From a virus, in the IMG/VR virus record IMGVR_UViG_3300045119_000370, positions 32,001 through 96,000 of that record: a stretch of DNA of 64,000 bases, one strand, 5' to 3'. The notes below the pieces were generated by a model. That model was given only the letters and a program-made list of their open reading frames with translations. It was not told the origin of the DNA and did not search any database. A program made the position numbers and the translations under genes. Within the stretch, counting starts at the first letter, position 1. The number at the start of each line of letters is the position of its first letter. Below, one piece after another: positions 1 to 64,000 of this stretch.

Positions 1-1
1 G

Positions 2-271
2 GATGAGCTTGGCGACGCCCTCGCGCCGACCAAACAGACATGGCAGTTCGACGGCATGCGCGACAGCTTCAACGCTGCTTTCGCCGCCGCTGCCGGCATC
101 CCGGTGAACGACGTGCGCATCCTGATCATTGCCGGTTCGCTCGCCACCGAGCCACGCATCGACGATAAAATTCAGTGTGAGGGGCGTTGGTTTCAGCTGC
201 GCTCGCGCGTGTCGGTCGACCCGGCGACTGCCACGTACACTTACGCCGGCTTCGAGGTGCCAGCACCATGA
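2..271 (+). CDS. Head-tail joining/closure protein (5' partial)
   Basis: Frame is open from the window start; lies just upstream of the tail-completion genes; C-terminus VSVDPATATY is typical of this slot. Confidence 0.55.
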   Translation, partial: DELGDALAPTKQTWQFDGMRDSFNAAFAAAAGIPVNDVRILIIAGSLATEPRIDDKIQCEGRWFQLRSRVSVDPATATYTYAGFEVPAP

Positions 272-435
272 GCACACTTGGTATCGTCCTCGTCGTCCTT
301 CTGATCCTGCTCGTCGTCGGCGCGTTCCCAAACTGGGGATATTCGTCGACTTGGGGCTACGGCCCTTCTGGGCTGCTCGGTGTCGTGCTCATCGTGATCG
401 TCATCCTCTTGCTCATGGGGAAGCTGAACATATGA
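268..435 (+). CDS. DUF3309-family small membrane protein
   Basis: MSTLGIVLVVLLILLVVGAFPNWGYSSTWGYGPSGLLG: two TM helices around a PxWGYSxxWGYGPSG signature; ATGA overlaps on both sides. Confidence 0.85.
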   Translation: MSTLGIVLVVLLILLVVGAFPNWGYSSTWGYGPSGLLGVVLIVIVILLLMGKLNI

Positions 436-833
436 GCGTCACGTGGAACCAAGCCGAACTGATGGCTAGGCTGCGCCCGGCGATGGCACGTGGCGTCGTT
501 AAGGGCGTCGAGCTTATTCGCAACGCCGCGATCAGTTCCATCCAGCAGGGCGGCAAGACCGGTCGTACTTATCGACGGCGTGGTGTCGTGCATCGTGCGT
601 CGGCACCCGGTGAAGCTCCCGCCAGCGACACCGGTCGCTTGGTCAACTCGATCACTACCAGTTACGATTTGGAGCAGTTGAGTGGCACGGTGCAGGCGGG
701 TACCGAGTACGCGCCGTGGCTGGAATTCGGCACCGCCAAGATGGAGCCGCGCCCGTTCATGCGGCCGGCGCTGATGGAGAACGCAGAGGCGGTCTTGGAA
801 AGCATCGCAAACGAAATCAGGACGGCACTGTGA
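432..833 (+). CDS. HK97 gp10-like tail completion protein
   Basis: HRASAPGEAPASDTGRLVNSI...YAPWLEFGTAKMEPRPFMRPA signature; ATG at 432. Confidence 0.9.
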   Translation: MSVTWNQAELMARLRPAMARGVVKGVELIRNAAISSIQQGGKTGRTYRRRGVVHRASAPGEAPASDTGRLVNSITTSYDLEQLSGTVQAGTEYAPWLEFGTAKMEPRPFMRPALMENAEAVLESIANEIRTAL

Positions 834-1294
834 CCGACGATCTCGACCTCACCCAGTCGATCCGCGATGGTCTCCTCGCCGAGCCACTGATCGCCGATGC
901 GCTGCCCAATTACGGCAGCAATGGCAAGACCATCTTCACGCGGCGGCCGGTGCCGAGCGATGCGCCTTACCCGATGATCGTGATCTCGCAGGACGTGTCG
1001 GTCACTGATCAGGACGGTATCGACCATGAGAAGTCGGTCGTCATCCGCGACATCGCCGTTTACGGCAAGAACGAGCCGGCGGCGTCGTTCCGGCAGGTCG
1101 TCGATATGGCTTACGTCGTGCGTCACCTGTTTCACAGCCGGCGTGACACGCTCTTTCCCATTGGCGAGTACAAGCTGATCGACATTCGTGCATCGGGTCC
1201 GCGTGCAGCCCCGACCGACGACTTGCAAACTGTGGGCCGCTTGGTGGAGTTGACCGTGCGGTTGGCCAAACTCGATCCACGCGCAACACTCTGA
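830..1294 (+). CDS. Tail terminator (DUF3168/gp17-like)
   Basis: GTG at 830 overlaps the previous stop; PSDAPYPMIVI motif; lies between gp10-like gene and major tail gene. Confidence 0.7.
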   Translation: MTDDLDLTQSIRDGLLAEPLIADALPNYGSNGKTIFTRRPVPSDAPYPMIVISQDVSVTDQDGIDHEKSVVIRDIAVYGKNEPAASFRQVVDMAYVVRHLFHSRRDTLFPIGEYKLIDIRASGPRAAPTDDLQTVGRLVELTVRLAKLDPRATL

Positions 1295-1322
1295 CACTGT
1301 CCCTTGAAAGGAGAAGCTTACC

Positions 1323-1805
1323 ATGGCAATCTTCGCAACAGCTGGTTCCAAAATCTTCATCGGCGGTCCCAAGGACGCCGAGTCTGGCAGCTTCGACGTC
1401 AGCGATTTCGCCAGCCAGAGTTGGCAGGAAATCGGGTGGGCCGAAGCCATCGGCGAGTTCGGCGACGAGTCGTCCGAAATCACCTTCGATGCCATCGGCG
1501 AGGGTCGGACACAGAAGCTGAAGGGCATCCGCAACGCCGGCACCATGGCCGCTCGTTTCGGTATCTCGTCCGCCGATCTCGGCCAGATCGCGCTCCGCGC
1601 CGCCGAGGCAGTGCCCAACGACTTCGCCTTCCGCGTCGACTTCAACGACGCGCCCGTCGGTGGTCAACCCAGCCATCGCTATTTCGTCGCCAAAGTGATG
1701 AGCGCCCGCGAGGTGCTCGATACGGCCAATAACGTGGTTCGCCTCAACGCCAGCTTGGGTGTCAACTCGAACATCGTGCAGGTGCAGGCGGCCGCGTCGC
1801 TGTAA
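1323..1805 (+). CDS. Major tail (tube) protein
   Basis: Strong SD (AAAGGAG); IGEFGD...GRTQKLKGxRNAG motif typical of siphovirus tube proteins; synteny. Confidence 0.85.
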   Translation: MAIFATAGSKIFIGGPKDAESGSFDVSDFASQSWQEIGWAEAIGEFGDESSEITFDAIGEGRTQKLKGIRNAGTMAARFGISSADLGQIALRAAEAVPNDFAFRVDFNDAPVGGQPSHRYFVAKVMSAREVLDTANNVVRLNASLGVNSNIVQVQAAASL

Positions 1806-1897
1806 GGGTGAGGCTTGGGTCCGACTTGGACAGCCGGTGACTTGCGCCGGCTGTTCGTGTCATAGTGCACCCTTCCTTGAGAGGAGAGGGTCAGTAC

Positions 1898-2311
1898 ATG
1901 GTAGTCAAATTGATGAGCAATCAGATCGGCGCTGGCGATGTGCCAATCACTATCGATGGTCAGGAAATGGTGCTGAAGCCGACATGGGCGGCGGCGCAGG
2001 CAATCTCGCGCATGAACGGCGGCATCATGGGGGCCATCGACAAGGTGGTCAAACTCGACATCGAAACCATCATTGCGATTGTGCAGGTGGGTCTCGGTTA
2101 CGGTATGGGCAAGCGCGCGCCGACCGACCTCGCCGAGAAGATTTGGCGCTCTGGCTTGACCGATGAGAGTGGTTTCATGGTCGAGCGCTGCGTCACTTAT
2201 CTGCGCACACTTGCTAACGGTGGTCGTCCGCCGCCTGCGCCCGAGGAGGACGAAGAGAAGGACGAGCACGAAGCCGGCAATGGTAAGGACGTCGCTAGTC
2301 TGAACCCTTAG
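1898..2311 (+). CDS. Tail assembly chaperone (gpG-like)
   Basis: SD GAGGAG then ATG 1898; located between tube and tape-measure genes. Confidence 0.8.
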   Translation: MVVKLMSNQIGAGDVPITIDGQEMVLKPTWAAAQAISRMNGGIMGAIDKVVKLDIETIIAIVQVGLGYGMGKRAPTDLAEKIWRSGLTDESGFMVERCVTYLRTLANGGRPPPAPEEDEEKDEHEAGNGKDVASLNP

Positions 2312-2655
2312 AATGGCAAGATAGTTACCAGCAGTTTCTGGACCATCTTGCCGAAGTCGCACTGGGCTGGCTGCACTGGTCGGAGGAGCAGCTGTTCTCC
2401 TCCGATATCAATTCGATCACTGTCGGCTTCACGGGGATGCAGACCTTGTTGACCAGCATCTTTGGTGACGCCAAGTCCGACGAGGAGGGCCGCCCTGTGC
2501 CGCGTGCTGCACCTCCACCACCCGCTCCAGCCCCAGTCCCGGTACCCGTGACAGCGCCAAAGATTGATTTGGCGTCACTGCCTGTTGATCAGTTGCCGGT
2601 GTTGACCCCTAGCGACTTCGACCGGATGTTCTCCGGTAACATGAAGGCGAATTGA
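2299..2655 (+). CDS. Tail assembly chaperone gpT-like segment, probably expressed by -1 frameshift
   Basis: The -1 frame is open from 2299 (SEPLEWQDSYQQFLDHLAEVALGWLHWSEEQ...) and overlaps the gpG stop at C CCT TAG. Confidence 0.7.
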   Translation, partial: SEPLEWQDSYQQFLDHLAEVALGWLHWSEEQLFSSDINSITVGFTGMQTLLTSIFGDAKSDEEGRPVPRAAPPPPAPAPVPVPVTAPKIDLASLPVDQLPVLTPSDFDRMFSGNMKAN

Positions 2656-2656
2656 C

Positions 2657-5600
2657 GTGGCGCAAGAGCTAGGCGAAGTAAATGTAGTTGTCCGTGTCGT
2701 CACTGGCGACATGGAGCAAAGCCTCGCGCGGGCACGCAAGTCGGCCGAGGACTTTTCCAACGCGTCGCAGGGGCACTTCAAGAAATCCGAAGCGGCGATG
2801 GAAGGCGCGCGCGCACAGGCTGAGCTTCTCAAGTTCGCGATGGATAAGCTGAAAGAGGCGATGGTCCTTGGTGGCGTCTCGCTCGGTATCGAGAAGGTCA
2901 TCGAGGTGACATCGGCATGGACCGATCTTAACTCTCGTTTGACCGAGTTGACCGGTTCGGGGAAACAGGCCGAGGCCGCTTTCAATCGGCTGATCGACGT
3001 TGCCAATCGTACTTACAGTTCGGTTGACCGCACTGTCGAGGGCTACCTCGAACTGAGCGAGTCACTGAAGGGTCTCGGACTGAGCAACAAGACGACGCTC
3101 GACTTCGTCGAAGCGTTGAACGATGCACTGGTGGTTTCGGGTGCCAAGGGTGAGCGCGCCGTTGCCGTGCAAGAAGCACTGACCCGCGCCATGGCGACCG
3201 GCTCGTTGCGTGGCTATCAATTGAACACGGTGATCCAGCGTGGTGGCAAGGTCGCCGAACTGCTGGCCGAGCAACTCGGCAAGACCGTGCCACAACTGCG
3301 CGAGTTAGGTAGAGAGGGGAAGATCACTGGTGACGTCATTTTGCAATCACTGGTCGGGAATATAGATGAATTGGGCAAGGCCGCCGACCGGATGCCGGCG
3401 ACGATGCTCGATGCCTTTTTGCGTGTTGGCAACTCGGTCGAGGAATTCATTTACAAGGTCGATAAAGGCACTGGCGGGACGAGCGCTCTCGCGGCTGGGC
3501 TGGTCGACGTTGCCAAAGCTATCCATGACTCGGTTGAGCCGGCTATTCGCCTGATCAACGGGTCTATGGAAGGCTTGAATAATATGATGACCGGGTTCGG
3601 TGTTAACTCGGCGGCGGCTGGTGAAATCGTCAGAGACGTTTTCGTAGTCATCATCGGCGGCGTCGCGGTGCGCGCCACAATAGCTTTGGCCGAGGCCATT
3701 GGCAGACAGCTGGTCGGGGCTGTCATGCTGCTTACTCGTGCCATGATCCTCAACCCGATTGGTCTGTTTATAACTGCCTTGGTGGCAGTGGGTGTTGCGG
3801 TCTACGAGTTGCGTGACAAGATCAAGACTGCGTTTGGCGTCGACGTCATGAAGGGGATGCAGGACTTCGGTAACGCGGTCATACGTGGTTTCCTGATCAC
3901 GTTCGATACAGTCAAATTACTGGTCGCTAGTTTCACGACTGATTTTTTGGCGACGTTTGCCAGACTGGGCCATTCGATGGCGCAGGTGTTGGTGTCTGGC
4001 TTCATCGCTGCAATGAACGCCATCACTGATTACCTTAATTCGCATCACCTCAGTGCAATCGCTGGCAATCGTATCAATCCCGACGATTTCAAATTGCCGG
4101 ACTCTCCCGCCGAGAAGTCCAAGGAACTTGATGATTTAACAAAATCTATCAATGAAGACATTCTGAAGGTGATGAAGACCGACTACATCAAGTGGTGGGG
4201 AGATTTGGCCGTTGGCGTCGATAAGGCTACCGACTCCACTGATAAGGCGGGCAAGGCGACCGAGCACATTACTGCCGAGACCGAAGCCCATGCCAAGGCG
4301 ATGGCCAAGCTCAAGTACGAATTAGACACTGCATGGTTCACGCCCGAGCAGAAGGCAGTCGCCGACGCCTTGCACAGTGTTTTCGACGATCAGTGGCAGG
4401 CGCACGCGAATGACGCTGTCGCCGTGATGGCGAAGTTTAACTTCGAAATACAACAGCAGAAGACCGCCCTCGATGGCATGAAGCAGACGGCCTTCCAGAT
4501 ACAAACCATGTTCATGTCGGCGGCCGATGCGGCGGCCGCGCAGGCCATGCACAGTGCATTCCCCGAAGACTGGGAAAAGCACATGCACGATGCCGCCGCC
4601 GAGATGGAGCGGTTCAATTCACATCTGAAGGACGCCTACAGTCTCACGCGCGATTTCACCGGCACCTTCGTGCACGGCCTCCTCGACGGCAAGACCGCCC
4701 TCGACAGCTTGAACGACGCCCTCAAGAATCTGGAAAACAAGATCATCGACATGGCGCTCGACGCCGTCGTGCAGGGCTTCTTCGCCATGCTTACGGGGAC
4801 CAGCGGCGGCACTGCTGGCAACATCTTCACGAATTTACTGGGCGCTGGCAAAGTCACCAGCGGTGTCAAAGAGGCCGGCATGTACGCGACCGGCGGCGTC
4901 GTCGGCAGCACGCCGGTCAAGAAATATCGTGGCGGGAAGCTGGCCTACGACGAGTACCCTGCCATCCTGCATATCGGTGAGCGTGTCATTCCGGCCGGTG
5001 GCGGCGAGCCGAGGATCAATCTGTCCGGCGAGCAGATGACCCGCATGTTCGGCGGCACGCCACGCTTCGACAGCGGCTTCAATGCCGCCGCCGCCGCCGC
5101 TGGTGCCTACACGGCTGGTGACACGGGTGCCCATGGCAGTTGGAGTACCGTCTCCGGTGGCGGCGGTAACGCTACACTGAGTGCATGGCAAGCCAGTCAA
5201 TATACTGGTCGTGGCGGTGGCGGCACCATGACCTTGCCGTCCGCCCGCCCGGGCGGTGGCGGCGGCAGTATCAGTCTTGGTGGTGGTGGCCGTAGAGGAG
5301 GCGGTCGGGCCGGCTCGCCTCGAATCGACCGGAGCTATATACCGAACTACAACCTCATTCGTCTTCTTCATCCGTTCGATCCGTTTGGCAACGCTGATAC
5401 ACGGATTTATCCAGAATTCGAGGCCGAGCAGGGTTGGGGTGGGCATCCTAATCCTTATACGACACCGGTATGGGCATGGCCGCAAGGTGGGGCTAACCGG
5501 TATGGTAAGGGCAACCGGCTTGATCGGCCCGAGCAGCCACCTTCCAGCTTGACCGAATGGGAACACCTTATCGGCGGCGGCTCGATCTTCCATGGTGGCG

Positions 5601-8239
5601 GCTACGTCGGCTCGACGCCGGTTCCGTTCCGCGCGCTGCCGATGAGTATGTTCATGGGCGCACCGTCCTTTGCGTGGGGGTTGAGTTACAGCGACCAAGG
5701 CAGTTACAACAACGCCAGCACCACTGGGACGACACCTAATCCGAGCTACGGCAGTTCCGGCACCAGCAGCCAGCCCACGTCGACGACGTCATACTCGTAC
5801 AGTGGTCCGGGCGCTGGTCTGAGTTCACCATCGTACTCTTACGCCTCGTCCGGTGCGAGCAGCAATGCGTCGACGTCGTACTGGTCACCTACCGCGACGA
5901 TGAGCAGTATGACACTGGGTTCTGGTTCCAGTTCCAGTTCATCGGCGTTTAGTGGTGTCAGTTCTGGGGCTTCGCTTGGTAGCGGGTCGTTCTCTTCGCC
6001 GTTCTCGTTTGGGGACTTGGCTGGGGCTGGGCGTGGCATAGCCAGTTTTGCTAATGCTATGATTTCACCAACACCGGCTTACGGCATGTCCGGTAGTAGG
6101 GGTTTTGATTCTCTTGTTGGGTCCAGTGCACTTGATACCCTTGCTGGGTTGGTGCCCACGCCGCTGGTCCGCCCCGGCACTCCTCCTCTGACTTTTGGGA
6201 TGCGGAATAGTCCGGCCGTTGCCGATTGGCAGCGAACACTGATCAGTCATGGCTACACTGTCAGTGTTGATGGTGACTATGGTCCCGAGACACTCGCAGC
6301 GACGCGGGCCTACGAGCGCGACAATTCGATGATGACCGGCGTGCCTATCCACAGGCCCGCTGGGGTTGTTGGGATACAGGACGTCATCAACGCGGGTCTG
6401 CGGACGCGCGGCATTATTTCTGGAGGTGGTTCGTTCGGCGTTCCGGGCCATGGACGTGGTCGTTTTGATTATGGTGGAGGCGGCTTTGGCGTCCCCGGTG
6501 GCCCGGTTCCGTCCGCCGGCATAACTCCAACTCCACTGCATTTCGCTGGTGGTGCGATACTGACCCCGGGGCTTTCTGATCTCCTCGCGGTCACGAACGA
6601 CTTTTCGGTGCTTGGCGATGAGATGGGCAGCTTATATCGCGGGCATGGACCGGGGAGGAGTCCGACAGGTCCGGCGGCACCAAGTTACGGTGGTGCCTTC
6701 CCTTGGGGCGTGCCCGGGGCGCGGGTAGGTTATCCCGGTGTCGGTGTACCGGCCTCGATGTCAGGCACTTTCGGCGACATACTGCATCCGCGTTTGGGCG
6801 GTGGTTATGTCGCGCCGACACCTCCAAGACCACCGGCACCTTATAATCCGGGGGCACTGCTTGCCGGTATCAATGCCCCGAATTGGTCGCTGGCTATGCG
6901 TCGTGCTGGTCTGTGGAAGCCGCCACCGAGTATTTTCAGTCCAGCACCGGGTGTTTTTCCGCCCGGCATGCCGCTGAATGTTCCGTTCCCGTCGATCACT
7001 TATGGGACTATTCCACCTTATCCGATGTTCCAGCCCAGTGCTCCCGGCCAGCCCGGAGGCGTAGGCTACGTGCCACCTCCTCCACCAGATGACAGCATTG
7101 GCGGTGTACTCAATGCGTTGGGAAGAGCCGCTGGCGCTGCTGGACGCTTTCTTAACCCGCTCACTATCTACGAGAGGATTTATGGTCCGCAGGGCAGTCT
7201 CAGTACGCCGCGTGGTGGCGGCTTGATGCAGTTGGCCGGATATTTTCCAGCCAACCCTTATGGTGGTGCCGTCGATCCGCATGGTTCACCACTAAACGCT
7301 TTTCCGCCAGCGGGGCTTTTCAACCGGTTTCCCAGCCCGTCGGGTGGTGGTGAGCAACGTTATTACAATAGGGAACAGTACGAGCGCGTTTACGGACCCA
7401 TCACCAACGAAGAGTGGCAGCAGTATATGAATGGTCGGAACGACCCTTCACTAGATAAGGGCGATGTGCCGACCAGTCGTTTGGTGTCGCCCGGCTTGTT
7501 GCAGATGGTGTCGGATATCCTACCGGGAGGCAGCGCGGGCGGAATTTTCATGCCGAGACTCAATCCTCCGGCCGCAGGGCTTTATCACGCACCATTTGTG
7601 TCCGCGATGCCTAGTGGTCTGACACCTGCTGGAATGCGTCGCTTGGGTGGTCAGTATCGTCAGCCATATGGTGAGCCGACTACCACTCTTGGTAAGGAGA
7701 TTAGGGACAGAAACGCTTTTTGGCCTAAGTCTACCCGTGACAATATGATGATACAATTACCTGAATTTCTTTATTCTACCGAGGCTTTCCGAAGACAGAT
7801 GATAGACCAAGGCGGTTCGTCATTGGGAGCGCAGTTGCATGGTGGTGGCGTCGTTGGGTCGACGCCGGTTCCACACCGCTGGGTCTCATCCAGTATATTC
7901 AAGCACGCGCCGCGCCTTCAGCATGGTCTTGCCGCCGATGAGTACCCTGCTATCCTCCATGCCGGCGAGACGGTGACCCCGGCATCCGGTCGTCCGAGAT
8001 CGTCGGGATCGCCAACGGTCGTCGTCAACACGCCGCCACAGCAGGCACCCGTTGTGACCGTCAACGTCATCAACAATTCCGGCGCTCAGGTTAATACTAA
8101 CTCGTCGCAGGAGAACGGCAACGTGCGGCTCGACATCGTACTTGATGAGATGGTCAGTGCGAAAATGCGCGATGGTGGCTCGCGCATCGCACGGACAATG
8201 TCGTCGATGGGTGCACGTGGACAACCAGTGAGGCGGTGA
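2657..8239 (+). CDS. Tape measure protein, 1860 aa, with large low-complexity insert and PG-binding domain
   Basis: N-terminal tape-measure domain (LVVSGA...ATGSLRGYQLN), hydrophobic helices, three xGGxVGSTPV motifs, and typical C-terminus (VNVINNSGAQV). Confidence 0.92.
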   Translation: MAQELGEVNVVVRVVTGDMEQSLARARKSAEDFSNASQGHFKKSEAAMEGARAQAELLKFAMDKLKEAMVLGGVSLGIEKVIEVTSAWTDLNSRLTELTGSGKQAEAAFNRLIDVANRTYSSVDRTVEGYLELSESLKGLGLSNKTTLDFVEALNDALVVSGAKGERAVAVQEALTRAMATGSLRGYQLNTVIQRGGKVAELLAEQLGKTVPQLRELGREGKITGDVILQSLVGNIDELGKAADRMPATMLDAFLRVGNSVEEFIYKVDKGTGGTSALAAGLVDVAKAIHDSVEPAIRLINGSMEGLNNMMTGFGVNSAAAGEIVRDVFVVIIGGVAVRATIALAEAIGRQLVGAVMLLTRAMILNPIGLFITALVAVGVAVYELRDKIKTAFGVDVMKGMQDFGNAVIRGFLITFDTVKLLVASFTTDFLATFARLGHSMAQVLVSGFIAAMNAITDYLNSHHLSAIAGNRINPDDFKLPDSPAEKSKELDDLTKSINEDILKVMKTDYIKWWGDLAVGVDKATDSTDKAGKATEHITAETEAHAKAMAKLKYELDTAWFTPEQKAVADALHSVFDDQWQAHANDAVAVMAKFNFEIQQQKTALDGMKQTAFQIQTMFMSAADAAAAQAMHSAFPEDWEKHMHDAAAEMERFNSHLKDAYSLTRDFTGTFVHGLLDGKTALDSLNDALKNLENKIIDMALDAVVQGFFAMLTGTSGGTAGNIFTNLLGAGKVTSGVKEAGMYATGGVVGSTPVKKYRGGKLAYDEYPAILHIGERVIPAGGGEPRINLSGEQMTRMFGGTPRFDSGFNAAAAAAGAYTAGDTGAHGSWSTVSGGGGNATLSAWQASQYTGRGGGGTMTLPSARPGGGGGSISLGGGGRRGGGRAGSPRIDRSYIPNYNLIRLLHPFDPFGNADTRIYPEFEAEQGWGGHPNPYTTPVWAWPQGGANRYGKGNRLDRPEQPPSSLTEWEHLIGGGSIFHGGGYVGSTPVPFRALPMSMFMGAPSFAWGLSYSDQGSYNNASTTGTTPNPSYGSSGTSSQPTSTTSYSYSGPGAGLSSPSYSYASSGASSNASTSYWSPTATMSSMTLGSGSSSSSSAFSGVSSGASLGSGSFSSPFSFGDLAGAGRGIASFANAMISPTPAYGMSGSRGFDSLVGSSALDTLAGLVPTPLVRPGTPPLTFGMRNSPAVADWQRTLISHGYTVSVDGDYGPETLAATRAYERDNSMMTGVPIHRPAGVVGIQDVINAGLRTRGIISGGGSFGVPGHGRGRFDYGGGGFGVPGGPVPSAGITPTPLHFAGGAILTPGLSDLLAVTNDFSVLGDEMGSLYRGHGPGRSPTGPAAPSYGGAFPWGVPGARVGYPGVGVPASMSGTFGDILHPRLGGGYVAPTPPRPPAPYNPGALLAGINAPNWSLAMRRAGLWKPPPSIFSPAPGVFPPGMPLNVPFPSITYGTIPPYPMFQPSAPGQPGGVGYVPPPPPDDSIGGVLNALGRAAGAAGRFLNPLTIYERIYGPQGSLSTPRGGGLMQLAGYFPANPYGGAVDPHGSPLNAFPPAGLFNRFPSPSGGGEQRYYNREQYERVYGPITNEEWQQYMNGRNDPSLDKGDVPTSRLVSPGLLQMVSDILPGGSAGGIFMPRLNPPAAGLYHAPFVSAMPSGLTPAGMRRLGGQYRQPYGEPTTTLGKEIRDRNAFWPKSTRDNMMIQLPEFLYSTEAFRRQMIDQGGSSLGAQLHGGGVVGSTPVPHRWVSSSIFKHAPRLQHGLAADEYPAILHAGETVTPASGRPRSSGSPTVVVNTPPQQAPVVTVNVINNSGAQVNTNSSQENGNVRLDIVLDEMVSAKMRDGGSRIARTMSSMGARGQPVRR

Positions 8240-8243
8240 CAGC

Positions 8244-8603
8244 ATGGCTGAGCTATGGCCCGATACACTGCCGCAGAAGCTGAACACGCAAGGTCACAGC
8301 TACAATCTCGGTGACCCCAGTATTCGATCCTCGCCGAGTGTGGGGCCGTCCAAGATACGACCGCGCTCGTCAGCAGTGTCCTCGCCGCTGCAAGGCATGA
8401 TGTATCTGTCGACGGCGCAGCTGGCCACTTTGAAGACCTTCTACAACATCACCGTGCGCGGGTCCGACGTGTTCATTTTCCCCGACCCGGAAGACCCCGA
8501 CAACAAGACACTCTTTTGTCGGTTCACTGGCCCGCCGGGTATCTCGGCGACGCAGGCGGCCAATATGTGGGCGGTCGGTTTGCCGATGGAGGTCATCCCG
8601 TAA
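8244..8603 (+). CDS. Distal tail / gpM-like protein
   Basis: WPDTLPQ...GPSKIRPRSSA...FIFPDP pattern; directly follows TMP. Confidence 0.7.
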   Translation: MAELWPDTLPQKLNTQGHSYNLGDPSIRSSPSVGPSKIRPRSSAVSSPLQGMMYLSTAQLATLKTFYNITVRGSDVFIFPDPEDPDNKTLFCRFTGPPGISATQAANMWAVGLPMEVIP

Positions 8604-9122
8604 ATGTCACGCCCTCTGACTCCAGCGATGATCCTAGCGTTGACCGGTCAGCAGACCGATGAGGTCTTCGTGGTGCTGGTCACCTTCTCATACCCCGCTG
8701 TCTCACCCACCACCGTATTGCGCTTTTCGTCCGACCCGACCGTGCGCCATTCGGTGACGCCATTGGTTTACAAGACGGTTTCTAACGGCCTCGATTACTT
8801 CTACGTGCCGATGGCGATCACGCTGCCCGGCGACACCATCGATTCGCCTACCAGTGCTCAGCTGAGTGTTTCGAACGTCGGCCTCGAACTGATCAACATC
8901 CTGCGCTCGATGAACGTCGGCGACAAACCGGCGTCGGTCGACATGAACCTCGTACTGGCGTCGGACCCGAACACCATCGGCTACAACATCCCGACGATGG
9001 ACATGGTCCAAGCCGATTGGGACGAGCAGTCAGTCAATCTGACGCTCAACATCGAGGCGCTCGACCGCGAGCCGTTCCCCGCCGGCAATTTCGACCCGAG
9101 TTGGTTTCCGGCGCTGTTCTGA
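8604..9122 (+). CDS. Tail tip protein (DUF1833/gpL-like)
   Basis: ITLPGD...SNV...EPFPAGNFDPSWFPALF C-terminus; synteny. Confidence 0.75.
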   Translation: MSRPLTPAMILALTGQQTDEVFVVLVTFSYPAVSPTTVLRFSSDPTVRHSVTPLVYKTVSNGLDYFYVPMAITLPGDTIDSPTSAQLSVSNVGLELINILRSMNVGDKPASVDMNLVLASDPNTIGYNIPTMDMVQADWDEQSVNLTLNIEALDREPFPAGNFDPSWFPALF

Positions 9123-9538
9123 TGGCTGACCCATTCGACGAGTTCGTCGGCATCCCGTTTCTGGACCGTGGCCGGACGGTCGAGGGTGCCGATTGCTGGG
9201 GCCTGTTTCGGCTGGCCCTACTTAAAGTCGCCGGTCTGGAGTTGCCGGCCTACGACGAGCATTATGCGTCGTGCGTCGAACGCCGGGCCAACGCCGACAT
9301 GATCCAAGGGGTGATAGGAGACTGGCAGGAGGTGCCTGCGGGGGGCGAGGAGCGCTTTGACGCGATCCTGATGAGGGATGGTCGCTTCGACAGCCACATC
9401 GCGCTGGTGACGCGCCCCGGGCGTATGCTGCACACGTATCAAGGCGGGCAATCGTGCGTCGACCGCTACCTTAACAGCCCATTCCGCGAGAGGATCGTCC
9501 GCTTCTACCGGCACCGCTCGCTGCTCAAGGACGGATAG
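9122..9538 (+). CDS. NlpC/P60 tail tip protein (gpK-like)
   Basis: VGIPFLDRGRTVEGADCWGL...HIAL...MLH catalytic pattern. Confidence 0.88.
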   Translation: MADPFDEFVGIPFLDRGRTVEGADCWGLFRLALLKVAGLELPAYDEHYASCVERRANADMIQGVIGDWQEVPAGGEERFDAILMRDGRFDSHIALVTRPGRMLHTYQGGQSCVDRYLNSPFRERIVRFYRHRSLLKDG

Positions 9539-9540
9539 CT

Positions 9541-12500
9541 TTGGTCTCGACCGAACTCTTCATCCCACCTCGTGAGCCGATGCGCGTCCTTGGTGGGCGG
9601 CATCCGCTCACCAACGAGCACCGACAGGTCGAGGTCGAGGCCGGCGCGACCATTGCCGAAGCGCTCGACATCGCGATTGCCAGCACCGGTCTCGATTGGC
9701 CACCGGAACGTTTCGTGGCTTCCGTGAACGACGTTCGGGTTCCGCGCGAGTATTGGCACCGGGTCCGCCCCAAGCCCGGCACCATGGTCATCTTTCGACC
9801 GGTGGCTTCCGGGCAGGAATCGCTGCGCACACTGTTGTTCTTGGGCATTGCGGTCGCCGCGCTGTTCATCGCGCCGTTCATCGCCGGACCAGCCATACTC
9901 GGTTTGACGGGTGCCGCTTTGAGCGCCGGCACTGCGTTGATCGGCGGCGCGATCACCATCGGTGGCGCGCTCCTTCTGAACGCGCTGATGCCGCTCAGGC
10001 CACCACAGCAGGACACCGGTCAGCCCAAGACCCTACCGATGATCTCTGGTGCATCGAACGAGGCGCGACCATGGGGATCGATCCCGGTGGTGCTTGGCCG
10101 GCACCGCATTTCGCCGATGTACGCGGCGATGCCGTACTCGTTCTTTTCCGGCAACAAGCAGTATATGAACCTGATTTTCTGCGTGGGCTACGGACCACTG
10201 CACATCGAGCCGGCCAGTTTGCGTATCGGCGACACGCCAATCACTCAGTTCGAGGAGGTCCAAAAGGAGATCGACGAGGGTCGTGACCCTCTGACTGCCG
10301 TCGAAAATATCATCACGTTGTTCCCGCGCAACGTTAATGAACTCCCGCTTGGTCAAGTTTTGAAGAGTAGCTTTCAGTGGGTCAACCGGGTCACGGGCGA
10401 CCTTACTCGCACGATCTCCATCGACGTGATCGCGGCGCAGGGCATCTGGATTTTCGACAAGAAGACCGGCAAGTACAAGGACCGGCCGGTGACCGTCAAC
10501 GTCCAGTACCGAAAATATGTCAAGGGCCAAGCGGCCAACGCAGGCTGGATTGCCCGACCCAATATCGTCTTCCACGTAAATCGTGACACGTACCGCAAAG
10601 GCGATCAGTGGAACGTGCTCCCGGCCGGCTTCTGGGAAGTGCGCTTGCGCAAGGTGACCGCTGATTATCCCGTAGGCGGCAAGGATCAGGTTGCCGACAC
10701 CATCATCTGGCAGACACTGCGTGGGTTCCAGACCGGCGTTCCGATCTACTTCCCGCAGCGGTTAGCACTGATTGGTTTGCGTGTACGTGCCACCGACCAG
10801 TTCAATGGCGTCATCAACAGCTTCAATTGCATCGCGCAGAGTTACGTCAGCCACTGGAACGGCTCGACATGGGTACCGGGCACTCTGTCATCCAACCCCG
10901 GCGACCTGTTCCTGCAAGTTTTGACCGGCCCGGCGAACGCGAGACCGCGCACGGCAGCGCAGATCGATTACGACAGCATTCAGCGCTGGGCCAAGGATTG
11001 TACCGACCGTGGCTTCACTTACAACGCCGTGATCTCCGATCAGCGGACGGTGCGTGAGGTGCTCTCTGACATCGCCGCTGCCGGTCGTGCCACCGTCGCA
11101 CTGAGAAACGGCAAGTGGGGCGTCAGCTTCGCACGCAATAGCGATGATGTTTCGTGGCACTTCACGCCACGCAACAGTTCGGGTTTGAAGTCGACGCGGA
11201 CCTACCGCGAGATGCCCCATGCCTTGCGCGTCCGCTACATCGATGGCTCGGTGAAAGGCGATTGGAAGCAGAGCGAGAACATCGTTTACAACGACACGCC
11301 TGATGGCAGTGGTCCCAATGGTCAGTACACTGCGGCTACCGCCCATCTGTACGAGACGGTCGAGTTCCCCGGCATCACCGATAAGTCGCTAGTCCACAAG
11401 TCGGCACGCTTCCAGCTGGCGCAAGCCTTGCTCAGGCCCGAGACCCATACACTTACTGCCGATATCGAGTCGCTGCGACTGGAGCGTGGCGACAAAGTTA
11501 TCCTGTCAACTGACACTCTGCTCATCGGTACTGGTTATGGTCGCGTCATCTCGGTCGATCCGATTACTCAGACTGTCGTGGTCGACAGCCGCGTCATCAT
11601 GGAGCCGGGCAAGACCTATCAGGTCAAGTTCACGATAGTCGTCGCTGGCCTCCCTCAATTCTTGACGCGCACGGTGCTCAACAGTTCGAGTGAGACCGAC
11701 GTACTTCACCTTGCTCCCTACGACGTGCCGCCCACCATGCCGGCCCCGGGAAACTTGTTCTCGTTCGGCACGACCTTACTGGTCACCAACGATTATAGAG
11801 TGCTCGACGTTCGTCCCGGTGCCGATCTCAGTGCGCAATTCATGCTGGTCGACGACGCGCCCAATATCGAGTACGAGGGCGACATCCCGGACTACGACCC
11901 CGGCATGGACGGACAGCCTAACCCGTACACCCTGACCCCGCAGAGCATAACTTTCAACGAGAGCTTTTCGGGCTACGGGTATCAGGCCAAGTCGACCGTG
12001 CAACTGACCGTGCAAATCCCGCGCGTCGGCACCATCAGGGCATTCGAGTTCCAGTCTTTGGACGTCGACAACAATGGTGACTGGACACCCTTCGCAGTCG
12101 TTAACGCACCGCTCCTGACCGCGACCAAGGACAACATGGAGCCGGGCAACTACCAGTTCCGTGTGCGTGCACTGTTTCGGGAAGATTACTCGTCCGGTCC
12201 CAACGACTTCTCCGCTTGGGTGGATCAGATCACAGGCATGGACGGCTTGTTGGTCGACATCGTGCGCGTGCACAATTTCTTCGAACTGCCGCCCGACGTC
12301 GAGAACTTCCATCTTACCATTCTCGGCGACATCATGCGCTTCGAGTGGGACGCGGTCTCTGCCTTCAATTTGGCTTACTACCGGATCAGGTACAACGCGG
12401 TCACCGACACGAGTGCATTGTGGGGTAGTTCGGTCGAACTCACTACCACGACCGCGACCAGCTTCACCACACCGACCCGGTCGGGCACTTATCTGATCAA

Positions 12501-14841
12501 GGCGGTGACCTTCGCTCAAGCCGAATCGCAGAACGAGAACGACATCGTCGTCGTCACCACGGCTGGCCCGCACGCCAATATCTTGGACACGTTCTACGAG
12601 GCCCCTTTCAGCCCGAACTTCCCCGGCACGCATCACTTCACGCAGGTGCAGGGTGGCTTGCTGCTGACGTTGACCGTCGGCACGTCGATCATAACCGCCA
12701 TCACCAGTCTCGGTCTGAACGCCAATATGAGACTTCTGCTGGAGTCCGGCACGCTCGCGTCATGGCCGGGCAGCGGTCAGAAGTGGCTCGACGAGTCGGG
12801 CAATGGCTACGACTTCTTCCTTGGTCCCGACGGCACGGTTGCGGCGGCCGGCGATCCAGCCTTTGTCGGCGCACCGGGTGATGCGACGCGCAACGCTTAC
12901 TGGAACTTCGACGGTAACGACTATTTCACATACGACGCTGTCAACGAAGCGTGGATGGACAACCTCCACATGGCCGGGGCCAAATGGTCAGCGGTGTTCT
13001 CGGTCTACATACCGACGCTCGGCGTTGACTATCATCTGGCCGGCACTGCTGGTCACGACAGTACCAAGGTCGGCTTCAATCTTTTCATCACTGGCAACCA
13101 TCTGGAGTTGGACGTTTCCAATGGTGGAGTGGGGTCTCTTGCGGCCTCCGGTTCTTTGGTGATCAACACGGTCGGTTGGCACGTTGTCGGTGTCAGTGTC
13201 GATGAGGCGGCAGGCATCGGGACGTTCATGATCGACAACGTGACCGAAGACTTCGTTGGGTACTACGACACCCCGTCGACTGCGGCCTCCGCGTACAAGA
13301 TGCAGATCGGTTCGGCAGGTAACGCGGCCTTCAAGGTGCCCAATGGCACACGCTTACGCGCGTTCGGGATTTGGGAAGGCGTGATACTGACCCCGGAGCA
13401 AATGCTCGCGCTGGCAAACATGGCGAAAGCCAGCCAGAACTACACCTTGAACCAAGGCTTCTACCAGTTCGCTCAGTACGTCGATTTGGGCAGGGTCTAC
13501 ACGTCGCGCATCACGGCTAATGTGACTGCTCACGGCATCAGTGCCGGCGATACCATGGATCACTGGACGACGCTCGCCGACGTCGCCAAACTCGATACCT
13601 CCGACCCGTCGTCATGGTCAATCGAGACGGTCTATGTCACCAGCGACGGACCCCAACCGAAGTCGATTCTGCAACTGATCACTGACCAAGGTCTGCTTAC
13701 CAATCTGAAGCTCTGTCTGGAGGCCGGCAATTCCCCGTCATGGCCCGGTACCGGTCAGAAGTGGCTCGACGAGTCCGGTGGTGGCTATGACTTCTTTCTT
13801 GGTCCCGATGCCACCGTCTCTGCAACCACTGATCCAGCCTATGTCGGCAGCTTCGCTACGCTTCAGAGGTGGAGCGGCTACTGGAACTTCAACGCCACCA
13901 GCTATTTCACATACGATAGCGTCAACGAGACGTGGATGGACGCGATCCACAAGGACAACGCCAAATTCTCGATATTGATCAGTTTGTATGTGGCCACCCT
14001 CGACAGTCTTTCACACTACCTGACTGGTGATACTAACTCGGTCACGCAAGTCGGTTTCCAGATATATATCGCCAACAACAAGCTGGTCTTTCTCACCACC
14101 AACGGCACGGCGCAGTCTTATGGGATCACGAGCAACCTGACCATCGCCGCGATTGGCTGGCACACGGTCGGGATCACCATCGACGAAGCAGCCGGTACAG
14201 GCACGTTCATACTCGATGACGCCAAGCAGGATTTTACAGGTGTGGTCTTTGCCAGCCCGTCGGCAGCGACCGCGACTTTCAAGATGCAGATTGGTGCGGC
14301 CGGCAATGCAGCCGGGATAATTCAGGCTGGCTGGCACGTCCACTCTGTTGCGATGTGGCAGGGTACGGCTTTGACCTCGTCCCAGTTGGCCGCAATCGGC
14401 TCGGCCATCCAGCACAACGACGACCTCATCTTCGGCGACACATGGCAACCGTTCTCGATCACCGACGTGACGGCGCGCGCCATCGTCTTCGGCATCCGTC
14501 TGAACGGATCGGTCGATGGCTCAGTGTCTCCCGCCGTGGTGAAGCTCAGTGTGACCGTCGACATGCCCGACCGGCACGAGGGCTATCACTTCGACAACGG
14601 CGCTGGTGGTGGTTCAGGTACGTCACCGGGCGGTTTCACCATCCTCTTCGATCCGCCGTTCAAAAAGCTGACCGACATCACCCTCGCCAATTACAATCTC
14701 AACACCACGAACGGCGCGGAGCGTTACTCGATCCTGTCGAGGGATGAAAATCACGTTACCATCATCTTCCAGAATAACAGTACGGTGCTTGATCGGTCTT
14801 TCGATCTGCACGCTTACGGTTACGGCGAAGTGGTCCCATAA
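9541..14841 (+). CDS. Central tail tip / host-specificity protein J (gpI-like N-terminus, FN3, two LamG-like inserts)
   Basis: IPVVLGRHRISP, SSNPG, FTPRNS, GTYLIKAV and DMPDR motifs; 1766 aa; TTG start. Confidence 0.88.
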   Translation: MVSTELFIPPREPMRVLGGRHPLTNEHRQVEVEAGATIAEALDIAIASTGLDWPPERFVASVNDVRVPREYWHRVRPKPGTMVIFRPVASGQESLRTLLFLGIAVAALFIAPFIAGPAILGLTGAALSAGTALIGGAITIGGALLLNALMPLRPPQQDTGQPKTLPMISGASNEARPWGSIPVVLGRHRISPMYAAMPYSFFSGNKQYMNLIFCVGYGPLHIEPASLRIGDTPITQFEEVQKEIDEGRDPLTAVENIITLFPRNVNELPLGQVLKSSFQWVNRVTGDLTRTISIDVIAAQGIWIFDKKTGKYKDRPVTVNVQYRKYVKGQAANAGWIARPNIVFHVNRDTYRKGDQWNVLPAGFWEVRLRKVTADYPVGGKDQVADTIIWQTLRGFQTGVPIYFPQRLALIGLRVRATDQFNGVINSFNCIAQSYVSHWNGSTWVPGTLSSNPGDLFLQVLTGPANARPRTAAQIDYDSIQRWAKDCTDRGFTYNAVISDQRTVREVLSDIAAAGRATVALRNGKWGVSFARNSDDVSWHFTPRNSSGLKSTRTYREMPHALRVRYIDGSVKGDWKQSENIVYNDTPDGSGPNGQYTAATAHLYETVEFPGITDKSLVHKSARFQLAQALLRPETHTLTADIESLRLERGDKVILSTDTLLIGTGYGRVISVDPITQTVVVDSRVIMEPGKTYQVKFTIVVAGLPQFLTRTVLNSSSETDVLHLAPYDVPPTMPAPGNLFSFGTTLLVTNDYRVLDVRPGADLSAQFMLVDDAPNIEYEGDIPDYDPGMDGQPNPYTLTPQSITFNESFSGYGYQAKSTVQLTVQIPRVGTIRAFEFQSLDVDNNGDWTPFAVVNAPLLTATKDNMEPGNYQFRVRALFREDYSSGPNDFSAWVDQITGMDGLLVDIVRVHNFFELPPDVENFHLTILGDIMRFEWDAVSAFNLAYYRIRYNAVTDTSALWGSSVELTTTTATSFTTPTRSGTYLIKAVTFAQAESQNENDIVVVTTAGPHANILDTFYEAPFSPNFPGTHHFTQVQGGLLLTLTVGTSIITAITSLGLNANMRLLLESGTLASWPGSGQKWLDESGNGYDFFLGPDGTVAAAGDPAFVGAPGDATRNAYWNFDGNDYFTYDAVNEAWMDNLHMAGAKWSAVFSVYIPTLGVDYHLAGTAGHDSTKVGFNLFITGNHLELDVSNGGVGSLAASGSLVINTVGWHVVGVSVDEAAGIGTFMIDNVTEDFVGYYDTPSTAASAYKMQIGSAGNAAFKVPNGTRLRAFGIWEGVILTPEQMLALANMAKASQNYTLNQGFYQFAQYVDLGRVYTSRITANVTAHGISAGDTMDHWTTLADVAKLDTSDPSSWSIETVYVTSDGPQPKSILQLITDQGLLTNLKLCLEAGNSPSWPGTGQKWLDESGGGYDFFLGPDATVSATTDPAYVGSFATLQRWSGYWNFNATSYFTYDSVNETWMDAIHKDNAKFSILISLYVATLDSLSHYLTGDTNSVTQVGFQIYIANNKLVFLTTNGTAQSYGITSNLTIAAIGWHTVGITIDEAAGTGTFILDDAKQDFTGVVFASPSAATATFKMQIGAAGNAAGIIQAGWHVHSVAMWQGTALTSSQLAAIGSAIQHNDDLIFGDTWQPFSITDVTARAIVFGIRLNGSVDGSVSPAVVKLSVTVDMPDRHEGYHFDNGAGGGSGTSPGGFTILFDPPFKKLTDITLANYNLNTTNGAERYSILSRDENHVTIIFQNNSTVLDRSFDLHAYGYGEVVP

Positions 14842-14850
14842 GGTGAAACC

Positions 14851-16038
14851 ATGGCCAGAGCAAAGCTAGGCGTAATCGATCCCGCGACCACTTCCGGCAC
14901 GGCACTGGCGGCGATGCTGAGCGACCGCGACGCTGCCGAGAACAGTGGCCACATCGCCGCCACTGGAAGGCCGGACTACGCAACGGATGGGATGCTCTAT
15001 TCCATCGGCGACGGCGTCATCCAGCCGAGATTATGGTTGGCGGTTGGGCCGGCTGGTCCCGACATCGATCTGAGCACGCTGTTCAATCCTCGGCCCGGCA
15101 CCATACGACACACTGCGGAAGTCGTCTTGCCGGATGGTTGGTTGTGGTGCGACGGTTCGACGGTGGCACGGGCTGGCGCTGGCAGCTTCCCCGCCTTGTT
15201 CGATGCTATCTGTCCACCTTTCACCGGCACGGCAAACACTGGCAGCAACGTCATCAGCGGAATCACCATCACTGGGTGGCCGGGGAAAAACTTCAATGCG
15301 TCCGGCCTCATCGGCGCAGTCGTCGAAGGCCCCGCTGGTTTGAACGGTGCAATCGTGACGGCGGTCAGCACGACCTCGATCACTGTGTCGTTGAACGCCA
15401 ACGCTACACTGCTTGGCTCGTTCCGCGTCTTCCCGCATGGCAACGGCAACGGCGGCACAACCTTCACCTTGCCCAACGCCAAGGGCCGGACGATCATCGG
15501 TCGTACCGACATGAACGGCAACGAGAACGGCTTCATCACCGTGGCTGGTTCCGGTGTCGACGGCACCAAGCTCGGGGCCGGTGGTGGCGCGCAGAACGTC
15601 ACGCTTGGCATCGCCAACGTGCCGGCACATGCTCACACCGGAGGCGTCAGCCTAAATCAAGCCTCGATAGGTTACGAGGGTGCCCATACGCACACGTTCT
15701 CGGACACGACCAGCACGACATCTGGCGCAAGCCCGGCAACCCACGTGCATGGCGCGCTCGCACCCGGTACATCTTTCATGCAGGATGTGGCTGATGGGAC
15801 CGGCAATATAACTATTGGTAGCGGTAACCGGGTCAAGTTCATCGGTTCTACTGGTGCTGGTGGTGCGCATACGCACACCGTCGCGGTCAGTGGTACGACA
15901 GCCGCTGGTACGTCGCATACTCATACATTCTCTGGCACTTTTATCTTGACAATGAACTCCGGTCCCCCAGAGGCTATTTCAACGCCGATCAATAAGCTCC
16001 CGCCTTGCATCGTTGAAAACGTGGTCATCAAAACATGA
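14851..16038 (+). CDS. Tail fibre with tail-collar domain and HxH repeats
   Basis: PDGWLWCDGS...LFDAI...FTLPNAKGR collar; repeated HTH/HAH/HVH motifs; C-terminal VIKT. Confidence 0.85.
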   Translation: MARAKLGVIDPATTSGTALAAMLSDRDAAENSGHIAATGRPDYATDGMLYSIGDGVIQPRLWLAVGPAGPDIDLSTLFNPRPGTIRHTAEVVLPDGWLWCDGSTVARAGAGSFPALFDAICPPFTGTANTGSNVISGITITGWPGKNFNASGLIGAVVEGPAGLNGAIVTAVSTTSITVSLNANATLLGSFRVFPHGNGNGGTTFTLPNAKGRTIIGRTDMNGNENGFITVAGSGVDGTKLGAGGGAQNVTLGIANVPAHAHTGGVSLNQASIGYEGAHTHTFSDTTSTTSGASPATHVHGALAPGTSFMQDVADGTGNITIGSGNRVKFIGSTGAGGAHTHTVAVSGTTAAGTSHTHTFSGTFILTMNSGPPEAISTPINKLPPCIVENVVIKT

Positions 16039-16271
16039 TTGTGAAGTTCGAGGACGAGTACGGTGTCAGCCTGTACGACTACGTGGTCCACGTCAGCAGG
16101 CTCAATGACGAGAGCACCGTTAAGATGACGCGGGCGACACTCGACCACAATCTCGTTGGCAACGAGTTCGACCATGGCAGCTTGACCATATTGAGCGACA
16201 AGGGCGTGATCATCAGTCAGTACGATCTGGGACCGAAACTGACGAGCGATCCGGGGAAGGCACCAAACTGA
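16035..16271 (+). CDS. Hypothetical protein (possible fibre-associated)
   Basis: ATGA overlap with the fibre stop. Confidence 0.5.
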   Translation: MIVKFEDEYGVSLYDYVVHVSRLNDESTVKMTRATLDHNLVGNEFDHGSLTILSDKGVIISQYDLGPKLTSDPGKAPN

Positions 16272-16626
16272 GTTGCCGCTCGAACAGTAGCTCGACCTTT
16301 TTGATACTGATTTTGGCGACTGTGCCGTGACCCTCATGGTCGACGACCGTCAGCAGATACCACTGCATGCCCGGCCAGTGCTTGTTGGCCGAGCGGAACG
16401 AGGCCCGGTTGGCGAAGAGGGCTTCGCGCCGCTTTGATGGCGATAGCTCACGCTCGTCCAAAACCAACGCCACCATGTGCGAGCCGGACTCGCGACAAGC
16501 CCAGAACACCATGTCGCCCACTTGCAACGAGGCCAGTGTCCCCTTGTCATGGATGGCAACGTCGCCTTCGTAATATTTGACAATGGGTTGGGCGATGCGG
16601 GCGACCTGAGCGTAGAGCGTGGGCAT
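16213..16626 (-). CDS. Hypothetical early protein
   Basis: GAGGGAAGG upstream and a TATAGT-like -10 at 16653-16658. Confidence 0.6.
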   Translation of the reverse strand: MPTLYAQVARIAQPIVKYYEGDVAIHDKGTLASLQVGDMVFWACRESGSHMVALVLDERELSPSKRREALFANRASFRSANKHWPGMQWYLLTVVDHEGHGTVAKISIKKVELLFERQLSLVPSPDRSSVSVPDRTD

Positions 16627-16713
16627 TGGAATCCTTCCCTCATTGACGCTTTACTATAGACCAATTATGATCTTGGTGCAGCTAGTTGCAACACTGCGAA
16701 ATGGAGATATCTC

Positions 16714-17454
16714 ATGAAGTTACCTTTTCTTGGGTTAGCGGCTATCGCCGGTCTGGGCTTACTGATGGCTCAGCCAGCGCAGGCGAACCTGATGGTCACG
16801 ATGACCGACAGCACTGGTGGCAGTTTCCACTGCGTTGATAACGGTGGGGTCTGCGACTTTTCAGGACTGGCTGACAACCTCCTGACACTCAATAACACTG
16901 TTGGAGCGTTTCAGGTCACGGGGACCATCTCGGTCTCGTCGAGTGGACTGGTCAATCTGCTGTCGCTGGTGAACTTCGGTGCCACCAACACGACAGGTGC
17001 AGCCGCCACACTGAATATGTGGGTCAGTGACACGGACTTCACTGCGCCAGTGGCGAGCATCCAAGGGTCGGCAGGCATTCTCTTCTCGAATGCAGTCGGT
17101 TCGGGACCGTCCAGTCTGGAGTTCTATGCTGACAACGGTAACGCGCAGGGTGCCAATCTGACGAACGCTCCCGGCACTTTCCTGTTCGGAGCCACGCAGA
17201 CGCCGACCACCAACCCGCAGCAATTTCTCGGCAATGACTTTGCCGCGTTCAGCGACGCCAACCTGTTCTCGATGACGCAAGTTGCGCACATCAACCTGAT
17301 CGGTGGCGGCTCGTTCACCGACTTTGGCATGAACATGCAGTCATCGCCCACCCCGATCCCCGCCGCTCTGCCGCTCTTCGCTACGGCAGTTGGTGGGTTC
17401 GGCATCTACGGACGTTGGCGGAAGCGTAAGAGCGCTGCGCTGACGCCCGCCTAA
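16714..17454 (+). CDS. Secreted protein with VPLPA-CTERM (PEP-CTERM-type) exosortase sorting signal
   Basis: Signal peptide ending AQA; Ser/Thr/Gly/Asn-rich, Lys-poor body; C-terminal TPIPAALPLF + TM helix + RWRKRK. Confidence 0.88.
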   Translation: MKLPFLGLAAIAGLGLLMAQPAQANLMVTMTDSTGGSFHCVDNGGVCDFSGLADNLLTLNNTVGAFQVTGTISVSSSGLVNLLSLVNFGATNTTGAAATLNMWVSDTDFTAPVASIQGSAGILFSNAVGSGPSSLEFYADNGNAQGANLTNAPGTFLFGATQTPTTNPQQFLGNDFAAFSDANLFSMTQVAHINLIGGGSFTDFGMNMQSSPTPIPAALPLFATAVGGFGIYGRWRKRKSAALTPA

Positions 17455-17477
17455 CTTTCTCGACTTCAAGAAGCAAG

Positions 17478-17507
17478 CAGGCGCGCCATGGTCGGCGCGC
17501 CTGTTTT
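17478..17507. terminator. Intrinsic terminator between convergent genes
   Basis: CAGGCGCGCC-N6-GGCGCGCCTG followed by TTTT. Confidence 0.75.
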
Positions 17508-17547
17508 CGTTTGGTTCTCATCGTGGGGACGGACGACCGCAAAATTT

Positions 17548-17757
17548 TTATCGTTCGTCCTTGACAGCCCTCGGCCGCACGAACCGCTTCACCGCGACGT
17601 CCTTGCTCTTGATGTCGAAGCGTGGGTCGCCATCTTGCTCGTCGTTGCCGGGGAAGTACTGACCACCCCACGTCGACACGGCGTCCTCGACGAAGTCGCG
17701 CGTGTCGGTCCACGTCATGTCGCTGTCGACCTCGACAAGGAATCGGTGCTTGGTCAT
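17548..17757 (-). CDS. Hypothetical protein
   Basis: 69 aa; overlapping operon arrangement. Confidence 0.6.
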   Translation of the reverse strand: MTKHRFLVEVDSDMTWTDTRDFVEDAVSTWGGQYFPGNDEQDGDPRFDIKSKDVAVKRFVRPRAVKDER

Positions 17758-17957
17758 GGTCCATCCTTGACAGGCATCTGGTCGATGTGACCGAGCAGCG
17801 CGTCCATGCGGTTGGCGAGGTCGCGGCGCTCGTCGCCGATCAGCGGCCGGTCTGAGTACAGGCGGGTGAGCACCTGACGCAGGCCGGCGAGGGTCTCGCT
17901 CTCGCAGTAGTACGTTTCGTACAGTGTCTCGTCGTTGGGCATGTAGTTCCCCGGCAT
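17754..17957 (-). CDS. Hypothetical protein
   Basis: MPGNYMPNDETLY...; stop/start coupling on both sides. Confidence 0.6.
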   Translation of the reverse strand: MPGNYMPNDETLYETYYCESETLAGLRQVLTRLYSDRPLIGDERRDLANRMDALLGHIDQMPVKDGP

Positions 17958-18058
17958 CAGTCTTGGTCCTTGTTGTGCATGTAGTCGATGTAGGTGAAGA
18001 TGCCGAGCGACAGGAGCACGAAGCCCGCCGCCATCGGGGCCAGCCAGTTTATGTCCAT
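17957..18058 (-). CDS. Small single-TM protein, 33 aa
   Basis: MDINWLAPMAAGFVLLSLGIFTYIDYMHNKDQD; SD GAGGTG; not in the ORF track. Confidence 0.6.
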   Translation of the reverse strand: MDINWLAPMAAGFVLLSLGIFTYIDYMHNKDQD

Positions 18059-18061
18059 GGT

Positions 18062-18574
18062 TCACCTCGCCAATGCTCGTTGACGTGTGCCGGTATCGGC
18101 GGGATTGGTGTCGTCGACGATGCGCGGGCCGTTGAAGCCGAAGGGCGCGCGCAGGCCGGGATCGTCGTAGCCCCACAGATGATACTGGTTGGCAGTGTCG
18201 ACCAGCCGTGACTCGGCCGGAAACAGTTCCATGGCTTCGCACTCCTCACCGAGCAGCTGGTTCTTGATCCGTTGCAGGTCACGCCAGTCGCGTACCGGCT
18301 TCTTGTCGATGCGCTTGATCGACAGATGCACCAGATTGACCACCACGCCACTGCCGTCCTCACGTTCGAAGTTGGTCGGCGTCTTGCGGACGGAGACCTG
18401 ATACAGCCAGTTTTTGAAGACCGGCCACGACAGTTCCTCGTCGATGGCAGCACGGACTTTCGCTTCGTCGAAGCCTTCCGGCTGGATGCGCTTAGCGTGC
18501 TCGACCAGCGCCTCGATGCGTGCATCGTTGCGGATCGGCGACGCCGGCATTAACGGATACCACTGAGCCATCAC
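18062..18574 (-). CDS. Conserved phage protein (HLSI...WxDLQxIKN...HLW family, DUF7694-like)
   Basis: HLSIKRID...WRDLQRIKNQL...AMELFPAESRLVDTANQYHLW. Confidence 0.7.
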   Translation of the reverse strand: MMAQWYPLMPASPIRNDARIEALVEHAKRIQPEGFDEAKVRAAIDEELSWPVFKNWLYQVSVRKTPTNFEREDGSGVVVNLVHLSIKRIDKKPVRDWRDLQRIKNQLLGEECEAMELFPAESRLVDTANQYHLWGYDDPGLRAPFGFNGPRIVDDTNPADTGTRQRALAR

Positions 18575-18810
18575 TCTTTCACCTCCTCGATATCACGCCA
18601 CTCGTACTCGTCACCGCCAAGCTGCCAAAGCTCTTGCAGTGTCTTGACCTCCACGGAGCGGCCCGTGGGCGAGCCGGGGACCGCGACGTAGACGTTCGTG
18701 GTGTGCCAGCGCAGCGGACCTGCCCGCTTCGCCTGATGGTCGTCCAGCATCCAGCGGACGTCGTTGTAGGACAGGAGTGGTGGAGCCTTTCTGATCCCTT
18801 CGTCAGCCAT
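18571..18810 (-). CDS. Hypothetical protein
   Basis: Coupled to both neighbours. Confidence 0.55.
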   Translation of the reverse strand: MADEGIRKAPPLLSYNDVRWMLDDHQAKRAGPLRWHTTNVYVAVPGSPTGRSVEVKTLQELWQLGGDEYEWRDIEEVKE

Positions 18811-19258
18811 CGTCGTCCTCCTCGCTTGAGGTCGACCGCTTGAAGTTGGCGAAGCGCTCGATGCGCTGGCCGATGTTGCGCAGCCCGACGAAAGCGTGGG
18901 ACCAGTTCGTGGTCAGCCGAGCCAGCTGTGAAGCGTGCTCGCGCAGCGCCGCGTTGGTCTTCATCAGGCCGGCGATCAGTTCGAGGTAGACTCCGTGCTC
19001 CTCGGCGCTGAGCGGGCGTGCCTTGACGATCTTGATCAGTTCCGGGCGGTTGCTCATCAATGCCGGGAAGAGGTCGTTGGGCACATTCAGGGCGTCAACG
19101 AAGTCGGTCCACGAGTTGAGCTTGGTGTCCTCGACCAGCCGGTCGATCTCGGCATCCATGAGTTCGGTGGCGGTTGGCTTACTCATGACACTTACTCCTT
19201 GGCGTTCCTTGATCAGCCTATGTCTGAATTCGCGGTTACGATCATCCCGTGCTGTCAC
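18803..19258 (-). CDS. Hypothetical protein
   Basis: Operonic; alternative start at MSKPT with SD AAGGAG. Confidence 0.6.
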   Translation of the reverse strand: MTARDDRNREFRHRLIKERQGVSVMSKPTATELMDAEIDRLVEDTKLNSWTDFVDALNVPNDLFPALMSNRPELIKIVKARPLSAEEHGVYLELIAGLMKTNAALREHASQLARLTTNWSHAFVGLRNIGQRIERFANFKRSTSSEEDDDG

Positions 19259-19917
19259 GCTAACTCCTTGGCGTTGAGCACGTCGATGGTGACCCCGTCG
19301 CGCGGCATTGCCTTGAGCCGGTCGGCGTAGTCGGGGAAGTTCAGGTCAGTGACGTCGATCTCGTCGCCGAAGATGCGATTGGTCAGCTGGCGATAGTAGC
19401 CGCCCATGATCGCGTAGTTCTGGATCGAGATGGTCGGATCGCTGGCCCAACGCAGTGCCGGGTTGACTTTGAAGTCAACCTTGGCGACGCGCGTGATGGC
19501 GCTCACCGGGATGACGCCACGATGACAGGCAGTACCAAGCGCCTTGATCGAGGTAGGCCACTTGCCGGCATAGTCGACCATCTTGACGCGGTAGTAGCGC
19601 GTCCGCTTCTTCATGTCCCAATGCGTGGGCAGGTCGTCGTGGCCGCGCGACAGCTGCTCGATGGCGTCCTCGTCGGGGAGGAGGTCGAAGAAATTCAGAC
19701 GGTCGGTGTCGACCTCGATGATCGCGGCCGCGCCCTTGTCGGGATCGACAGCGTTGCACGCAAAATGCACGGCGTAGCCCTCGGTCAAGTAAACGCACTC
19801 AGCGTTGCTCTCGACCGAGTGCTTCCAGTTCGAGCGGCCCTTCTTGCCACGCGGCCGGATGCCGCTAATCAGAATGCCGGCCAAGGCAGTCTGGCTGGTC
19901 CCATGGTAGAGCTTCAT
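19255..19917 (-). CDS. Putative ADP-ribosyltransferase-fold protein (HGT type)
   Basis: LYHGT...GIRP...VYLT...YA...IIEVD...PDED resembles PARP/Tpt1-like ART motifs. Confidence 0.55.
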   Translation of the reverse strand: MKLYHGTSQTALAGILISGIRPRGKKGRSNWKHSVESNAECVYLTEGYAVHFACNAVDPDKGAAAIIEVDTDRLNFFDLLPDEDAIEQLSRGHDDLPTHWDMKKRTRYYRVKMVDYAGKWPTSIKALGTACHRGVIPVSAITRVAKVDFKVNPALRWASDPTISIQNYAIMGGYYRQLTNRIFGDEIDVTDLNFPDYADRLKAMPRDGVTIDVLNAKELA

Positions 19918-20087
19918 TTTTTACCCCCTTCGATCAGACGCAGGCGTGGTGCCGGCTGGTCAGGTTGTTTGTCAGTGTGCAGTACGAGCTTCACGAGTCT
20001 CACGAACTCGACGACGCCTTCGTGGATGCGGCGGATGACACGTGCCATGCAGTAAACCACCAAGACAGCGAAGACAGTCGAGAGCAT
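19914..20087 (-). CDS. Small protein, 57 aa, hydrophobic N-terminus, ending PRLRLIEGGKK
   Basis: Translated by hand; coupled to both neighbours. Confidence 0.55.
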   Translation of the reverse strand: MLSTVFAVLVVYCMARVIRRIHEGVVEFVRLVKLVLHTDKQPDQPAPRLRLIEGGKK

Positions 20088-20299
20088 TACCTGCGATCCC
20101 TTCTCTTTGCCTTTGCAAGATATAAAAGGCGCTGCACGGAATGCAAGCGTTCAGACGGGAATTTTCTGATCCAACGTCGAAACCCTCGCCACCGTTTGAG
20201 GACGTCCTTGATCAGCGTGATAAGCAGTGCGAGGAGGAAGATTATGACCAGAGTGGTCACCCAGTCTTCACCCCACAGCGATGCGAAAAAGTCGTTCAT
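20087..20299 (-). CDS. Small single-TM protein
   Basis: WVTTLVIIFLLALLITLI followed by a basic tail. Confidence 0.55.
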   Translation of the reverse strand: MNDFFASLWGEDWVTTLVIIFLLALLITLIKDVLKRWRGFRRWIRKFPSERLHSVQRLLYLAKAKRRDRR

Positions 20300-20541
20300 C
20301 AGTGTACTCCACAGGGCGACCAGCGCAGGAGTAGCTGGTGCTCCTCGTCTTTGAACAGGATGCGCCGCCGTTTGCGCACGGCCTTGCGCACGTCAATGGC
20401 ATACTTGCCCGTCAGTGCGGCCTTGATGACCACGTCGCGCAAGCCGTCATGGACAGCGTGCCAGCCGCCGCCGGGCATCTCCAGTTCGAGGATGCCGGCG
20501 TGCAGCAAGACCGTGTACTTGTCAGGCGTTTCGCGATGCAT
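20299..20541 (-). CDS. Hypothetical protein
   Basis: Operonic overlaps. Confidence 0.5.
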   Translation of the reverse strand: MHRETPDKYTVLLHAGILELEMPGGGWHAVHDGLRDVVIKAALTGKYAIDVRKAVRKRRRILFKDEEHQLLLRWSPCGVH

Positions 20542-21112
20542 CGGAGTTGGCCTTTTTCAGTGCGTCGGCGAGCGACTGTGCGTACTGCATGGTGTCGAAT
20601 GCGACCGAGAACACGGTCAGCGGCAAGTTGGGCTTGCCGTCCGGTCGGAATGGCGTCGCCTTCGACTGGGTCCGATAAAACGCGATGGCCTCACTGGCGT
20701 TACCGAAGACCATGGCCTCGTCGAGCTTGTAGGTCCACTCGGCGTAGCCGGTCGGGTAGGGCACGCCGGGCGCATGCGCGTCGGCATCGAACGACTTGAG
20801 AAACTCGTCGGTTTCGTATCGGCGGATCACCATGGTAGGCATGATCGGGTCTCCAAACATTTGGTTCAATACATAGGCGTGGACGTGGTCCGGTTTGTCC
20901 CACTTCACGGGCAGGCCGTTGCGCATGTTAGAGCGGACCCCGCCGACGACGGCATAACTGTTAGGCACATGGTCAATGGTCATGGAGCAGGTCGTCTTGG
21001 CACCTCGTTCGGCCCAGTAAGCTTCGATGCGCTTGGCTAGTTCGATGCTCCCCTTGATCGAGCAATAGTTGGTTACGACCTTATCCTTTGCGTAGTATCG
21101 TTGCTTGGCCAT
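20522..21112 (-). CDS. Hypothetical protein, apparently two fused small phage domains
   Basis: Start MAKQR after AAAGGAAAGGG; domains LAKRIEAYW..RSNMRNGLP and FLKSFDADA..RPDGKPNLPLT. Confidence 0.6.
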   Translation of the reverse strand: MAKQRYYAKDKVVTNYCSIKGSIELAKRIEAYWAERGAKTTCSMTIDHVPNSYAVVGGVRSNMRNGLPVKWDKPDHVHAYVLNQMFGDPIMPTMVIRRYETDEFLKSFDADAHAPGVPYPTGYAEWTYKLDEAMVFGNASEAIAFYRTQSKATPFRPDGKPNLPLTVFSVAFDTMQYAQSLADALKKANSDASRNA

Positions 21113-21139
21113 AACCCTTTCCTTTGCGTCGTCGATACT

Positions 21140-21170
21140 GACATATGCACTGACTGGGACTTTACAAGAT
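21140..21170 (-). promoter_or_regulatory. Early sigma70-like promoter (CTTGTAAAG family)
   Basis: Minus strand ATCTTGTAAAGTCCCAGTCAGTGCATATGTC, similar to 23345-23388. Confidence 0.55.
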
Positions 21171-21521
21171 GTCAAATAGTTCGCGGTCGCCACGCACGAT
21201 GACGATAGGCCCGACCAGCCCTACGATCACATCCAGTGTAGTGAGCGTGTCGCTAGGCTCGCGGCCGCCGCCACGGATGCCGGCGTGCCACAACGCCGTG
21301 GCCCGTGTGTTGGGCACCAGACCCTTGCCGCGACCGTCCTCGTCGCAGAAGACGACACACTTCTCGCCCTCGTACTTGGAGAAGAGCGGCACCAGTTCGA
21401 GGTAGCCATCGTTGAGGCCGGTCTTGAGCTTCTGATAGAGCGAGTTCTCGGTCGTCGTCTGGTCCAGTGTCTCGCTGGTCACGGTGCCGTCCGGTTGGAT
21501 GATAGTCAGTGTTCCCTTCAT
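21162..21521 (-). CDS. DUF3846-like protein
   Basis: GYLELVP...FCDEDG..KGL.PNTRAT..W...LVGPIVIV. Confidence 0.7.
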   Translation of the reverse strand: MKGTLTIIQPDGTVTSETLDQTTTENSLYQKLKTGLNDGYLELVPLFSKYEGEKCVVFCDEDGRGKGLVPNTRATALWHAGIRGGGREPSDTLTTLDVIVGLVGPIVIVRGDRELFDIL

Positions 21522-22591
21522 GGTCCCTGCTCCCTTGCTGCCGGCTCGCCGGTCGTAACGCTGTAGTCGTGATCGATCTCACCGCGTGTGAGGTCACCAC
21601 GCTTGTGATCCTTGACCCACCACCGCATGCGGCCGCACCGCTTGCACGTCCAGTGCAGATCGTCGTCTGGCATCAACGGCCAGTCGTGTGAGCAGCCGGC
21701 GTTACCATGCTTGTGTGCGAAGAACCCGCGTACCTTGTGCCGGCGCGGCGACAGGCGCTCGCCCGACAGGACAAAGGCCCGCCGGATCGAGCGATGCTTG
21801 TGCAGGTCGATCTCCACCGTGTGATGGCTCTTGTAAGCAACGTTCTTGCCCCGGAAGAATCGCCGGCCCGCCGGCTGATTCGAGATGATGGTATGCGCCG
21901 GCCGGTTTAGCCAGAGCAGCGCTGCCCAGACATTGCGGACGTCGCCGGCCGAGTTCATCAGCATGTTAGCGATGTTCTCACGGCTCTTTTGCGTGGTGCC
22001 GCCACCGACCGCGATGTGGCTCACGTAGTCGGTGAACATATGTGCCTGACACTGGTCGAGCAGCATCTGCCGCTCGTCCTCGTCGACGATCTTCATCTGC
22101 GACGAGCCATAGGCGAGGGCGAGCTTGCTCCACTCGTGATCGAGCGCAACGACGATGCCGCGCGTCTTGTGATCGGGCACGACCTTCTCGCCGGGCAAGG
22201 TCCACTTGTAATAGTGCGGCAGTAGCGACGAGGACTCGGTGTCGTTCAGTCCTTTGCCGCGCGCCATGACGTAGATGCGCTGGCCGGACAAGAGGTAGCC
22301 GACGGCGACGTCGCTGCCGGGCTTGAAGCCCAAGACTGGGAACTGGTCAAAGAACCCCTTGTTGAACTCCAAGTACATGGTGTCAAACGGCGGGATCGCG
22401 AACTGGCGATGATGCAGGACGAGGTCGCCACACTCTAAAGCGAACTGACCGATGAGCTTGCTCGCCGAGTCCGAGAAGACGAAGCGCTCGGCGCGCCGAG
22501 CCGTAGCGAGGAGTTCCTCGCGTACTGCGCGGCTCATCCACTTGATGGGCTGTCCGGCGACCTCGTCGATGACGAGTGGCTGAGTGGTCAT
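21518..22591 (-). CDS. Conserved phage protein with C-terminal PRxHxVRG motif and Zn-binding residues
   Basis: PPFDTMYLEF...SPRRHKVRGFF...CSH...CKRC...WVKDHKRGD. Confidence 0.65.
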   Translation of the reverse strand: MTTQPLVIDEVAGQPIKWMSRAVREELLATARRAERFVFSDSASKLIGQFALECGDLVLHHRQFAIPPFDTMYLEFNKGFFDQFPVLGFKPGSDVAVGYLLSGQRIYVMARGKGLNDTESSSLLPHYYKWTLPGEKVVPDHKTRGIVVALDHEWSKLALAYGSSQMKIVDEDERQMLLDQCQAHMFTDYVSHIAVGGGTTQKSRENIANMLMNSAGDVRNVWAALLWLNRPAHTIISNQPAGRRFFRGKNVAYKSHHTVEIDLHKHRSIRRAFVLSGERLSPRRHKVRGFFAHKHGNAGCSHDWPLMPDDDLHWTCKRCGRMRWWVKDHKRGDLTRGEIDHDYSVTTGEPAAREQGP

Positions 22592-22593
22592 GG

Positions 22594-22767
22594 TCAAACG
22601 TCCTCGTCGTGGCCATTGCGCTCGATCCACTCCTCGACCTCGCGCCGGGTTCCGTAGAACACTCGACGCTTGTCGCGGATGCGGACGGCGGCGTAGTCGG
22701 TCATGTAACCATCGGCCTTGAGGTGGCCGACGCCGACGCGGTAGAGCTTGGGAGTCTCGGTGGTCAT
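22594..22767 (-). CDS. Small early protein, 57 aa
   Basis: GAAGGGA then ATG ACC; MTTETPKLYRVGVG...; not in the ORF track. Confidence 0.65.
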   Translation of the reverse strand: MTTETPKLYRVGVGHLKADGYMTDYAAVRIRDKRRVFYGTRREVEEWIERNGHDEDV

Positions 22768-22790
22768 GGTCAGTCCCTTCCTTTACATCA

Positions 22791-22834
22791 TACATAGAGA
22801 GGGTGCGCCGCCGACGCAATCCCGGCGGCGCACT
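22791..22834 (-). promoter_or_regulatory. Promoter nested in a terminator-like hairpin
   Basis: TTGCGT-N17-TATGTA; the -35 lies in the loop of the GTGCGCCGCCG/CGGCGGCGCAC stem. Confidence 0.6.
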
Positions 22835-22837
22835 TAT

Positions 22838-23173
22838 TTACGCTTTCACCTTCTCCTTCGCCTTCTTCCCGGGGAAGACAGTCTCGATCAGATCGAGGCG
22901 CTCGATCTGGGTGAACTTGGCGTCTTCGGCCTTGTTGCCGTTGTCGCCTCTGACACCGTCACCACTCCAGACCACCCGGTCGTGACCAGTGACATCATAG
23001 ACATTGACCATGATGTCGTGGCCGGCGAGCTTGAACGTGGTCTTCCAGTCGAGGTAGGCGAGCTTGACGCAACGGTTGATCACGTCGAGCTTGTTCGGGC
23101 CTCGCGTCCAGCTGCCACAGCCAAGGCTGTTCAGCTGGATCAGTGCGAGGTAGTCGCGTTTGGTTTCGGTCAT
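22838..23173 (-). CDS. Hypothetical early protein
   Basis: GAAGGGA motif before ATG ACC. Confidence 0.65.
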   Translation of the reverse strand: MTETKRDYLALIQLNSLGCGSWTRGPNKLDVINRCVKLAYLDWKTTFKLAGHDIMVNVYDVTGHDRVVWSGDGVRGDNGNKAEDAKFTQIERLDLIETVFPGKKAKEKVKA

Positions 23174-23310
23174 TAGTTTCCCTTCTCTAGCTTCTCCAAC
23201 TCGGCGAGGAGTTGGGCACGACGCTCTTCCCACTCTCGGCCCTCTTGGCTTGGGCGGGCAAGCTCATCATTGATATCCGACCGACGTCGGTCTCTCTGCT
23301 CTCTGGTCAT
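23173..23310 (-). CDS. Small early protein, 45 aa
   Basis: MTREQRDRRRSDINDELARPSQEGREWEERRAQLLAELEKLEKGN; first gene after the leftward promoter. Confidence 0.55.
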   Translation of the reverse strand: MTREQRDRRRSDINDELARPSQEGREWEERRAQLLAELEKLEKGN

Positions 23311-23344
23311 GGTACCCTTCTCTCGTTCGGAGGATCACTGCCTC

Positions 23345-23452
23345 CATACTACATATATGTACTGACCTCCCACTTTACAAGAGCTAAAGTTGGCGATCAC
23401 GTTTTTGTTTTAGCTCTTGTAAAGTGGACAGGGCGTACTTATATGTAGTATG
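23345..23452. promoter_or_regulatory. Mirror-image divergent promoter pair (44-bp inverted repeat)
   Basis: Arms 23345-23388 and 23409-23452 match at 37/44 positions; each is TTGTAA-N17-TATATG. Confidence 0.85.
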
Positions 23453-23742
23453 AAGGAAGGGAACCCGGCGAGGCCGGGGAGTGACAGGAGACCAGATGGC
23501 TATGACCAAGGGCAAGCGCAAGACCCGCCGTCGCTCAGTGCGTCGCACTCGGCACGCACTCAATGCGGCGGTCGACTTTCTGACTCACGTGAGCGTGCGC
23601 AAGCTGACCAAGCGCAGCGACACTCACCCCGTCCGCAGCATGGTTCGCGAACGGTTTTAGCTGATGTAAAGAAAACACTTGAAATCACGAAAGGCAGTGT
23701 TTAGCTATGGTAAAGCGAATGACACTTGAAGGGACCAAGACC

Positions 23743-25320
23743 ATGACCAAGAGTGAAAAGGAAGGGGCCGATGTGACCGCGCTGCTCAAGGCGCGGAACA
23801 GCCTCCTGTGGGTAGTGACCCGCGAGGAAGGCCGGTCTGAGCGCTACCTGTTCGAGGCGGCCGCCGATGCCAAATATGTCCCTCGCACTTGGGACGCCGG
23901 CCAAGGCGTTGCCAGCATCAACGGGCAGGTCGACGAGACCATCGGTGGCCCGTTCGTCGACGACATTCTCGCGGCCATCCGCGAGCGTGCGGAAAAGGGG
24001 AATGAACGCGGTGTGTGGATTCTCCGCGATCTGCCCGTGTGGCTGGGCGGCCCGCTCGGCGCGACGGTTCTCCGCAAGGTGCGGAACCTCGCCCGGCTTC
24101 TGCCGACCGTGCCCCGCGAGCGTGCGCAGGCGATCATTGTAGTGACGACCAGCGGTGAAGTGCCGCCCGATCTACAGGGTCACGCTACCGTCATCGAGTG
24201 GCCGCTGCCCGACCGGGCAGAAATCGCGGCCGCGCTCGACGACGCCATTGCCAGCCTGCCCGACAATATCCGGGCTGGCGCGGCCCCGAACGGCTCTAGG
24301 GACGCGGCAATCGACGCGGCCGTGGGGTTGACGGGCGAGGAAGCTGCGGGCTGCTACGCTCGCTCTCTGGTGCAGCTGAAGCGCATCGACCCGGTCATCG
24401 TGGCCGGCGAGAAGAAGCGGATTGTTGCACGCGAGGGTGTCCTCGAATGGTTCGACCCGCTGCCCGATGGTTTGGCTTCGGTCGGCGGCCTTGAGAACCT
24501 CAAGGCATGGCTGGTTTCGCGCAAGGCGGCCTACTCCCCGGCGGCACGTGCCTACGGTCTGCCGGCACCGCGTGGCGCGATCTTCGTCGGCATCTCTGGC
24601 TGCGGCAAGTCTCTGATGGCCAAAGCCACTGCCACTGCTTGGAGCGTCCCGCTCTTGCGGCTCGATCTCGGCGCACTGAAGAACAAGTACGTCGGCGGAA
24701 GCGAGGCGTTGATCCGCAAGGCACTGAAAGTCGTCGAGGCGATTGGCAGATGCGTCCTGTGGATCGACGAGGTCGAGAAAGCACTGCAAGGCTCGACCTC
24801 TGGCGCGTCCGATGGTGGCACGTCTGCTGACCAGCTGGGCACGCTGCTCAACTGGATGCAAGAGAGGTCCGGGGAGGCGTTCATCATCGCCACCTCGAAC
24901 GACATCACTGCCCTGCCGCCTGAGTTCTTGCGGAAGGGAAGGTTCGACGAAATCTGGTGGGTCGATACGCCTACCGAGATCGAGCGGACTGAAGTTTGCA
25001 AGGCTGCACTGCGTCAGTACGGACGCACTGTGGACGGCATCGACCTCGCCAAGGTGGCGACTGAGACTGCCGGCTTCACGGGTGCTGAGATCGCCGCACT
25101 GATACCGGACAGCTTGTATGTCGCCTTCGCCGATGGCGAGCGCGAGCTTCGGACGGCGGACCTCGTGGCAGCTGCCAAGCAGGTGGTGCCGTTGACCAAG
25201 ACTGCCGAGGCTGTCATCGCCAAGCAGCGCGAGTGGGCCAAAGGCAAGGCGCGGCCGGCATCGGCGGCACCGGTTGCGGTCACTGAAAAGGGTGTTCAGC
25301 GGCGCACGCTGGACCTCTGA
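23743..25320 (+). CDS. Ycf46-type AAA+ ATPase
   Basis: Degenerate N-terminal AAA domain, EKKRIV, VGGLENLKAWL, Walker A GISGCGKS, Walker B LWIDE, TSN..LPPEFLRKGRFDE. Confidence 0.9.
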   Translation: MTKSEKEGADVTALLKARNSLLWVVTREEGRSERYLFEAAADAKYVPRTWDAGQGVASINGQVDETIGGPFVDDILAAIRERAEKGNERGVWILRDLPVWLGGPLGATVLRKVRNLARLLPTVPRERAQAIIVVTTSGEVPPDLQGHATVIEWPLPDRAEIAAALDDAIASLPDNIRAGAAPNGSRDAAIDAAVGLTGEEAAGCYARSLVQLKRIDPVIVAGEKKRIVAREGVLEWFDPLPDGLASVGGLENLKAWLVSRKAAYSPAARAYGLPAPRGAIFVGISGCGKSLMAKATATAWSVPLLRLDLGALKNKYVGGSEALIRKALKVVEAIGRCVLWIDEVEKALQGSTSGASDGGTSADQLGTLLNWMQERSGEAFIIATSNDITALPPEFLRKGRFDEIWWVDTPTEIERTEVCKAALRQYGRTVDGIDLAKVATETAGFTGAEIAALIPDSLYVAFADGERELRTADLVAAAKQVVPLTKTAEAVIAKQREWAKGKARPASAAPVAVTEKGVQRRTLDL

Positions 25321-25328
25321 TAAAAGCA

Positions 25329-25368
25329 AGGGGTGGCCCTTGAAATGCGAAGGGCCACCCTTTATATC
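25329..25368 (+). promoter_or_regulatory. Terminator hairpin with embedded promoter
   Basis: GGGTGGCCCT/AGGGCCACCC + TTT overlapping TTGAAA-N17-TATATC. Confidence 0.7.
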
Positions 25369-25402
25369 AGGTAAAGCAAGACGCTAACGAAGGGAAACTA
25401 AA

Positions 25403-26146
25403 ATGACCACGATCTCCACCATACGCCCGGGCCTTTTGGTCAGCCTGAAGACCAGCTTGAAGGGCAACGTTCATTACGACCGCTACGACCTCGAACGCGA
25501 CACCATCACCGCCGAGGGCGAGTCGAAGGCGCGCTGGGAGACCCTGCGCACCATCGCGGACCCGGCCGAGTACGAGGCGATGACCAAGGTCCGCAACAAG
25601 GGTGCCGGCATGATCCGGGGCGCGTGCACCAAGTCGGCGTTCGGGCTGCTCTGCCCGGAGGCGAACATCGACAACCTCAACCGCGCCATAGCTGACGCGA
25701 ATCGGCTGGTCGATGGAGCCAACCGGACGGCTAAGCTGACCCGCGTCGACGTGTACACTATCGTCGGCCGGATCGAGCCTAACGACGTCGAAGCAGTGCG
25801 GGCGATCAAGGGCGAAATCTCCGACCTGATCTCCACGATCAGCGATGGCGTCAAGAACCTCGACGTCAAGGCTATCCGGGCAGCTGCCGCCAAGGCTCGC
25901 AGTGTCGCCCAGATGCTCCCGGACGACGCCAAGGAGCGGGTCAAGGAAGCCATCGCTACCGGTCGCAAGGTCGCTACGGCGATCAAGAAGGCCGGCGAGG
26001 ACGCGGCGGTCGAGATCGACAAGGAAGCACTCCGCACTTTGGCTTCGGCCCGGACTGCCTTCCTCGACTTCGACGACGAGGACGAGGTCGTCGAGGCCCG
26101 GCCGACCAAGGTCGGTGGCGGCGTCCCCCGGATGCTCGACCTCTGA
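25403..26146 (+). CDS. AAA-associated helical protein
   Basis: GAAGGGA then ATG ACC; 247 aa; ends PRMLDL like the AAA ATPase (RTLDL). Confidence 0.75.
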   Translation: MTTISTIRPGLLVSLKTSLKGNVHYDRYDLERDTITAEGESKARWETLRTIADPAEYEAMTKVRNKGAGMIRGACTKSAFGLLCPEANIDNLNRAIADANRLVDGANRTAKLTRVDVYTIVGRIEPNDVEAVRAIKGEISDLISTISDGVKNLDVKAIRAAAAKARSVAQMLPDDAKERVKEAIATGRKVATAIKKAGEDAAVEIDKEALRTLASARTAFLDFDDEDEVVEARPTKVGGGVPRMLDL

Positions 26147-26205
26147 GGCACAAGCGGGGCGGCTACGGCCGCCCCAGCTACCCTCCAGCCCAAAGGATCA
26201 CTACA

Positions 26206-26547
26206 ATGCCTTGCGACACGATCAGAAAGACGAACCAGACCATCAGCCAGCGCGCCACCGAGGTGCGCAAGGCGGTCGACACGATTGGCAAGGGCGTGGC
26301 CACTGGCCGCATCAAGGTCAAGATTGGCCCGCAGGGTGCCATCGTTTTCGACGGTATCCTCGCCAACGAACGCGACGGCGTTACCGACGCCTGCGTCTAC
26401 CGGAGACTCCTCGCCAGCGGTGCAGCGTCGGCCCTTGCCAAGATCGCCGAGGCGGAACGTCTCGCCGGCCGGCAAGTTGATAGACGAGTCGTCGGCCATG
26501 GTGTTCACAGCCACGACGGTGGAGTAACGTGGCATGGCAAAGGATAG
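26206..26547 (+). CDS. AAA-associated small protein, His-rich C-terminus
   Basis: SD AAAGGA; IKVKIGPQGAIVFDG...DAC...HGVHSHDGGVTWH. Confidence 0.7.
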   Translation: MPCDTIRKTNQTISQRATEVRKAVDTIGKGVATGRIKVKIGPQGAIVFDGILANERDGVTDACVYRRLLASGAASALAKIAEAERLAGRQVDRRVVGHGVHSHDGGVTWHGKG

Positions 26548-26602
26548 CGGGCGATAAATCCCTTCTCGCCCGTTGCGGCGGTTCTCCCCGAACCGTAGCA
26601 GG

Positions 26603-26670
26603 GGCCGGCGTGAGATTGGTCTCCCACGCCGGCCTTTACATCTTGTAAAGTACGTCAAAATACTTACATC
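26603..26670 (+). promoter_or_regulatory. Terminator followed by a CTTGTAAAG-family promoter
   Basis: GGCCGGCGTG/CACGCCGGCC + TTT, then TTGTAA-N16-TACATC. Confidence 0.65.
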
Positions 26671-26708
26671 TGGAATGGCCGGATGACCCGGTCGAAGGGA
26701 TGAGACCG

Positions 26709-26939
26709 ATGACCAAAGCTGTCAAAACTTGGGAAGCCGTCCAGCTGGAGCGCGCCGTCCTCGCGGCCAAGACCCGTTGGGGCCATGGCTGGCGTCTGCT
26801 CGGTGCCGATATCCGCGAGGCACTGGTCCGCGCCGAGGTGCTCGTCATACTGGCGCAGGCCGCGACCGCTGTAGCCGAAACTCCGCAGGGTAAGCTCGCC
26901 GAGCTTGCCATGCACTGGCCGGAAGGAGACGCGAAATGA
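26709..26939 (+). CDS. Hypothetical early protein
   Basis: GAAGGGA then ATG ACC. Confidence 0.65.
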   Translation: MTKAVKTWEAVQLERAVLAAKTRWGHGWRLLGADIREALVRAEVLVILAQAATAVAETPQGKLAELAMHWPEGDAK

Positions 26940-27169
26940 CCAAGGCCGATCTCGCTGCCTTCCGGTTCGCTGGACGTGGTCGCTGGGTGCACGATGACAA
27001 GAAGCTGCTCATCGACCTCGACGACGACTATGGCCGGACCTTCCGCGCCTACACGTCGGCATACGCTTCGCAGGATACACTGATGCGTAACAAGGCTGGT
27101 AACGTCATGCGCTTCCGGTCTGCCGAGGCCGCCGCCCGCTACCTCCTGAAATGGAAGGTGACACCATGA
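26936..27169 (+). CDS. Hypothetical protein
   Basis: ATGA coupling. Confidence 0.6.
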
Positions 27170-27795
27170 GCACTTGGGACGAGGCCCGCTGGCTGGCCGA
27201 CCACGATATCGTACAGGAGGCGACGCTCGAACTACGTGCTCGCGTCTATGCCACGGCCGCCCACGCTGCCGTCGGCCAGCTGCGCAAGTACACGGGCGAG
27301 CCGTACATCAAACACCCGGAGGCGGTCGCCGAGCTTGTCCGCGCCGTGCCACACACTGAGGAGATGCTCGCCGCCGCATGGCTGCACGACGTGGTCGAGG
27401 ATACCAAGGTGACTGATGCCGACCTCCGTGAGGAGTTCGGTCCCGAGGTTGCTGAGCTTGTTCGCTGGTTGACCGACGTGTCCGCGCCACAGGATGGGAA
27501 TCGCGTCGCTCGCAAGCGGATGGACCTCATCCATCTGGCAGACGCGCCGGCCGGCGCGCAGACGGTCAAGGTGGCCGATCTGATCGACAACGCCTCGACC
27601 ATCGTCGAGTTCGATCCGCACTTCGCGCGGGTCTTCCTCGCCGAGAAGGCAGCGTTGCTCACCGTACTGACCAAGGCCGACGCCACCCTGCTCGCGCAAG
27701 CGCACAGGGTGGTCGCGGCCGGCATCGATAGGCTGAACGAGAAGCTCGGCGAGGACTTTCTGCAAGTTTTGAGAGGGTACGATGACACAGTTTAG
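27166..27795 (+). CDS. HD-domain protein, RelA/SpoT-like small alarmone hydrolase (Mesh1-like)
   Basis: AH...[16 protein letters not shown]...[11 protein letters not shown]...LTD...VKVADLIDN. Confidence 0.85.
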
Positions 27796-28009
27796 CAAGC
27801 TGACGCTCGACGCCGACGGCAAGCCGGTCGAGAGCCACATCCGCGTCATCAAGCAGAGTGACCTGATGAAGTGTCCGCACGTGATCCTGATGGAAGCCCA
27901 CTACCGCGAGGATGGCAGCTGTCGCTGCGACGACGTCAACCATCGCATCATGCATGACTGGGGCTATCGCTGGCGCGATGGCCGATGGAGATCAGGAGAT
28001 GAAGGGTAA
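27782..28009 (+). CDS. Small Cys/His protein
   Basis: CPH...[12 protein letters not shown]. Confidence 0.6.
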
Positions 28010-28133
28010 GTACACGAAGCGTCACCGCCGCACGGCCCGACAGGTCATGCGGTACGGCAAGAACGCCAAGCGCAAGCACCGCCGCAAGGCGGGCCGCACC
28101 GGTATGGTGTTCAAGAAGCAGACTAAGGCATGA
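27999..28133 (+). CDS. Very basic small protein, 44 aa
   Basis: [15 protein letters not shown]...; coupled to the upstream gene. Confidence 0.45.
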   Translation: MKGKYTKRHRRTARQVMRYGKNAKRKHRRKAGRTGMVFKKQTKA

Positions 28134-28145
28134 AAGGAGATCACC

Positions 28146-28490
28146 GTGTGGATTTGTTTCAACGATGCGTTCGTCTCGGCGGTTGCCGATCCGACCATGC
28201 CGGGCATGCTCAAGGTGCGCGCGCGCAAACGTGAACACCTTGAGAAGCTCTTCCCGGGCGTCAAGATTCAAGGCTCAGCCCGCACCGACTACGGTTGGCG
28301 GGTGATCGTCCCCAAGCGGGAGTTCATCACGCTCGTGACTGAGCGCATCCGTGGTATCGAGTACGACAACTTCAAGGACAGTGTGCTTGACGAGCGGCTG
28401 CACGAACTGTACGCCGATTTTTGGACGCTGCACTGGGAGTACCAGCACGGATGGCGAAAACCAAAGGAAGTGACCGTCAGCTATGGCTGA
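28146..28490 (+). CDS. Conserved phage hypothetical protein
   Basis: MWICFNDAFVSAV...VRAR...DY...IEYDNFKDSV; SD AAAGGAG. Confidence 0.7.
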   Translation: MWICFNDAFVSAVADPTMPGMLKVRARKREHLEKLFPGVKIQGSARTDYGWRVIVPKREFITLVTERIRGIEYDNFKDSVLDERLHELYADFWTLHWEYQHGWRKPKEVTVSYG

Positions 28491-28492
28491 GA

Positions 28493-28526
28493 CTTGTAAT
28501 CCCTTCTCCTTTGCATCATATAAAGC
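28493..28526 (+). promoter_or_regulatory. Early promoter
   Basis: CTTGTAA-N17-CATATA followed by AAGC. Confidence 0.6.
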
Positions 28527-28567
28527 GTGGCGGCAACATAACCGCCATGCTAGAAGGGAACGAGACC

Positions 28568-29062
28568 ATGAACACCAAGATCGAATTCGAGCGCGCGCAG
28601 ATCACCAACCCGCTCGACATCGCCGCCTTCACCTTTTCCGGTAAGGCGATTTTCACGCTGGTCGGCAAGTCCGGTCGCTACACTTACAAGGTGACCAAGG
28701 CCGACGACGGCCCGGTCTATTTCGTGTCGCTGTTCACCGGTACCGACAACGCCGACAAGTACGCCTACGAGTACGTCGGCGTCGTCCGCACTTACGACAA
28801 CGTCGACATCAAGGTGTGGGAGTTCGGACAGACCAGCAAGTCCAAGATCACGCCGGCTGACCCAAAGTGGGGCAAGGCGATCACGGGCTTCGCGTGGTTG
28901 CTGAAGGAGATCAAGAAGGCTCAGACGCTGGAGCCACACACTCTCGGTCAGGTCGAGTTCTGGCACGAGGGGCGCTGTGGACGGTGTGGCGCGCGGCTGA
29001 CCGTGCCGGCGAGCATTGCTCGCGGGTTGGGGCCAGAGTGCACCAAGCTGGGAGCTAAGTAG
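28568..29062 (+). CDS. Protein with C-terminal DUF6011-like Zn finger
   Basis: HEGRCGRCGARLTVPASIARGLGPEC. Confidence 0.75.
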   Translation: MNTKIEFERAQITNPLDIAAFTFSGKAIFTLVGKSGRYTYKVTKADDGPVYFVSLFTGTDNADKYAYEYVGVVRTYDNVDIKVWEFGQTSKSKITPADPKWGKAITGFAWLLKEIKKAQTLEPHTLGQVEFWHEGRCGRCGARLTVPASIARGLGPECTKLGAK

Positions 29063-29132
29063 AACGACGCGGGGCCGCTGACAGTCGGCCATTCCAGTTC
29101 ATCAAGTGTCGCTTCACCTGACCGCGTCGTGG

Positions 29133-29161
29133 GAGGCCCCTAGCGTCGGAGGGGCCTCTTT
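29133..29161. terminator. Intrinsic terminator
   Basis: GAGGCCCCT/AGGGGCCTC + TTT between convergent genes. Confidence 0.7.
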
Positions 29162-29164
29162 CGT

Positions 29165-29617
29165 TTAGACGATGGTGATCTCGTTCGAGGTCGACTCTTC
29201 TGAGCCGATTGAGTTGGTGGCGGTTAAGACGCAGAGTGCTTGCTTGCCGACATCGGCAGGGGTGACCGTGTAGTTCGCACCGTCACCGGATACGTCGTCG
29301 CCATCCAGCTGCCATTGATAAGCGTAGGTGCCGGTCCCCATGGCGTTCCAGTTGCCCATCGTGCAGTTGAGGGTCTGGCCGCTCTGCGAGACGTAGGGCG
29401 CGTCCACGACGGTGGGCGGCTCGGTGGGTTCTGGTTCTGGTGGGGCTGTGTCGTCGCCAGTAATCGGCACCACGATCTCGCTGCCGTCGCCCATCTTGAT
29501 GACGACCTGCGAGTTGGGCGGGGCTTCCGGGTCGAAGCCTTCGTCGTTGGGATATGCGATGCGCAGGACGCGCCGTTCTTGTCCCTGCCAAGTGACCGTC
29601 AAAGGCGTGGTGGGCAT
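29165..29617 (-). CDS. Repeat-family domain + Pro linker + Ig-like domain
   Basis: GQTLNCTMGNW...YAYQWQLDG...YTVTPADVGK..CVLTATN; N-terminus paralogous to the two upstream genes. Confidence 0.75.
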   Translation of the reverse strand: MPTTPLTVTWQGQERRVLRIAYPNDEGFDPEAPPNSQVVIKMGDGSEIVVPITGDDTAPPEPEPTEPPTVVDAPYVSQSGQTLNCTMGNWNAMGTGTYAYQWQLDGDDVSGDGANYTVTPADVGKQALCVLTATNSIGSEESTSNEITIV

Positions 29618-29698
29618 GGTGTTGTCCTCCTGCTGGTGAGGCAGGAGGATAGCAAGGCCCCCGTTGTAAGGCGAGGGCCTGTCGTTTCAGCTGTTGGT

Positions 29699-30118
29699 TC
29701 AGCCGTTGGCGCGGGCTTCGGCCCGCTCGCGGTCGCGTTCGCGCTTCGTTGGCCGCAGCCGGGGCACCTGACGAGACGGCTTTTCGTCGAAGTTGCCGCT
29801 GATGCTTCCGACCGTCGATCCACCGCGTGGATCGCTCTTCATGACTGCTTCGGGATCGTCGCCCGGCTCGCGCGGCGGGATACCGGGAGCACCAGTGCCG
29901 GCGGACATGTTGTTGGTGCTCTGCGGGTCATTGAGGTGCGGGTGACCACGCAGCACGACGTCGCCGATATCTTCGCGACGAACTACCCGCTCTTCACCGC
30001 CGCCACCTTTGATGATGACCTGCTCGCCGGCTTCCGGGTCATGGTTGAAACCCTTGTCGCCGCCGTGTGCCGGTCGGACGATTTGGTAGCCTGCATACTG
30101 CGGTTCGGTGTTATTCAT
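29699..30118 (-). CDS. Repeat-family domain + disordered tail
   Basis: YQIVRPAHGGDKGFN...EQVIIKG; SD GGAG. Confidence 0.7.
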   Translation of the reverse strand: MNNTEPQYAGYQIVRPAHGGDKGFNHDPEAGEQVIIKGGGGEERVVRREDIGDVVLRGHPHLNDPQSTNNMSAGTGAPGIPPREPGDDPEAVMKSDPRGGSTVGSISGNFDEKPSRQVPRLRPTKRERDRERAEARANG

Positions 30119-30160
30119 GGGGTTCTCCACTTGAGAATAGATCAAAGGGGAACGCGGTTA

Positions 30161-30334
30161 CTACGCAGACTCACCGGACTGGACTTCGCTCTTGGAGACG
30201 GTCTTCTCCTTGCCATCGCTGCCCTTGATGACGACCTGATCACCCTTGGCGGCGTCGAAGCCTTGATCGCCCTGCTTGGCGGGACGAACGATCTGCACGT
30301 CCTGTCCCTGATACTTACCTTTATTCTGGGTCAT
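30161..30334 (-). CDS. Stand-alone repeat-family domain protein (57 aa), in frame within the MazG-like ORF
   Basis: Own SD GGAGG before ATG 30334; YQGQDVQIVRPAKQGDQGFD...DQVVIKG. Confidence 0.65.
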   Translation of the reverse strand: MTQNKGKYQGQDVQIVRPAKQGDQGFDAAKGDQVVIKGSDGKEKTVSKSEVQSGESA

Positions 30335-30808
30335 TGGAAAGACCTCCGCTGATCGGCCCGGATGGGCCGGGGCATCTTCAACGGTCGAGGTTGCGGATTT
30401 GTTCCGATAGAACCTACCGTCGGCTGTCCAGCGTAATGTACCGTTACGCTGAGCTTTAGTTAAACGCTTGATCTTGCCATCAGCAGCGGTCAGTAACTCG
30501 TCGTCGAATGTCGCCGAGAGACGTTGGGTAAAGCGTTGCAAGAGAGCGGTGTCGGCCAGTTCTCCAATGATCTCGGACTGGTTGGCGACTACGCTGTCGT
30601 TGAAGCCGACCTCTGGATGTTTCTCATGCTCGTTCTTCAGGGCATCATGGATCGATACAGATATGTCAGCTGGCGACGCGCCGCACGCCAGACACAGTTC
30701 GACGGTCTCTTCCAACAGGCGCAGTGCGATGGCACGTGACTCGGGTATCGGCAGTTTGGCGAGGGCGTAGATTTGAATCAGATCGTCTACTAAGTCGTCG
30801 ATACGCAT
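30161..30808 (-). CDS. MazG-like nucleotide pyrophosphohydrolase, read through into the repeat domain
   Basis: ALRLLEETVEL...EIIGELADT acidic pattern; no stop before 30161. Confidence 0.55.
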   Translation of the reverse strand: MRIDDLVDDLIQIYALAKLPIPESRAIALRLLEETVELCLACGASPADISVSIHDALKNEHEKHPEVGFNDSVVANQSEIIGELADTALLQRFTQRLSATFDDELLTAADGKIKRLTKAQRNGTLRWTADGRFYRNKSATSTVEDAPAHPGRSAEVFPMTQNKGKYQGQDVQIVRPAKQGDQGFDAAKGDQVVIKGSDGKEKTVSKSEVQSGESA

Positions 30809-30829
30809 GGCTGATCTCCGGTGCATGCA

Positions 30830-30876
30830 CTTGATTTGACGGGGCGTCGCTCATATGTATGATGTAAAGGAAGGGG
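30830..30876 (+). promoter_or_regulatory. Early promoter and leader
   Basis: TTGATT-N17-TATGTA; TATGTATGATGTAAAGGAAGGG is identical to the minus-strand copy at about 22775-22796. Confidence 0.7.
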
Positions 30877-30883
30877 AAAGACA

Positions 30884-31120
30884 ATGACCATTTACGGAAA
30901 AGACCCACGCGAGACCGAGTACGTTGGGAACCCTCACGAATTCACCGTCGCCTCCGACAAGGACGGTTTTTACTTGGTCAACGAGTTCGACGAGGAAGCA
31001 CAGGACGGCGTCCGCTTTCTCACCCACGACACCGCTCGTGGCATGATACACTGGTTGATCGATAACTGGGAGCCAAGAGACCCGCCCGGCTGGGAAGGTG
31101 GTTTCGCCAAGAACCACTAA
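30884..31120 (+). CDS. Hypothetical early protein
   Basis: Ends DPPGWEGGFAKNH; ATG ACC start. Confidence 0.65.
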   Translation: MTIYGKDPRETEYVGNPHEFTVASDKDGFYLVNEFDEEAQDGVRFLTHDTARGMIHWLIDNWEPRDPPGWEGGFAKNH

Positions 31121-31124
31121 TCGC

Positions 31125-31161
31125 TTTAGCTCTTGTAAAGTAGCCCGGTTTCTCCTATATC
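31125..31161 (+). promoter_or_regulatory. Early promoter
   Basis: TTTAGCTCTTGTAAAGT identical to 23409-23425; TTGTAA-N17-TATATC. Confidence 0.8.
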
Positions 31162-31191
31162 AGGGGTGTAGGAAGGAAGGGAACCAAGACC

Positions 31192-31272
31192 ATGAAACGC
31201 CTTCTCTTGAAATGGCTGAAAGCCGTTATCCGTTACTTCTCCCTCGAAACCAAAGAAGACAAGGAGGTGTAA
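31192..31272 (+). CDS. Small peptide, 26 aa
   Basis: GAAGGGAACCAAGACC ATG; MKRLLLKWLKAVIRYFSLETKEDKEV. Confidence 0.45.
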   Translation: MKRLLLKWLKAVIRYFSLETKEDKEV

Positions 31273-31273
31273 G

Positions 31274-31480
31274 GTGACCAAGGCCCTGATGGCGGTGGAC
31301 TTTCTCGCTCCACGAGAAGCTCCCCGCCCGGCCATGAACCCGGCCTCCGTGATCTGGCCGGAATGGCCACGCGAGGGCGTCGCCCGGGTCTTCGCCATGG
31401 AGACGGCGAAGGGCCGGAAGTGGCGGAACGACCAGCCGGTCGTCATACTGAACAAGGATTGGAAGGGACCAAGACCATGA
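31274..31480 (+). CDS. Hypothetical protein
   Basis: SD AAGGAGG; GTG start. Confidence 0.55.
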   Translation: MTKALMAVDFLAPREAPRPAMNPASVIWPEWPREGVARVFAMETAKGRKWRNDQPVVILNKDWKGPRP

Positions 31481-31728
31481 CCAAGAGAACCAGAAAATTC
31501 GATAGCGAAGAGGGCGAGCGCACTGCGCAGGCTTTATTCACTTTCATGGGCAAGGTGCGCTTGTACAACGCTGAGGCGCGCGCCGCCGCCATTCGCATCA
31601 TCGAGGCCGAGGCGAAGAACGAATCCGATCCGGTCGAGAAGAAGTTTTTCGAGACCGCCGTCGAGTTCATCAAGAACGTCGGCGACAAGCATGATCAGGT
31701 CATGCGAGAGACTTACGAAAACATTTAG
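31477..31728 (+). CDS. Hypothetical protein
   Basis: GAAGGGACCAAGACC ATG ACC start. Confidence 0.65.
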   Translation: MTKRTRKFDSEEGERTAQALFTFMGKVRLYNAEARAAAIRIIEAEAKNESDPVEKKFFETAVEFIKNVGDKHDQVMRETYENI

Positions 31729-31733
31729 GTACC

Positions 31734-31860
31734 GGAGGAGGGTTACTAATCGACAGCCGCAGTGGCAACGGGTCAACGTCAAGGCCCCAATGGGTAACCG
31801 TGGGTGTCCCCAGTCGGAATCAAGGGCGTGCTCTGGCCTCCTCCCCCGCTTTAAGGCGGG
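31734..31860 (+). ncRNA. Candidate structured RNA / cis-element
   Basis: GGAGGAGG/CCTCCTCC closing stem with short internal helices, followed by a hairpin. Confidence 0.3.
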
Positions 31861-31917
31861 TAGTCATTTACCAGCGAAGCGCGTCAAGCCACTTTAACAC
31901 TGACAGGAGCAACGATC

Positions 31918-32229
31918 ATGAGCGTGAACACGAGAACGGTCGAGCAGTGGAAGCAGGTGCTAGGACGATTGCCGTCGCCGGAAGGGACGCCAGTCGAGCA
32001 GGTCGTGGCGAATCGCGTACTCGGTGATCTGGTCGGATACCGCCATGGTTCCCGCCACCGCAAGCGTGACTTCGAGGAACTCGCCAACGCGATGACGGCA
32101 TGGTCCGAGATGAACGCTGAGTCGGTCGTGCTCGCGCGCACTTACAACGAGGGCCGCGAAGCCAAGGTGCAACGTCATGCCAGTGACGAGTTCGCCAGAG
32201 AAATGGCCGGCGACGATGAAGCCACGTGA
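31918..32229 (+). CDS. Hypothetical protein
   Basis: SD AGGAG. Confidence 0.6.
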   Translation: MSVNTRTVEQWKQVLGRLPSPEGTPVEQVVANRVLGDLVGYRHGSRHRKRDFEELANAMTAWSEMNAESVVLARTYNEGREAKVQRHASDEFAREMAGDDEAT

Positions 32230-32395
32230 GGAGACGTGCTGGCACTGTGGCGGCACCGGCCTCGTGTCTGTGCCGGCCAACCAGCAGCTGACCGTGCTCT
32301 GTGAGGCATGCGGCTGGAAGGGGAGGCGGTACCGCTTTATGGATAAGCCTTGCCCACGTTGTGGCCGCCACGAGGTCAAGGAGACAGGCGAATGA
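32216..32395 (+). CDS. Small Zn-ribbon protein
   Basis: CWHC, CEAC and CPRC motifs. Confidence 0.55.
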   Translation: MKPREETCWHCGGTGLVSVPANQQLTVLCEACGWKGRRYRFMDKPCPRCGRHEVKETGE

Positions 32396-32604
32396 ACTGG
32401 AGCGCGGTCGTCGACAGTCTGCGAGCACAGGCTGACAATGCGAGCAAGCACGCCGAAGCGCTGCGCACACGCACGGTGACCACTGGTGCCTTGGCTGACG
32501 ATCCGATCATGGTCGAGCGCGCCAAGACGGTCGAGCGGCACCGCATCAACGCCAATTTTTGTCTGGCTCTGGCTGAAGCTTTGGAGGCTGGTCTCGATGA
32601 GTAA
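32392..32604 (+). CDS. Hypothetical protein
   Basis: ATGA coupling; SD AAGGAG. Confidence 0.55.
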   Translation: MNWSAVVDSLRAQADNASKHAEALRTRTVTTGALADDPIMVERAKTVERHRINANFCLALAEALEAGLDE

Positions 32605-32791
32605 AATGGTCTCGTTGGCAATGTTGGTCTGTGGAGTTGGCGGGATGATCATCGGCATGTGGGGAGGCCAGATGATCGGTCTGACGCAAGGTCGCGCTCA
32701 GGTCACAGCCGAGGTCAATGAGAAGGTCAGGTGGGAGTGCTCTAGCTCGGACTATGCCAAGGTCTGGCTCGTCTCCGCGACCGTTAAATGA
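32597..32791 (+). CDS. Small membrane/secreted protein
   Basis: Hydrophobic N-terminus; SD GGAGG. Confidence 0.5.
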   Translation: MSKMVSLAMLVCGVGGMIIGMWGGQMIGLTQGRAQVTAEVNEKVRWECSSSDYAKVWLVSATVK

Positions 32792-33081
32792 GTGTTCTTG
32801 ACACCATCCCCGATGACGTCAAGGTCGAGTACATCGCGCTGCGTGTCCTCTCGGACGGTCGCGTGATCGGGGTCATGCGGCTGCTCTTTCATTGGACCCT
32901 ACACGTTGACGTCGATTGGTACGGCTACAACGACCGCTACTGTTACGCGACGTTGGAGCAGGCCATGGCGGGGTTCAATCAGTGGACCGGGGACGGCGAG
33001 CCGAGCGGCTGGCACCGACACGTCAAAACCGGAAGGCGTCGGCCGAACGGCAACCCGGCGCTGGAGTATGTCAATTTCTAA
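32788..33081 (+). CDS. Conserved phage hypothetical protein
   Basis: GYNDRYCY...WTGDGEPSGWHRHVKTGRRRPNG. Confidence 0.65.
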   Translation: MSVLDTIPDDVKVEYIALRVLSDGRVIGVMRLLFHWTLHVDVDWYGYNDRYCYATLEQAMAGFNQWTGDGEPSGWHRHVKTGRRRPNGNPALEYVNF

Positions 33082-34652
33082 ACTTTCTCGATGCCGCGCA
33101 CGATGGCGTCGAACAGGTTCATGCCGGCCTTGTAGAAGGCGAGGATGCGCTGATCCATGGTGCCGGTCACCACTAGATCGTACAGGAACACGCGGTCGTG
33201 CGGCGAGTTCTGGCGCTCGAACCGGCGGATCATTTGCTTCCGCGTGATCACCGGGACCGGTGACTCGTAGAAAATCCCGTACTGCGCCGCTTGCAGGTTC
33301 AGGCCGTAAGCGCCGGCCGTCGACAAGACGAAGACGCGCAGACGTGGATCGCTTTCGAAGCGTTGCAGGAGGCCGGCGGCATTGGTCTGCTTGCCACCAT
33401 ACTTGATGTGGCTGATGCCGGCCGTGGTCAGCGCCGCCGTGATCACCTCGCCACTGTGGACGAAATCGTGGAAGACCAGAATCTTGCGGTCCTCACGGAT
33501 CGAATCGATCAGTGCCATGAGCGTGTCGAGCTTGGGGTTCTCCGGGAAAACATAGTGTGCCTTCTCGCCGTTGTCGTCGTCATGGTAGCCGACGAAGCCG
33601 GACGATATCTGGCGCATCCTGAGAAAGGCGTTCTTCATCTCGCGATAGCTGCCCTTCGCCTCCATGATCACGGTGCGCGCGCGCTGGTAGTACTCTTGCG
33701 CATCGGCGGGCAATCCCACCTCGCGGACGATGTGGCTGAGCACCGGCAGTGTGCTCTGCTCGACCTCGTAGCGGATCGAGCCATGGGCGAGCAGCCGGTT
33801 GAGCTTGGCCATGTTCGCTTTGGTGTCGTCGAAGCTCCACTCTTGACCGCCGAAGGCGTTCTCCTTGCTCTTGTAGAGCGCGGCGCGGAACAGACCGAGC
33901 GTCTCGCCGAGCGAGTAGCCGCCATCGACCAGATACATCTGCGCCCACAGGGGCGTAGGATCGCGCCCGAAGGGGGTGCCAGCGAGCAGAAAGAAGATGC
34001 CGGCCTCGTTGCCCAGCCGGCGGCAAATGCGAAAGGGCAGGGTGTCGTGAGCGCCGACATGGTTGCTCTCGTCGCAGACGACGCCGTCGACGTGCTTCTG
34101 GAGGCGCTTGACCAGCCTCTCGTCGATGATCAGCTTGTCCACCGGCACAGCCCGGCCGCCACGTTTGCGCTTGACCGTCTTCAGCGGGCTGACCATGCGG
34201 GCCAGCCCGGCATAGGTCTCGACCACGATGGACGCGCGCGCCGATTCCAGCTGCTCCCACTTCTCGGCGCTCGTGCCGCGCAGGATGGTGTACTTGGTAT
34301 TCGGCGACCACTTCTGAATCTCTTTCTCCCACGAGTCTTTGACGATCTTGTAGGGGACCAAGACCAGCACGGTGTCGACAACGTCGAGGCGGCGGAAGTA
34401 TCTGGTCAGTGCGATGGTCAGCAGGGTCTTGCCCATGCCAGTGTCCACCCAGAAGGCGGCGCGACGGCGCATCGCGCCAATCAGAAAGCAAACCTTCTGT
34501 TCGAGGCGCAGTGTGTACCAGATCGGCGGCATCACTGGCAGCGTGCACATCAGTGCGTCGAGTTCAGCGTCGTCGAGCTTCTTCCAGTCGCGCAGGTCGT
34601 CGCGCTCGCGGTCGAGGAACTTCTCGATGGCCCTTTTGGGAATGATGCCCAT
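33078..34652 (-). CDS. SNF2-family helicase
   Basis: DTGMGKT, CDESN, LAGTP, LRMRQISSGF, NPKL, GLNLQ, QMIRRFER. Confidence 0.9.
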   Translation of the reverse strand: MGIIPKRAIEKFLDRERDDLRDWKKLDDAELDALMCTLPVMPPIWYTLRLEQKVCFLIGAMRRRAAFWVDTGMGKTLLTIALTRYFRRLDVVDTVLVLVPYKIVKDSWEKEIQKWSPNTKYTILRGTSAEKWEQLESARASIVVETYAGLARMVSPLKTVKRKRGGRAVPVDKLIIDERLVKRLQKHVDGVVCDESNHVGAHDTLPFRICRRLGNEAGIFFLLAGTPFGRDPTPLWAQMYLVDGGYSLGETLGLFRAALYKSKENAFGGQEWSFDDTKANMAKLNRLLAHGSIRYEVEQSTLPVLSHIVREVGLPADAQEYYQRARTVIMEAKGSYREMKNAFLRMRQISSGFVGYHDDDNGEKAHYVFPENPKLDTLMALIDSIREDRKILVFHDFVHSGEVITAALTTAGISHIKYGGKQTNAAGLLQRFESDPRLRVFVLSTAGAYGLNLQAAQYGIFYESPVPVITRKQMIRRFERQNSPHDRVFLYDLVVTGTMDQRILAFYKAGMNLFDAIVRGIEKV

Positions 34653-34834
34653 TAGCGCTTGGTTTTAACTGGTGGCGGTGGCCATGGGGATGGTGTCGGT
34701 ACACCCAGTGTTTCGGGTGTTTTCTCGCAGCCGACGCAGATCGGGTTGCCGCGTGCGTTCATGGCGAAGCAGATCGCGCCATCTTTCAGGACGCATGGTG
34801 TCATATCGGATTTGGCGTAGGGACACTTGGTCAT
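34652..34834 (-). CDS. Small Cys-rich protein
   Basis: CPYAKSDMTPCV..DG..C...CVGC; coupled to neighbours. Confidence 0.6.
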   Translation of the reverse strand: MTKCPYAKSDMTPCVLKDGAICFAMNARGNPICVGCEKTPETLGVPTPSPWPPPPVKTKR

Positions 34835-36303
34835 GCGAAACGTCTCTCGTTTTTGTCGTCAGCACTGGTCTCGTCGTCATCCTCGCGATCTTCCGACAAT
34901 TTGGCAATCAGATTGTAGACCTCTGCGGTGATCGGTCTCGAATCTATGGCGAACTGTCCGGTGTCGTAACTCTGGATCAGGAACACGCCAAACTTATCGC
35001 GCTCATCGCGGCCCTTGCTGACGTACAGGCGACCCAGCCCGCGTCGCTGCTCGCGGTCGGTCGAACTGTAATTCAGTACGATGTCGGCAGTGTAGGCGAC
35101 CGAGATGTCTTCGGCGGCGTCGGTCATCTTGTTCGAGGTCGACTCGATGCCTTTGCGGGTCACCTGATTGGGTGTCACGCCGGCCATGTTGCGTGCGACC
35201 ATGAGCGAGCGGAACTGCTTGAAGGCGCGGCCCATACCCAGCCGGTACTCGTCGGCGCGCACCTTCGGATCGATCAAGCCCCAGTAGTCGAGGATGACCA
35301 TGTCAGGCGTCCAGTTCTCATGGTTCTGGAGGCCGTCGAGGTAGGATTCCAAGCCGTCCATGGAGAGGACTGGGAAGCGCTTGATGATCAGGTTATCGAT
35401 ACGTGCGCCGACCACCGCATTGAGCCGCAATTCCAACTCGTCGCGGGCATAGTTGCCGCGCAAGAGGAAGTCGCTGTCCACCTTACTGAAGGTGACGAGT
35501 GGGAGGCTTTTGTCGTCTTTCTCGCCGCGAAACTTGCCGACCTCGCTCTCTTTGTTGCGCTTCGAAGCGGAGAACAGCGACTGGTAATAGCGCTGGGCCA
35601 CCTGCTCTTCCGACATCTCCAAGGTGATGTGCAGCACGCGCTTGTTCCGCATCAGTGCCATCTTGCCAAGGTGGACGCAGAACCACGATTTGCCCTTGCC
35701 CGATGGTCCGAGCAGCAACAACACTGTGCCGCGTGCTGGACAAATGAACGCCTTGTCAAACGCCGTTATCCCGGTCGGGAATTCAAGCTGCTGACTATCG
35801 AGGAAATCGAGTACACGGTCGAACTCGGCGAGCGACAGGCCCCGGTCGAACGCGATCTGATCCTTCTTGCGCAGGAGGTCGTTCCAGATCGCCTCGACCT
35901 CGTCGGTGGCCAATTCGGCTAGTGCGTTGACCCGCTCGGCCGACTGCATGATGGCGCGCTTGATCTGTTGGGCGCGGACGAACGCACGCAGCTGGTCGAG
36001 CACGTATATTTCGTTGATCGTGTCGGCGAGTTCGATGGTCGAGCGCAGAATCTCCTCGTAGAGCCGCGCCTTGGCGTCGCCCGCGTCGATGATGTCGGCA
36101 ATCAGGTCGCCGGCTTGCGCACCCGGCGCGCGGCCGTAGCGCTTCCAGTAGTCGACGGCACGCTCGGCGATGACGCCGTAGTCGCCCTCGAACAGTTCAG
36201 GGTCGACCATGCCGGCGACGAGCTTGCCCTGCTTCTCGTTGTGCAGGAGCATCGCGAGGACGTTCTCTTGCAGTGCTTTGGTAGGCTTGTCGACATTTGC
36301 CAT
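34831..36303 (-). CDS. dnaB: DnaB-like replicative helicase
   Basis: FPTGI, Walker A GPSGKGKS, HITLEMSE, VILDY, QVTR, AED, KGRD. Confidence 0.88.
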   Translation of the reverse strand: MANVDKPTKALQENVLAMLLHNEKQGKLVAGMVDPELFEGDYGVIAERAVDYWKRYGRAPGAQAGDLIADIIDAGDAKARLYEEILRSTIELADTINEIYVLDQLRAFVRAQQIKRAIMQSAERVNALAELATDEVEAIWNDLLRKKDQIAFDRGLSLAEFDRVLDFLDSQQLEFPTGITAFDKAFICPARGTVLLLLGPSGKGKSWFCVHLGKMALMRNKRVLHITLEMSEEQVAQRYYQSLFSASKRNKESEVGKFRGEKDDKSLPLVTFSKVDSDFLLRGNYARDELELRLNAVVGARIDNLIIKRFPVLSMDGLESYLDGLQNHENWTPDMVILDYWGLIDPKVRADEYRLGMGRAFKQFRSLMVARNMAGVTPNQVTRKGIESTSNKMTDAAEDISVAYTADIVLNYSSTDREQRRGLGRLYVSKGRDERDKFGVFLIQSYDTGQFAIDSRPITAEVYNLIAKLSEDREDDDETSADDKNERRFA

Positions 36304-36305
36304 GG

Positions 36306-36539
36306 TCAGGTGGCCTTCAGACCGGTGCCGGCGCAGTCCGGGCACTTGACGAAGTGCCAGCCGTCGTCGGTCGGCTTCGTGGCTTCAGCCTCAAGCCAGA
36401 GTGTATGGAACGGCTCTTCCGTGTCGTCTTTGGCGACCGGCACCCAGCCGGTGCCCTCGCACTGGCCTTTGCACATGGTTTCTGGGTCGGGTGGGTTCAT
36501 ACCGAGTGCGTCGTAGCGACTGGTGAATTCATGCTCCAT
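36306..36539 (-). CDS. Small Zn-finger protein
   Basis: CKGQCEGTG...CPDCAGTG. Confidence 0.65.
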   Translation of the reverse strand: MEHEFTSRYDALGMNPPDPETMCKGQCEGTGWVPVAKDDTEEPFHTLWLEAEATKPTDDGWHFVKCPDCAGTGLKAT

Positions 36540-36762
36540 GGTAGCCGTTCCTTATGCGCGCTCGCCGCTCTTCGTTATACGCGATCTTGAGTTGGATGAT
36601 CTCGGTGAGTGCCTGCTCGAACTCGTCCAGTAGTGCCAAGACCCCCGTTGCATGCAGTGTGATGACTGCGAAATCGGGGAAGTCTTGGTTTTCAGGTTTG
36701 GCCAGTTCGTCTTCGCACAGCCGGCGAACATCGTCACGTTCTCGCTGTGTGGTCTTCCTCAC
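36529..36762 (-). CDS. Hypothetical protein
   Basis: Operonic coupling. Confidence 0.55.
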   Translation of the reverse strand: MRKTTQRERDDVRRLCEDELAKPENQDFPDFAVITLHATGVLALLDEFEQALTEIIQLKIAYNEERRARIRNGYHGA

Positions 36763-37295
36763 GCAAGCGTCTCATGACGCGCGACAAGGCCGAGCAGACC
36801 AGCTTGTGCATATCCCGGGAACTGCGCATTGAGCGCGTCCGGCAGGCGGTGAATCTGTTGCATCAGTGTTTGCGGCCCGACCATGCGATCTGGTCGGTGC
36901 AGATACCCAAACAGCAACTCGACGCCGAGCCTGAAGATGGCGCGCCGCTGCTGGAACTCTGGTGCAGCGTGCTCGATGAACTCGATCAGCCCCGGCAGCT
37001 TGGGTCGGAACGATGTGTGGTAAGCAGTCATCTTGCGCAGATGCTCTTTGCCGATGGAGTAGCCGATGGTCTCGCTGGTGACCTCGATGATGCAGTCGAG
37101 TAGCACCTCGCCCCATGGTAGGATCACACCGTGCTGACCTAACTTCGTAGGTTCTGGCCCTACACTGGCGAGTGCTTTGGTGGCTGCGTCTTTGCGACGT
37201 TTTATGGCTTGCTCGACGGTGCGCAAGTCAGCTGCCGACAGCTTCGGCAGCTGGCTTAGGATCGCGGTTAGAGGGACGCCGGGAGCCTCGGCCAT
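36759..37295 (-). CDS. Hypothetical protein
   Basis: C-terminal FPGYAQAGLL; operonic. Confidence 0.65.
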   Translation of the reverse strand: MAEAPGVPLTAILSQLPKLSAADLRTVEQAIKRRKDAATKALASVGPEPTKLGQHGVILPWGEVLLDCIIEVTSETIGYSIGKEHLRKMTAYHTSFRPKLPGLIEFIEHAAPEFQQRRAIFRLGVELLFGYLHRPDRMVGPQTLMQQIHRLPDALNAQFPGYAQAGLLGLVARHETLA

Positions 37296-37301
37296 GGATG
37301 A

Positions 37302-37634
37302 CTACGCAGCGGTCCACTCGGCGAACGTCAGCCGCTTGATCGGCTGTTTGATCGGCTGTTTGACTGGTCGATGAGCAGGGACAGTATCGTCGTCCTTTAG
37401 ACGCTCGATCAGTGGGTAAGTGGGAACGTCATTCCTCTTTGCCCAAGCGAGGACGTCGTTGGGGACAAAGCGAATAGCTGGCCGCTTGCTGCCGGGAACT
37501 TCGAGCGCCGGCAGGCCACGTGTCTGCCGCCAAGTGATCACGGTCATCGAGGTCACCTTGAGCACACGACAAACGTCGGCCGTGGTCCACAGCGCGCGAA
37601 GCTGGTTCTGGAGTTGGCGGGTAGCAATGGTCAT
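37302..37634 (-). CDS. Excisionase/MerR-like HTH DNA-binding protein
   Basis: WTTADVCRVLKVTSMTVITWR..GLP....IRF..NDV.AW. Confidence 0.75.
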   Translation of the reverse strand: MTIATRQLQNQLRALWTTADVCRVLKVTSMTVITWRQTRGLPALEVPGSKRPAIRFVPNDVLAWAKRNDVPTYPLIERLKDDDTVPAHRPVKQPIKQPIKRLTFAEWTAA

Positions 37635-37708
37635 GGGTAGTTTTCCTTAATTTCAAGCCGCGCCGAAGCCCATAGATATTAGCGGTTTGGCCAATTTTCC
37701 AGCCCTTT

Positions 37709-37736
37709 TTGCAAACCCGGGCGGATCGGCTATAGT
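37709..37736 (+). promoter_or_regulatory. sigma70-like promoter
   Basis: TTGCAA-N16-TATAGT. Confidence 0.55.
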
Positions 37737-37741
37737 CGGGT

Positions 37742-38060
37742 CACGGGTCGGCGACTTTGCATTAGCACAACGAAGCACATAGCGATAGCCAAAAGACCCC
37801 GCAAACGACTGGACCGGGTGTGCCATTACGGTGGCGGTCGTGCGCTACATAGGTGCCTACCACGGGAAGCGTCCGAAGGCACCACGGTGGCCGTAGCAGC
37901 GGGCCGGGACGCGGGTCAGTGTTTACACTGATCTAAACCTCTGCCGCCGTAGCGATAGGGTGATATCGCTTAGGTGAGGAACCCTACTCGTACACTGATC
38001 ATTGACACTTAGTTGTCAGTGGCCATATCAGTGTACGGGTAGGGTGGCCTCGCCTTCGCT
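37742..38060 (+). ncRNA. Candidate highly structured noncoding RNA, or structured replication origin
   Basis: At least six helices including an ~35-bp interrupted hairpin at 37972-38055; the non-canonical pairs in the long stems are G-U on the + strand. Confidence 0.5.
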
Positions 38061-38153
38061 CCTGAATGATAGTGATAACGGTAATGGTAACGTAAGGGTA
38101 ACCGCGCACGCGAGGTAAAATACACTGACAGACAAACGAAAAGGTAAAATACC

Positions 38154-38627
38154 ATGGGAAATTCAGACGACACCAATCAGACAGATACCACCGAACAGGA
38201 AATTGACCGTTTCTTCGCAATCCTCGGCAAACTGGCTGGTCTGCAAAATACTGAAACCAAGCCGACAGCCGCCGACGCAGACGACAAGCCGCCCAAGTAC
38301 GAAGTGCACGAACTCGACCAGACCATGATCGACCGGCTCTTGCTCTCGCCCAGTGAACTGGAGAACGTCAAGGGCCGGCTGTTGGCGACCGGTGTCGGCG
38401 AGACCATCCGCCAGTTCGTCGACCACGAGCGTGAGCGTGCCAGCAACATCGGACTGGTCATGCTGGCAATCAACGAACTGGGAGCGATGATGCTTGGCTC
38501 GATGATCGCCCAGAGCGCCAAGGACAAGCCGGCGAGCGCCAAGCTCCACATCGCCATGGTCGGTGTGTTTTCACGCCATCTCAGTCAGGTCATCCAGCTG
38601 GGTTGGACCAAGGCCCGCCGCCGATGA
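38154..38627 (+). CDS. Hypothetical protein
   Basis: 157 aa; first gene of the rightward unit. Confidence 0.65.
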   Translation: MGNSDDTNQTDTTEQEIDRFFAILGKLAGLQNTETKPTAADADDKPPKYEVHELDQTMIDRLLLSPSELENVKGRLLATGVGETIRQFVDHERERASNIGLVMLAINELGAMMLGSMIAQSAKDKPASAKLHIAMVGVFSRHLSQVIQLGWTKARRR

Positions 38628-38995
38628 GCACACTGAAGACGACAGCAGAGGAAAGGGCCGCGTGGTGGGACAGAGTTCGCGGGGCTTATGGCGGCGTCAA
38701 CCGTCACCCTGAGCTACCCTTCCAGAGCTTGGACGAAGCTGAGCGCTGTCTCAGCGACCTCGACTGCACTCTCACCGAGAATGCCAGTCTGACCAAACTG
38801 GTCTTCGAGCGGGCCGAGCGGATTACCGAGCTTGAGACCATGACCCGACATCTCGCCGACGCACTGGCACGGTGTTGTGATGATTTCGCCAAGCTGGTCG
38901 CCCTCGACCGGATCATCGACGAAAAGCACGACAAGATCGAAACCATACTTGCTCAAGTGGAAGCGCGCCGGCAGAAGAAAGGCAAACCATCGTGA
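38624..38995 (+). CDS. Coiled-coil hypothetical protein
   Basis: ATGA coupling. Confidence 0.6.
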   Translation: MSTLKTTAEERAAWWDRVRGAYGGVNRHPELPFQSLDEAERCLSDLDCTLTENASLTKLVFERAERITELETMTRHLADALARCCDDFAKLVALDRIIDEKHDKIETILAQVEARRQKKGKPS

Positions 38996-39216
38996 GCGAC
39001 AAGTACGAGATCGGCGACCTCGTCGTCTACCAGTACGGACAGGTGCGTTTCGCCGGCACGGTCATCGCTGTCGGCCGTGCCCTCGACGCCGATACCGGTG
39101 CGCCGCTGCAAAGCAACGATGGTCTCCGCTACATCGTCCAGCAGATGTCGACCGGCGTCCTGCACGTCTACAGCGGACGCAATCTGGTGCCATGGGATGT
39201 GGCCCCGGACCCTTGA
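38992..39216 (+). CDS. Small SH3/KOW-like protein
   Basis: KYEIGDLV...FAGTVIAV...RYIVQ..GVLHVYS..NL. Confidence 0.6.
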   Translation: MSDKYEIGDLVVYQYGQVRFAGTVIAVGRALDADTGAPLQSNDGLRYIVQQMSTGVLHVYSGRNLVPWDVAPDP

Positions 39217-39304
39217 ACATATTAACCGATGCACCAGATATGGTAGCGGTGCGTCGGGTTCTCATGGACGATGCACCATGCCTTAGTGTTGCACCCTCGC
39301 GTAG

Positions 39305-39347
39305 CCCGGCAGCGGCCCCTCCCCCTCCGCTGCCGGGTTTTCTTTTT
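39305..39347 (+). terminator. Intrinsic terminator with C-rich loop
   Basis: CCCGGCAGCGG/CCGCTGCCGGG + TTTTCTTTTT. Confidence 0.85.
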
Positions 39348-39350
39348 CCG

Positions 39351-39393
39351 CTTAGTCCCGTTTAGTATCACTGAGTACCACTTAGTCCCGTTT
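39351..39393. repeat. 13-bp direct repeat CTTAGTCCCGTTT x2, 30-bp period
   Basis: Copies at 39351-39363 and 39381-39393, upstream of a CTTGAC box at 39413. Confidence 0.7.
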
Positions 39394-39525
39394 TAGGATT
39401 GATCAACTTTCGCTTGACGGACGCTTTCGAACAGGCATAGCCTTGTGATGGTGCGGCAACCGCCCACCCGCTCAACGTTGTCACGAGCCGTGACAAGTCA
39501 GGGGCGTTCCAGTAAGGAGTTTGCC

Positions 39526-39915
39526 ATGAACTTCCTTAGTGCAATCGAGACCATCAGCGGCATCGCCGACAGGACCGGCGTCAAGGACATCAATCAGGTT
39601 TTCGCTGTCATCAAGGAGGTTGAGGCGTTCCACGCCAAGGAGCACTCGGAGCGTTCGGCTTCGCCCGACGACAAAGCCAAGGTCGCCTCGCTCTTCGATT
39701 CGCTCGACGGCGCAATCGTTGAACTTAAAGACATACCGATGAAGGATATCGTCTCTCGTGCCGGCGCGCGCGACAATCAGGGTGTGCGCATGCATGCCAA
39801 GCGTGATCTCGCCAAGCGCCTGTTGACGTATACCAAGCCTGCCGAGCCGGCCAATGCGGAAGAGGCAGATACCGATCCGGCATTACGGCCGGTGAAGAAG
39901 TCGGCCAGCAAGTAA
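39526..39915 (+). CDS. Hypothetical protein
   Basis: SD TAAGGAG. Confidence 0.7.
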   Translation: MNFLSAIETISGIADRTGVKDINQVFAVIKEVEAFHAKEHSERSASPDDKAKVASLFDSLDGAIVELKDIPMKDIVSRAGARDNQGVRMHAKRDLAKRLLTYTKPAEPANAEEADTDPALRPVKKSASK

Positions 39916-39993
39916 ATCGTCCATATCCGAGAGGAAGGGGAGTGGGGCTTGCGCCCCGCTCCCTCCTTGCGTTGAAATCATGGAGGAACGTCA

Positions 39994-40839
39994 ATGGACG
40001 ATCTCAAGCAGCAGGCGCAAAGGCTGAAGGTTCTGTGGAAGAGCGGTCGCGATAAGTACGCATCGTTTTTCACTGTGTTGCGTGAAGTCAGGACGGTCGT
40101 CGGCGACGCCAAATTGTACAACTGGTGCTTTGACGAACTGCGCATCGCTTTGCCGGTTATCATGCGCTATCGCGATTTGCTGACCGAGACCGACGATCAA
40201 ATCGTCAAGGACGAGTTGGCAGCTGCCACTGCGGTGGAGAAGAAGGAGCGCGAAGAAGCCAAGTTTCAGGCCGCACTCGAAAAGGCTCGCAAGGCAAAGC
40301 TGGTTGCCGAAGCCAAGGCCGAAGCCGCACGTGCCAAGGCGGCGTCGAAGGTCGAGGTGGCGCGTCTCAACACTGAGAAAAAGAAGGTCGAGGACACCGA
40401 GAAGGATCGACAGCGCAAGCGGGCGAGCAATACTGAGCGAGGCCCGGCCGCCAATGCCAAACGACGACGACGTGAGTTCACGTCGGGTCTTTCCGATGTC
40501 ACGCTTGCCGAGTTGGAGAAGCGGTTCGCCGCCGCCGACAAGGTGTGCACTGACAGCCTCATATCGTGGACCGAGGGGTCGATAACCAAGGCACTGGTTC
40601 TGGCGGCGGCGAGAGAAAAGTTACGCGCCGACCAAGATTTCGGGGCGTGGGTAGATCGGTTTTCTAACGCTAGAAAACCGAGCGTTCAGGACCGCGCTGC
40701 ACTGGTTAGTCTTGGTCGTCTCGGCGAAGCGCGCCTGCGTGAAATCCTGATGAGCACTGAGAGTCGGTCGTACCAGTTGATCTGGGAGAAGAACAAGCCG
40801 AAGCTCGAACTGGTCGAGGACGAAGCGGCAGTCTCGTGA
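39994..40839 (+). CDS. Coiled-coil protein with two DUF3102-like helical modules
   Basis: VLREVR..GD..LYNWC and VLAAARE..DQDFGAWV flank an AKE-rich coil; SD GGAGG. Confidence 0.6.
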   Translation: MDDLKQQAQRLKVLWKSGRDKYASFFTVLREVRTVVGDAKLYNWCFDELRIALPVIMRYRDLLTETDDQIVKDELAAATAVEKKEREEAKFQAALEKARKAKLVAEAKAEAARAKAASKVEVARLNTEKKKVEDTEKDRQRKRASNTERGPAANAKRRRREFTSGLSDVTLAELEKRFAAADKVCTDSLISWTEGSITKALVLAAAREKLRADQDFGAWVDRFSNARKPSVQDRAALVSLGRLGEARLREILMSTESRSYQLIWEKNKPKLELVEDEAAVS

Positions 40840-41114
40840 ATCGACCAACCCCGGACGCCGAGATGAACCTGCGCTTCGCGTGGGCAGTGTTGATGCTCGG
40901 CATGAACCAGCACGACGTCGCCGCACTGTTTGGCGTCAATGGTGGGCGGGTGGCGGAAGCGGTGCAAGCCGTGCGCCGAGCGATCCACGAACCGCTCCGC
41001 GTCGCCAAGCTGCCGCCCACCCTCGACGAGCTACAGGAGATTCTGAACCTGCCTGAACCGGACGTGAAGGTGCTGCCGGACGGGACGACCGCGCCAATGG
41101 AGGGGAGTGCGTAA
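40836..41114 (+). CDS. HTH protein
   Basis: GMNQHDVAALFGVNGGRVAE. Confidence 0.7.
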   Translation: MNRPTPDAEMNLRFAWAVLMLGMNQHDVAALFGVNGGRVAEAVQAVRRAIHEPLRVAKLPPTLDELQEILNLPEPDVKVLPDGTTAPMEGSA

Positions 41115-41116
41115 CC

Positions 41117-41347
41117 ATGCCGATGGTCTTCATTCAGAACCCGCAGCGGCTTAAGGACGAACTGGGCTTTTCGGGCATCGGCCCGGAGGACAGGCCGAAG
41201 CCCGGTGATCTGCCTACGGCAGGAGAAGTCTTTGCCGTCATGTCGCGTGTACGGGTGGACAAGGCTACCACCACCATTACTCGCGGGACGCCTGTCCGCC
41301 GCCCGCGCAAGAGCAAGCGTATACGGCCGGCGCGTCCCGCCGATTAA
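41117..41347 (+). CDS. Hypothetical basic protein
   Basis: SD GGGGAG. Confidence 0.5.
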   Translation: MPMVFIQNPQRLKDELGFSGIGPEDRPKPGDLPTAGEVFAVMSRVRVDKATTTITRGTPVRRPRKSKRIRPARPAD

Positions 41348-41613
41348 GTGGTGGCGTCCTCGACGATTACGCCGGCCGCCTCCATGTAGCGTTTGATGCC
41401 CTCGTAGTCGCCCTGTTGCTGCTCGGCCAGTTCGTCGGCCGAGCAGGGCATCCCCGCCACGTAGGGCATGCGCGCCGTCAGGACGAGCTTGTTGTTGCCG
41501 CGCTTGGTGAACATCAGCCCACTGCGCGGAACACCCCAGACGCCGCCGTCGGCGATGATCCTGAAGTGGTTGCGGGACCATTCGATGTGGTCGGGATCGA
41601 GCTTGTCGGTCAT
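41344..41613 (-). CDS. Hypothetical protein
   Basis: DGGVWGVPRSGLMF motif; coupled to the upstream gene. Confidence 0.65.
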   Translation of the reverse strand: MTDKLDPDHIEWSRNHFRIIADGGVWGVPRSGLMFTKRGNNKLVLTARMPYVAGMPCSADELAEQQQGDYEGIKRYMEAAGVIVEDATT

Positions 41614-41933
41614 GGCTGGTTCTCGTCTGATTCTGGGATGGGCCAGAAGCCGAAGTCGGAGCCGTCGCCTTCATGTGCGCCGAAGCACAGACCATGCTGG
41701 GCGGCGATCTCGTCGAGGGAGTCTTCCAGTTCAGCCACTATTTCGCTGGCTTCGTCGCCATCGATGATATTGGTGGTCATGGCTTGCACCGCTTCGAACG
41801 CTTCCATGACCAGCTTGGCGTTGCCCTCGCCGCTGCCGTAGGTGTTGAGCGCGTCGGCAAAGGCGACGAGCAGGTCTTCAGTACGGAGGGTGCCGTGGCT
41901 GATGGTGCCGACGGTGGGGATAAGTGTGGTCAT
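41610..41933 (-). CDS. Conserved phage hypothetical protein
   Basis: GTISHGTLRTEDL...FGAHEGDGSDFGFW; GAAGGGA then ATG ACC. Confidence 0.7.
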   Translation of the reverse strand: MTTLIPTVGTISHGTLRTEDLLVAFADALNTYGSGEGNAKLVMEAFEAVQAMTTNIIDGDEASEIVAELEDSLDEIAAQHGLCFGAHEGDGSDFGFWPIPESDENQP

Positions 41934-41977
41934 TTCCTGTTCCCTTCCTGTGAGTAACCTGTGCTCACACTTGGTCT

Positions 41978-42006
41978 CTTGTAAAGCCGATTACAAGCCC
42001 TATCTT
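41978..42006. promoter_or_regulatory. Promoter with CTTGTAA-N6-TTACAAG inverted repeat between divergent genes
   Basis: TTGTAA-N16-TATCTT on +; a second CTTGTAA on -. Confidence 0.55.
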
Positions 42007-42031
42007 GGCTGGGCCAGACGGGAGAATTCAA

Positions 42032-42481
42032 ATGCTGACGCTCAATGACATTGGTCTGCACGAGCAGGTGTTCACTCACGTGTACGAGGGTGTCGCCACC
42101 ATGGTGGCCGCCGAGCGTATGCAGAAGTCGGACGAGTACAAGGCACTGGAGATCGTGGTCACTCCGGTCGAGGAGCACTTCGCCAAATGGTGCATGGAGA
42201 ATCGCGGCATCGAGCAGCGCCGGTTGGACCGGATCACACTGCAACACTTGATTATCAGCCCGCTCTGTTACTGCGAGTTCCCGCGCCCGGAGTCGCTCGG
42301 TGGCGGTATGGCGCATATGCTGACCGACGGCAACCATCGTTACGTCAAGGCGTCGATGCTGGGCATGTTGGCGCTGCCGGCACGCGTCGCACCTGAGACA
42401 CTGTGGCGGAAGTTTCAGGTCGATGGCATCCCGGTCGAGATCGCCGAGTTCTTCGTCGAGAACGATTCTGGTATCCCTTGA
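42032..42481 (+). CDS. ParB/Srx-like domain protein
   Basis: MLTDGNHRYVKA motif. Confidence 0.5.
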   Translation: MLTLNDIGLHEQVFTHVYEGVATMVAAERMQKSDEYKALEIVVTPVEEHFAKWCMENRGIEQRRLDRITLQHLIISPLCYCEFPRPESLGGGMAHMLTDGNHRYVKASMLGMLALPARVAPETLWRKFQVDGIPVEIAEFFVENDSGIP

Positions 42482-42533
42482 GCATTGCCAAACCGACACG
42501 AGGCGTTTAGGCTTATCGACGAGAGGACACATC

Positions 42534-42779
42534 ATGGTAATCAAGGGACACCGTAACTTCGGTCTGAAGCTTGGTGCGACCGGCACCTTCCCGAAAGGGA
42601 AGCTGGACGAGACCGACGAGGGCGCACTTACCTTTGCTGTGGCACGTGATGGTGACAACGTGCGCATAGATTTCGGTACCCCGGTGGCGTGGCTGGTCTG
42701 CCCGTTGGAGACCGCCATCGACTTTGCCAAGGCACTGCTCAGTGCGTCCGGCGTCACCTACCAGATCGACGATGAGTGA
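42534..42779 (+). CDS. Conserved phage hypothetical protein
   Basis: LGATGTFPKGKL...DEG.L....VRIDFGTPVAW. Confidence 0.65.
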   Translation: MVIKGHRNFGLKLGATGTFPKGKLDETDEGALTFAVARDGDNVRIDFGTPVAWLVCPLETAIDFAKALLSASGVTYQIDDE

Positions 42780-42878
42780 GGTTTCGGCATGGTTGGCACT
42801 TTCCATGCCGGAAAGGCGGGACCGGCCAACGCCCCCTAAGCTACCGCCGGTCCCGTTCTTCCCTCTTGGAGTTGGTAG

Positions 42879-43160
42879 ATGACTGAGAATCCTGCAATGA
42901 CCGATGGTCCGATGTTCCCCGGTCGCACGTGTATCAGCTGCGGCAAGCTCAACGACCAAGCGACCGACCCTTTGGAGGAGGTGCAGCCGAAACCCGGCGA
43001 CGTCTCGATCTGTTTTTACTGTGGGCATATCGCTGTATTCACTCTCGACTTGACACTGCGTGAACCCAATTTGGAGGAGGCGCGCGACATTGCCGGTAAC
43101 CCCGAAATACTGAGTTATCAGCGCGCCCGTGCGGCGGCCATGGCAGAGTGGAAAAAATGA
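42879..43160 (+). CDS. Zn-ribbon protein
   Basis: CISC...PKPGDVSICFYCG. Confidence 0.65.
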   Translation: MTENPAMTDGPMFPGRTCISCGKLNDQATDPLEEVQPKPGDVSICFYCGHIAVFTLDLTLREPNLEEARDIAGNPEILSYQRARAAAMAEWKK

Positions 43161-43540
43161 CTGACGAGCAGTTCGACCCGGTCGTGAGTGTGTCGAAGAG
43201 CTATCAGCGCAGGACCGACGCCGAGCTTGAGCAGCTGGCGCAGGACATCATTGCGGGCAAGGTCTTCACCTCGATGCAGGTCGAGCACACCAGCCAAATC
43301 CCCATGGTGTTCATGATTATGTCGTTCCTCAGTGCGGACGACGTCGAGTGGATGAAGGCGCACGGCATCAGTTTCATGTACGAGTACATGGACAAGGCGA
43401 GTCCGCGCTCGGTCAACGGCTACCCGTGTTTCTTGTCCATGCAGTATCTCGACGGCAAGGACGCTGATAGGCTCGGTAGGCGCTACGACGAGATCAAGAA
43501 CTTTTTAGCCGCACGCACGGTTGGAGATTCCAAGCCGTGA
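43157..43540 (+). CDS. Hypothetical protein
   Basis: YEY..KASPRSVNGYPCF.S. Confidence 0.65.
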   Translation: MTDEQFDPVVSVSKSYQRRTDAELEQLAQDIIAGKVFTSMQVEHTSQIPMVFMIMSFLSADDVEWMKAHGISFMYEYMDKASPRSVNGYPCFLSMQYLDGKDADRLGRRYDEIKNFLAARTVGDSKP

Positions 43541-43806
43541 ACGTAGAAACCGATCTCAAGGTGGGCGACGTCGTCACGGTCAAAGGCAACGCTCTTTTCC
43601 CGGACGATATTTTTCAGTCGAAGATCGTCTCCATTGGTCAGTACCCCTCGATGTGGTTGCCGTTCGGCGAGAAGCGTTGGGGCGCAACTTTCGAGGCGAC
43701 GTCGCTGGACGAGGACGGCAAGAACCCGATGGTCTACGAATCGTCACCGATGCGCGCCGAGCAGTTTTGGTGGTTCGCCGATCACTGGGAGATACAGCTG
43801 CGATGA
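43537..43806 (+). CDS. Hypothetical protein
   Basis: GTGA coupling. Confidence 0.55.
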   Translation: MNVETDLKVGDVVTVKGNALFPDDIFQSKIVSIGQYPSMWLPFGEKRWGATFEATSLDEDGKNPMVYESSPMRAEQFWWFADHWEIQLR

Positions 43807-44246
43807 TCCTGAGCATGGAGTCGATCTACGCACGCAAGCCGTTGACGCCAATCGTAGCCAAAGGCTATCAGAACGGACTGTCTTACGGTTTGTCGAACGC
43901 CAGCTACGACGTGCGCATCGATCAGAACATGGTCCTGTGGCCCGGCCGCTTCGCGCTCGCCTCTACCATCGAGGTGTTCAGTATGCCGGACGATCTCGCT
44001 GGTGTCGTCATGGACAAGAGCACCAACGCACGGCGTGGACTGTGCGTGCAGAACACGTTCATCGACCCGGGCTTCCGTGGCTGGCTGACCGTCGAACTGA
44101 CCAATCACTCATGGCGCTTCATCCGCTTGCAGCAAGGCGACGCCATTGCGCAGGTCGTCTTTCACCAGCTGGATCATCCGACCAAGGGCTATTCCGGCAA
44201 GTATCAGGACCAGCAGCGTGGCGCGCAGTTCCCGAGGTTCTCATGA
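43803..44246 (+). CDS. dcd: dCTP deaminase (dUTPase superfamily)
   Basis: SYGLSNASYDVRI, DKSTNARRG, IDPGFRG.LTVEL.N, IAQ, YSGKYQDQ. Confidence 0.88.
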   Translation: MILSMESIYARKPLTPIVAKGYQNGLSYGLSNASYDVRIDQNMVLWPGRFALASTIEVFSMPDDLAGVVMDKSTNARRGLCVQNTFIDPGFRGWLTVELTNHSWRFIRLQQGDAIAQVVFHQLDHPTKGYSGKYQDQQRGAQFPRFS

Positions 44247-44461
44247 CCCGTATAGAACACTTAGCATGGTGCAAGCAGCGCGCACTCGAATATCTCGACC
44301 GTGGCGACCTGACCAACGCGCTCTCTTCGATGATGTCGGACATGCGTAAGCACCCGGAGAATGCCGGCGCGATTCAGGGTATGCTACCCATGGTGGGGAT
44401 GCTGGCGGTACAGCAGCACGACCGTGAAGGGCTGCGTTATTGGATAGAGGGATTTAACTGA
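44243..44461 (+). CDS. Conserved phage hypothetical protein
   Basis: RIEHLAWCKQRALEYLD..D...SMMSDMRKHPE...WIEGFN. Confidence 0.7.
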   Translation: MTRIEHLAWCKQRALEYLDRGDLTNALSSMMSDMRKHPENAGAIQGMLPMVGMLAVQQHDREGLRYWIEGFN

Positions 44462-44664
44462 TGGCGACCGACCGCATGATGCAGTTCTTCGAGTACAAGC
44501 ACTTGCCCGAGCACTTGCAGATCGTCTCGGCGCGCTTCTCCGAATTGGCCACGTGGATGGTCGACATGCTGCCGCAGAACGCCGAGCGCACCGCCGGCTT
44601 GCGCAAGCTGTTGGAGGCCAAGGACTGCGCCGTGCGCGCCAAGCTCTACAAGGAACCCGAATGA
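44461..44664 (+). CDS. Small helical-hairpin protein (possible Acb2/Tad1-like)
   Basis: FFEYKHLPEHLQ.VS..F...PQNAERTAGLRKLLEAKDCAVRA. Confidence 0.65.
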   Translation: MATDRMMQFFEYKHLPEHLQIVSARFSELATWMVDMLPQNAERTAGLRKLLEAKDCAVRAKLYKEPE

Positions 44665-44668
44665 GTTT

Positions 44669-44867
44669 CCGACGAATGTCGGTCATGGTGGGCGGCCACA
44701 CCGCCCCTTCTAGCTAGGGAGCCTCAAAGATTCTTTTGCCGGATTCGGTTGTGAGCATCACAACGCGAATCCCTCTCAGTCATCCAACTGAGAATACTGG
44801 AATGCCGCCTGAGCCAAGGCGGTCGTGTGCGAATCCCTCCCCGGACCCGCCCTGACTGTCTTGGCTC
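44669..44867 (+). ncRNA. Candidate structured leader/ncRNA upstream of primase
   Basis: Five hairpins, a duplicated GCGAATCCCTC and loop-downstream complementarity. Confidence 0.35.
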
Positions 44868-44884
44868 TTTTCCCCGAGCTATCA

Positions 44885-45919
44885 ATGGTGCGCGCATTGG
44901 CTTTCGATTTTCTCGAATTCTTCCGCCGTCATCGCATCGAGTATGCGACCAGCGGCCCGTCGGTGACCAAGAACAACGTCGCCATACACTGTCCTTTCTG
45001 TGGTGGGTCCGATCACAGCCAGCACATGGGTGTCAGCCTACTCGGCAAGGGGTGGCGCTGTTGGCGCAACCCCGGTGAGCACAAGGGCCGTCACCCGTTC
45101 CGGCTGGTCAGGGCGCTCTTGGGCTGCTCGACTGCCGAGGCCATGCGGATTACTGGATCGTCGCATGTGCCGGTGTCCACGGACCTTCTGGAGCGTGTCA
45201 GAGGTTTATTGGAGCCGGAAGAGGCCGGCGAGGAGGAGTCCGAGCCACCGGACCTGCCAGCCACGTTCCGCCGCCTGATCGATGGTCTGCCGGCGTCGCG
45301 GCCGTATCGTGAGTATCTGGCGACGCGCGGCTACACCGACGAAGACCTGCCATGGCTGGATTGGCTGGGCCTGCGCTATGCCACCCGGGGAGCGTGGAAG
45401 GGTCGCATCCTGTTTCCGGTGTGGGTTTATGGCACACTGATGTCGTGGACCGGTCGCACCATCTGGCCAAGCGAGGAACTGCGTTATCGGACACTGTCAA
45501 TCGACCCGGTGAAAGCCAAGTATGGCGGCGACCGCCCGGCGCTGGGACCGATCAATCATAACCTTCTATGGCACGATAGACTGCTCGACTCCGACGCCAA
45601 CACCTTGGTTGCGGTCGAAGGGCCGTTTGACGCACTGCGGGTGATGCAGGTGGCCGGTGACGATGGTGTCGACGCTACCTGTCTGTTCAGTGCGCTGCCC
45701 ACCGAGGCGCAGGTCAATCTGCTCTACGACGTCCTGCCGCGCTTCAAGCGTAGTTACTTGCTGCTCGACAACGACATGATGCACACCTCGTTGCGCGTCG
45801 GTTGGGACCAGCTGTCTGCGATTGGACTGGAGCCACGCTTTTTGCCGCGCGGTTTGAAAGACCCCGGCGACGTCAGGTTAACACGTGATCGGCTTTGGTC
45901 CGCACTCGTAACAAACTGA
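44885..45919 (+). CDS. DNA primase (Zn finger + TOPRIM)
   Basis: CPFC..D..H...WRCWR; GRILFP; GRTI; VEGPFDAL; LLDND; KDPGD. Confidence 0.85.
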   Translation: MVRALAFDFLEFFRRHRIEYATSGPSVTKNNVAIHCPFCGGSDHSQHMGVSLLGKGWRCWRNPGEHKGRHPFRLVRALLGCSTAEAMRITGSSHVPVSTDLLERVRGLLEPEEAGEEESEPPDLPATFRRLIDGLPASRPYREYLATRGYTDEDLPWLDWLGLRYATRGAWKGRILFPVWVYGTLMSWTGRTIWPSEELRYRTLSIDPVKAKYGGDRPALGPINHNLLWHDRLLDSDANTLVAVEGPFDALRVMQVAGDDGVDATCLFSALPTEAQVNLLYDVLPRFKRSYLLLDNDMMHTSLRVGWDQLSAIGLEPRFLPRGLKDPGDVRLTRDRLWSALVTN

Positions 45920-45955
45920 TTGCTTCACCGACTTTGTATGTGCTAAAGGAGACTG

Positions 45956-46180
45956 ATGATGGTGGAGCGTGAGCGCATACGTGGTGGTGGTTCAATACGT
46001 GACCGCATCCGGCTCATGGTCATCGACGACGAAGAGATCAAGACCAAGGACATCATAGCCAAGCTGAAGCCGAAGAACGATCCGAAGGCCGAGATGCCCT
46101 CTAAGTTCCTGATCGAGTCCCTGCGTAACGACACCCGTCAGACGCTGCGCCTACTGAGAGAGTTAGGTCGGATCAGATAA
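45956..46180 (+). CDS. Small winged-HTH-like protein
   Basis: SD AAAGGAG; paralogous to the C-terminus of the next gene. Confidence 0.65.
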   Translation: MMVERERIRGGGSIRDRIRLMVIDDEEIKTKDIIAKLKPKNDPKAEMPSKFLIESLRNDTRQTLRLLRELGRIR

Positions 46181-46182
46181 GC

Positions 46183-46211
46183 TTGAAACTTGCATTCCAC
46201 ACTGTTACATA
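46183..46211 (+). promoter_or_regulatory. sigma70-like promoter
   Basis: TTGAAA-N17-TACATA. Confidence 0.55.
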
Positions 46212-46267
46212 GTGTGTTTAAGGGTCCGGCTGTTCGGCCCTGCAAGGCAAGGAAAAAGGAAACGTTA

Positions 46268-46933
46268 ATGGCGAAGACGATAGAAGCCGAAATCCTCGAA
46301 GTGTATGACGCGGCTGGACAGAAGCGTAACGAGGACGACCAGACCTACTGGGCGCGGCTCGTGCAGACTTCGGTCGAGGGTACCGACGAGCAGTGGAAGC
46401 AGTTGGAGGCCCCGGCGCAGGAGTGGATCAACGCTGGCGTCACCGCCAAGAAGCGCGGCACTGATTACATTCCCTTCCCCGATGCGCCCAAGCCCGAGCC
46501 AGTGGTCGAGAAGGAACCCGAGCAGGATCGTTTCCGGGTTCGAGAGGTGAAGGCCACCAAGCCGGCGGCGGAACCAGAGCCGGTACAGGCGGCATTGCCC
46601 CCGGCCCGACGTCGGCGTACTCGAACCGCAGCGCCGGCACCGACGCCGATCCCGGCCGCAACGGCTGAGCCGGCAGCGGCAGCGCCTAAGCAGCGGCGAG
46701 CGCGCGGCCCCAACAAAGGCAACGGCAAGAGCAAGAAGCCGGGCGTCTACGCTCATACGCAGGAGTACGTGGTCAAGCACCCCAATGCCTCTACGCAGGA
46801 CATCATGGCGGCTTTGACCAAGAAGGGAATCGTTCCGAAGCAGAACACTGTGCAGTCGGTGCGTGGTCACACGCGCGATACCATCAAGGTGATGCAGCGC
46901 GTGCACGAGACCGACTTTGGTCTCAAAGTTTGA
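46268..46933 (+). CDS. Putative DNA-binding protein with Pro/Ala/Arg/Lys-rich linker
   Basis: SD AAAAGGA; histone-like linker; C-terminal HTH-like domain. Confidence 0.65.
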   Translation: MAKTIEAEILEVYDAAGQKRNEDDQTYWARLVQTSVEGTDEQWKQLEAPAQEWINAGVTAKKRGTDYIPFPDAPKPEPVVEKEPEQDRFRVREVKATKPAAEPEPVQAALPPARRRRTRTAAPAPTPIPAATAEPAAAAPKQRRARGPNKGNGKSKKPGVYAHTQEYVVKHPNASTQDIMAALTKKGIVPKQNTVQSVRGHTRDTIKVMQRVHETDFGLKV

Positions 46934-46951
46934 CGTTAGAGATCGTTTGAT

Positions 46952-46987
46952 AGGCTGGTGAGCCGGGCAGGTTCACCAGCCTTTTTC
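46952..46987 (+). terminator. Intrinsic terminator
   Basis: AGGCTGGTGA/TCACCAGCCT + TTTT. Confidence 0.8.
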
Positions 46988-47001
46988 ATGGGGACAATCA
47001 T

Positions 47002-48096
47002 ATGAAGCGTAAAGACCTGCTTGACTTGTTGGCCGAGGTGCGGCCGGCATTGGCGACGAGTGAATCGCTCAGTCCGCTGTTCACCCATTACTGCTTCGAT
47101 GGCAAATATCTGACGGCCTACAACGGTGCAAGTTTGGGGGTCACGGTACCCTTCACCAGCCCGTTCAAGGGTGGCGTCCCCGGCAAGACGCTCGACGATC
47201 TGCTGACCCACATCAGCGACGACGATGTGACCATCACACCGGGCAACGGCAATATCGAGATCAAGGCCGGCAAGGCCGTGATGACGCTGGCCACCATCCC
47301 GGCCGACGATCTTGCTTCGGTGTTCGAGAAGGAGTTCTCCGAGGCCGAGGGTCAGGAGATCAAGGCGACCGGCAAGGAGTTGCTCGGCGCGGTCAGCTGT
47401 TGCCTCAACTCGCTGGGAGCCGACGCCGGCCGAAGCGACCAGACCGGACTCCTGTTCCGCCGCGACAAGGACTTTCTGGTGGTCTACGGCTTCAACAACA
47501 TCTCGTTGTCGGTGGCCGAGGTGCCACTGGATGGTGACAGTCGGGGACTGTCCGAGGAAGGCGTCCTCCTGCCCGGCGTGTTTTGCAAGCGGATGGTCGA
47601 TTACCTCAAGGCCGACAATGCCGTGCGCTTCGAGATCGGCGAGCGCTATGCGATGTTTTCCACCGGAAAAGTAAACGTTTACGGGACTTTAATTCCGCGT
47701 CCGACTAAGATTGATTACGACAAGATTTTGGACGATAATTTCCCCACAGCGGATTCGAAAAAGCTTGTCGCCATCCCGGACGGCCTGAAAAAGGCGCTCG
47801 AACGGGCTTGCGTCATCGTCAATACCAAGCTTGACGGAAAGCTGAGAACGGAGGTCGAGGTGAAGGCTGGCACTGCCAGATTGTTTTCACGCTCGGCTCG
47901 TGGCGAGGTCGAGGACATCGTCGAGCTTCCCAATCATCCCGATGTCAAGCTGGCCATCGATCCGCGACCGGTGCTCGACGCGATGCCGTTTTTCGGTGTT
48001 GGTGGTCGAGTGCTGTTCGAGCATAAGTGTGCAGTGTTGAACCGTAAGGCGCAGACCTACATGGTCGCCGCCTTCCAACCTTCCAACAATAAGTAG
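47002..48096 (+). CDS. Sliding clamp (DnaN/beta-like)
   Basis: 364 aa; LTAYNG...VPGKTL..LL pattern; three-domain size; next to Pol and clamp loader. Confidence 0.75.
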   Translation: MKRKDLLDLLAEVRPALATSESLSPLFTHYCFDGKYLTAYNGASLGVTVPFTSPFKGGVPGKTLDDLLTHISDDDVTITPGNGNIEIKAGKAVMTLATIPADDLASVFEKEFSEAEGQEIKATGKELLGAVSCCLNSLGADAGRSDQTGLLFRRDKDFLVVYGFNNISLSVAEVPLDGDSRGLSEEGVLLPGVFCKRMVDYLKADNAVRFEIGERYAMFSTGKVNVYGTLIPRPTKIDYDKILDDNFPTADSKKLVAIPDGLKKALERACVIVNTKLDGKLRTEVEVKAGTARLFSRSARGEVEDIVELPNHPDVKLAIDPRPVLDAMPFFGVGGRVLFEHKCAVLNRKAQTYMVAAFQPSNNK

Positions 48097-48283
48097 GCAT
48101 GACCGGCCCAAGCACCCCACGCTTGGGCTATGCCGTCTCGGCACTGATCCCCCTTCGTTAACTGACTACCAATGGAGATGTCGCCATTTCCATGGACCTA
48201 CCCTTTACGCCGATTTTTGACCAGTACCCATAGCGTACACTTGTCCCCGCGTTTTGACCGTCAAAATTTGAGAGGATGTCGCA

Positions 48284-50878
48284 ATGGGATTTATCGTCGG
48301 CCGTTTGCGCCGTGAGCAAACACCAACCAAGGGCGTGTCGCTGGGACTACTGCATCGGCACGAATGTTCAGTCTGCCCGCTCAATCGTGCTCCCAATCTC
48401 AAGAACGCCAAGATGCCACCCAACGGCAACCCCAAGCCGCTGGTCTACATGCTGGGCGAAGCACCCGGTGAGCAGGAGGACCGGTATGGCGAGGCTTTCA
48501 TTGGACCGTCAGGTGAGTGCCTGCGCTCACATATCGAGGATGACTGGATCAAGTCCTTGCGATGGTCGAACACGATACGCTGCCGGCCGACCGAGAAATC
48601 CAAGGAGAGCGGCAAGACGATCAACCGCGAACCGACCAATGTCGAGATCGAGTGCTGCCGGCCCAAGCTGATCAGAGATATTCAGGAGACCAAGCCGGTC
48701 GCCATCTTCGGCTTCGGCAACGTCCCATTACACTGGGTGACTGGCGAGGCCGGCATCACCAAGTGGCGCGGCAAGCGCTTGCCGGTGACCATCGGCACGC
48801 ACACTTGCTGGTACTACCCGATGTACCACCCGAGCTACATCCTGCAAATGCAGGAGGAGATGCGCGGCCGCGACTTGGAGTTCGCTTTCGACATGGACCT
48901 CAAGCGTGCCTTCGCCGAGGTCGACGCCGGCCTACCCGAGCCGGTCGTGCACACTGCCGAGATCGCCCACGCCGACGTCGAGATCATCACTGGCGAGCAT
49001 GGTGATGCCGACGTCGACCGCGTGCTCAACTTCCTCGACCAGTGCAAGCAGTTCGAGGTGGTCGGCCTCGATTACGAGACCAAGGGCAAGCGGCCTTATG
49101 GCGACACCGTCAAGCTTCTCACCATCGCTATCTCGAACGAGACGCGCAGTGTGGCCTTCGCGTTCAACCATGCGCGGGCTGGGTGGACCAGCCGACAACG
49201 AGAGCGCATCACCAAGGGCTTCTTGGATTTCCTGTGCTCCTCGCCAGAAACACGCAAAGTGGCGCACCACCTCGCCTACGAACTGGAATGGTCGGCGCAC
49301 TTCTTCGGTCCCGAGGTCATCTACGAGAACCGTTGGGGCGACACCATCAGTCAGGCGTTCATTCTCGATGAGCGGCAGGGCGCACTGAGTCTGGAGTTCC
49401 TTTGCTGGCAGCACTTCGGCATCAACGTCAAGGCGCTCTCGCCGGAATTCAACAAGGAGGACATCGAGCAGGAAGACCTGAGCGACGTGCTCACTTACAA
49501 CGCCATCGACGCCAAGTACGCCCGGGTGCTCTACCATGCGCAGAAGCGGGAGCTAAAGGACGAGAAACTGATCGAGGTCTACGCGCACCATATGCGACGT
49601 GTGCAGGCGACCGTGGCCACGCAGCTGAAAGGGGTGCCGGTCGATCAGGATCGTGTCGCCGAGTTCTACAAGCAGTACAGGGACGAGCTTGACATCATCG
49701 AGGCCGACATCGCGGCGCTGCCCATGGTCAAGCAGTACAACATCAGCCACAAGGACTTCCGACCGTCAGCGCCGCAAAACCTCGTCGATATACTGCGCAA
49801 GGAGGGCATCCACCTCGACACCACCAAGGAAGGCGAACTGGAGAAGTATGCCGGCACGCCGATCATCGATCTGGTGCTCAAATGGCGCGGCGTCAACAAA
49901 CTGCTCTCGACCTACGTCAAGCCGCTGCTGAGCATGGAGACGGCACAGCGGCTCGCCGTCCCCGAGTTCACTATCAAGGACACCGTCATTCACGACGATG
50001 GTCTGATGCATCCGATCATCTCGACGGTGAAGACGCGCACGTGGCGGACCAGTGCCGAGGAACCCAACGAGCAGAATTTCCCCAAGCACGAGAACCGCCA
50101 AGTGCGGCGCATGATCAAATCGCGCAACGCGCAGCGCAAGGTCGTCAGCTTTGACTATGCCGGCATCCAAGCCCGCAACATTGCCATGGAGTCGCGCGAC
50201 GACGCTTTGGTCAAGGCGTTCTGGGATCGTTACGACATCCACACCGATTGGATGGAGCGCATCGAGCGGCGGGTGCCGGGCTGGATCAAACTGACCGACG
50301 ACCATGACAAGAAATACTGGCGCAATCGGGCCAAGAACGGTTTCGTGTTCCCGTCCTTCTTCGGGGCGCAGCCGAAAAAGACGTCCGGCGAGTTGGGCAT
50401 CGACATCAGCGACAGCGAGCGTCTGCAAGGCGACCTGTGGGAGATGTTCCCGAATGTCCATGGTTGGCAGAAGCGGCTCAGGGACGATTACTACAAGCGC
50501 GGCTACGTCACCGGGCTGAGCGGCTTCCGCAGGCGTGCACCAGTGTCACCGAACGAATTGATCAATGCACCCATTCAAGCCGACGAGGCGATCATCGTAC
50601 TCACCGCCATGGCCGAGCTTGCCGAGATGGGCGATCCGCGTTTCGTCGCCAATATGGAAATCCACGACGACCTGACGTTTTTCTGGCACGTCGACGAGAT
50701 CGAGCGCAACGCTGAAACAGTTATCGACACCATGCTCAACACGCCATATGAGTGGGCGCACATCGTACCTATCGGAGTCGAGATGGCGGTCGGTGACGAC
50801 TGGGAGAGTGTCAAGGGCGTCGGCGAGTACTTCTCGGACCAGTGGTCAGGGAGAATACCCAAGAAGGTGGCGGCATGA
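48284..50878 (+). CDS. polA: Family A DNA polymerase with N-terminal family-4 UDG-like domain and 3'-5' exonuclease (SPO1-type architecture)
   Basis: CSVC, GEAPG, CRP, HPSY; DYET, YNAID; TWRTS..PN.QN, DYAGIQAR, R..AK, NAPIQ, IHDD. Confidence 0.92.
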   Translation: MGFIVGRLRREQTPTKGVSLGLLHRHECSVCPLNRAPNLKNAKMPPNGNPKPLVYMLGEAPGEQEDRYGEAFIGPSGECLRSHIEDDWIKSLRWSNTIRCRPTEKSKESGKTINREPTNVEIECCRPKLIRDIQETKPVAIFGFGNVPLHWVTGEAGITKWRGKRLPVTIGTHTCWYYPMYHPSYILQMQEEMRGRDLEFAFDMDLKRAFAEVDAGLPEPVVHTAEIAHADVEIITGEHGDADVDRVLNFLDQCKQFEVVGLDYETKGKRPYGDTVKLLTIAISNETRSVAFAFNHARAGWTSRQRERITKGFLDFLCSSPETRKVAHHLAYELEWSAHFFGPEVIYENRWGDTISQAFILDERQGALSLEFLCWQHFGINVKALSPEFNKEDIEQEDLSDVLTYNAIDAKYARVLYHAQKRELKDEKLIEVYAHHMRRVQATVATQLKGVPVDQDRVAEFYKQYRDELDIIEADIAALPMVKQYNISHKDFRPSAPQNLVDILRKEGIHLDTTKEGELEKYAGTPIIDLVLKWRGVNKLLSTYVKPLLSMETAQRLAVPEFTIKDTVIHDDGLMHPIISTVKTRTWRTSAEEPNEQNFPKHENRQVRRMIKSRNAQRKVVSFDYAGIQARNIAMESRDDALVKAFWDRYDIHTDWMERIERRVPGWIKLTDDHDKKYWRNRAKNGFVFPSFFGAQPKKTSGELGIDISDSERLQGDLWEMFPNVHGWQKRLRDDYYKRGYVTGLSGFRRRAPVSPNELINAPIQADEAIIVLTAMAELAEMGDPRFVANMEIHDDLTFFWHVDEIERNAETVIDTMLNTPYEWAHIVPIGVEMAVGDDWESVKGVGEYFSDQWSGRIPKKVAA

Positions 50879-51051
50879 TTACGCGATGGGAGTATGCGGG
50901 TTTTTGGTACGTCATCCAGCGAGCGGTAGATGGTAGTGTGACCGCTGAGCCGGAACCCGGCCAGCACCGGGCGGCGTACAAGGACAAGCACAGACGCGCT
51001 GCTATAGAAACCTATGCAGAGGCGCACAAGACTGATGTTCAAAAGCGTTGA
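50875..51051 (+). CDS. Hypothetical protein
   Basis: ATGA coupling. Confidence 0.5.
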   Translation: MITRWEYAGFWYVIQRAVDGSVTAEPEPGQHRAAYKDKHRRAAIETYAEAHKTDVQKR

Positions 51052-51349
51052 AGGGCTGGTCGACGAGATCAACAAGACGGGTTGGCTGATCACTGAGATT
51101 TACCAACGCGATCATGACCAGTGGTTCGCGGTGCTGCGCAAGCGAGGCGACTTCAGTGCCGCCTATGGTGAGGCTGCAACCATGCTCGGCGCGCTGGGTA
51201 CGGCGTGGACCGAGGCGCAGATGCACAAGCGCATGACCAACGCCGACTGGGATGCGCTCAAGCCCAAGAAGGTCAAGGTGGACGAGCCGATTAAGCAGAT
51301 TGCCGCAGAGATCAAGCGGCGCGGGTCAATTCCAAGGATCAAGCCATAA
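51035..51349 (+). CDS. Hypothetical protein
   Basis: Operonic; ends RGSIPRIKP. Confidence 0.6.
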   Translation: MFKSVEGLVDEINKTGWLITEIYQRDHDQWFAVLRKRGDFSAAYGEAATMLGALGTAWTEAQMHKRMTNADWDALKPKKVKVDEPIKQIAAEIKRRGSIPRIKP

Positions 51350-52321
51350 ATGGTCAAGCGTATCGTCGAGGTCGAGCCGCCGCGTGGCGGCACTCTTTAC
51401 AACACATATAGACCGAAGCTGTTCAAGGAGGTCATTGGCCAAGAGTTGGTGGTCAACGCGCTGGTCAAGATTTTGCAGAAGGACGCAGCGCACACCTTCC
51501 TGTTCACGGGACCGTCGGGAGTCGGCAAGACAACGTTGGCCCGATTGTCAGCGAAGTTCGTGCGCTGCGCTCCGCAAGATATCGTCGAGATCGCGGCGGC
51601 GGTCAATACCGGCGTCGATGCCATGCGTGAAATCCAAGCGGCGGCGGACTATCAGCCGTTCGGTGGCGAGAGCAAGGCGATCATCCTCGACGAGGTCCAG
51701 CGGCTGAGCAAGCCGGCATGGGAATCGCTGCTCAAGGCGTTGGAGGAGCCGGCATCGCACACTTACTGGTTCCTGTGCACTACCGAGCCGGACAAGGTGC
51801 CGAAGACCGTCACCACACGTGCGGTCAGTTTCAAGCTCAAGCCGGTCGCCGACGCGGACATGCGCGACCTCTTAGCCGACGTTTGCAACAAGGAGGGCAT
51901 CGAGCTTGCCGGCGACGTCGACAACCTCCTGATCAGTAATGCCGGCGGCTCACCTCGTCAGCTGCTCAGCGATCTCGCCATGGTGCGTGATGCCGAGAGC
52001 AAGGCATCGGCGGCGGCACTCTTGTCGACGGCAGTCGAGAGTGAGCCAGTGCGTGAACTGTGTCGGATGCTGAGCGACGGCAAGGGCAGCTGGCAGAAGG
52101 CGATGGCCATCGTCGCCAAAATACTGGATGAGCAAGAACCGGAAGAGGCCCGCATCTTGGTGTGTCGCTACATGGCGGCCGTGGCGATCAGTGCGACCAA
52201 CGACCGCGCCGCGCAGCATGCGTGCATGGTGCTCGATTTCTTTCGTGCGCAGTTTTTCAGTGGCGAGGGCGCTGCCCCTTTAATTTTAGCAATCGGAAAC
52301 GTTTTGCTGGCAAACCGCTGA
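51350..52321 (+). CDS. dnaX: Clamp loader (DnaX gamma/tau-like)
   Basis: YRP..F.EVIGQ, GPSGVGKTT, IILDEV, LLKALEEP, CTTEPDKVP. Confidence 0.88.
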   Translation: MVKRIVEVEPPRGGTLYNTYRPKLFKEVIGQELVVNALVKILQKDAAHTFLFTGPSGVGKTTLARLSAKFVRCAPQDIVEIAAAVNTGVDAMREIQAAADYQPFGGESKAIILDEVQRLSKPAWESLLKALEEPASHTYWFLCTTEPDKVPKTVTTRAVSFKLKPVADADMRDLLADVCNKEGIELAGDVDNLLISNAGGSPRQLLSDLAMVRDAESKASAAALLSTAVESEPVRELCRMLSDGKGSWQKAMAIVAKILDEQEPEEARILVCRYMAAVAISATNDRAAQHACMVLDFFRAQFFSGEGAAPLILAIGNVLLANR

Positions 52322-52346
52322 GCCGATGTTATATGATGGGGCAATC

Positions 52347-52913
52347 ATGGTAGACCGTTTGCAGCCCGAGAAGCCGGCCGTATCGAGACTGACACTCGAC
52401 CAGCTGGAAGGCGACCTCAAGATCGACGAGTACGCGCTCAACGACGTGTGTCGTGAGCACCCGACGCTGTTTTATCGGGTCGCCCGCGAACTGGCTTTCG
52501 CCATCTCGCGTCGCGACGCCGCCAAGGTCGAACTGGAAAGGACCGAGGGCCAGATAACCCTGTCCATGCGTGATCAGGCCCGCGACGTTGGTGAAAAAAC
52601 CACGGTCGACGAGATCAAGGCGCGGGTCCGCGAGAGCAATCAGTACATGACAGCTGCCGAGCGGTTGGCCATGCGGCAGATGGAAGTCGGCGAATGGGCG
52701 GCGCTAAAGGAAGCCTACGGGCAGCGTAGCTACGCATTGAATCACATGGTCGACCTGTACCTCGCCAATTACTATGGCAACATCGAGCGACGCGAGAGCG
52801 TCGAGGATCGCGAGCGCAACGCCGACCGCGCCCGTGAGCGGCTGGCCGAGATGCGTCGCGCCGCTCCCTATAACAGGACCAGAAGAGAGGAAGATTCAGA
52901 TGGTAGAACGTAA
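52347..52913 (+). CDS. UvsY-like recombination mediator
   Basis: DLKIDE..L...; helical; LYLANYY; located upstream of SSB and RecA. Confidence 0.6.
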   Translation: MVDRLQPEKPAVSRLTLDQLEGDLKIDEYALNDVCREHPTLFYRVARELAFAISRRDAAKVELERTEGQITLSMRDQARDVGEKTTVDEIKARVRESNQYMTAAERLAMRQMEVGEWAALKEAYGQRSYALNHMVDLYLANYYGNIERRESVEDRERNADRARERLAEMRRAAPYNRTRREEDSDGRT

Positions 52914-54228
52914 CCGACCGGACGACGACCGGGGCCGCAGTGGCGGCAGCACTCGTGGAAAATGGCATTACGAACCGCAGAAGGCCGAAGACATCCGGGC
53001 GCGGGCGACGCGCACCAGTGGTCGCTTCGACAGTATCTTCAAGCCGGGCTTCGACACGTTCCGTCCCAAGGGTGGCGATAACTTGGTCCGCTTCCTGCCC
53101 GGCACGTGGAACTTGGGCGTAGCTTACGCTTACGACGTCTGGGTCCATCGTTACGTTGGTCCTGACGACTCGACGTATCTCTGTCTCGACAGAATGCTCG
53201 GCAAACAATGTCCGATCTGCGATGCGGCGGCCGAGGCCAAGCGTGCCAAGGATGACGAGGAAGCCAAGCAGCTGCGTGTGCTCCAGCAGGGCGTCGCATG
53301 GATACTCGACCGGCGTGGCGAGATGCCGAAGCAACCGCTCTTGTTTCAGATGAGCCGGACCCTCGACAGCACCATCCTGTCTTTGACTAACATCAAGGAG
53401 CAGATTTGGATCGATAACCCGACTGAAGGGTTCGATGTGACCATCAAGCGTTCGGGCACCGGTCTGAACACGCGCTACATCGCTGCCATCGACCGTGATC
53501 CGTCGCCGATTGCCGAGAAGCAGCGCGACTTCGACAAGATCATGGACTACATCGAGACAAACCCCCTCGACACCGTGCTCCATTACTTCGACGCCGACTA
53601 TCTCGACCGGGTCATGTCGGGGACTACCGGCCCGCGTGATGACAAGGAGGAGGTACGCGGCCGCGAGCGCGAGCGTGATGATCGGGACGAGCGTGAGGAA
53701 CCCCGCCGTGACCGCGACCGTGATGGTGAGCGGGACGAGCGGGCGGTGCGCAGCCGGCGTGATGAACCAGAACCGGAGCGCGCACGATCCAGCCGGCGTG
53801 ACGAGCCGGAACCGGATCGCGAGGAGCGCTCGCCAAGGCGTGGGCGTGATGAGCCGGAACCGGATCGCCCGGGCCGTAGGGCGGCCCGTGACGAGGCCAA
53901 GGACGAGGAGGACGAGGATCGGGCCGGTCGTGGCCGGCGCGAGCCTGACGACGCTCCCAGCCGCCGGGACCGGCGTTCTGACCCGGAGGAGGAGGATCAG
54001 GCGCGGGATGAGCGTCGCGCACGCGGCAATGGTGCTCGTAGGGACGACAAGGACGAACCACCTTTCGATGCCGATCCCCCGGCACGCAGCCGTCGCGAGC
54101 GTGCCGACGAGGATGAGGAAAGCCGTCCCCGTCGCAGCGTAGAGCGTCAGCGGCCGGACGATGAACCGCGTGCGGCCCGGCGCGGTGACGATGATGAAGA
54201 GGACCGCCGGCCGCCGCGTCGTCGCTGA
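52900..54228 (+). CDS. gp32-like single-stranded DNA-binding protein with long R/D/E mixed-charge tail
   Basis: NLVRFLP, HRY...CL...CPIC, EGFDVTIKRSGTGLNTRY; ~200-aa charged tail. Confidence 0.8.
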   Translation: MVERNRPDDDRGRSGGSTRGKWHYEPQKAEDIRARATRTSGRFDSIFKPGFDTFRPKGGDNLVRFLPGTWNLGVAYAYDVWVHRYVGPDDSTYLCLDRMLGKQCPICDAAAEAKRAKDDEEAKQLRVLQQGVAWILDRRGEMPKQPLLFQMSRTLDSTILSLTNIKEQIWIDNPTEGFDVTIKRSGTGLNTRYIAAIDRDPSPIAEKQRDFDKIMDYIETNPLDTVLHYFDADYLDRVMSGTTGPRDDKEEVRGRERERDDRDEREEPRRDRDRDGERDERAVRSRRDEPEPERARSSRRDEPEPDREERSPRRGRDEPEPDRPGRRAARDEAKDEEDEDRAGRGRREPDDAPSRRDRRSDPEEEDQARDERRARGNGARRDDKDEPPFDADPPARSRRERADEDEESRPRRSVERQRPDDEPRAARRGDDDEEDRRPPRRR

Positions 54229-55328
54229 TGATCAAGCGACTTCGCCTCACTGACAATCCGCCTGTCACGGACGACGAGGACGCGGCAGGTGGATTGTACT
54301 TCGCCGCGCCCAAGAAGCGCGGCTTCATTCCGTCTGGCTGCAAGCTCTTGGATTTGGTTCTGGGAGGTGGCTGGGCGGAAGGCCGCATTGCCAACATCAT
54401 CGGCGACAAGTCCACCGGCAAGACTTTACTGTGTATCGAGGCCGTCGCCAACTTCGTCAAAAAGTACAAGAATCGTGGTCGCGTTTTTTATCGCGAGGTC
54501 GAGGCCGCCTTCGACGTGGACTATGCCGAGGCTTTGGGTATGCCGGTCAGGGGCATCGATTTCAGTCATAACTTAGATAAGCCGCTTGAGACGGTGGAAG
54601 ACCTGTTCGAGGACATGGATGCCGTCCTGACCGAGTTAGAGAACGCCAAGACCAAGTATCATAGTCTGTACATCGTGGACTCGCTCGACGCACTGACCGA
54701 CCGCGAGGAGCAGGCCCGCGCCATGGACAAGGGCAGCTACGGGGCCGACAAGTCCAAGAAGATGTCGCAGCTGTTCCGCCGGCTGGTGCGTCGCTTCGAA
54801 AACGCCAACATGACGGTCATCATCGTCAGTCAAGTGCGCAGCAAGATCGGTGTGACTTTCGGCGAGCGCACCACCCGGTCAGGCGGCCGCGCACTCGACT
54901 TCTATGGTTCGCAGTTCATCAAGCTGGCGCACTTGTCCGTACTCTACCAGACACGTGATAGCCAGCGTCGCGCCATCGGTGTGAGCATCCGCGCCAAGAG
55001 CACCAAGAACAAGATCGGCTTACCGTTCCGCGAGTGTGATTTTGACTTGCTCTTTGGCTATGGTATAGACGATCTCGATGCGTGCTTACGATGGTTGGAT
55101 GAGGCCAAGGGGTTGGGTCCGCTCGGTTACCATATCGTCAAGACCAAGAAGGGCGACAAGCGCGCCAATGGTGCCTACGGTTCATTGAACGAGGTCATCG
55201 ACGACATCTGGAAGCGGCCCAACGAGGAGTTCAAGAGCGAACTGGAACGCGTGCGCAAAGTCGTCGAGGCGCGATGGTGGGAGATCGAGAAGAGCCATCT
55301 GCCTACGCGGAGGAAATACGATGGCTAA
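54228..55328 (+). CDS. recA: RecA/UvsX recombinase
   Basis: IPSG..LLDLVLGGG, GDKSTGKT, IVDSL, SQVRSKIGVTFG, SGGRALDFY, KNK. Confidence 0.92.
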   Translation: MIKRLRLTDNPPVTDDEDAAGGLYFAAPKKRGFIPSGCKLLDLVLGGGWAEGRIANIIGDKSTGKTLLCIEAVANFVKKYKNRGRVFYREVEAAFDVDYAEALGMPVRGIDFSHNLDKPLETVEDLFEDMDAVLTELENAKTKYHSLYIVDSLDALTDREEQARAMDKGSYGADKSKKMSQLFRRLVRRFENANMTVIIVSQVRSKIGVTFGERTTRSGGRALDFYGSQFIKLAHLSVLYQTRDSQRRAIGVSIRAKSTKNKIGLPFRECDFDLLFGYGIDDLDACLRWLDEAKGLGPLGYHIVKTKKGDKRANGAYGSLNEVIDDIWKRPNEEFKSELERVRKVVEARWWEIEKSHLPTRRKYDG

Positions 55329-55668
55329 GGACGACGAGCGTGATGGGTTCTTGAATCGTGGCGAGTATCTCAAACAGGAAGGGATGCAGCGGGTCGACGA
55401 CAACGCCGACGAGGATTGGAAGTTGGAAGCCGACCGGGCTGTGTTGGCTGTCGCCGAGGAGAACCTCTATCTGACTTCTGACGATGTCATGGAGCGTATC
55501 GATCCAAGTGTACAAACGGGCGAACTAAGGGCGATGGGACCAGTAATGCTGCGTGCCGCCAAGGCAGGCTTGATAGTCAAGTCAGAGAAACCGGGGCGCA
55601 ACTCGAACCGGCCATCGTTGCACTCCTCTCCGCGCACGGTTTGGAAGAGTTTGGTGTACGTACCTTGA
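55321..55668 (+). CDS. Hypothetical (HTH-like) protein
   Basis: TSDDV...RAMGPVM..AAKAGLI...VWKS. Confidence 0.65.
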   Translation: MAKDDERDGFLNRGEYLKQEGMQRVDDNADEDWKLEADRAVLAVAEENLYLTSDDVMERIDPSVQTGELRAMGPVMLRAAKAGLIVKSEKPGRNSNRPSLHSSPRTVWKSLVYVP

Positions 55669-55683
55669 AAAGGAGAAGGTCCA

Positions 55684-56217
55684 ATGTCGGAAGTCACAGC
55701 CAGTTCAGGACTGAAGGTGAAGAGTCCCCGTTTCAAAGTCAAAGTGGGGCAGAAACATATCGACGAATCGCTTACTAAAAGCTCGTCGCACTGCATGACT
55801 GCCGAAGCGATCAAGGATGCCATACCGGAAGCACGCTACGTGTCGGTTGACATATCCACCGTCCGATTTACCGATATCAAGAAGGGTCTTCGCTACACTT
55901 ATCTGACCCCGAGGGTTTGTCAGATAGCAATCCTCGACTATGATCGTGGCGCGAAAATCTACCCGTTCGGATTTGAGTTGCGCACTGCGATGATCACTCA
56001 GAGTGCCGTCGGCTCGACGTGGGCCGCCAGTAAGGAGCGCAATCGCAATGCGCTGCGTAAACGGAATCTGCTCGGCGCGAAAAAGATGTCGGATGAAGCA
56101 AGCGAGGGCACCGGACGTATTCCTCATATTGTCGGTGGGAAGCCACCACCGCGCATGGGTACCCGACGTCAACACGGAATTAGAGCTTACGAGACATCCC
56201 TCCAAAGGCTGAAGTAA
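55684..56217 (+). CDS. Hypothetical protein
   Basis: SD AAAAGGAG; SSHCM.AEAI...VSVD..TVRFTD. Confidence 0.7.
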   Translation: MSEVTASSGLKVKSPRFKVKVGQKHIDESLTKSSSHCMTAEAIKDAIPEARYVSVDISTVRFTDIKKGLRYTYLTPRVCQIAILDYDRGAKIYPFGFELRTAMITQSAVGSTWAASKERNRNALRKRNLLGAKKMSDEASEGTGRIPHIVGGKPPPRMGTRRQHGIRAYETSLQRLK

Positions 56218-56741
56218 TGGCGGGTGGCCGGGCGTCCAAGGCCAAGGGCAGTGCGTTCGAGCGTGACGTCTGCGTAAAGCTCAGCCTGTGGATCAGCGAG
56301 GGCAAGAACAAGGACTTGTTCTGGCGCTCGGCCATGAGCGGCGGTCGAGCCAGTCGGGGATTGACGCGCGGTGACATCTTACGCCGGCAGGCCGGCGACA
56401 TCACCGCCGTCGCCCCGGAAGGGCACGTACTCACCGACCAGTTCTACATCGAACTGAAACACCTGAAGAACCTCGCGATGATGTCGTTCGTCGTGTCGAA
56501 CTCCGGGGCGTTGCAACGCGAGTGGGTGAAGACGATCAAGCAGGCGCATTGCTTCGGCCGCATTCCGATGATGATCGTCAAGCAGAACAACTACGCCACA
56601 CTGGTGCTGGTCGCCGGCAGTATGTACAGACCGCGTACCAATCCGCTCGTCAGTCGACGCATCCCGCTCGCCACCGTGCGCGGCGTCAATCTGTATCTGT
56701 TCGACGAGCTTTTGGAGGAGAGGTTCACAGTATGCCTATGA
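56217..56741 (+). CDS. Holliday junction resolvase (PD-(D/E)XK)
   Basis: SKAKGSAFER...FWRS..SGG...GDI...IELK. Confidence 0.8.
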   Translation: MAGGRASKAKGSAFERDVCVKLSLWISEGKNKDLFWRSAMSGGRASRGLTRGDILRRQAGDITAVAPEGHVLTDQFYIELKHLKNLAMMSFVVSNSGALQREWVKTIKQAHCFGRIPMMIVKQNNYATLVLVAGSMYRPRTNPLVSRRIPLATVRGVNLYLFDELLEERFTVCL

Positions 56742-57076
56742 AGCCAATTATGAAGCCGGAAGAGTACCCGACGGCGCACAACATCGAGGCTGGCAACGTT
56801 TACGCGGCGCTCAACTATCTGCGCGAGGTCGGTCGCCAGATGACCGTCAGTGCGAATCTCGGCCGGACGTCGGGCGAGGGCGAGGCGGCCGAGATGACCG
56901 TCAAGGCGGTCGAGGTGGTGGCGCATGCGATTGAGGTAATCCTCGACGATCTGGTCGAGAGTGCAGAAGGCATGCGCGATAAGTTCGAGACCATCCTGAA
57001 GCCGGCCATCGACGTGCGTGCGCCCTACGCCAAGGTGATGGTGAGCAAACTGGTCAAAGCAGCACTGGGCAAATGA
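56732..57076 (+). CDS. Hypothetical protein
   Basis: SD GGAGGAG; operonic. Confidence 0.6.
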   Translation: MPMKPIMKPEEYPTAHNIEAGNVYAALNYLREVGRQMTVSANLGRTSGEGEAAEMTVKAVEVVAHAIEVILDDLVESAEGMRDKFETILKPAIDVRAPYAKVMVSKLVKAALGK

Positions 57077-57471
57077 CCTACGCTGTTCGTACCAAGGTAC
57101 CGGTCACCAAGAGCAAGACTGAGATCGAGGCGACGCTCGCCAAGCATGGGGCGAAGAGGTTCGCTTACTACATCGAGCCGAACCGTGCATCGGTGGTGTT
57201 CGAGGCTTCCGACCGGCGGATCAGGTTTGACTTGCCTCTCCCAGAGGGCGAGCAGAAGCAGCGCGAGCGCTGGCGTGCACTGCTCCTGTGCATCAAGGCC
57301 AAGCTGGAAAGTGTGGAAGCCAAGATCGAGACGTTCGAGGAGGCTTTCTTAGCGCACGTGGTAATGCCTGACGGCTCGACGGTCAGCGAAGGTCTCATCC
57401 CGCAGATCAGGATCGCGTACAAGGACGGCACCATGCCGACGCTCCTGCCGCCGCCGAGGAAGGGTCCGTGA
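57073..57471 (+). CDS. Conserved phage hypothetical protein
   Basis: YA..T.V...S..EIE..L...RWRALLL.IKAKLE...FEEAFLAH. Confidence 0.75.
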   Translation: MTYAVRTKVPVTKSKTEIEATLAKHGAKRFAYYIEPNRASVVFEASDRRIRFDLPLPEGEQKQRERWRALLLCIKAKLESVEAKIETFEEAFLAHVVMPDGSTVSEGLIPQIRIAYKDGTMPTLLPPPRKGP

Positions 57472-57695
57472 GACGACGACACTATCCGCAGTTGGTCAAT
57501 GCTTACTCGTTGGTCGACCCGATGAGTGTCATGCGTTCAGTCGCGACCGAGGTCTATTTATTCCCCAATAGAAAAGTATGGGTGCCGGCTAGAGGGTTGG
57601 GCTTCCAATCAGTGTTCCATGCCGGCAAGCTGGCGTGGGGCGTGTTCCGGGGCCGCTACGACGCACTGGTGTGGCCGGGACAGGGCGACATATGA
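57468..57695 (+). CDS. Hypothetical protein
   Basis: WVPAR.LG...KLAW.VF.G..DAL.WPGQ. Confidence 0.6.
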   Translation: MRRRHYPQLVNAYSLVDPMSVMRSVATEVYLFPNRKVWVPARGLGFQSVFHAGKLAWGVFRGRYDALVWPGQGDI

Positions 57696-57997
57696 CCGTC
57701 ATCGCTTGGTTGACTGGGTCGGCACTGACACCCGAGATCATGCGCCAGATGCAAGAGTCGGCACGCGCGCCGTTCAACTGCGGCTACTCGCTCGGTCTCC
57801 AGTATCCATGGGTGTACGGTCGACCCGGCGGTTTCTGGGAGGTGTGGTGCAAATACTGCAACGTGCTGCACTCGGTCCATGAGCACGACAACGATGTGTT
57901 GGCGCGCTTCGCTGCCATGGATGCATGCCACCAAGCCAACGGTCTGAGCCAGTACCCGACGCAGGACGTCATCAACGCAATGGACACGACACCATGA
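57692..57997 (+). CDS. Hypothetical protein
   Basis: ATGA coupling on both sides. Confidence 0.55.
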   Translation: MTVIAWLTGSALTPEIMRQMQESARAPFNCGYSLGLQYPWVYGRPGGFWEVWCKYCNVLHSVHEHDNDVLARFAAMDACHQANGLSQYPTQDVINAMDTTP

Positions 57998-58989
57998 CCG
58001 TGATCGTTACGGCCGACCTACACTGGAATGACAATCCGCGCGACGCCTACCGGCATCAGTATGTCGAGTGGCTGGAAGGGTGCCTGAAGAAGCACAAGGC
58101 GGAAGCACTGTTCATTCTCGGTGATCTCACCGACGCCAAGGACGAGCACCGCAGTTGGTTGGTCAATCAGGTGGTCGCGCATTTAACCAGATGGGCGCGC
58201 CTTTGCCCGGTCATCATCATCCGGGGCAACCATGATTTTCTCAGCCCGGACTGGCCGTTTTTCGGCTTCGTCGACAAGCTGCACAACGTCCATTGGGTCA
58301 ATTGGCCAATGAACTACGATGAGATCGCGCTCAAGATGGAATTGAGCATCGGTCGCTTCGTCATGCTGCCACACACCAGCGACTACAAGAAGGAGTGGGC
58401 CGAGTTCGATTTTGGTAAGTATGAGTGGGTGTTCACGCACAACACGTTCACCGGTTCCGACTATGGTCAGGGACCGCTGGCCAAGGGCATCCCGCCCGAT
58501 GTGTTCCCGGACTCGTGCGTGGTCCTGTCCGGCGACGTGCACATCCCACAACACGTTAAGCCGGTGACCTATGTGGGTGCACCGTATCTCATCGACTTCG
58601 GCGACGACTACGACCCGCGTGTCATGCTGATCGGCAGGGGCAGTGTCAAATCGATCTTGGTCGACGGCCCGCAGAAGCGTCTGGTCGAGATCAAGAGCCT
58701 CGCCGATCTGAAGAAGGTCAAGCTCGCAGGCGGCGACATGGTCAAGGTGCGGCTCAACCTTGCGACAGAAGATCGCAGCAAGTGGCCCGAGATGCAGACG
58801 GCGATCAAGCAGTGGGCCGAGAAGCAGGGGCTTGTGCTATCGTCAAGCCAGCCGATGGTCGCGCGTGAGCCGGGGCTGAAACGAGTGCGTATATATGATG
58901 ACAAGTTGCTGGTAAGGGATTATGTAAAGAGTCGTGGGGCCGACGCCGCTACCGAGAAGACCGGTTTACGTTTGATGGAGAAGGCATGA
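57994..58989 (+). CDS. SbcD/Mre11-like metallophosphoesterase nuclease
   Basis: ADLH, LGDL, GNHD, SGDVH, YVGAP. Confidence 0.9.
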   Translation: MTVIVTADLHWNDNPRDAYRHQYVEWLEGCLKKHKAEALFILGDLTDAKDEHRSWLVNQVVAHLTRWARLCPVIIIRGNHDFLSPDWPFFGFVDKLHNVHWVNWPMNYDEIALKMELSIGRFVMLPHTSDYKKEWAEFDFGKYEWVFTHNTFTGSDYGQGPLAKGIPPDVFPDSCVVLSGDVHIPQHVKPVTYVGAPYLIDFGDDYDPRVMLIGRGSVKSILVDGPQKRLVEIKSLADLKKVKLAGGDMVKVRLNLATEDRSKWPEMQTAIKQWAEKQGLVLSSSQPMVAREPGLKRVRIYDDKLLVRDYVKSRGADAATEKTGLRLMEKA

Positions 58990-59344
58990 GCCATGACGTA
59001 CAAACCCAAACCAGACGACTCCATCATCGACTATCCGGGCATAGGAAAATTCATGGAGGGGTTAGCCGACATGCTCGAAGATATGCTCAGAATTACGGGC
59101 AAGAGCGATAAGAAATTGGTTTGGCTCATTGCTCAGGCGCGTCAGGAGGCGGCCGATCTGCCCGCTCATATCAAGCGAGTGCACGAGATTCGCTTCCAAA
59201 GGAAAATGACCGGCGATCCAGAAATCACCATGGAAGAGGTATGCGGCGAGGTGTTGACCGAAAAAACACTGACCGAGTTATGTGAGGCGCTTACGGAGCG
59301 TTTGAACGCGATGGTGAGGGAAAGCAAACTGGAGAAGGCATGAG
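58976..59344. repeat. 15-bp direct repeat TGGAGAAGGCATGAG flanking one gene
   Basis: Copies at 58976-58990 and 59330-59344. Confidence 0.75.
58993..59343 (+). CDS. Hypothetical protein (AT-richer codons)
   Basis: Inserted between sbcD and sbcC. Confidence 0.6.
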   Translation: MTYKPKPDDSIIDYPGIGKFMEGLADMLEDMLRITGKSDKKLVWLIAQARQEAADLPAHIKRVHEIRFQRKMTGDPEITMEEVCGEVLTEKTLTELCEALTERLNAMVRESKLEKA

Positions 59345-59630
59345 TGACGGGGCAGGGGATGATAGCAAGAGCCAATTTCGCAAATCTATTGAAACTGCCA
59401 TCAACTCTCATTCGATGGAGAACGGCAGCGACACACCGGATTACATTCTGGCCGAATATCTGGTCGGTTGTTTGGAGGCGTTCGACCGGGCAGTGACCAA
59501 GCGCACTGCATGGTATGACAAGGACGAGACGGACTTGCGTCGGATAGAGGAGGTGGCGGGTCGAATGCGAATGCCTCCTCCTACTTTCGTGGACCGGAAC
59601 AAGTTGTCTGAGAACGACGACTCCGAATGA
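59340..59630 (+). CDS. Conserved phage hypothetical protein
   Basis: INSHSMENGSDTPDYILAEYL..CL. Confidence 0.7.
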   Translation: MSDGAGDDSKSQFRKSIETAINSHSMENGSDTPDYILAEYLVGCLEAFDRAVTKRTAWYDKDETDLRRIEEVAGRMRMPPPTFVDRNKLSENDDSE

Positions 59631-61486
59631 AGCTGTCGTTCCTCCATATATTCGTCGACGACTTCAAGAGTTTCGCCGGCAAGCACCAGCTGCCGTTCGA
59701 CGCCTTTCGGCCGGGCTTGCACTTCGTTGGCGGCAACAACAAGGTCGAGCCACGGCTCGGTGCCAACGGTGCCGGCAAGAGTGCACTGATGGTCGACGCG
59801 ATTACGTGGTGCCTGTTCGGCCGCACGCCGAGTGCGCTACGTAACCCCGACATCAAGCCATGGCAGAAGGGTGGCAAGACCAGTGTGGCGCTGCTCGTCG
59901 ACATCGACGGCGAGCGCATGACGTTCATGCGCACGGCATCGCCTAACGCGTTCACGGTCGATGGCAAGGCGGCTTCCGACGAAGCGTTCGCGGAGTTGAC
60001 CGGCCTCAACTATGACCTGTTCTGCAACACCATCGTGCTCGGTCAGGGTCAGCCGCTGTTCTTCGACCTGCCACCGCGTGGCAAGATGCAGCTGTTCGTC
60101 GACGTGCTGCAACTCGACAAGTGGGACGCCCGCTCGGAGTCCGCCAACACCCGGGTCCGTGAGATCGAGCGCGAGCACGCACAAGCCGATGGTGAACTGA
60201 TGGGGCTGGCCGGGCAGCGCCGGCAGACCGACGACCTCTTGAAGACCGCGACCATGCAGGCGGCCGAGTGGGACGCGCTCCAGAAGAAGTGGCTGGTCGA
60301 GGCCGAGACTGGTCTCGTCGAGGCGACCAAGCGTCACGCCAGTGTCAAGGCCAAGGCGGATAAGGCCGACCTCGCCGCCGAAAGCGCCGGCCTCGATCTG
60401 AAGCACCTTCGCGAGGAGATCGACAAACACAATCTGGTCATCGCCAACACCCGCGCCGAGATGGCCAAGCTGCAAGAGCGACGGCGCGGTCTGGACGCGG
60501 CCGCCAGCCAACTGGAAAAGGAACTGACTGCGTTCGGTGACACTGACACCTGTCCGATCTGTGGCGAGACGATTCGTGAGGGTTCGAAGATCGACAAGCA
60601 CAAACGGGAAATGAGGAAGCGCATCGACAAAATCGACGACGACATCGACGCCATCGATCTGGCCCCGTTCGAGAAGAAGATTGCCACTGCGCATACCGCC
60701 AAGGAGAAGCTGCGCGCCGATCTGGAAAAGCGCGAGCAGCGTATGCATGCCGCCGAGGCCGAGCAGAAGCTGTACGCGCCGATGGTTGCCGCCGAGGCCG
60801 CCCGTATCACCACCTGCGAGCGCGACATCGCCCGCTTGACGCGGGAGACCAACCCACATCAGGAGCAGGTCAGCAAGCTGACCCGCGAGCGCACCAAGCT
60901 GATCGACCGCGACAAGGAACTGCGCGAGGAGTTGGAGCTTCTCGCCCGCGCCATCGAGCGCAACAAGTTCTGGGTGAAGGGCTTCAAGGACATCCGGCTC
61001 TTGGTAATCGAGGAGGTGTTGCAGGAACTCGAACTGACGTGTAACGCCATGCTCGCCGAGGTCGGCCTCGTCGATTGGCGGATCAGCTACGCCATCGAGC
61101 GCGAGACCAAGGCCGGGACCACCTCGCGCGGACTTAATGTCAGCATCCTTTCCCCGAAGTCACGCGATGCGGTAAAATGGGAATCGTGGTCGGGGGGCGA
61201 AGGTCAGCGCCTGCGAATGGTTGGTGCATTGGCACTGTCCGAGGTGCTCCTCGACCATGCCGGCATCCAGCCCGACTTCGAAGTCCTTGACGAGCCGACC
61301 CGACATCTGTCGGCGGAAGGCGTGCGTGACCTGTGTGATTTTCTGGCAGTGCGCGCAGAGCAGTTAGAACGGCGCACGATGTACATCGACCATATGGCAG
61401 TTGAAAGTGCGCAGTTCGCCTCGACTACAACAATTGAAAAAGATGCTGACGGATCGCATATTCTCCGCACGGCCCGGTCAGCCTAG
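59627..61486 (+). CDS. SbcC/Rad50-like ATPase
   Basis: FKSF, NGAGKS, Q-loop LGQG, Zn hook CPIC, coiled coils, SGGE, LDEP. Confidence 0.92.
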   Translation: MKLSFLHIFVDDFKSFAGKHQLPFDAFRPGLHFVGGNNKVEPRLGANGAGKSALMVDAITWCLFGRTPSALRNPDIKPWQKGGKTSVALLVDIDGERMTFMRTASPNAFTVDGKAASDEAFAELTGLNYDLFCNTIVLGQGQPLFFDLPPRGKMQLFVDVLQLDKWDARSESANTRVREIEREHAQADGELMGLAGQRRQTDDLLKTATMQAAEWDALQKKWLVEAETGLVEATKRHASVKAKADKADLAAESAGLDLKHLREEIDKHNLVIANTRAEMAKLQERRRGLDAAASQLEKELTAFGDTDTCPICGETIREGSKIDKHKREMRKRIDKIDDDIDAIDLAPFEKKIATAHTAKEKLRADLEKREQRMHAAEAEQKLYAPMVAAEAARITTCERDIARLTRETNPHQEQVSKLTRERTKLIDRDKELREELELLARAIERNKFWVKGFKDIRLLVIEEVLQELELTCNAMLAEVGLVDWRISYAIERETKAGTTSRGLNVSILSPKSRDAVKWESWSGGEGQRLRMVGALALSEVLLDHAGIQPDFEVLDEPTRHLSAEGVRDLCDFLAVRAEQLERRTMYIDHMAVESAQFASTTTIEKDADGSHILRTARSA

Positions 61487-61715
61487 TTGGTTCGCCACCT
61501 TTGCGGCGACCGCGATAGCGGTGACACTTGGCCTTGTTATCTGGGCGTTGATTCAGACGTATGTCGGGGATCGCGGCGTCCCGATCCCGCGACCACGACC
61601 AGATCACGTGTCGTCGATCCAGCCGTTGAAACTGAGAGTCAAGACGATCCCGATTGGTCCCGACCCGTTGGCCGAGCCTGATCCGCTCAAGCCGTTTAGT
61701 GGGGGTAAGCCATGA
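61443..61715 (+). CDS. Single-TM protein with Pro-rich tail
   Basis: Hydrophobic segment; start uncertain; stop overlaps the MTase start. Confidence 0.45.
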   Translation: MLTDRIFSARPGQPSWFATFAATAIAVTLGLVIWALIQTYVGDRGVPIPRPRPDHVSSIQPLKLRVKTIPIGPDPLAEPDPLKPFSGGKP

Positions 61716-62875
61716 GCACAGTCACGATCCACCATGGCGATTGCCACAAGGTGCTGGCCCGGCTCGCCGACAACAGCGTGCACTGTGTGGTCACCAGCCC
61801 GCCTTACTACGGCGTCCGCGATTATCAGGTGACGCCGAGCACGTGGTCGGACGGTTGGACCGGTGCACTTGGTCTCGAACCGACTATCGAGATGTACGTC
61901 GACCACATGGTGCAGGTCTTCCGCGAGGTCCGCCGCGTCCTCAGAAAGGACGGCACACTGTGGCTCAACATGGGCGACGGTTACGTCAGTGCACCGCCCG
62001 GCAACAAGGGCAAGTACAATCCCGAGACCGACCGGGACGGGGCTTATAGCCGGCGTGGCAATCGCCAGCTGGGCCACGGCGAGGACATGGACGCGATCTA
62101 CATCAAGAGCAAGCAGTCAGGTCTCAAGCAAAAAGACCTGATCGGCATGCCATGGCGCTTAGCCCTCGCCTTGCAGAAAGACGGCTGGTACCTCAGACAG
62201 GACATCGTCTGGCAGAAGCCCAACCCGCTGCCCGAGAGCGCCACCGACCGGTGCACCCGGGCGCACGAGTATCTGTTCATGCTGTCGAAGGCGTCGCGCT
62301 ACTACTACGACGCCGAGGCCATCGCCGAGCCAGTCATGCCGACACAGGTGGTCCGCATCACCGCCGGCAACGGCGACACCGAGCGCAGCCTGCCCAATTA
62401 CGCGCGCAGCAAGCCACTGCATGGTGACGGCTTCGTCAACACGTTTGTGCCCGAGCCACCCAAGCAGGCATACGCTTCGAACTCGCCGCGTACTGATCGC
62501 TGGGGCAGGCTGCTGCCGACAATCGAGCAGGCAAACGGTTCGCAGGCATGGGAAGGCTGGACGCGCAACAAGCGCAGTGTCTGGACGATCCCGGTGCAGC
62601 CGTTCCCCGGCTCGCACTTTGCAGTGTTCCCGCCGGCATTGGTTCGGCCCGCCATTCTTGCCGGCTGTCCACAGCGTGGCATCGTCCTCGATCCGTTCGC
62701 CGGTTCAGGTACGGTCGCCGCCGAAGCCAGCCTCTTGGATCGCGACTCGATCCTGATCGAACTCAGCCCGGAGTATGTCGACATGATCACTGGACGGCTT
62801 GCCCAGCTGGGCTTCCTCGCGCCCAAGATCGAGATGGTCAGGGGTTCAGTGCCGAGATTACGACTTGCCATTTGA
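61712..62875 (+). CDS. N6A/N4C DNA methyltransferase (beta class)
   Basis: VTSPPY, WQKPNPLPES, HFAVFP, VLDPFAGSGT. Confidence 0.92.
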   Translation: MSTVTIHHGDCHKVLARLADNSVHCVVTSPPYYGVRDYQVTPSTWSDGWTGALGLEPTIEMYVDHMVQVFREVRRVLRKDGTLWLNMGDGYVSAPPGNKGKYNPETDRDGAYSRRGNRQLGHGEDMDAIYIKSKQSGLKQKDLIGMPWRLALALQKDGWYLRQDIVWQKPNPLPESATDRCTRAHEYLFMLSKASRYYYDAEAIAEPVMPTQVVRITAGNGDTERSLPNYARSKPLHGDGFVNTFVPEPPKQAYASNSPRTDRWGRLLPTIEQANGSQAWEGWTRNKRSVWTIPVQPFPGSHFAVFPPALVRPAILAGCPQRGIVLDPFAGSGTVAAEASLLDRDSILIELSPEYVDMITGRLAQLGFLAPKIEMVRGSVPRLRLAI

Positions 62876-63018
62876 TCAAATCATGATACACAAACAAAGT
62901 CGCGCCAGTCCGCCGCACCGAACGAGCGCGACTGAGTGGAAGGGTGAGGCCCGACAGCGTACAGTATCGCGTAAGGGCGCGCTGTCGGCCTCGCTCTCTC
63001 CCTAAAGGACCAAGATCA

Positions 63019-63252
63019 ATGGTCGCTCCCAATAATGAAGCCAAAGCACGGGAACTGGGCGGCGAGCGGTTGGTGCGTTTCTTCGATCTGGTCCAGCAGG
63101 AGCAGCGCAAGCGGTGGAACGTCCCGCCATGGCGCGAGCAGAAGCTCATCGACGCCGATCTGGTTAACTGGAAAGACGTCAGCCGCGCACTGGAACTCTT
63201 GGAAGAGAGCACTGCCCGTTGGCCATGGCGACGACATGACCGACCTCGCTAA
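63019..63252 (+). CDS. Hypothetical protein
   Basis: SD AAAGGA. Confidence 0.5.
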   Translation: MVAPNNEAKARELGGERLVRFFDLVQQEQRKRWNVPPWREQKLIDADLVNWKDVSRALELLEESTARWPWRRHDRPR

Positions 63253-63436
63253 GATCAAGGACGTCACGCTGACCGTCGACCCCGACGGCGAACTCTTGGC
63301 TCACCGCACTGATTGCCCGATGGTCCAGCTGCATCGCATGCAGGGTCGTTACATTGCAACACTGTTCGGCATGGAGGTGCCGCTCAAGCCGGACACCAAA
63401 GATGTCAGGTTGCACGAATGCCTCACGAAACCATGA
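63236..63436 (+). CDS. Hypothetical protein
   Basis: Operonic. Confidence 0.5.
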   Translation: MTDLAKIKDVTLTVDPDGELLAHRTDCPMVQLHRMQGRYIATLFGMEVPLKPDTKDVRLHECLTKP

Positions 63437-63684
63437 ACTGCCCGAAGTGTGGTACCGAGTGCATGCGTGAAGACGTCGACATCGGTGTCGGCATCCTCTA
63501 CGGCCCATGGGGTTGTCCCGGTTGTGGCTGGTCGGAAGACAGCGAGTATGACCTGACCATTCAGAACCCGGTCGACGCCAAGGGCGGCGCAATCGATCAG
63601 TATGGCGGCTATCACCCACCCGGTTCGAGTATGGCCCTCGCCTACCGCTTGGCCGAGGCGCAGAAGGTGGACGAGGACAAATGA
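63433..63684 (+). CDS. Zn-ribbon protein
   Basis: CPKC...VDIGVG...GPWGCPGCGWSE. Confidence 0.65.
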   Translation: MNCPKCGTECMREDVDIGVGILYGPWGCPGCGWSEDSEYDLTIQNPVDAKGGAIDQYGGYHPPGSSMALAYRLAEAQKVDEDK

Positions 63685-64000
63685 AGATCGACGAGACACT
63701 GGCGTTCTTCCGCTCAGTCATCAAGTCCGGCGAGACATGGACAGACACGTGCGAGATCGCTTTCCGCGAGGCCCTCTCCGATGTGGAAGGATTGCGCCAG
63801 CTGCTCAAGCAGTGTCAGAACGACCGTGCACAGGACCAGCAGCGCCTGTTCAATTATGAAGGGCTGCTCAAGCCCAAGCCGATGCACACTGCCCCGCGCG
63901 ACGGCACCATCATCGTCATCATCACCACGACCGGCGTGATCAGTGGCAGCTACAACAAGGGTCACGGCTGGGTCGAAAACCAAGAGGGCAAGGAGTATTG
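63681..64000 (+). CDS. Hypothetical protein (3' partial) with TAPRDGT motif
   Basis: Open to the window end. Confidence 0.55.
   Translation, partial: MKIDETLAFFRSVIKSGETWTDTCEIAFREALSDVEGLRQLLKQCQNDRAQDQQRLFNYEGLLKPKPMHTAPRDGTIIVIITTTGVISGSYNKGHGWVENQEGKEY

Follow-up and report, generated by a model that had tools for sequence, protein, structure and literature searches.

An uncultured soil phage encodes a tape measure protein (TMP) of 1860 aa, hereafter P0001, in which the motif that usually closes such proteins occurs three times and encloses two long inserts. Its gene (ORF 2657-8239) lies in a window of 64,000 nucleotides corresponding to positions 32,001 to 96,000 of the IMG/VR record IMGVR_UViG_3300045119_000370. 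Comparisons within the protein family demonstrate, at the sequence level, this architecture, its conservation and the mosaic variation of the inserts. A TMP is usually regarded as a ruler in which a lysin is now and then embedded. In the present case, a fixed tip-proximal slot is defined by a short conserved peptide, and hundreds of residues are inserted, swapped or deleted there, leaving the ruler and the tip anchor undisturbed. We lean slightly towards the reading that P0001 is a lambda-type TMP with an enlarged tip-proximal piece, of the gpHC or pb2C kind, which would act at the cell wall and whose modules would be swapped at the motif. The inserts probably assist passage of the tail through the cell wall; toxin delivery is the less likely role.

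Domain organization of the tape measure protein

The TMP gene occupies the expected position, with the major tail protein gene upstream and the minor tail, NlpC/P60 and gpJ-like genes downstream (Table 1). Judged by their profile matches, its tail-tip neighbours are lambda-like; the two small tail-tip genes had no Pfam match. The N-terminal region also matches TIGR02675 (aa 154-228, 48 bits), and the membrane-segment-like stretch is the only one in the protein that passes the hydropathy threshold. Conserved block I gathers pre-motif helices, a Gly linker, the first motif copy and an Ala/Gly block, and its counterpart in P0155, a TMP with one motif, is the pre-terminal region, to which it aligns. 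The C-terminal tail is kept to its last residue across the P0001 family and in P0155; by analogy with the T5, T1 and lambda structures, as presented in the available parts of PMC10038345, PMC11945409 and PMC12617516, we infer that it anchors the protein in the tail tip.

Table 1. Features of the TMP gene and of its tail-gene neighbourhood (nucleotide positions in the window).
Feature	Position	Strand	Evidence
Major tail protein	1323..1805	+	phrog_158, E 2e-18
TMP gene P0001, 1860 aa	2657..8239	+	Pfam TMP_3 E 9.8e-47; 20 PHROG TMP families E<=0.01
TMP_3 domain, N-terminal, aa 80-270	2894..3466	+	Pfam PF20155, 159.6 bits (cut-off 41)
Hydrophobic membrane-segment-like stretch, aa 319-386	3611..3814	+	Kyte-Doolittle 19-aa windows >=1.6
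Conserved block I, aa ~600-850	4454..5206	+	aligned in 10/10 family members, 43-61% identity
Motif copy 1, order A-C-B', aa 743-808	4883..5080	+	HMM 30.7 bits
Insert 1, variable part, Gly-rich, aa 851-977	5207..5587	+	20-36% identity to L002p; GC3 0.56
Motif copy 2, A-B only, FHGGGYVGSTPV…FMGAPSFAWG, aa 978-1009	5588..5683	+	HMM 55.9 bits
Insert 2, Ser-rich tract then Gly/Pro-rich region, aa 1010-1726	5684..7834	+	composition; GC3 0.55
Peptidoglycan-binding-like mini-domain, aa 1185-1228	6209..6340	+	sub-cut-off Pfam; endolysin PHROGs; pLDDT 61-73
Insert 2 conserved sub-block, aa 1522-1650	7220..7606	+	68% identity to P0002 aa 1375-1499
Motif copy 3, complete A-B-C, aa 1727-1776	7835..7984	+	HMM 95.0 bits; alignment A1 consensus matched
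C-terminal tail, presumed tip anchor, aa 1777-1860	7985..8236	+	78-90% identity to L002p
Two small tail-tip genes, 119 and 172 aa, lambda gpM/gpL position	8244..9122	+	phrog_384, phrog_396 minor tail protein
NlpC/P60 peptidase-domain tail protein, gpK position	9017..9538	+	Pfam PF00877 E 2.6e-6, 27.8 bits, above cut-off
Central tail fibre, gpJ-like, 1766 aa	9541..14841	+	phrog_31 E 4e-92; Pfam FNIII-A_GpJ, Phage-tail_3

Three copies of a terminal motif

The motif has the consensus H.GG.VG…APR.H.G…DEYPAIL..GE.V, comprising elements A (H.GG.VG), B (APR.H.G) and C (DEYPAIL..GE.V). The copies reported in an earlier note on this DNA were recovered at the same places by translation of positions 2657-8239 and by a regex scan, which located GGxVGSTPV at aa 746, 981 and 1730 (nt 4892, 5597 and 7844), DEYPAILHxGE at aa 765 and 1761, and PxFxxG at aa 802 and 1003. 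Copy 1 runs from element A (YATGGVVGSTPV, aa 743-755) through C (DEYPAILHIGERVIP, aa 763-780) to B' (MFGGTPRFDSG, aa 796-808). Copy 3, which reads LHGGGVVGSTPV…FKHAPRLQHG…DEYPAILHAGETVTPA, lies 84 aa before the C-terminus and matches all 11 invariant columns of alignment A1.

At the DNA level the motif repeats are 71-73% identical (71% for direct repeat D1, which pairs the copy 2 region with positions 7835-7912), and identical residues share a codon at only 4/9 to 7/11 of the positions compared between copies. With synonymous sites so diverged, a recent DNA duplication is rejected as the origin of the copies, which are, on this evidence, old and held by selection. AlphaFold2 predicted no independent fold for the motif (pLDDT 50-79). 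Single-sequence searches of the PDB with the regions of motif copies 1 and 3 returned nothing meaningful, and Foldseek found no match at E<=0.001 for the low-confidence C-terminal model of P0001.

The motif in other tape measure proteins

A motif HMM built from TMP sequences matched 1049 database representatives at E<=1e-3, and the copy-number survey drew on 150 of these 1049. In the scan of the matches listed, 155 of 156 sequences were positive; among these 155, the motif occurs once in 131, twice in 16, three times in 7 and four times in 1, and 13 of the 24 multi-copy proteins among the matches listed fall outside the family of P0001. Complete TMPs of 859-925 aa (e.g. P0018, P0020 and P0155) carry a single motif located ~60-110 aa from the C-terminus, in line with the initial claim that it normally ends TMPs of this type. 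The shorter TMPs P0017 and P0019 are probably fragments. As far as its sequence matches extend, the survey establishes that many TMPs normally carry this motif once, at their end, and that it is a widespread unit able to repeat.

The 859-aa, single-motif P0155 aligns to P0001 as two halves, namely aa 654-839 with aa 646-817 (E 1e-17) and aa 742-859 with aa 1727-1860 (E 3e-17). Copy 1 and copy 3 thus both find their counterpart in its lone motif, and P0001 contains an insertion of ~985 aa at the duplicated motif, which agrees with the proposal that three copies enclose cargo, here in blocks of 169 and 717 aa. P0053 and P0059, both unrelated TMPs, again show an A-B arrangement followed by a spacer, and tandem arrays in P0085 place two motif copies just 3 aa apart. 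The Pfam family Tape_meas_lam_C was found in lambda gpH, in P0018 and in 6 of 14 other multi-copy TMPs (one below the cut-off); P0001 gave no match to it at E<=0.1.

Variation, composition and predicted structure of the inserts

All 10 relatives keep blocks I and II, and the insert differs among them, measuring 290-1124 aa from first to last motif with pieces shared patchily. Cargo had been expected to vary between fixed motif copies, and this is the pattern found: compared with L002p in 50-aa windows, the flanks are 56-90% identical and the inserts 14-58%. A whole-protein search of cultured phages gave N-terminal matches only, with 0 of 572 records covering 80% of the query, and tblastn with the 146-aa C-terminus retrieved 1 weak record.

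The sizes and compositions first described were reproduced, with 22% Gly in the 169-aa insert (aa 809-977) and 16% Gly, 13% Pro and 12% Ser in the 717-aa insert; overall, the G+P+S content of the inserts is 27-57%. Both inserts follow a B element, as the earlier note had proposed for its PxFxxG half-motif, but the first ~45 aa of its 'cargo 1' (FNAAAAAAGAYTAGDTGA…SGGGGN…ASQY) are kept in most relatives and 7 of the 10 blastp alignments extend to aa 850 or further. This opening is mainly scaffold rather than variable cargo. Similarly, the excess of T-ending codons ascribed to the larger cargo block is borne out: GC3 falls to 0.55-0.56 in the inserts, whereas the ruler part has 0.70 and the tail genes nearby 0.75-0.76. 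The shift persists within single amino acids (Pro 0.60 vs 0.81-0.89; Val 0.56 vs 0.74-0.92), but it is not specific to cargo, GC3 dipping also over the poorly conserved ruler stretch aa 401-500.

AlphaFold2, run on aa 1150-1725 with a shallow 4-sequence alignment, gave a mean pLDDT of 34.2, with 504 of 576 residues below 50 and short helices at aa ~1570-1593 (pLDDT 62-69); the insert is predicted to be mostly disordered. The same segment had no usable match in the ESM Atlas, and a PDB sequence search with sub-block aa 1522-1650 gave no match. Pfam, PHROG and TIGRFAM-type profile searches detected no enzyme or toxin family in the inserts, and a search for stand-alone relatives of insert 2 turned up only P0008, a fragment from the window itself, and one TPR protein judged spurious. 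The initial idea that the cargo consists of effector segments is weakened by the negative outcome of these family and relative searches, by the predicted disorder and by the cell-wall character of the parts that can be recognised.

Cell-wall-related signals

The mini-domain at aa 1185-1228 scored 18.2 bits against PG_binding_1 (cut-off 23) and 20.1 bits against PG_binding_3 (cut-off 24.6). Endolysin PHROGs match this region at E 2e-5, and among 3 weak PDB matches are a cell-wall hydrolase fusion and a chain labelled peptidoglycan-binding domain 1. At the equivalent position, a PG-binding-like domain reached 23.0 bits in P0004, equal to the cut-off, and 20.2 bits in L002p. The inserts of P0003, P0006 and P0007 display in this slot a hedgehog/LAS-type H-x6-D…H signature with weak PDB matches (E 0.16-0.8), a possible zinc-peptidase signature in place of the PG-binding-like domain; Pfam assigned 0 families to the peptidase-like segments of these three relatives. 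Pfam, PHROG and other profile searches found no catalytic peptidoglycan-hydrolase motif in P0001, and those parts of the inserts that can be recognised point to cell-wall binding.

Comparison with known systems

Like lambda gpH, as portrayed in the accessible portion of PMC12617516, P0001 combines an N-terminal TMP domain (TMP_3 in P0001, TMP_2 in gpH), a ruler, pre-terminal helices, a linker rich in Gly, a GG…PA.I.H.GE.V motif and a short tail that binds in the tip of lambda and presumably does so in P0001. In gpH, Tape_meas_lam_C (aa 627-701) is followed by a Gly-rich stretch and by FATGGFTG… at aa ~733-758, and the protein is cut near residue ~690 (same source). Unlike P0001, gpH has one degenerate A-C motif and a second 'YATGGYVG', with only ~160 aa after the cut zone compared with ~1120 aa and three motif copies in the equivalent region of P0001. 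The motif HMM score on gpH is not significant, and the likeness is one of pattern only.

In T5, mass spectrometry places the cut of pb2 after R1127, splitting pb2* from pb2C, and the muralytic C-terminal piece stays in the tip, where its last residues anchor (PMC10038345, openly available parts). P0001 resembles pb2 in its plan, a ruler with a hydrophobic stretch followed by a C-terminal piece that would likewise be directed at the cell wall; the 92-residue pb2C carries a metallopeptidase motif, whereas only the PG-binding-like domain and no catalytic motif was seen in P0001. Searched with profile A1, the PDB contained a single solved-structure entry with the motif sequence, the Chi TMP (8VJH chain Q, 1431 aa; aa 1270-1373, E 7.5e-16), identified as phage Chi via the accessible text of PMC11945409. 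It shares the motif with P0001 but holds one copy, ~60 aa from its end. Sle1-type effectors of actinobacterial contractile injection systems likewise join a TMP-like carrier to exchangeable C-terminal domains packed in a tail-like particle, although their machine is of another kind, contractile and intracellular, and of another lineage, and no motif shared with P0001 appears in the accessible part of PMC13277306.

The openly accessible portion of the literature yielded no published work on terminal-motif repeats fencing TMP inserts. Mycobacteriophage TM4-type TMPs reportedly contain embedded peptidoglycan-hydrolase motifs, in work attributed to Piuri and Hatfull in 2006, and these cell-wall-active modules are said to be dispensable for ruler function, as in our reading of P0001. 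We know of no description of such hydrolase motifs being fenced by terminal-motif repeats.

Interpretation and alternatives

TMPs of this kind normally end, in order, with pre-terminal helices, a Gly linker, a motif of ~50 aa and a tail of ~80 aa. In P0001 the motif is triplicated and two inserts lie between the copies, each immediately following a B element. In the reading we prefer, the C-terminal piece, counterpart of lambda gpHC and T5 pb2C, would have grown from ~120 to ~1120 residues. The inserts, mainly a putatively disordered Gly/Ser/Pro-rich spacer with a PG-binding-like mini-domain and a small conserved block, would be gained, lost and exchanged via recombination at the repeated motif. 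After ejection, the enlarged piece may work in the periplasm and cell wall, binding, spanning or locally opening peptidoglycan in the manner proposed for pb2C. Tail maturation may include cleavage at one or more sites next to the motif, as happens in lambda and T5.

Cutting could also be the main role of the motif copies, as maturation cleavage sites of a processed polyprotein; the TMP would then be divided into a ruler and 2-3 fragments, the latter kept in the tail lumen until their injection as independent factors. Both gpH and pb2 are cut near the C-terminus in tail maturation (PMC12617516 and PMC10038345, in their available parts); gpH has a motif-like site ~40 aa downstream of its estimated cut, a position that makes cleavage at the motif plausible; inserts always open after a B element and close at an A element, and the A-B-then-spacer order returns in P0053 and P0059; a protein with an NlpC/P60 peptidase domain is encoded two genes further downstream; and the motif is predicted to be unstructured by itself, like a protease-accessible linker. 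We nevertheless consider such a polyprotein unlikely: the inserts lack effector-like domains, and the copies of P0085 are 3 aa apart, so cutting every copy would free little beyond one ~50-aa motif. It seems quite improbable that the motif is the recognition or cleavage element of TMP maturation (the gpH to gpH* + gpHC class), multiplied into a self-segmenting carrier from which each insert is freed on ejection as a periplasm-active fragment.

The earlier note held that the non-helical cargo was unlikely to act as ruler, which is not secure: a 2026 survey reports polyG/S/A/T tracts in 95.5% of TMPs and a correlation of tract content, polyG/S/A tracts included, with measured tail length (PMC13585406, accessible part). 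TMP evolution through unit duplication and loss has also been described (PMC3271669, accessible part), and any polypeptide in the tube lumen would take up length. A plain ruler extension, in which all 1860 aa set the tail length, low-complexity regions tune it and repeats are by-products of unit duplication, still appears rather improbable, with the inserts located downstream of both the ruler end of single-motif TMPs and the lambda/T5 cut, a G+P+S content incompatible with a helical ruler, total lengths of 928-2058 aa in relatives vs pre-motif lengths of 479-858 aa, and a PG-binding-like domain that has no ruler role. Very unlikely, in our view, is that the inserts are tolerated junk, functionless low-complexity expansions that evolve fast and almost neutrally where the protein permits them. 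The closest relative's identity of just 0.14-0.3 over aa 1301-1700, relaxed GC3 in the inserts as in ruler aa 401-500, the disorder predicted for most of the insert and a length variant of the Ser tract would suit such expansions, but the frame remains open over 2.9 kb in 11/11 family members, sub-blocks are kept (aa 1522-1650 with P0002; the PG-binding-like domain in 3 proteins) and the motif copies are maintained by selection.

If the motif proves to be a processing or docking element, simple mutagenesis of lambda could address the 50-year-old question of the position and mechanism of the gpH cut, and the motif would offer a natural site for loading extra protein into a siphophage tail. The load in P0001 looks modest, a predicted disordered spacer and a putative cell-wall-binding domain, and P0001 is therefore an illustration of the principle more than a new effector system.

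Authenticity and variation of the region

Contigs from independent soil runs span the insert junctions examined, and the region is therefore not an assembly chimera; nor, given the variation among relatives, is the insert uniformly conserved, these being two of the outcomes initially named as contrary to a cassette. Tandem DNA repeats in the inserts were limited to two tiny arrays. C/T transitions make up most of the variants in run X6, and adenine-targeted variation of the DGR type is therefore not suggested. The length variant in the Ser tract measures 6 nt and was found in one run.

Architecture of the tape measure protein

The source of the window is a large siphophage (IMG/VR virus record of 117,742 bp). 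Its tape measure protein (TMP), P0001, is encoded within a lambda-like tail module, with a major tail protein gene upstream; it is followed downstream by genes for two small minor tail proteins, for a protein with an NlpC/P60 domain that occupies the gpK position, and for a gpJ-like central fibre of 1766 aa. The N-terminal tape-measure domain of P0001 is strong (Pfam TMP_3, E 9.8e-47; TIGR02675; 20 PHROG TMP families), and cysteine is absent from the entire protein.

The three copies of a TMP end-motif described in the earlier note were recovered, with GGxVGSTPV at aa 746, 981 and 1730, DEYPAILHxGE at aa 765 and 1761, and PxFxxG at aa 802 and 1003. The motif was split into elements A (H.GG.VG), B (F..APR.H.G) and C (DE.PAIL..GE.V.P), whose order in each copy is listed in the table. 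At the DNA level, 5588-5665 recurs at 7835-7912 (71% identity) and 4940-4995 at 7928-7983 (73% identity), and residues identical between copies share the same codon in only 4/9 to 7/11 cases. The copies are old and have been retained at the protein level, to judge from this divergence of their synonymous positions.

The blocks between the copies, read in that note as "cargo", have the size and bias it gave them: insert 1 is 169 aa long with 22% Gly, and insert 2 is 717 aa long with 16% Gly, 13% Pro and 12% Ser. The proposed codon shift also holds, GC3 being 0.55-0.56 in the inserts, against a ruler value of 0.70 and values of 0.75-0.76 for the neighbouring tail genes; as the fall is seen within single amino acids, it reflects codon choice rather than composition. 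GC3 is likewise lowered (0.57-0.62) in ruler aa 401-500 (window 3857-4156), where identity to L002p, an IMG/VR relative, is low (0.24-0.36), so that low GC3 tracks weak conservation generally and is no specific mark of foreign cargo. The Ser-rich tract contains a GTTCCA hexamer array (2.7 copies, window 5925-5940); at this very site, soil-metagenome run X6 lacks 6 nt in frame, which makes the insert slightly polymorphic in length.

Features of the window, of P0001 and of three related proteins (nucleotide positions refer to the window)
Feature	Position	Strand	Description
TMP gene (P0001)	2657-8239	+	ORF, 1860 aa
Motif copy 1	aa 743-808		element order A-C-B'; HMM 30.7 bits
Motif copy 2	aa 978-1009		elements A-B; HMM 55.9 bits
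Motif copy 3	aa 1727-1776		elements A-B-C; HMM 95.0 bits
Helicase	33078-34652	-	
Primase	44825-45919		
Sliding clamp	47002-48096		
DNA polymerase	48284-50878		
Clamp loader	51350-52321		
SSB-like protein	52774-54228		
UvsX-like recombinase	54228-55328		
SbcD/SbcC-like nuclease	57925-58989, 59627-61486		
DNA methyltransferase	61712-62875		
VTEGY..GH segment, P0003	aa ~1470-1610		~140 aa
VTEGY..GH segment, P0006	aa ~965-1110		~140 aa
VTEGY..GH segment, P0007	aa ~1260-1420		~140 aa

Relatives and reality of the insertion

The 859-aa TMP P0155, which carries one motif, aligns to P0001 in two halves: its residues 654-839 match aa 646-817 (pre-motif helices and copy 1, E 1e-17) and its residues 742-859 match aa 1727-1860 (copy 3 and all of the tail, ending with the final residue, E 3e-17). 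P0001 thus has the build of a normal TMP, enlarged by an insertion of ~985 residues where the motif is duplicated. The same three-copy layout is found in L002p (1872 aa, one IMG/VR contig), and nine more proteins of 928-2058 aa, most with another N-terminal domain (TMP_2), share the design. Block I (aa ~600-850) and block II (aa ~1725-1860) are kept in all ten relatives, while the distance from first to last motif ranges from 290 to 1124 aa. Aligning P0001 to L002p bore out the expectation that cargo varies between fixed motif copies, the flanks being 56-90% identical and the inserts 14-58%. For insert 1, this applies mainly to the remainder: its first ~45 aa are mostly scaffold, the block I alignment extending to aa 850 or beyond in 7/10 relatives. 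Insert pieces are patchily shared: L002p and P0004 have copy 2, the Ser tract and a peptidoglycan-binding-like domain, P0002 only aa 1522-1650 (68% identity), and P0003 and P0021 a weak Gly/Pro-rich stretch.

An assembly chimera was checked and dismissed, since contigs from four soil-metagenome runs (other samples and studies) bridge the junctions. One X3 contig (record 3) covers 4745-6431 with zero differences, passing through copy 1, insert 1 and copy 2 into the beginning of insert 2; in X6, record 28 covers 5784-8237 (insert 2, copy 3 and tail) and record 24 covers 4700-5698. Four soil runs also contain short contigs that match over 31-65 nt at 4741-4779, 4937-5001 and 5020-5056, in the helix ahead of the motif, in DEYPAILH or in the MFGG element, before they diverge into unlike sequence, one continuation resembling the L002-type variant; related TMP genes thus co-occur in these soils, their DNA being nearly identical at the conserved junction and nowhere else.

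The end-motif across TMPs

The motif normally closes this TMP type, as had been proposed: in single-copy TMPs, ~60-110 aa separate it from the C-terminus. When 1.84 billion representatives were searched by phmmer with aa 1715-1860 as the query, 1049 proteins matched at E<=1e-3. The motif HMM matched 155 of 156 scanned sequences (155 proteins and L002p), a set picked by likeness to P0001 and including fragments, which can hide copies: 131 had one copy, 16 two, seven three and one four. Of the 24 proteins with several copies, eleven are members of P0001's own family; the remaining 13 represent other lineages, carry PhageMin_Tail, TMP_3, SLT or Tape_meas_lam_C domains and have spacers of a few residues to several hundred between their copies. 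In P0053 and P0059, too, a spacer follows partial A-B copies. The consensus of 34 sequences, H.GG.VG….P.R.VP…F..APRLH.GLA.DE.PAILQ.GETVIPRG, has 11 invariant columns. In P0029 (1921 aa), four successive mini A elements (FHKGG…FHLGG…LHTGG…FHGGG, aa 1795-1835) precede the final C element, indicating that the H.GG unit can be iterated on its own.

The motif alone is predicted to be unstructured (AlphaFold2, mean pLDDT 62.9, no motif fold), and Foldseek returned no match at E<=0.001 for the low-confidence C-terminal model. Among solved structures, a single entry has the motif in its sequence: 8VJH chain Q (E 7.5e-16), the TMP of phage Chi according to PMC11945409.

Possible roles of the inserts

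In lambda gpH, Tape_meas_lam_C (aa 627-701) is followed by a Gly-rich stretch, a 25-residue segment (aa ~733-758) and YATGGYVG (aa ~779). At the pattern level this end is similar to copy 1, with elements A and C but no B, although the motif HMM score is not significant. PMC12617516 places the gpH cut near the Gly-rich region, yielding gpH* and a ~14-kDa gpHC, describes residues ~690-817 as unresolved and states that cleavage site and protease are unknown. For T5 pb2, PMC10038345 maps the cut after R1127, between a hydrophobic stretch and the muralytic motif, with pb2C held in the tip by its last 35 residues. Given these cut positions, P0001 beyond aa ~720 would by position be the counterpart of gpHC or pb2C. 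Cleavage at every motif copy, the polyprotein suggested in the earlier note, appears unlikely to us. On balance, we lean towards an enlarged tip-proximal TMP piece that would act at the cell wall, its inserts being exchanged at the repeated motif.

The sole recognisable insert domain is a peptidoglycan-binding-like segment (aa 1185-1228; 18.2 and 20.1 bits, both under the Pfam cut-off). L002p has it in the corresponding position, and so does P0004, where it reaches the cut-off (23.0 bits). It matches endolysin PHROGs and, weakly, three PDB entries, among them a fusion with a cell-wall hydrolase and a chain that bears the name peptidoglycan-binding domain 1. Pfam, PHROG and TIGR searches of P0001 gave no match to enzyme or toxin families, and no stand-alone relatives of insert 2 occurred among shorter proteins. 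A plain extension of the ruler, somewhat favoured by the correlation between low-complexity TMP tracts and tail length reported in PMC13585406, seems a rather poor candidate, and neutral junk a still poorer one. AlphaFold2 gave aa 1150-1725 a mean pLDDT of 34.2 from an alignment of only four sequences (<50 in 504/576 residues), with 61-73 only at the peptidoglycan-binding-like helices and a short helical block (aa ~1570-1593). Literature searches found no publication describing motif-fenced TMP inserts.

In P0003, P0006 and P0007, the end of the insert slot, directly ahead of the last motif, is taken up by a conserved segment of ~140 aa (VTEGY..GH..S.H..G.GAVD…D.MH.D). Pfam gave no match for it, and its sole matches are weak ones to hedgehog N-domains (E 0.16-0.8), which have the LAS zinc-peptidase fold; a zinc-peptidase-like segment is a lead only.

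Tail tip and replication genes

A complete phage replisome is encoded in the remainder of the window, which is part of a phage and not of a host island. The phage's own replication and recombination set spans 33078-62875. As called, ORF 9017-9538 shares 106 nt with the preceding ORF 8604-9122; its NlpC/P60 domain begins at residue 48, so the true start of this ORF probably lies further downstream. Lambda gpK has a JAB/MPN domain, whereas none was detected here. A 117.7 kb genome and a lambda-like tail tip are paired in one phage.
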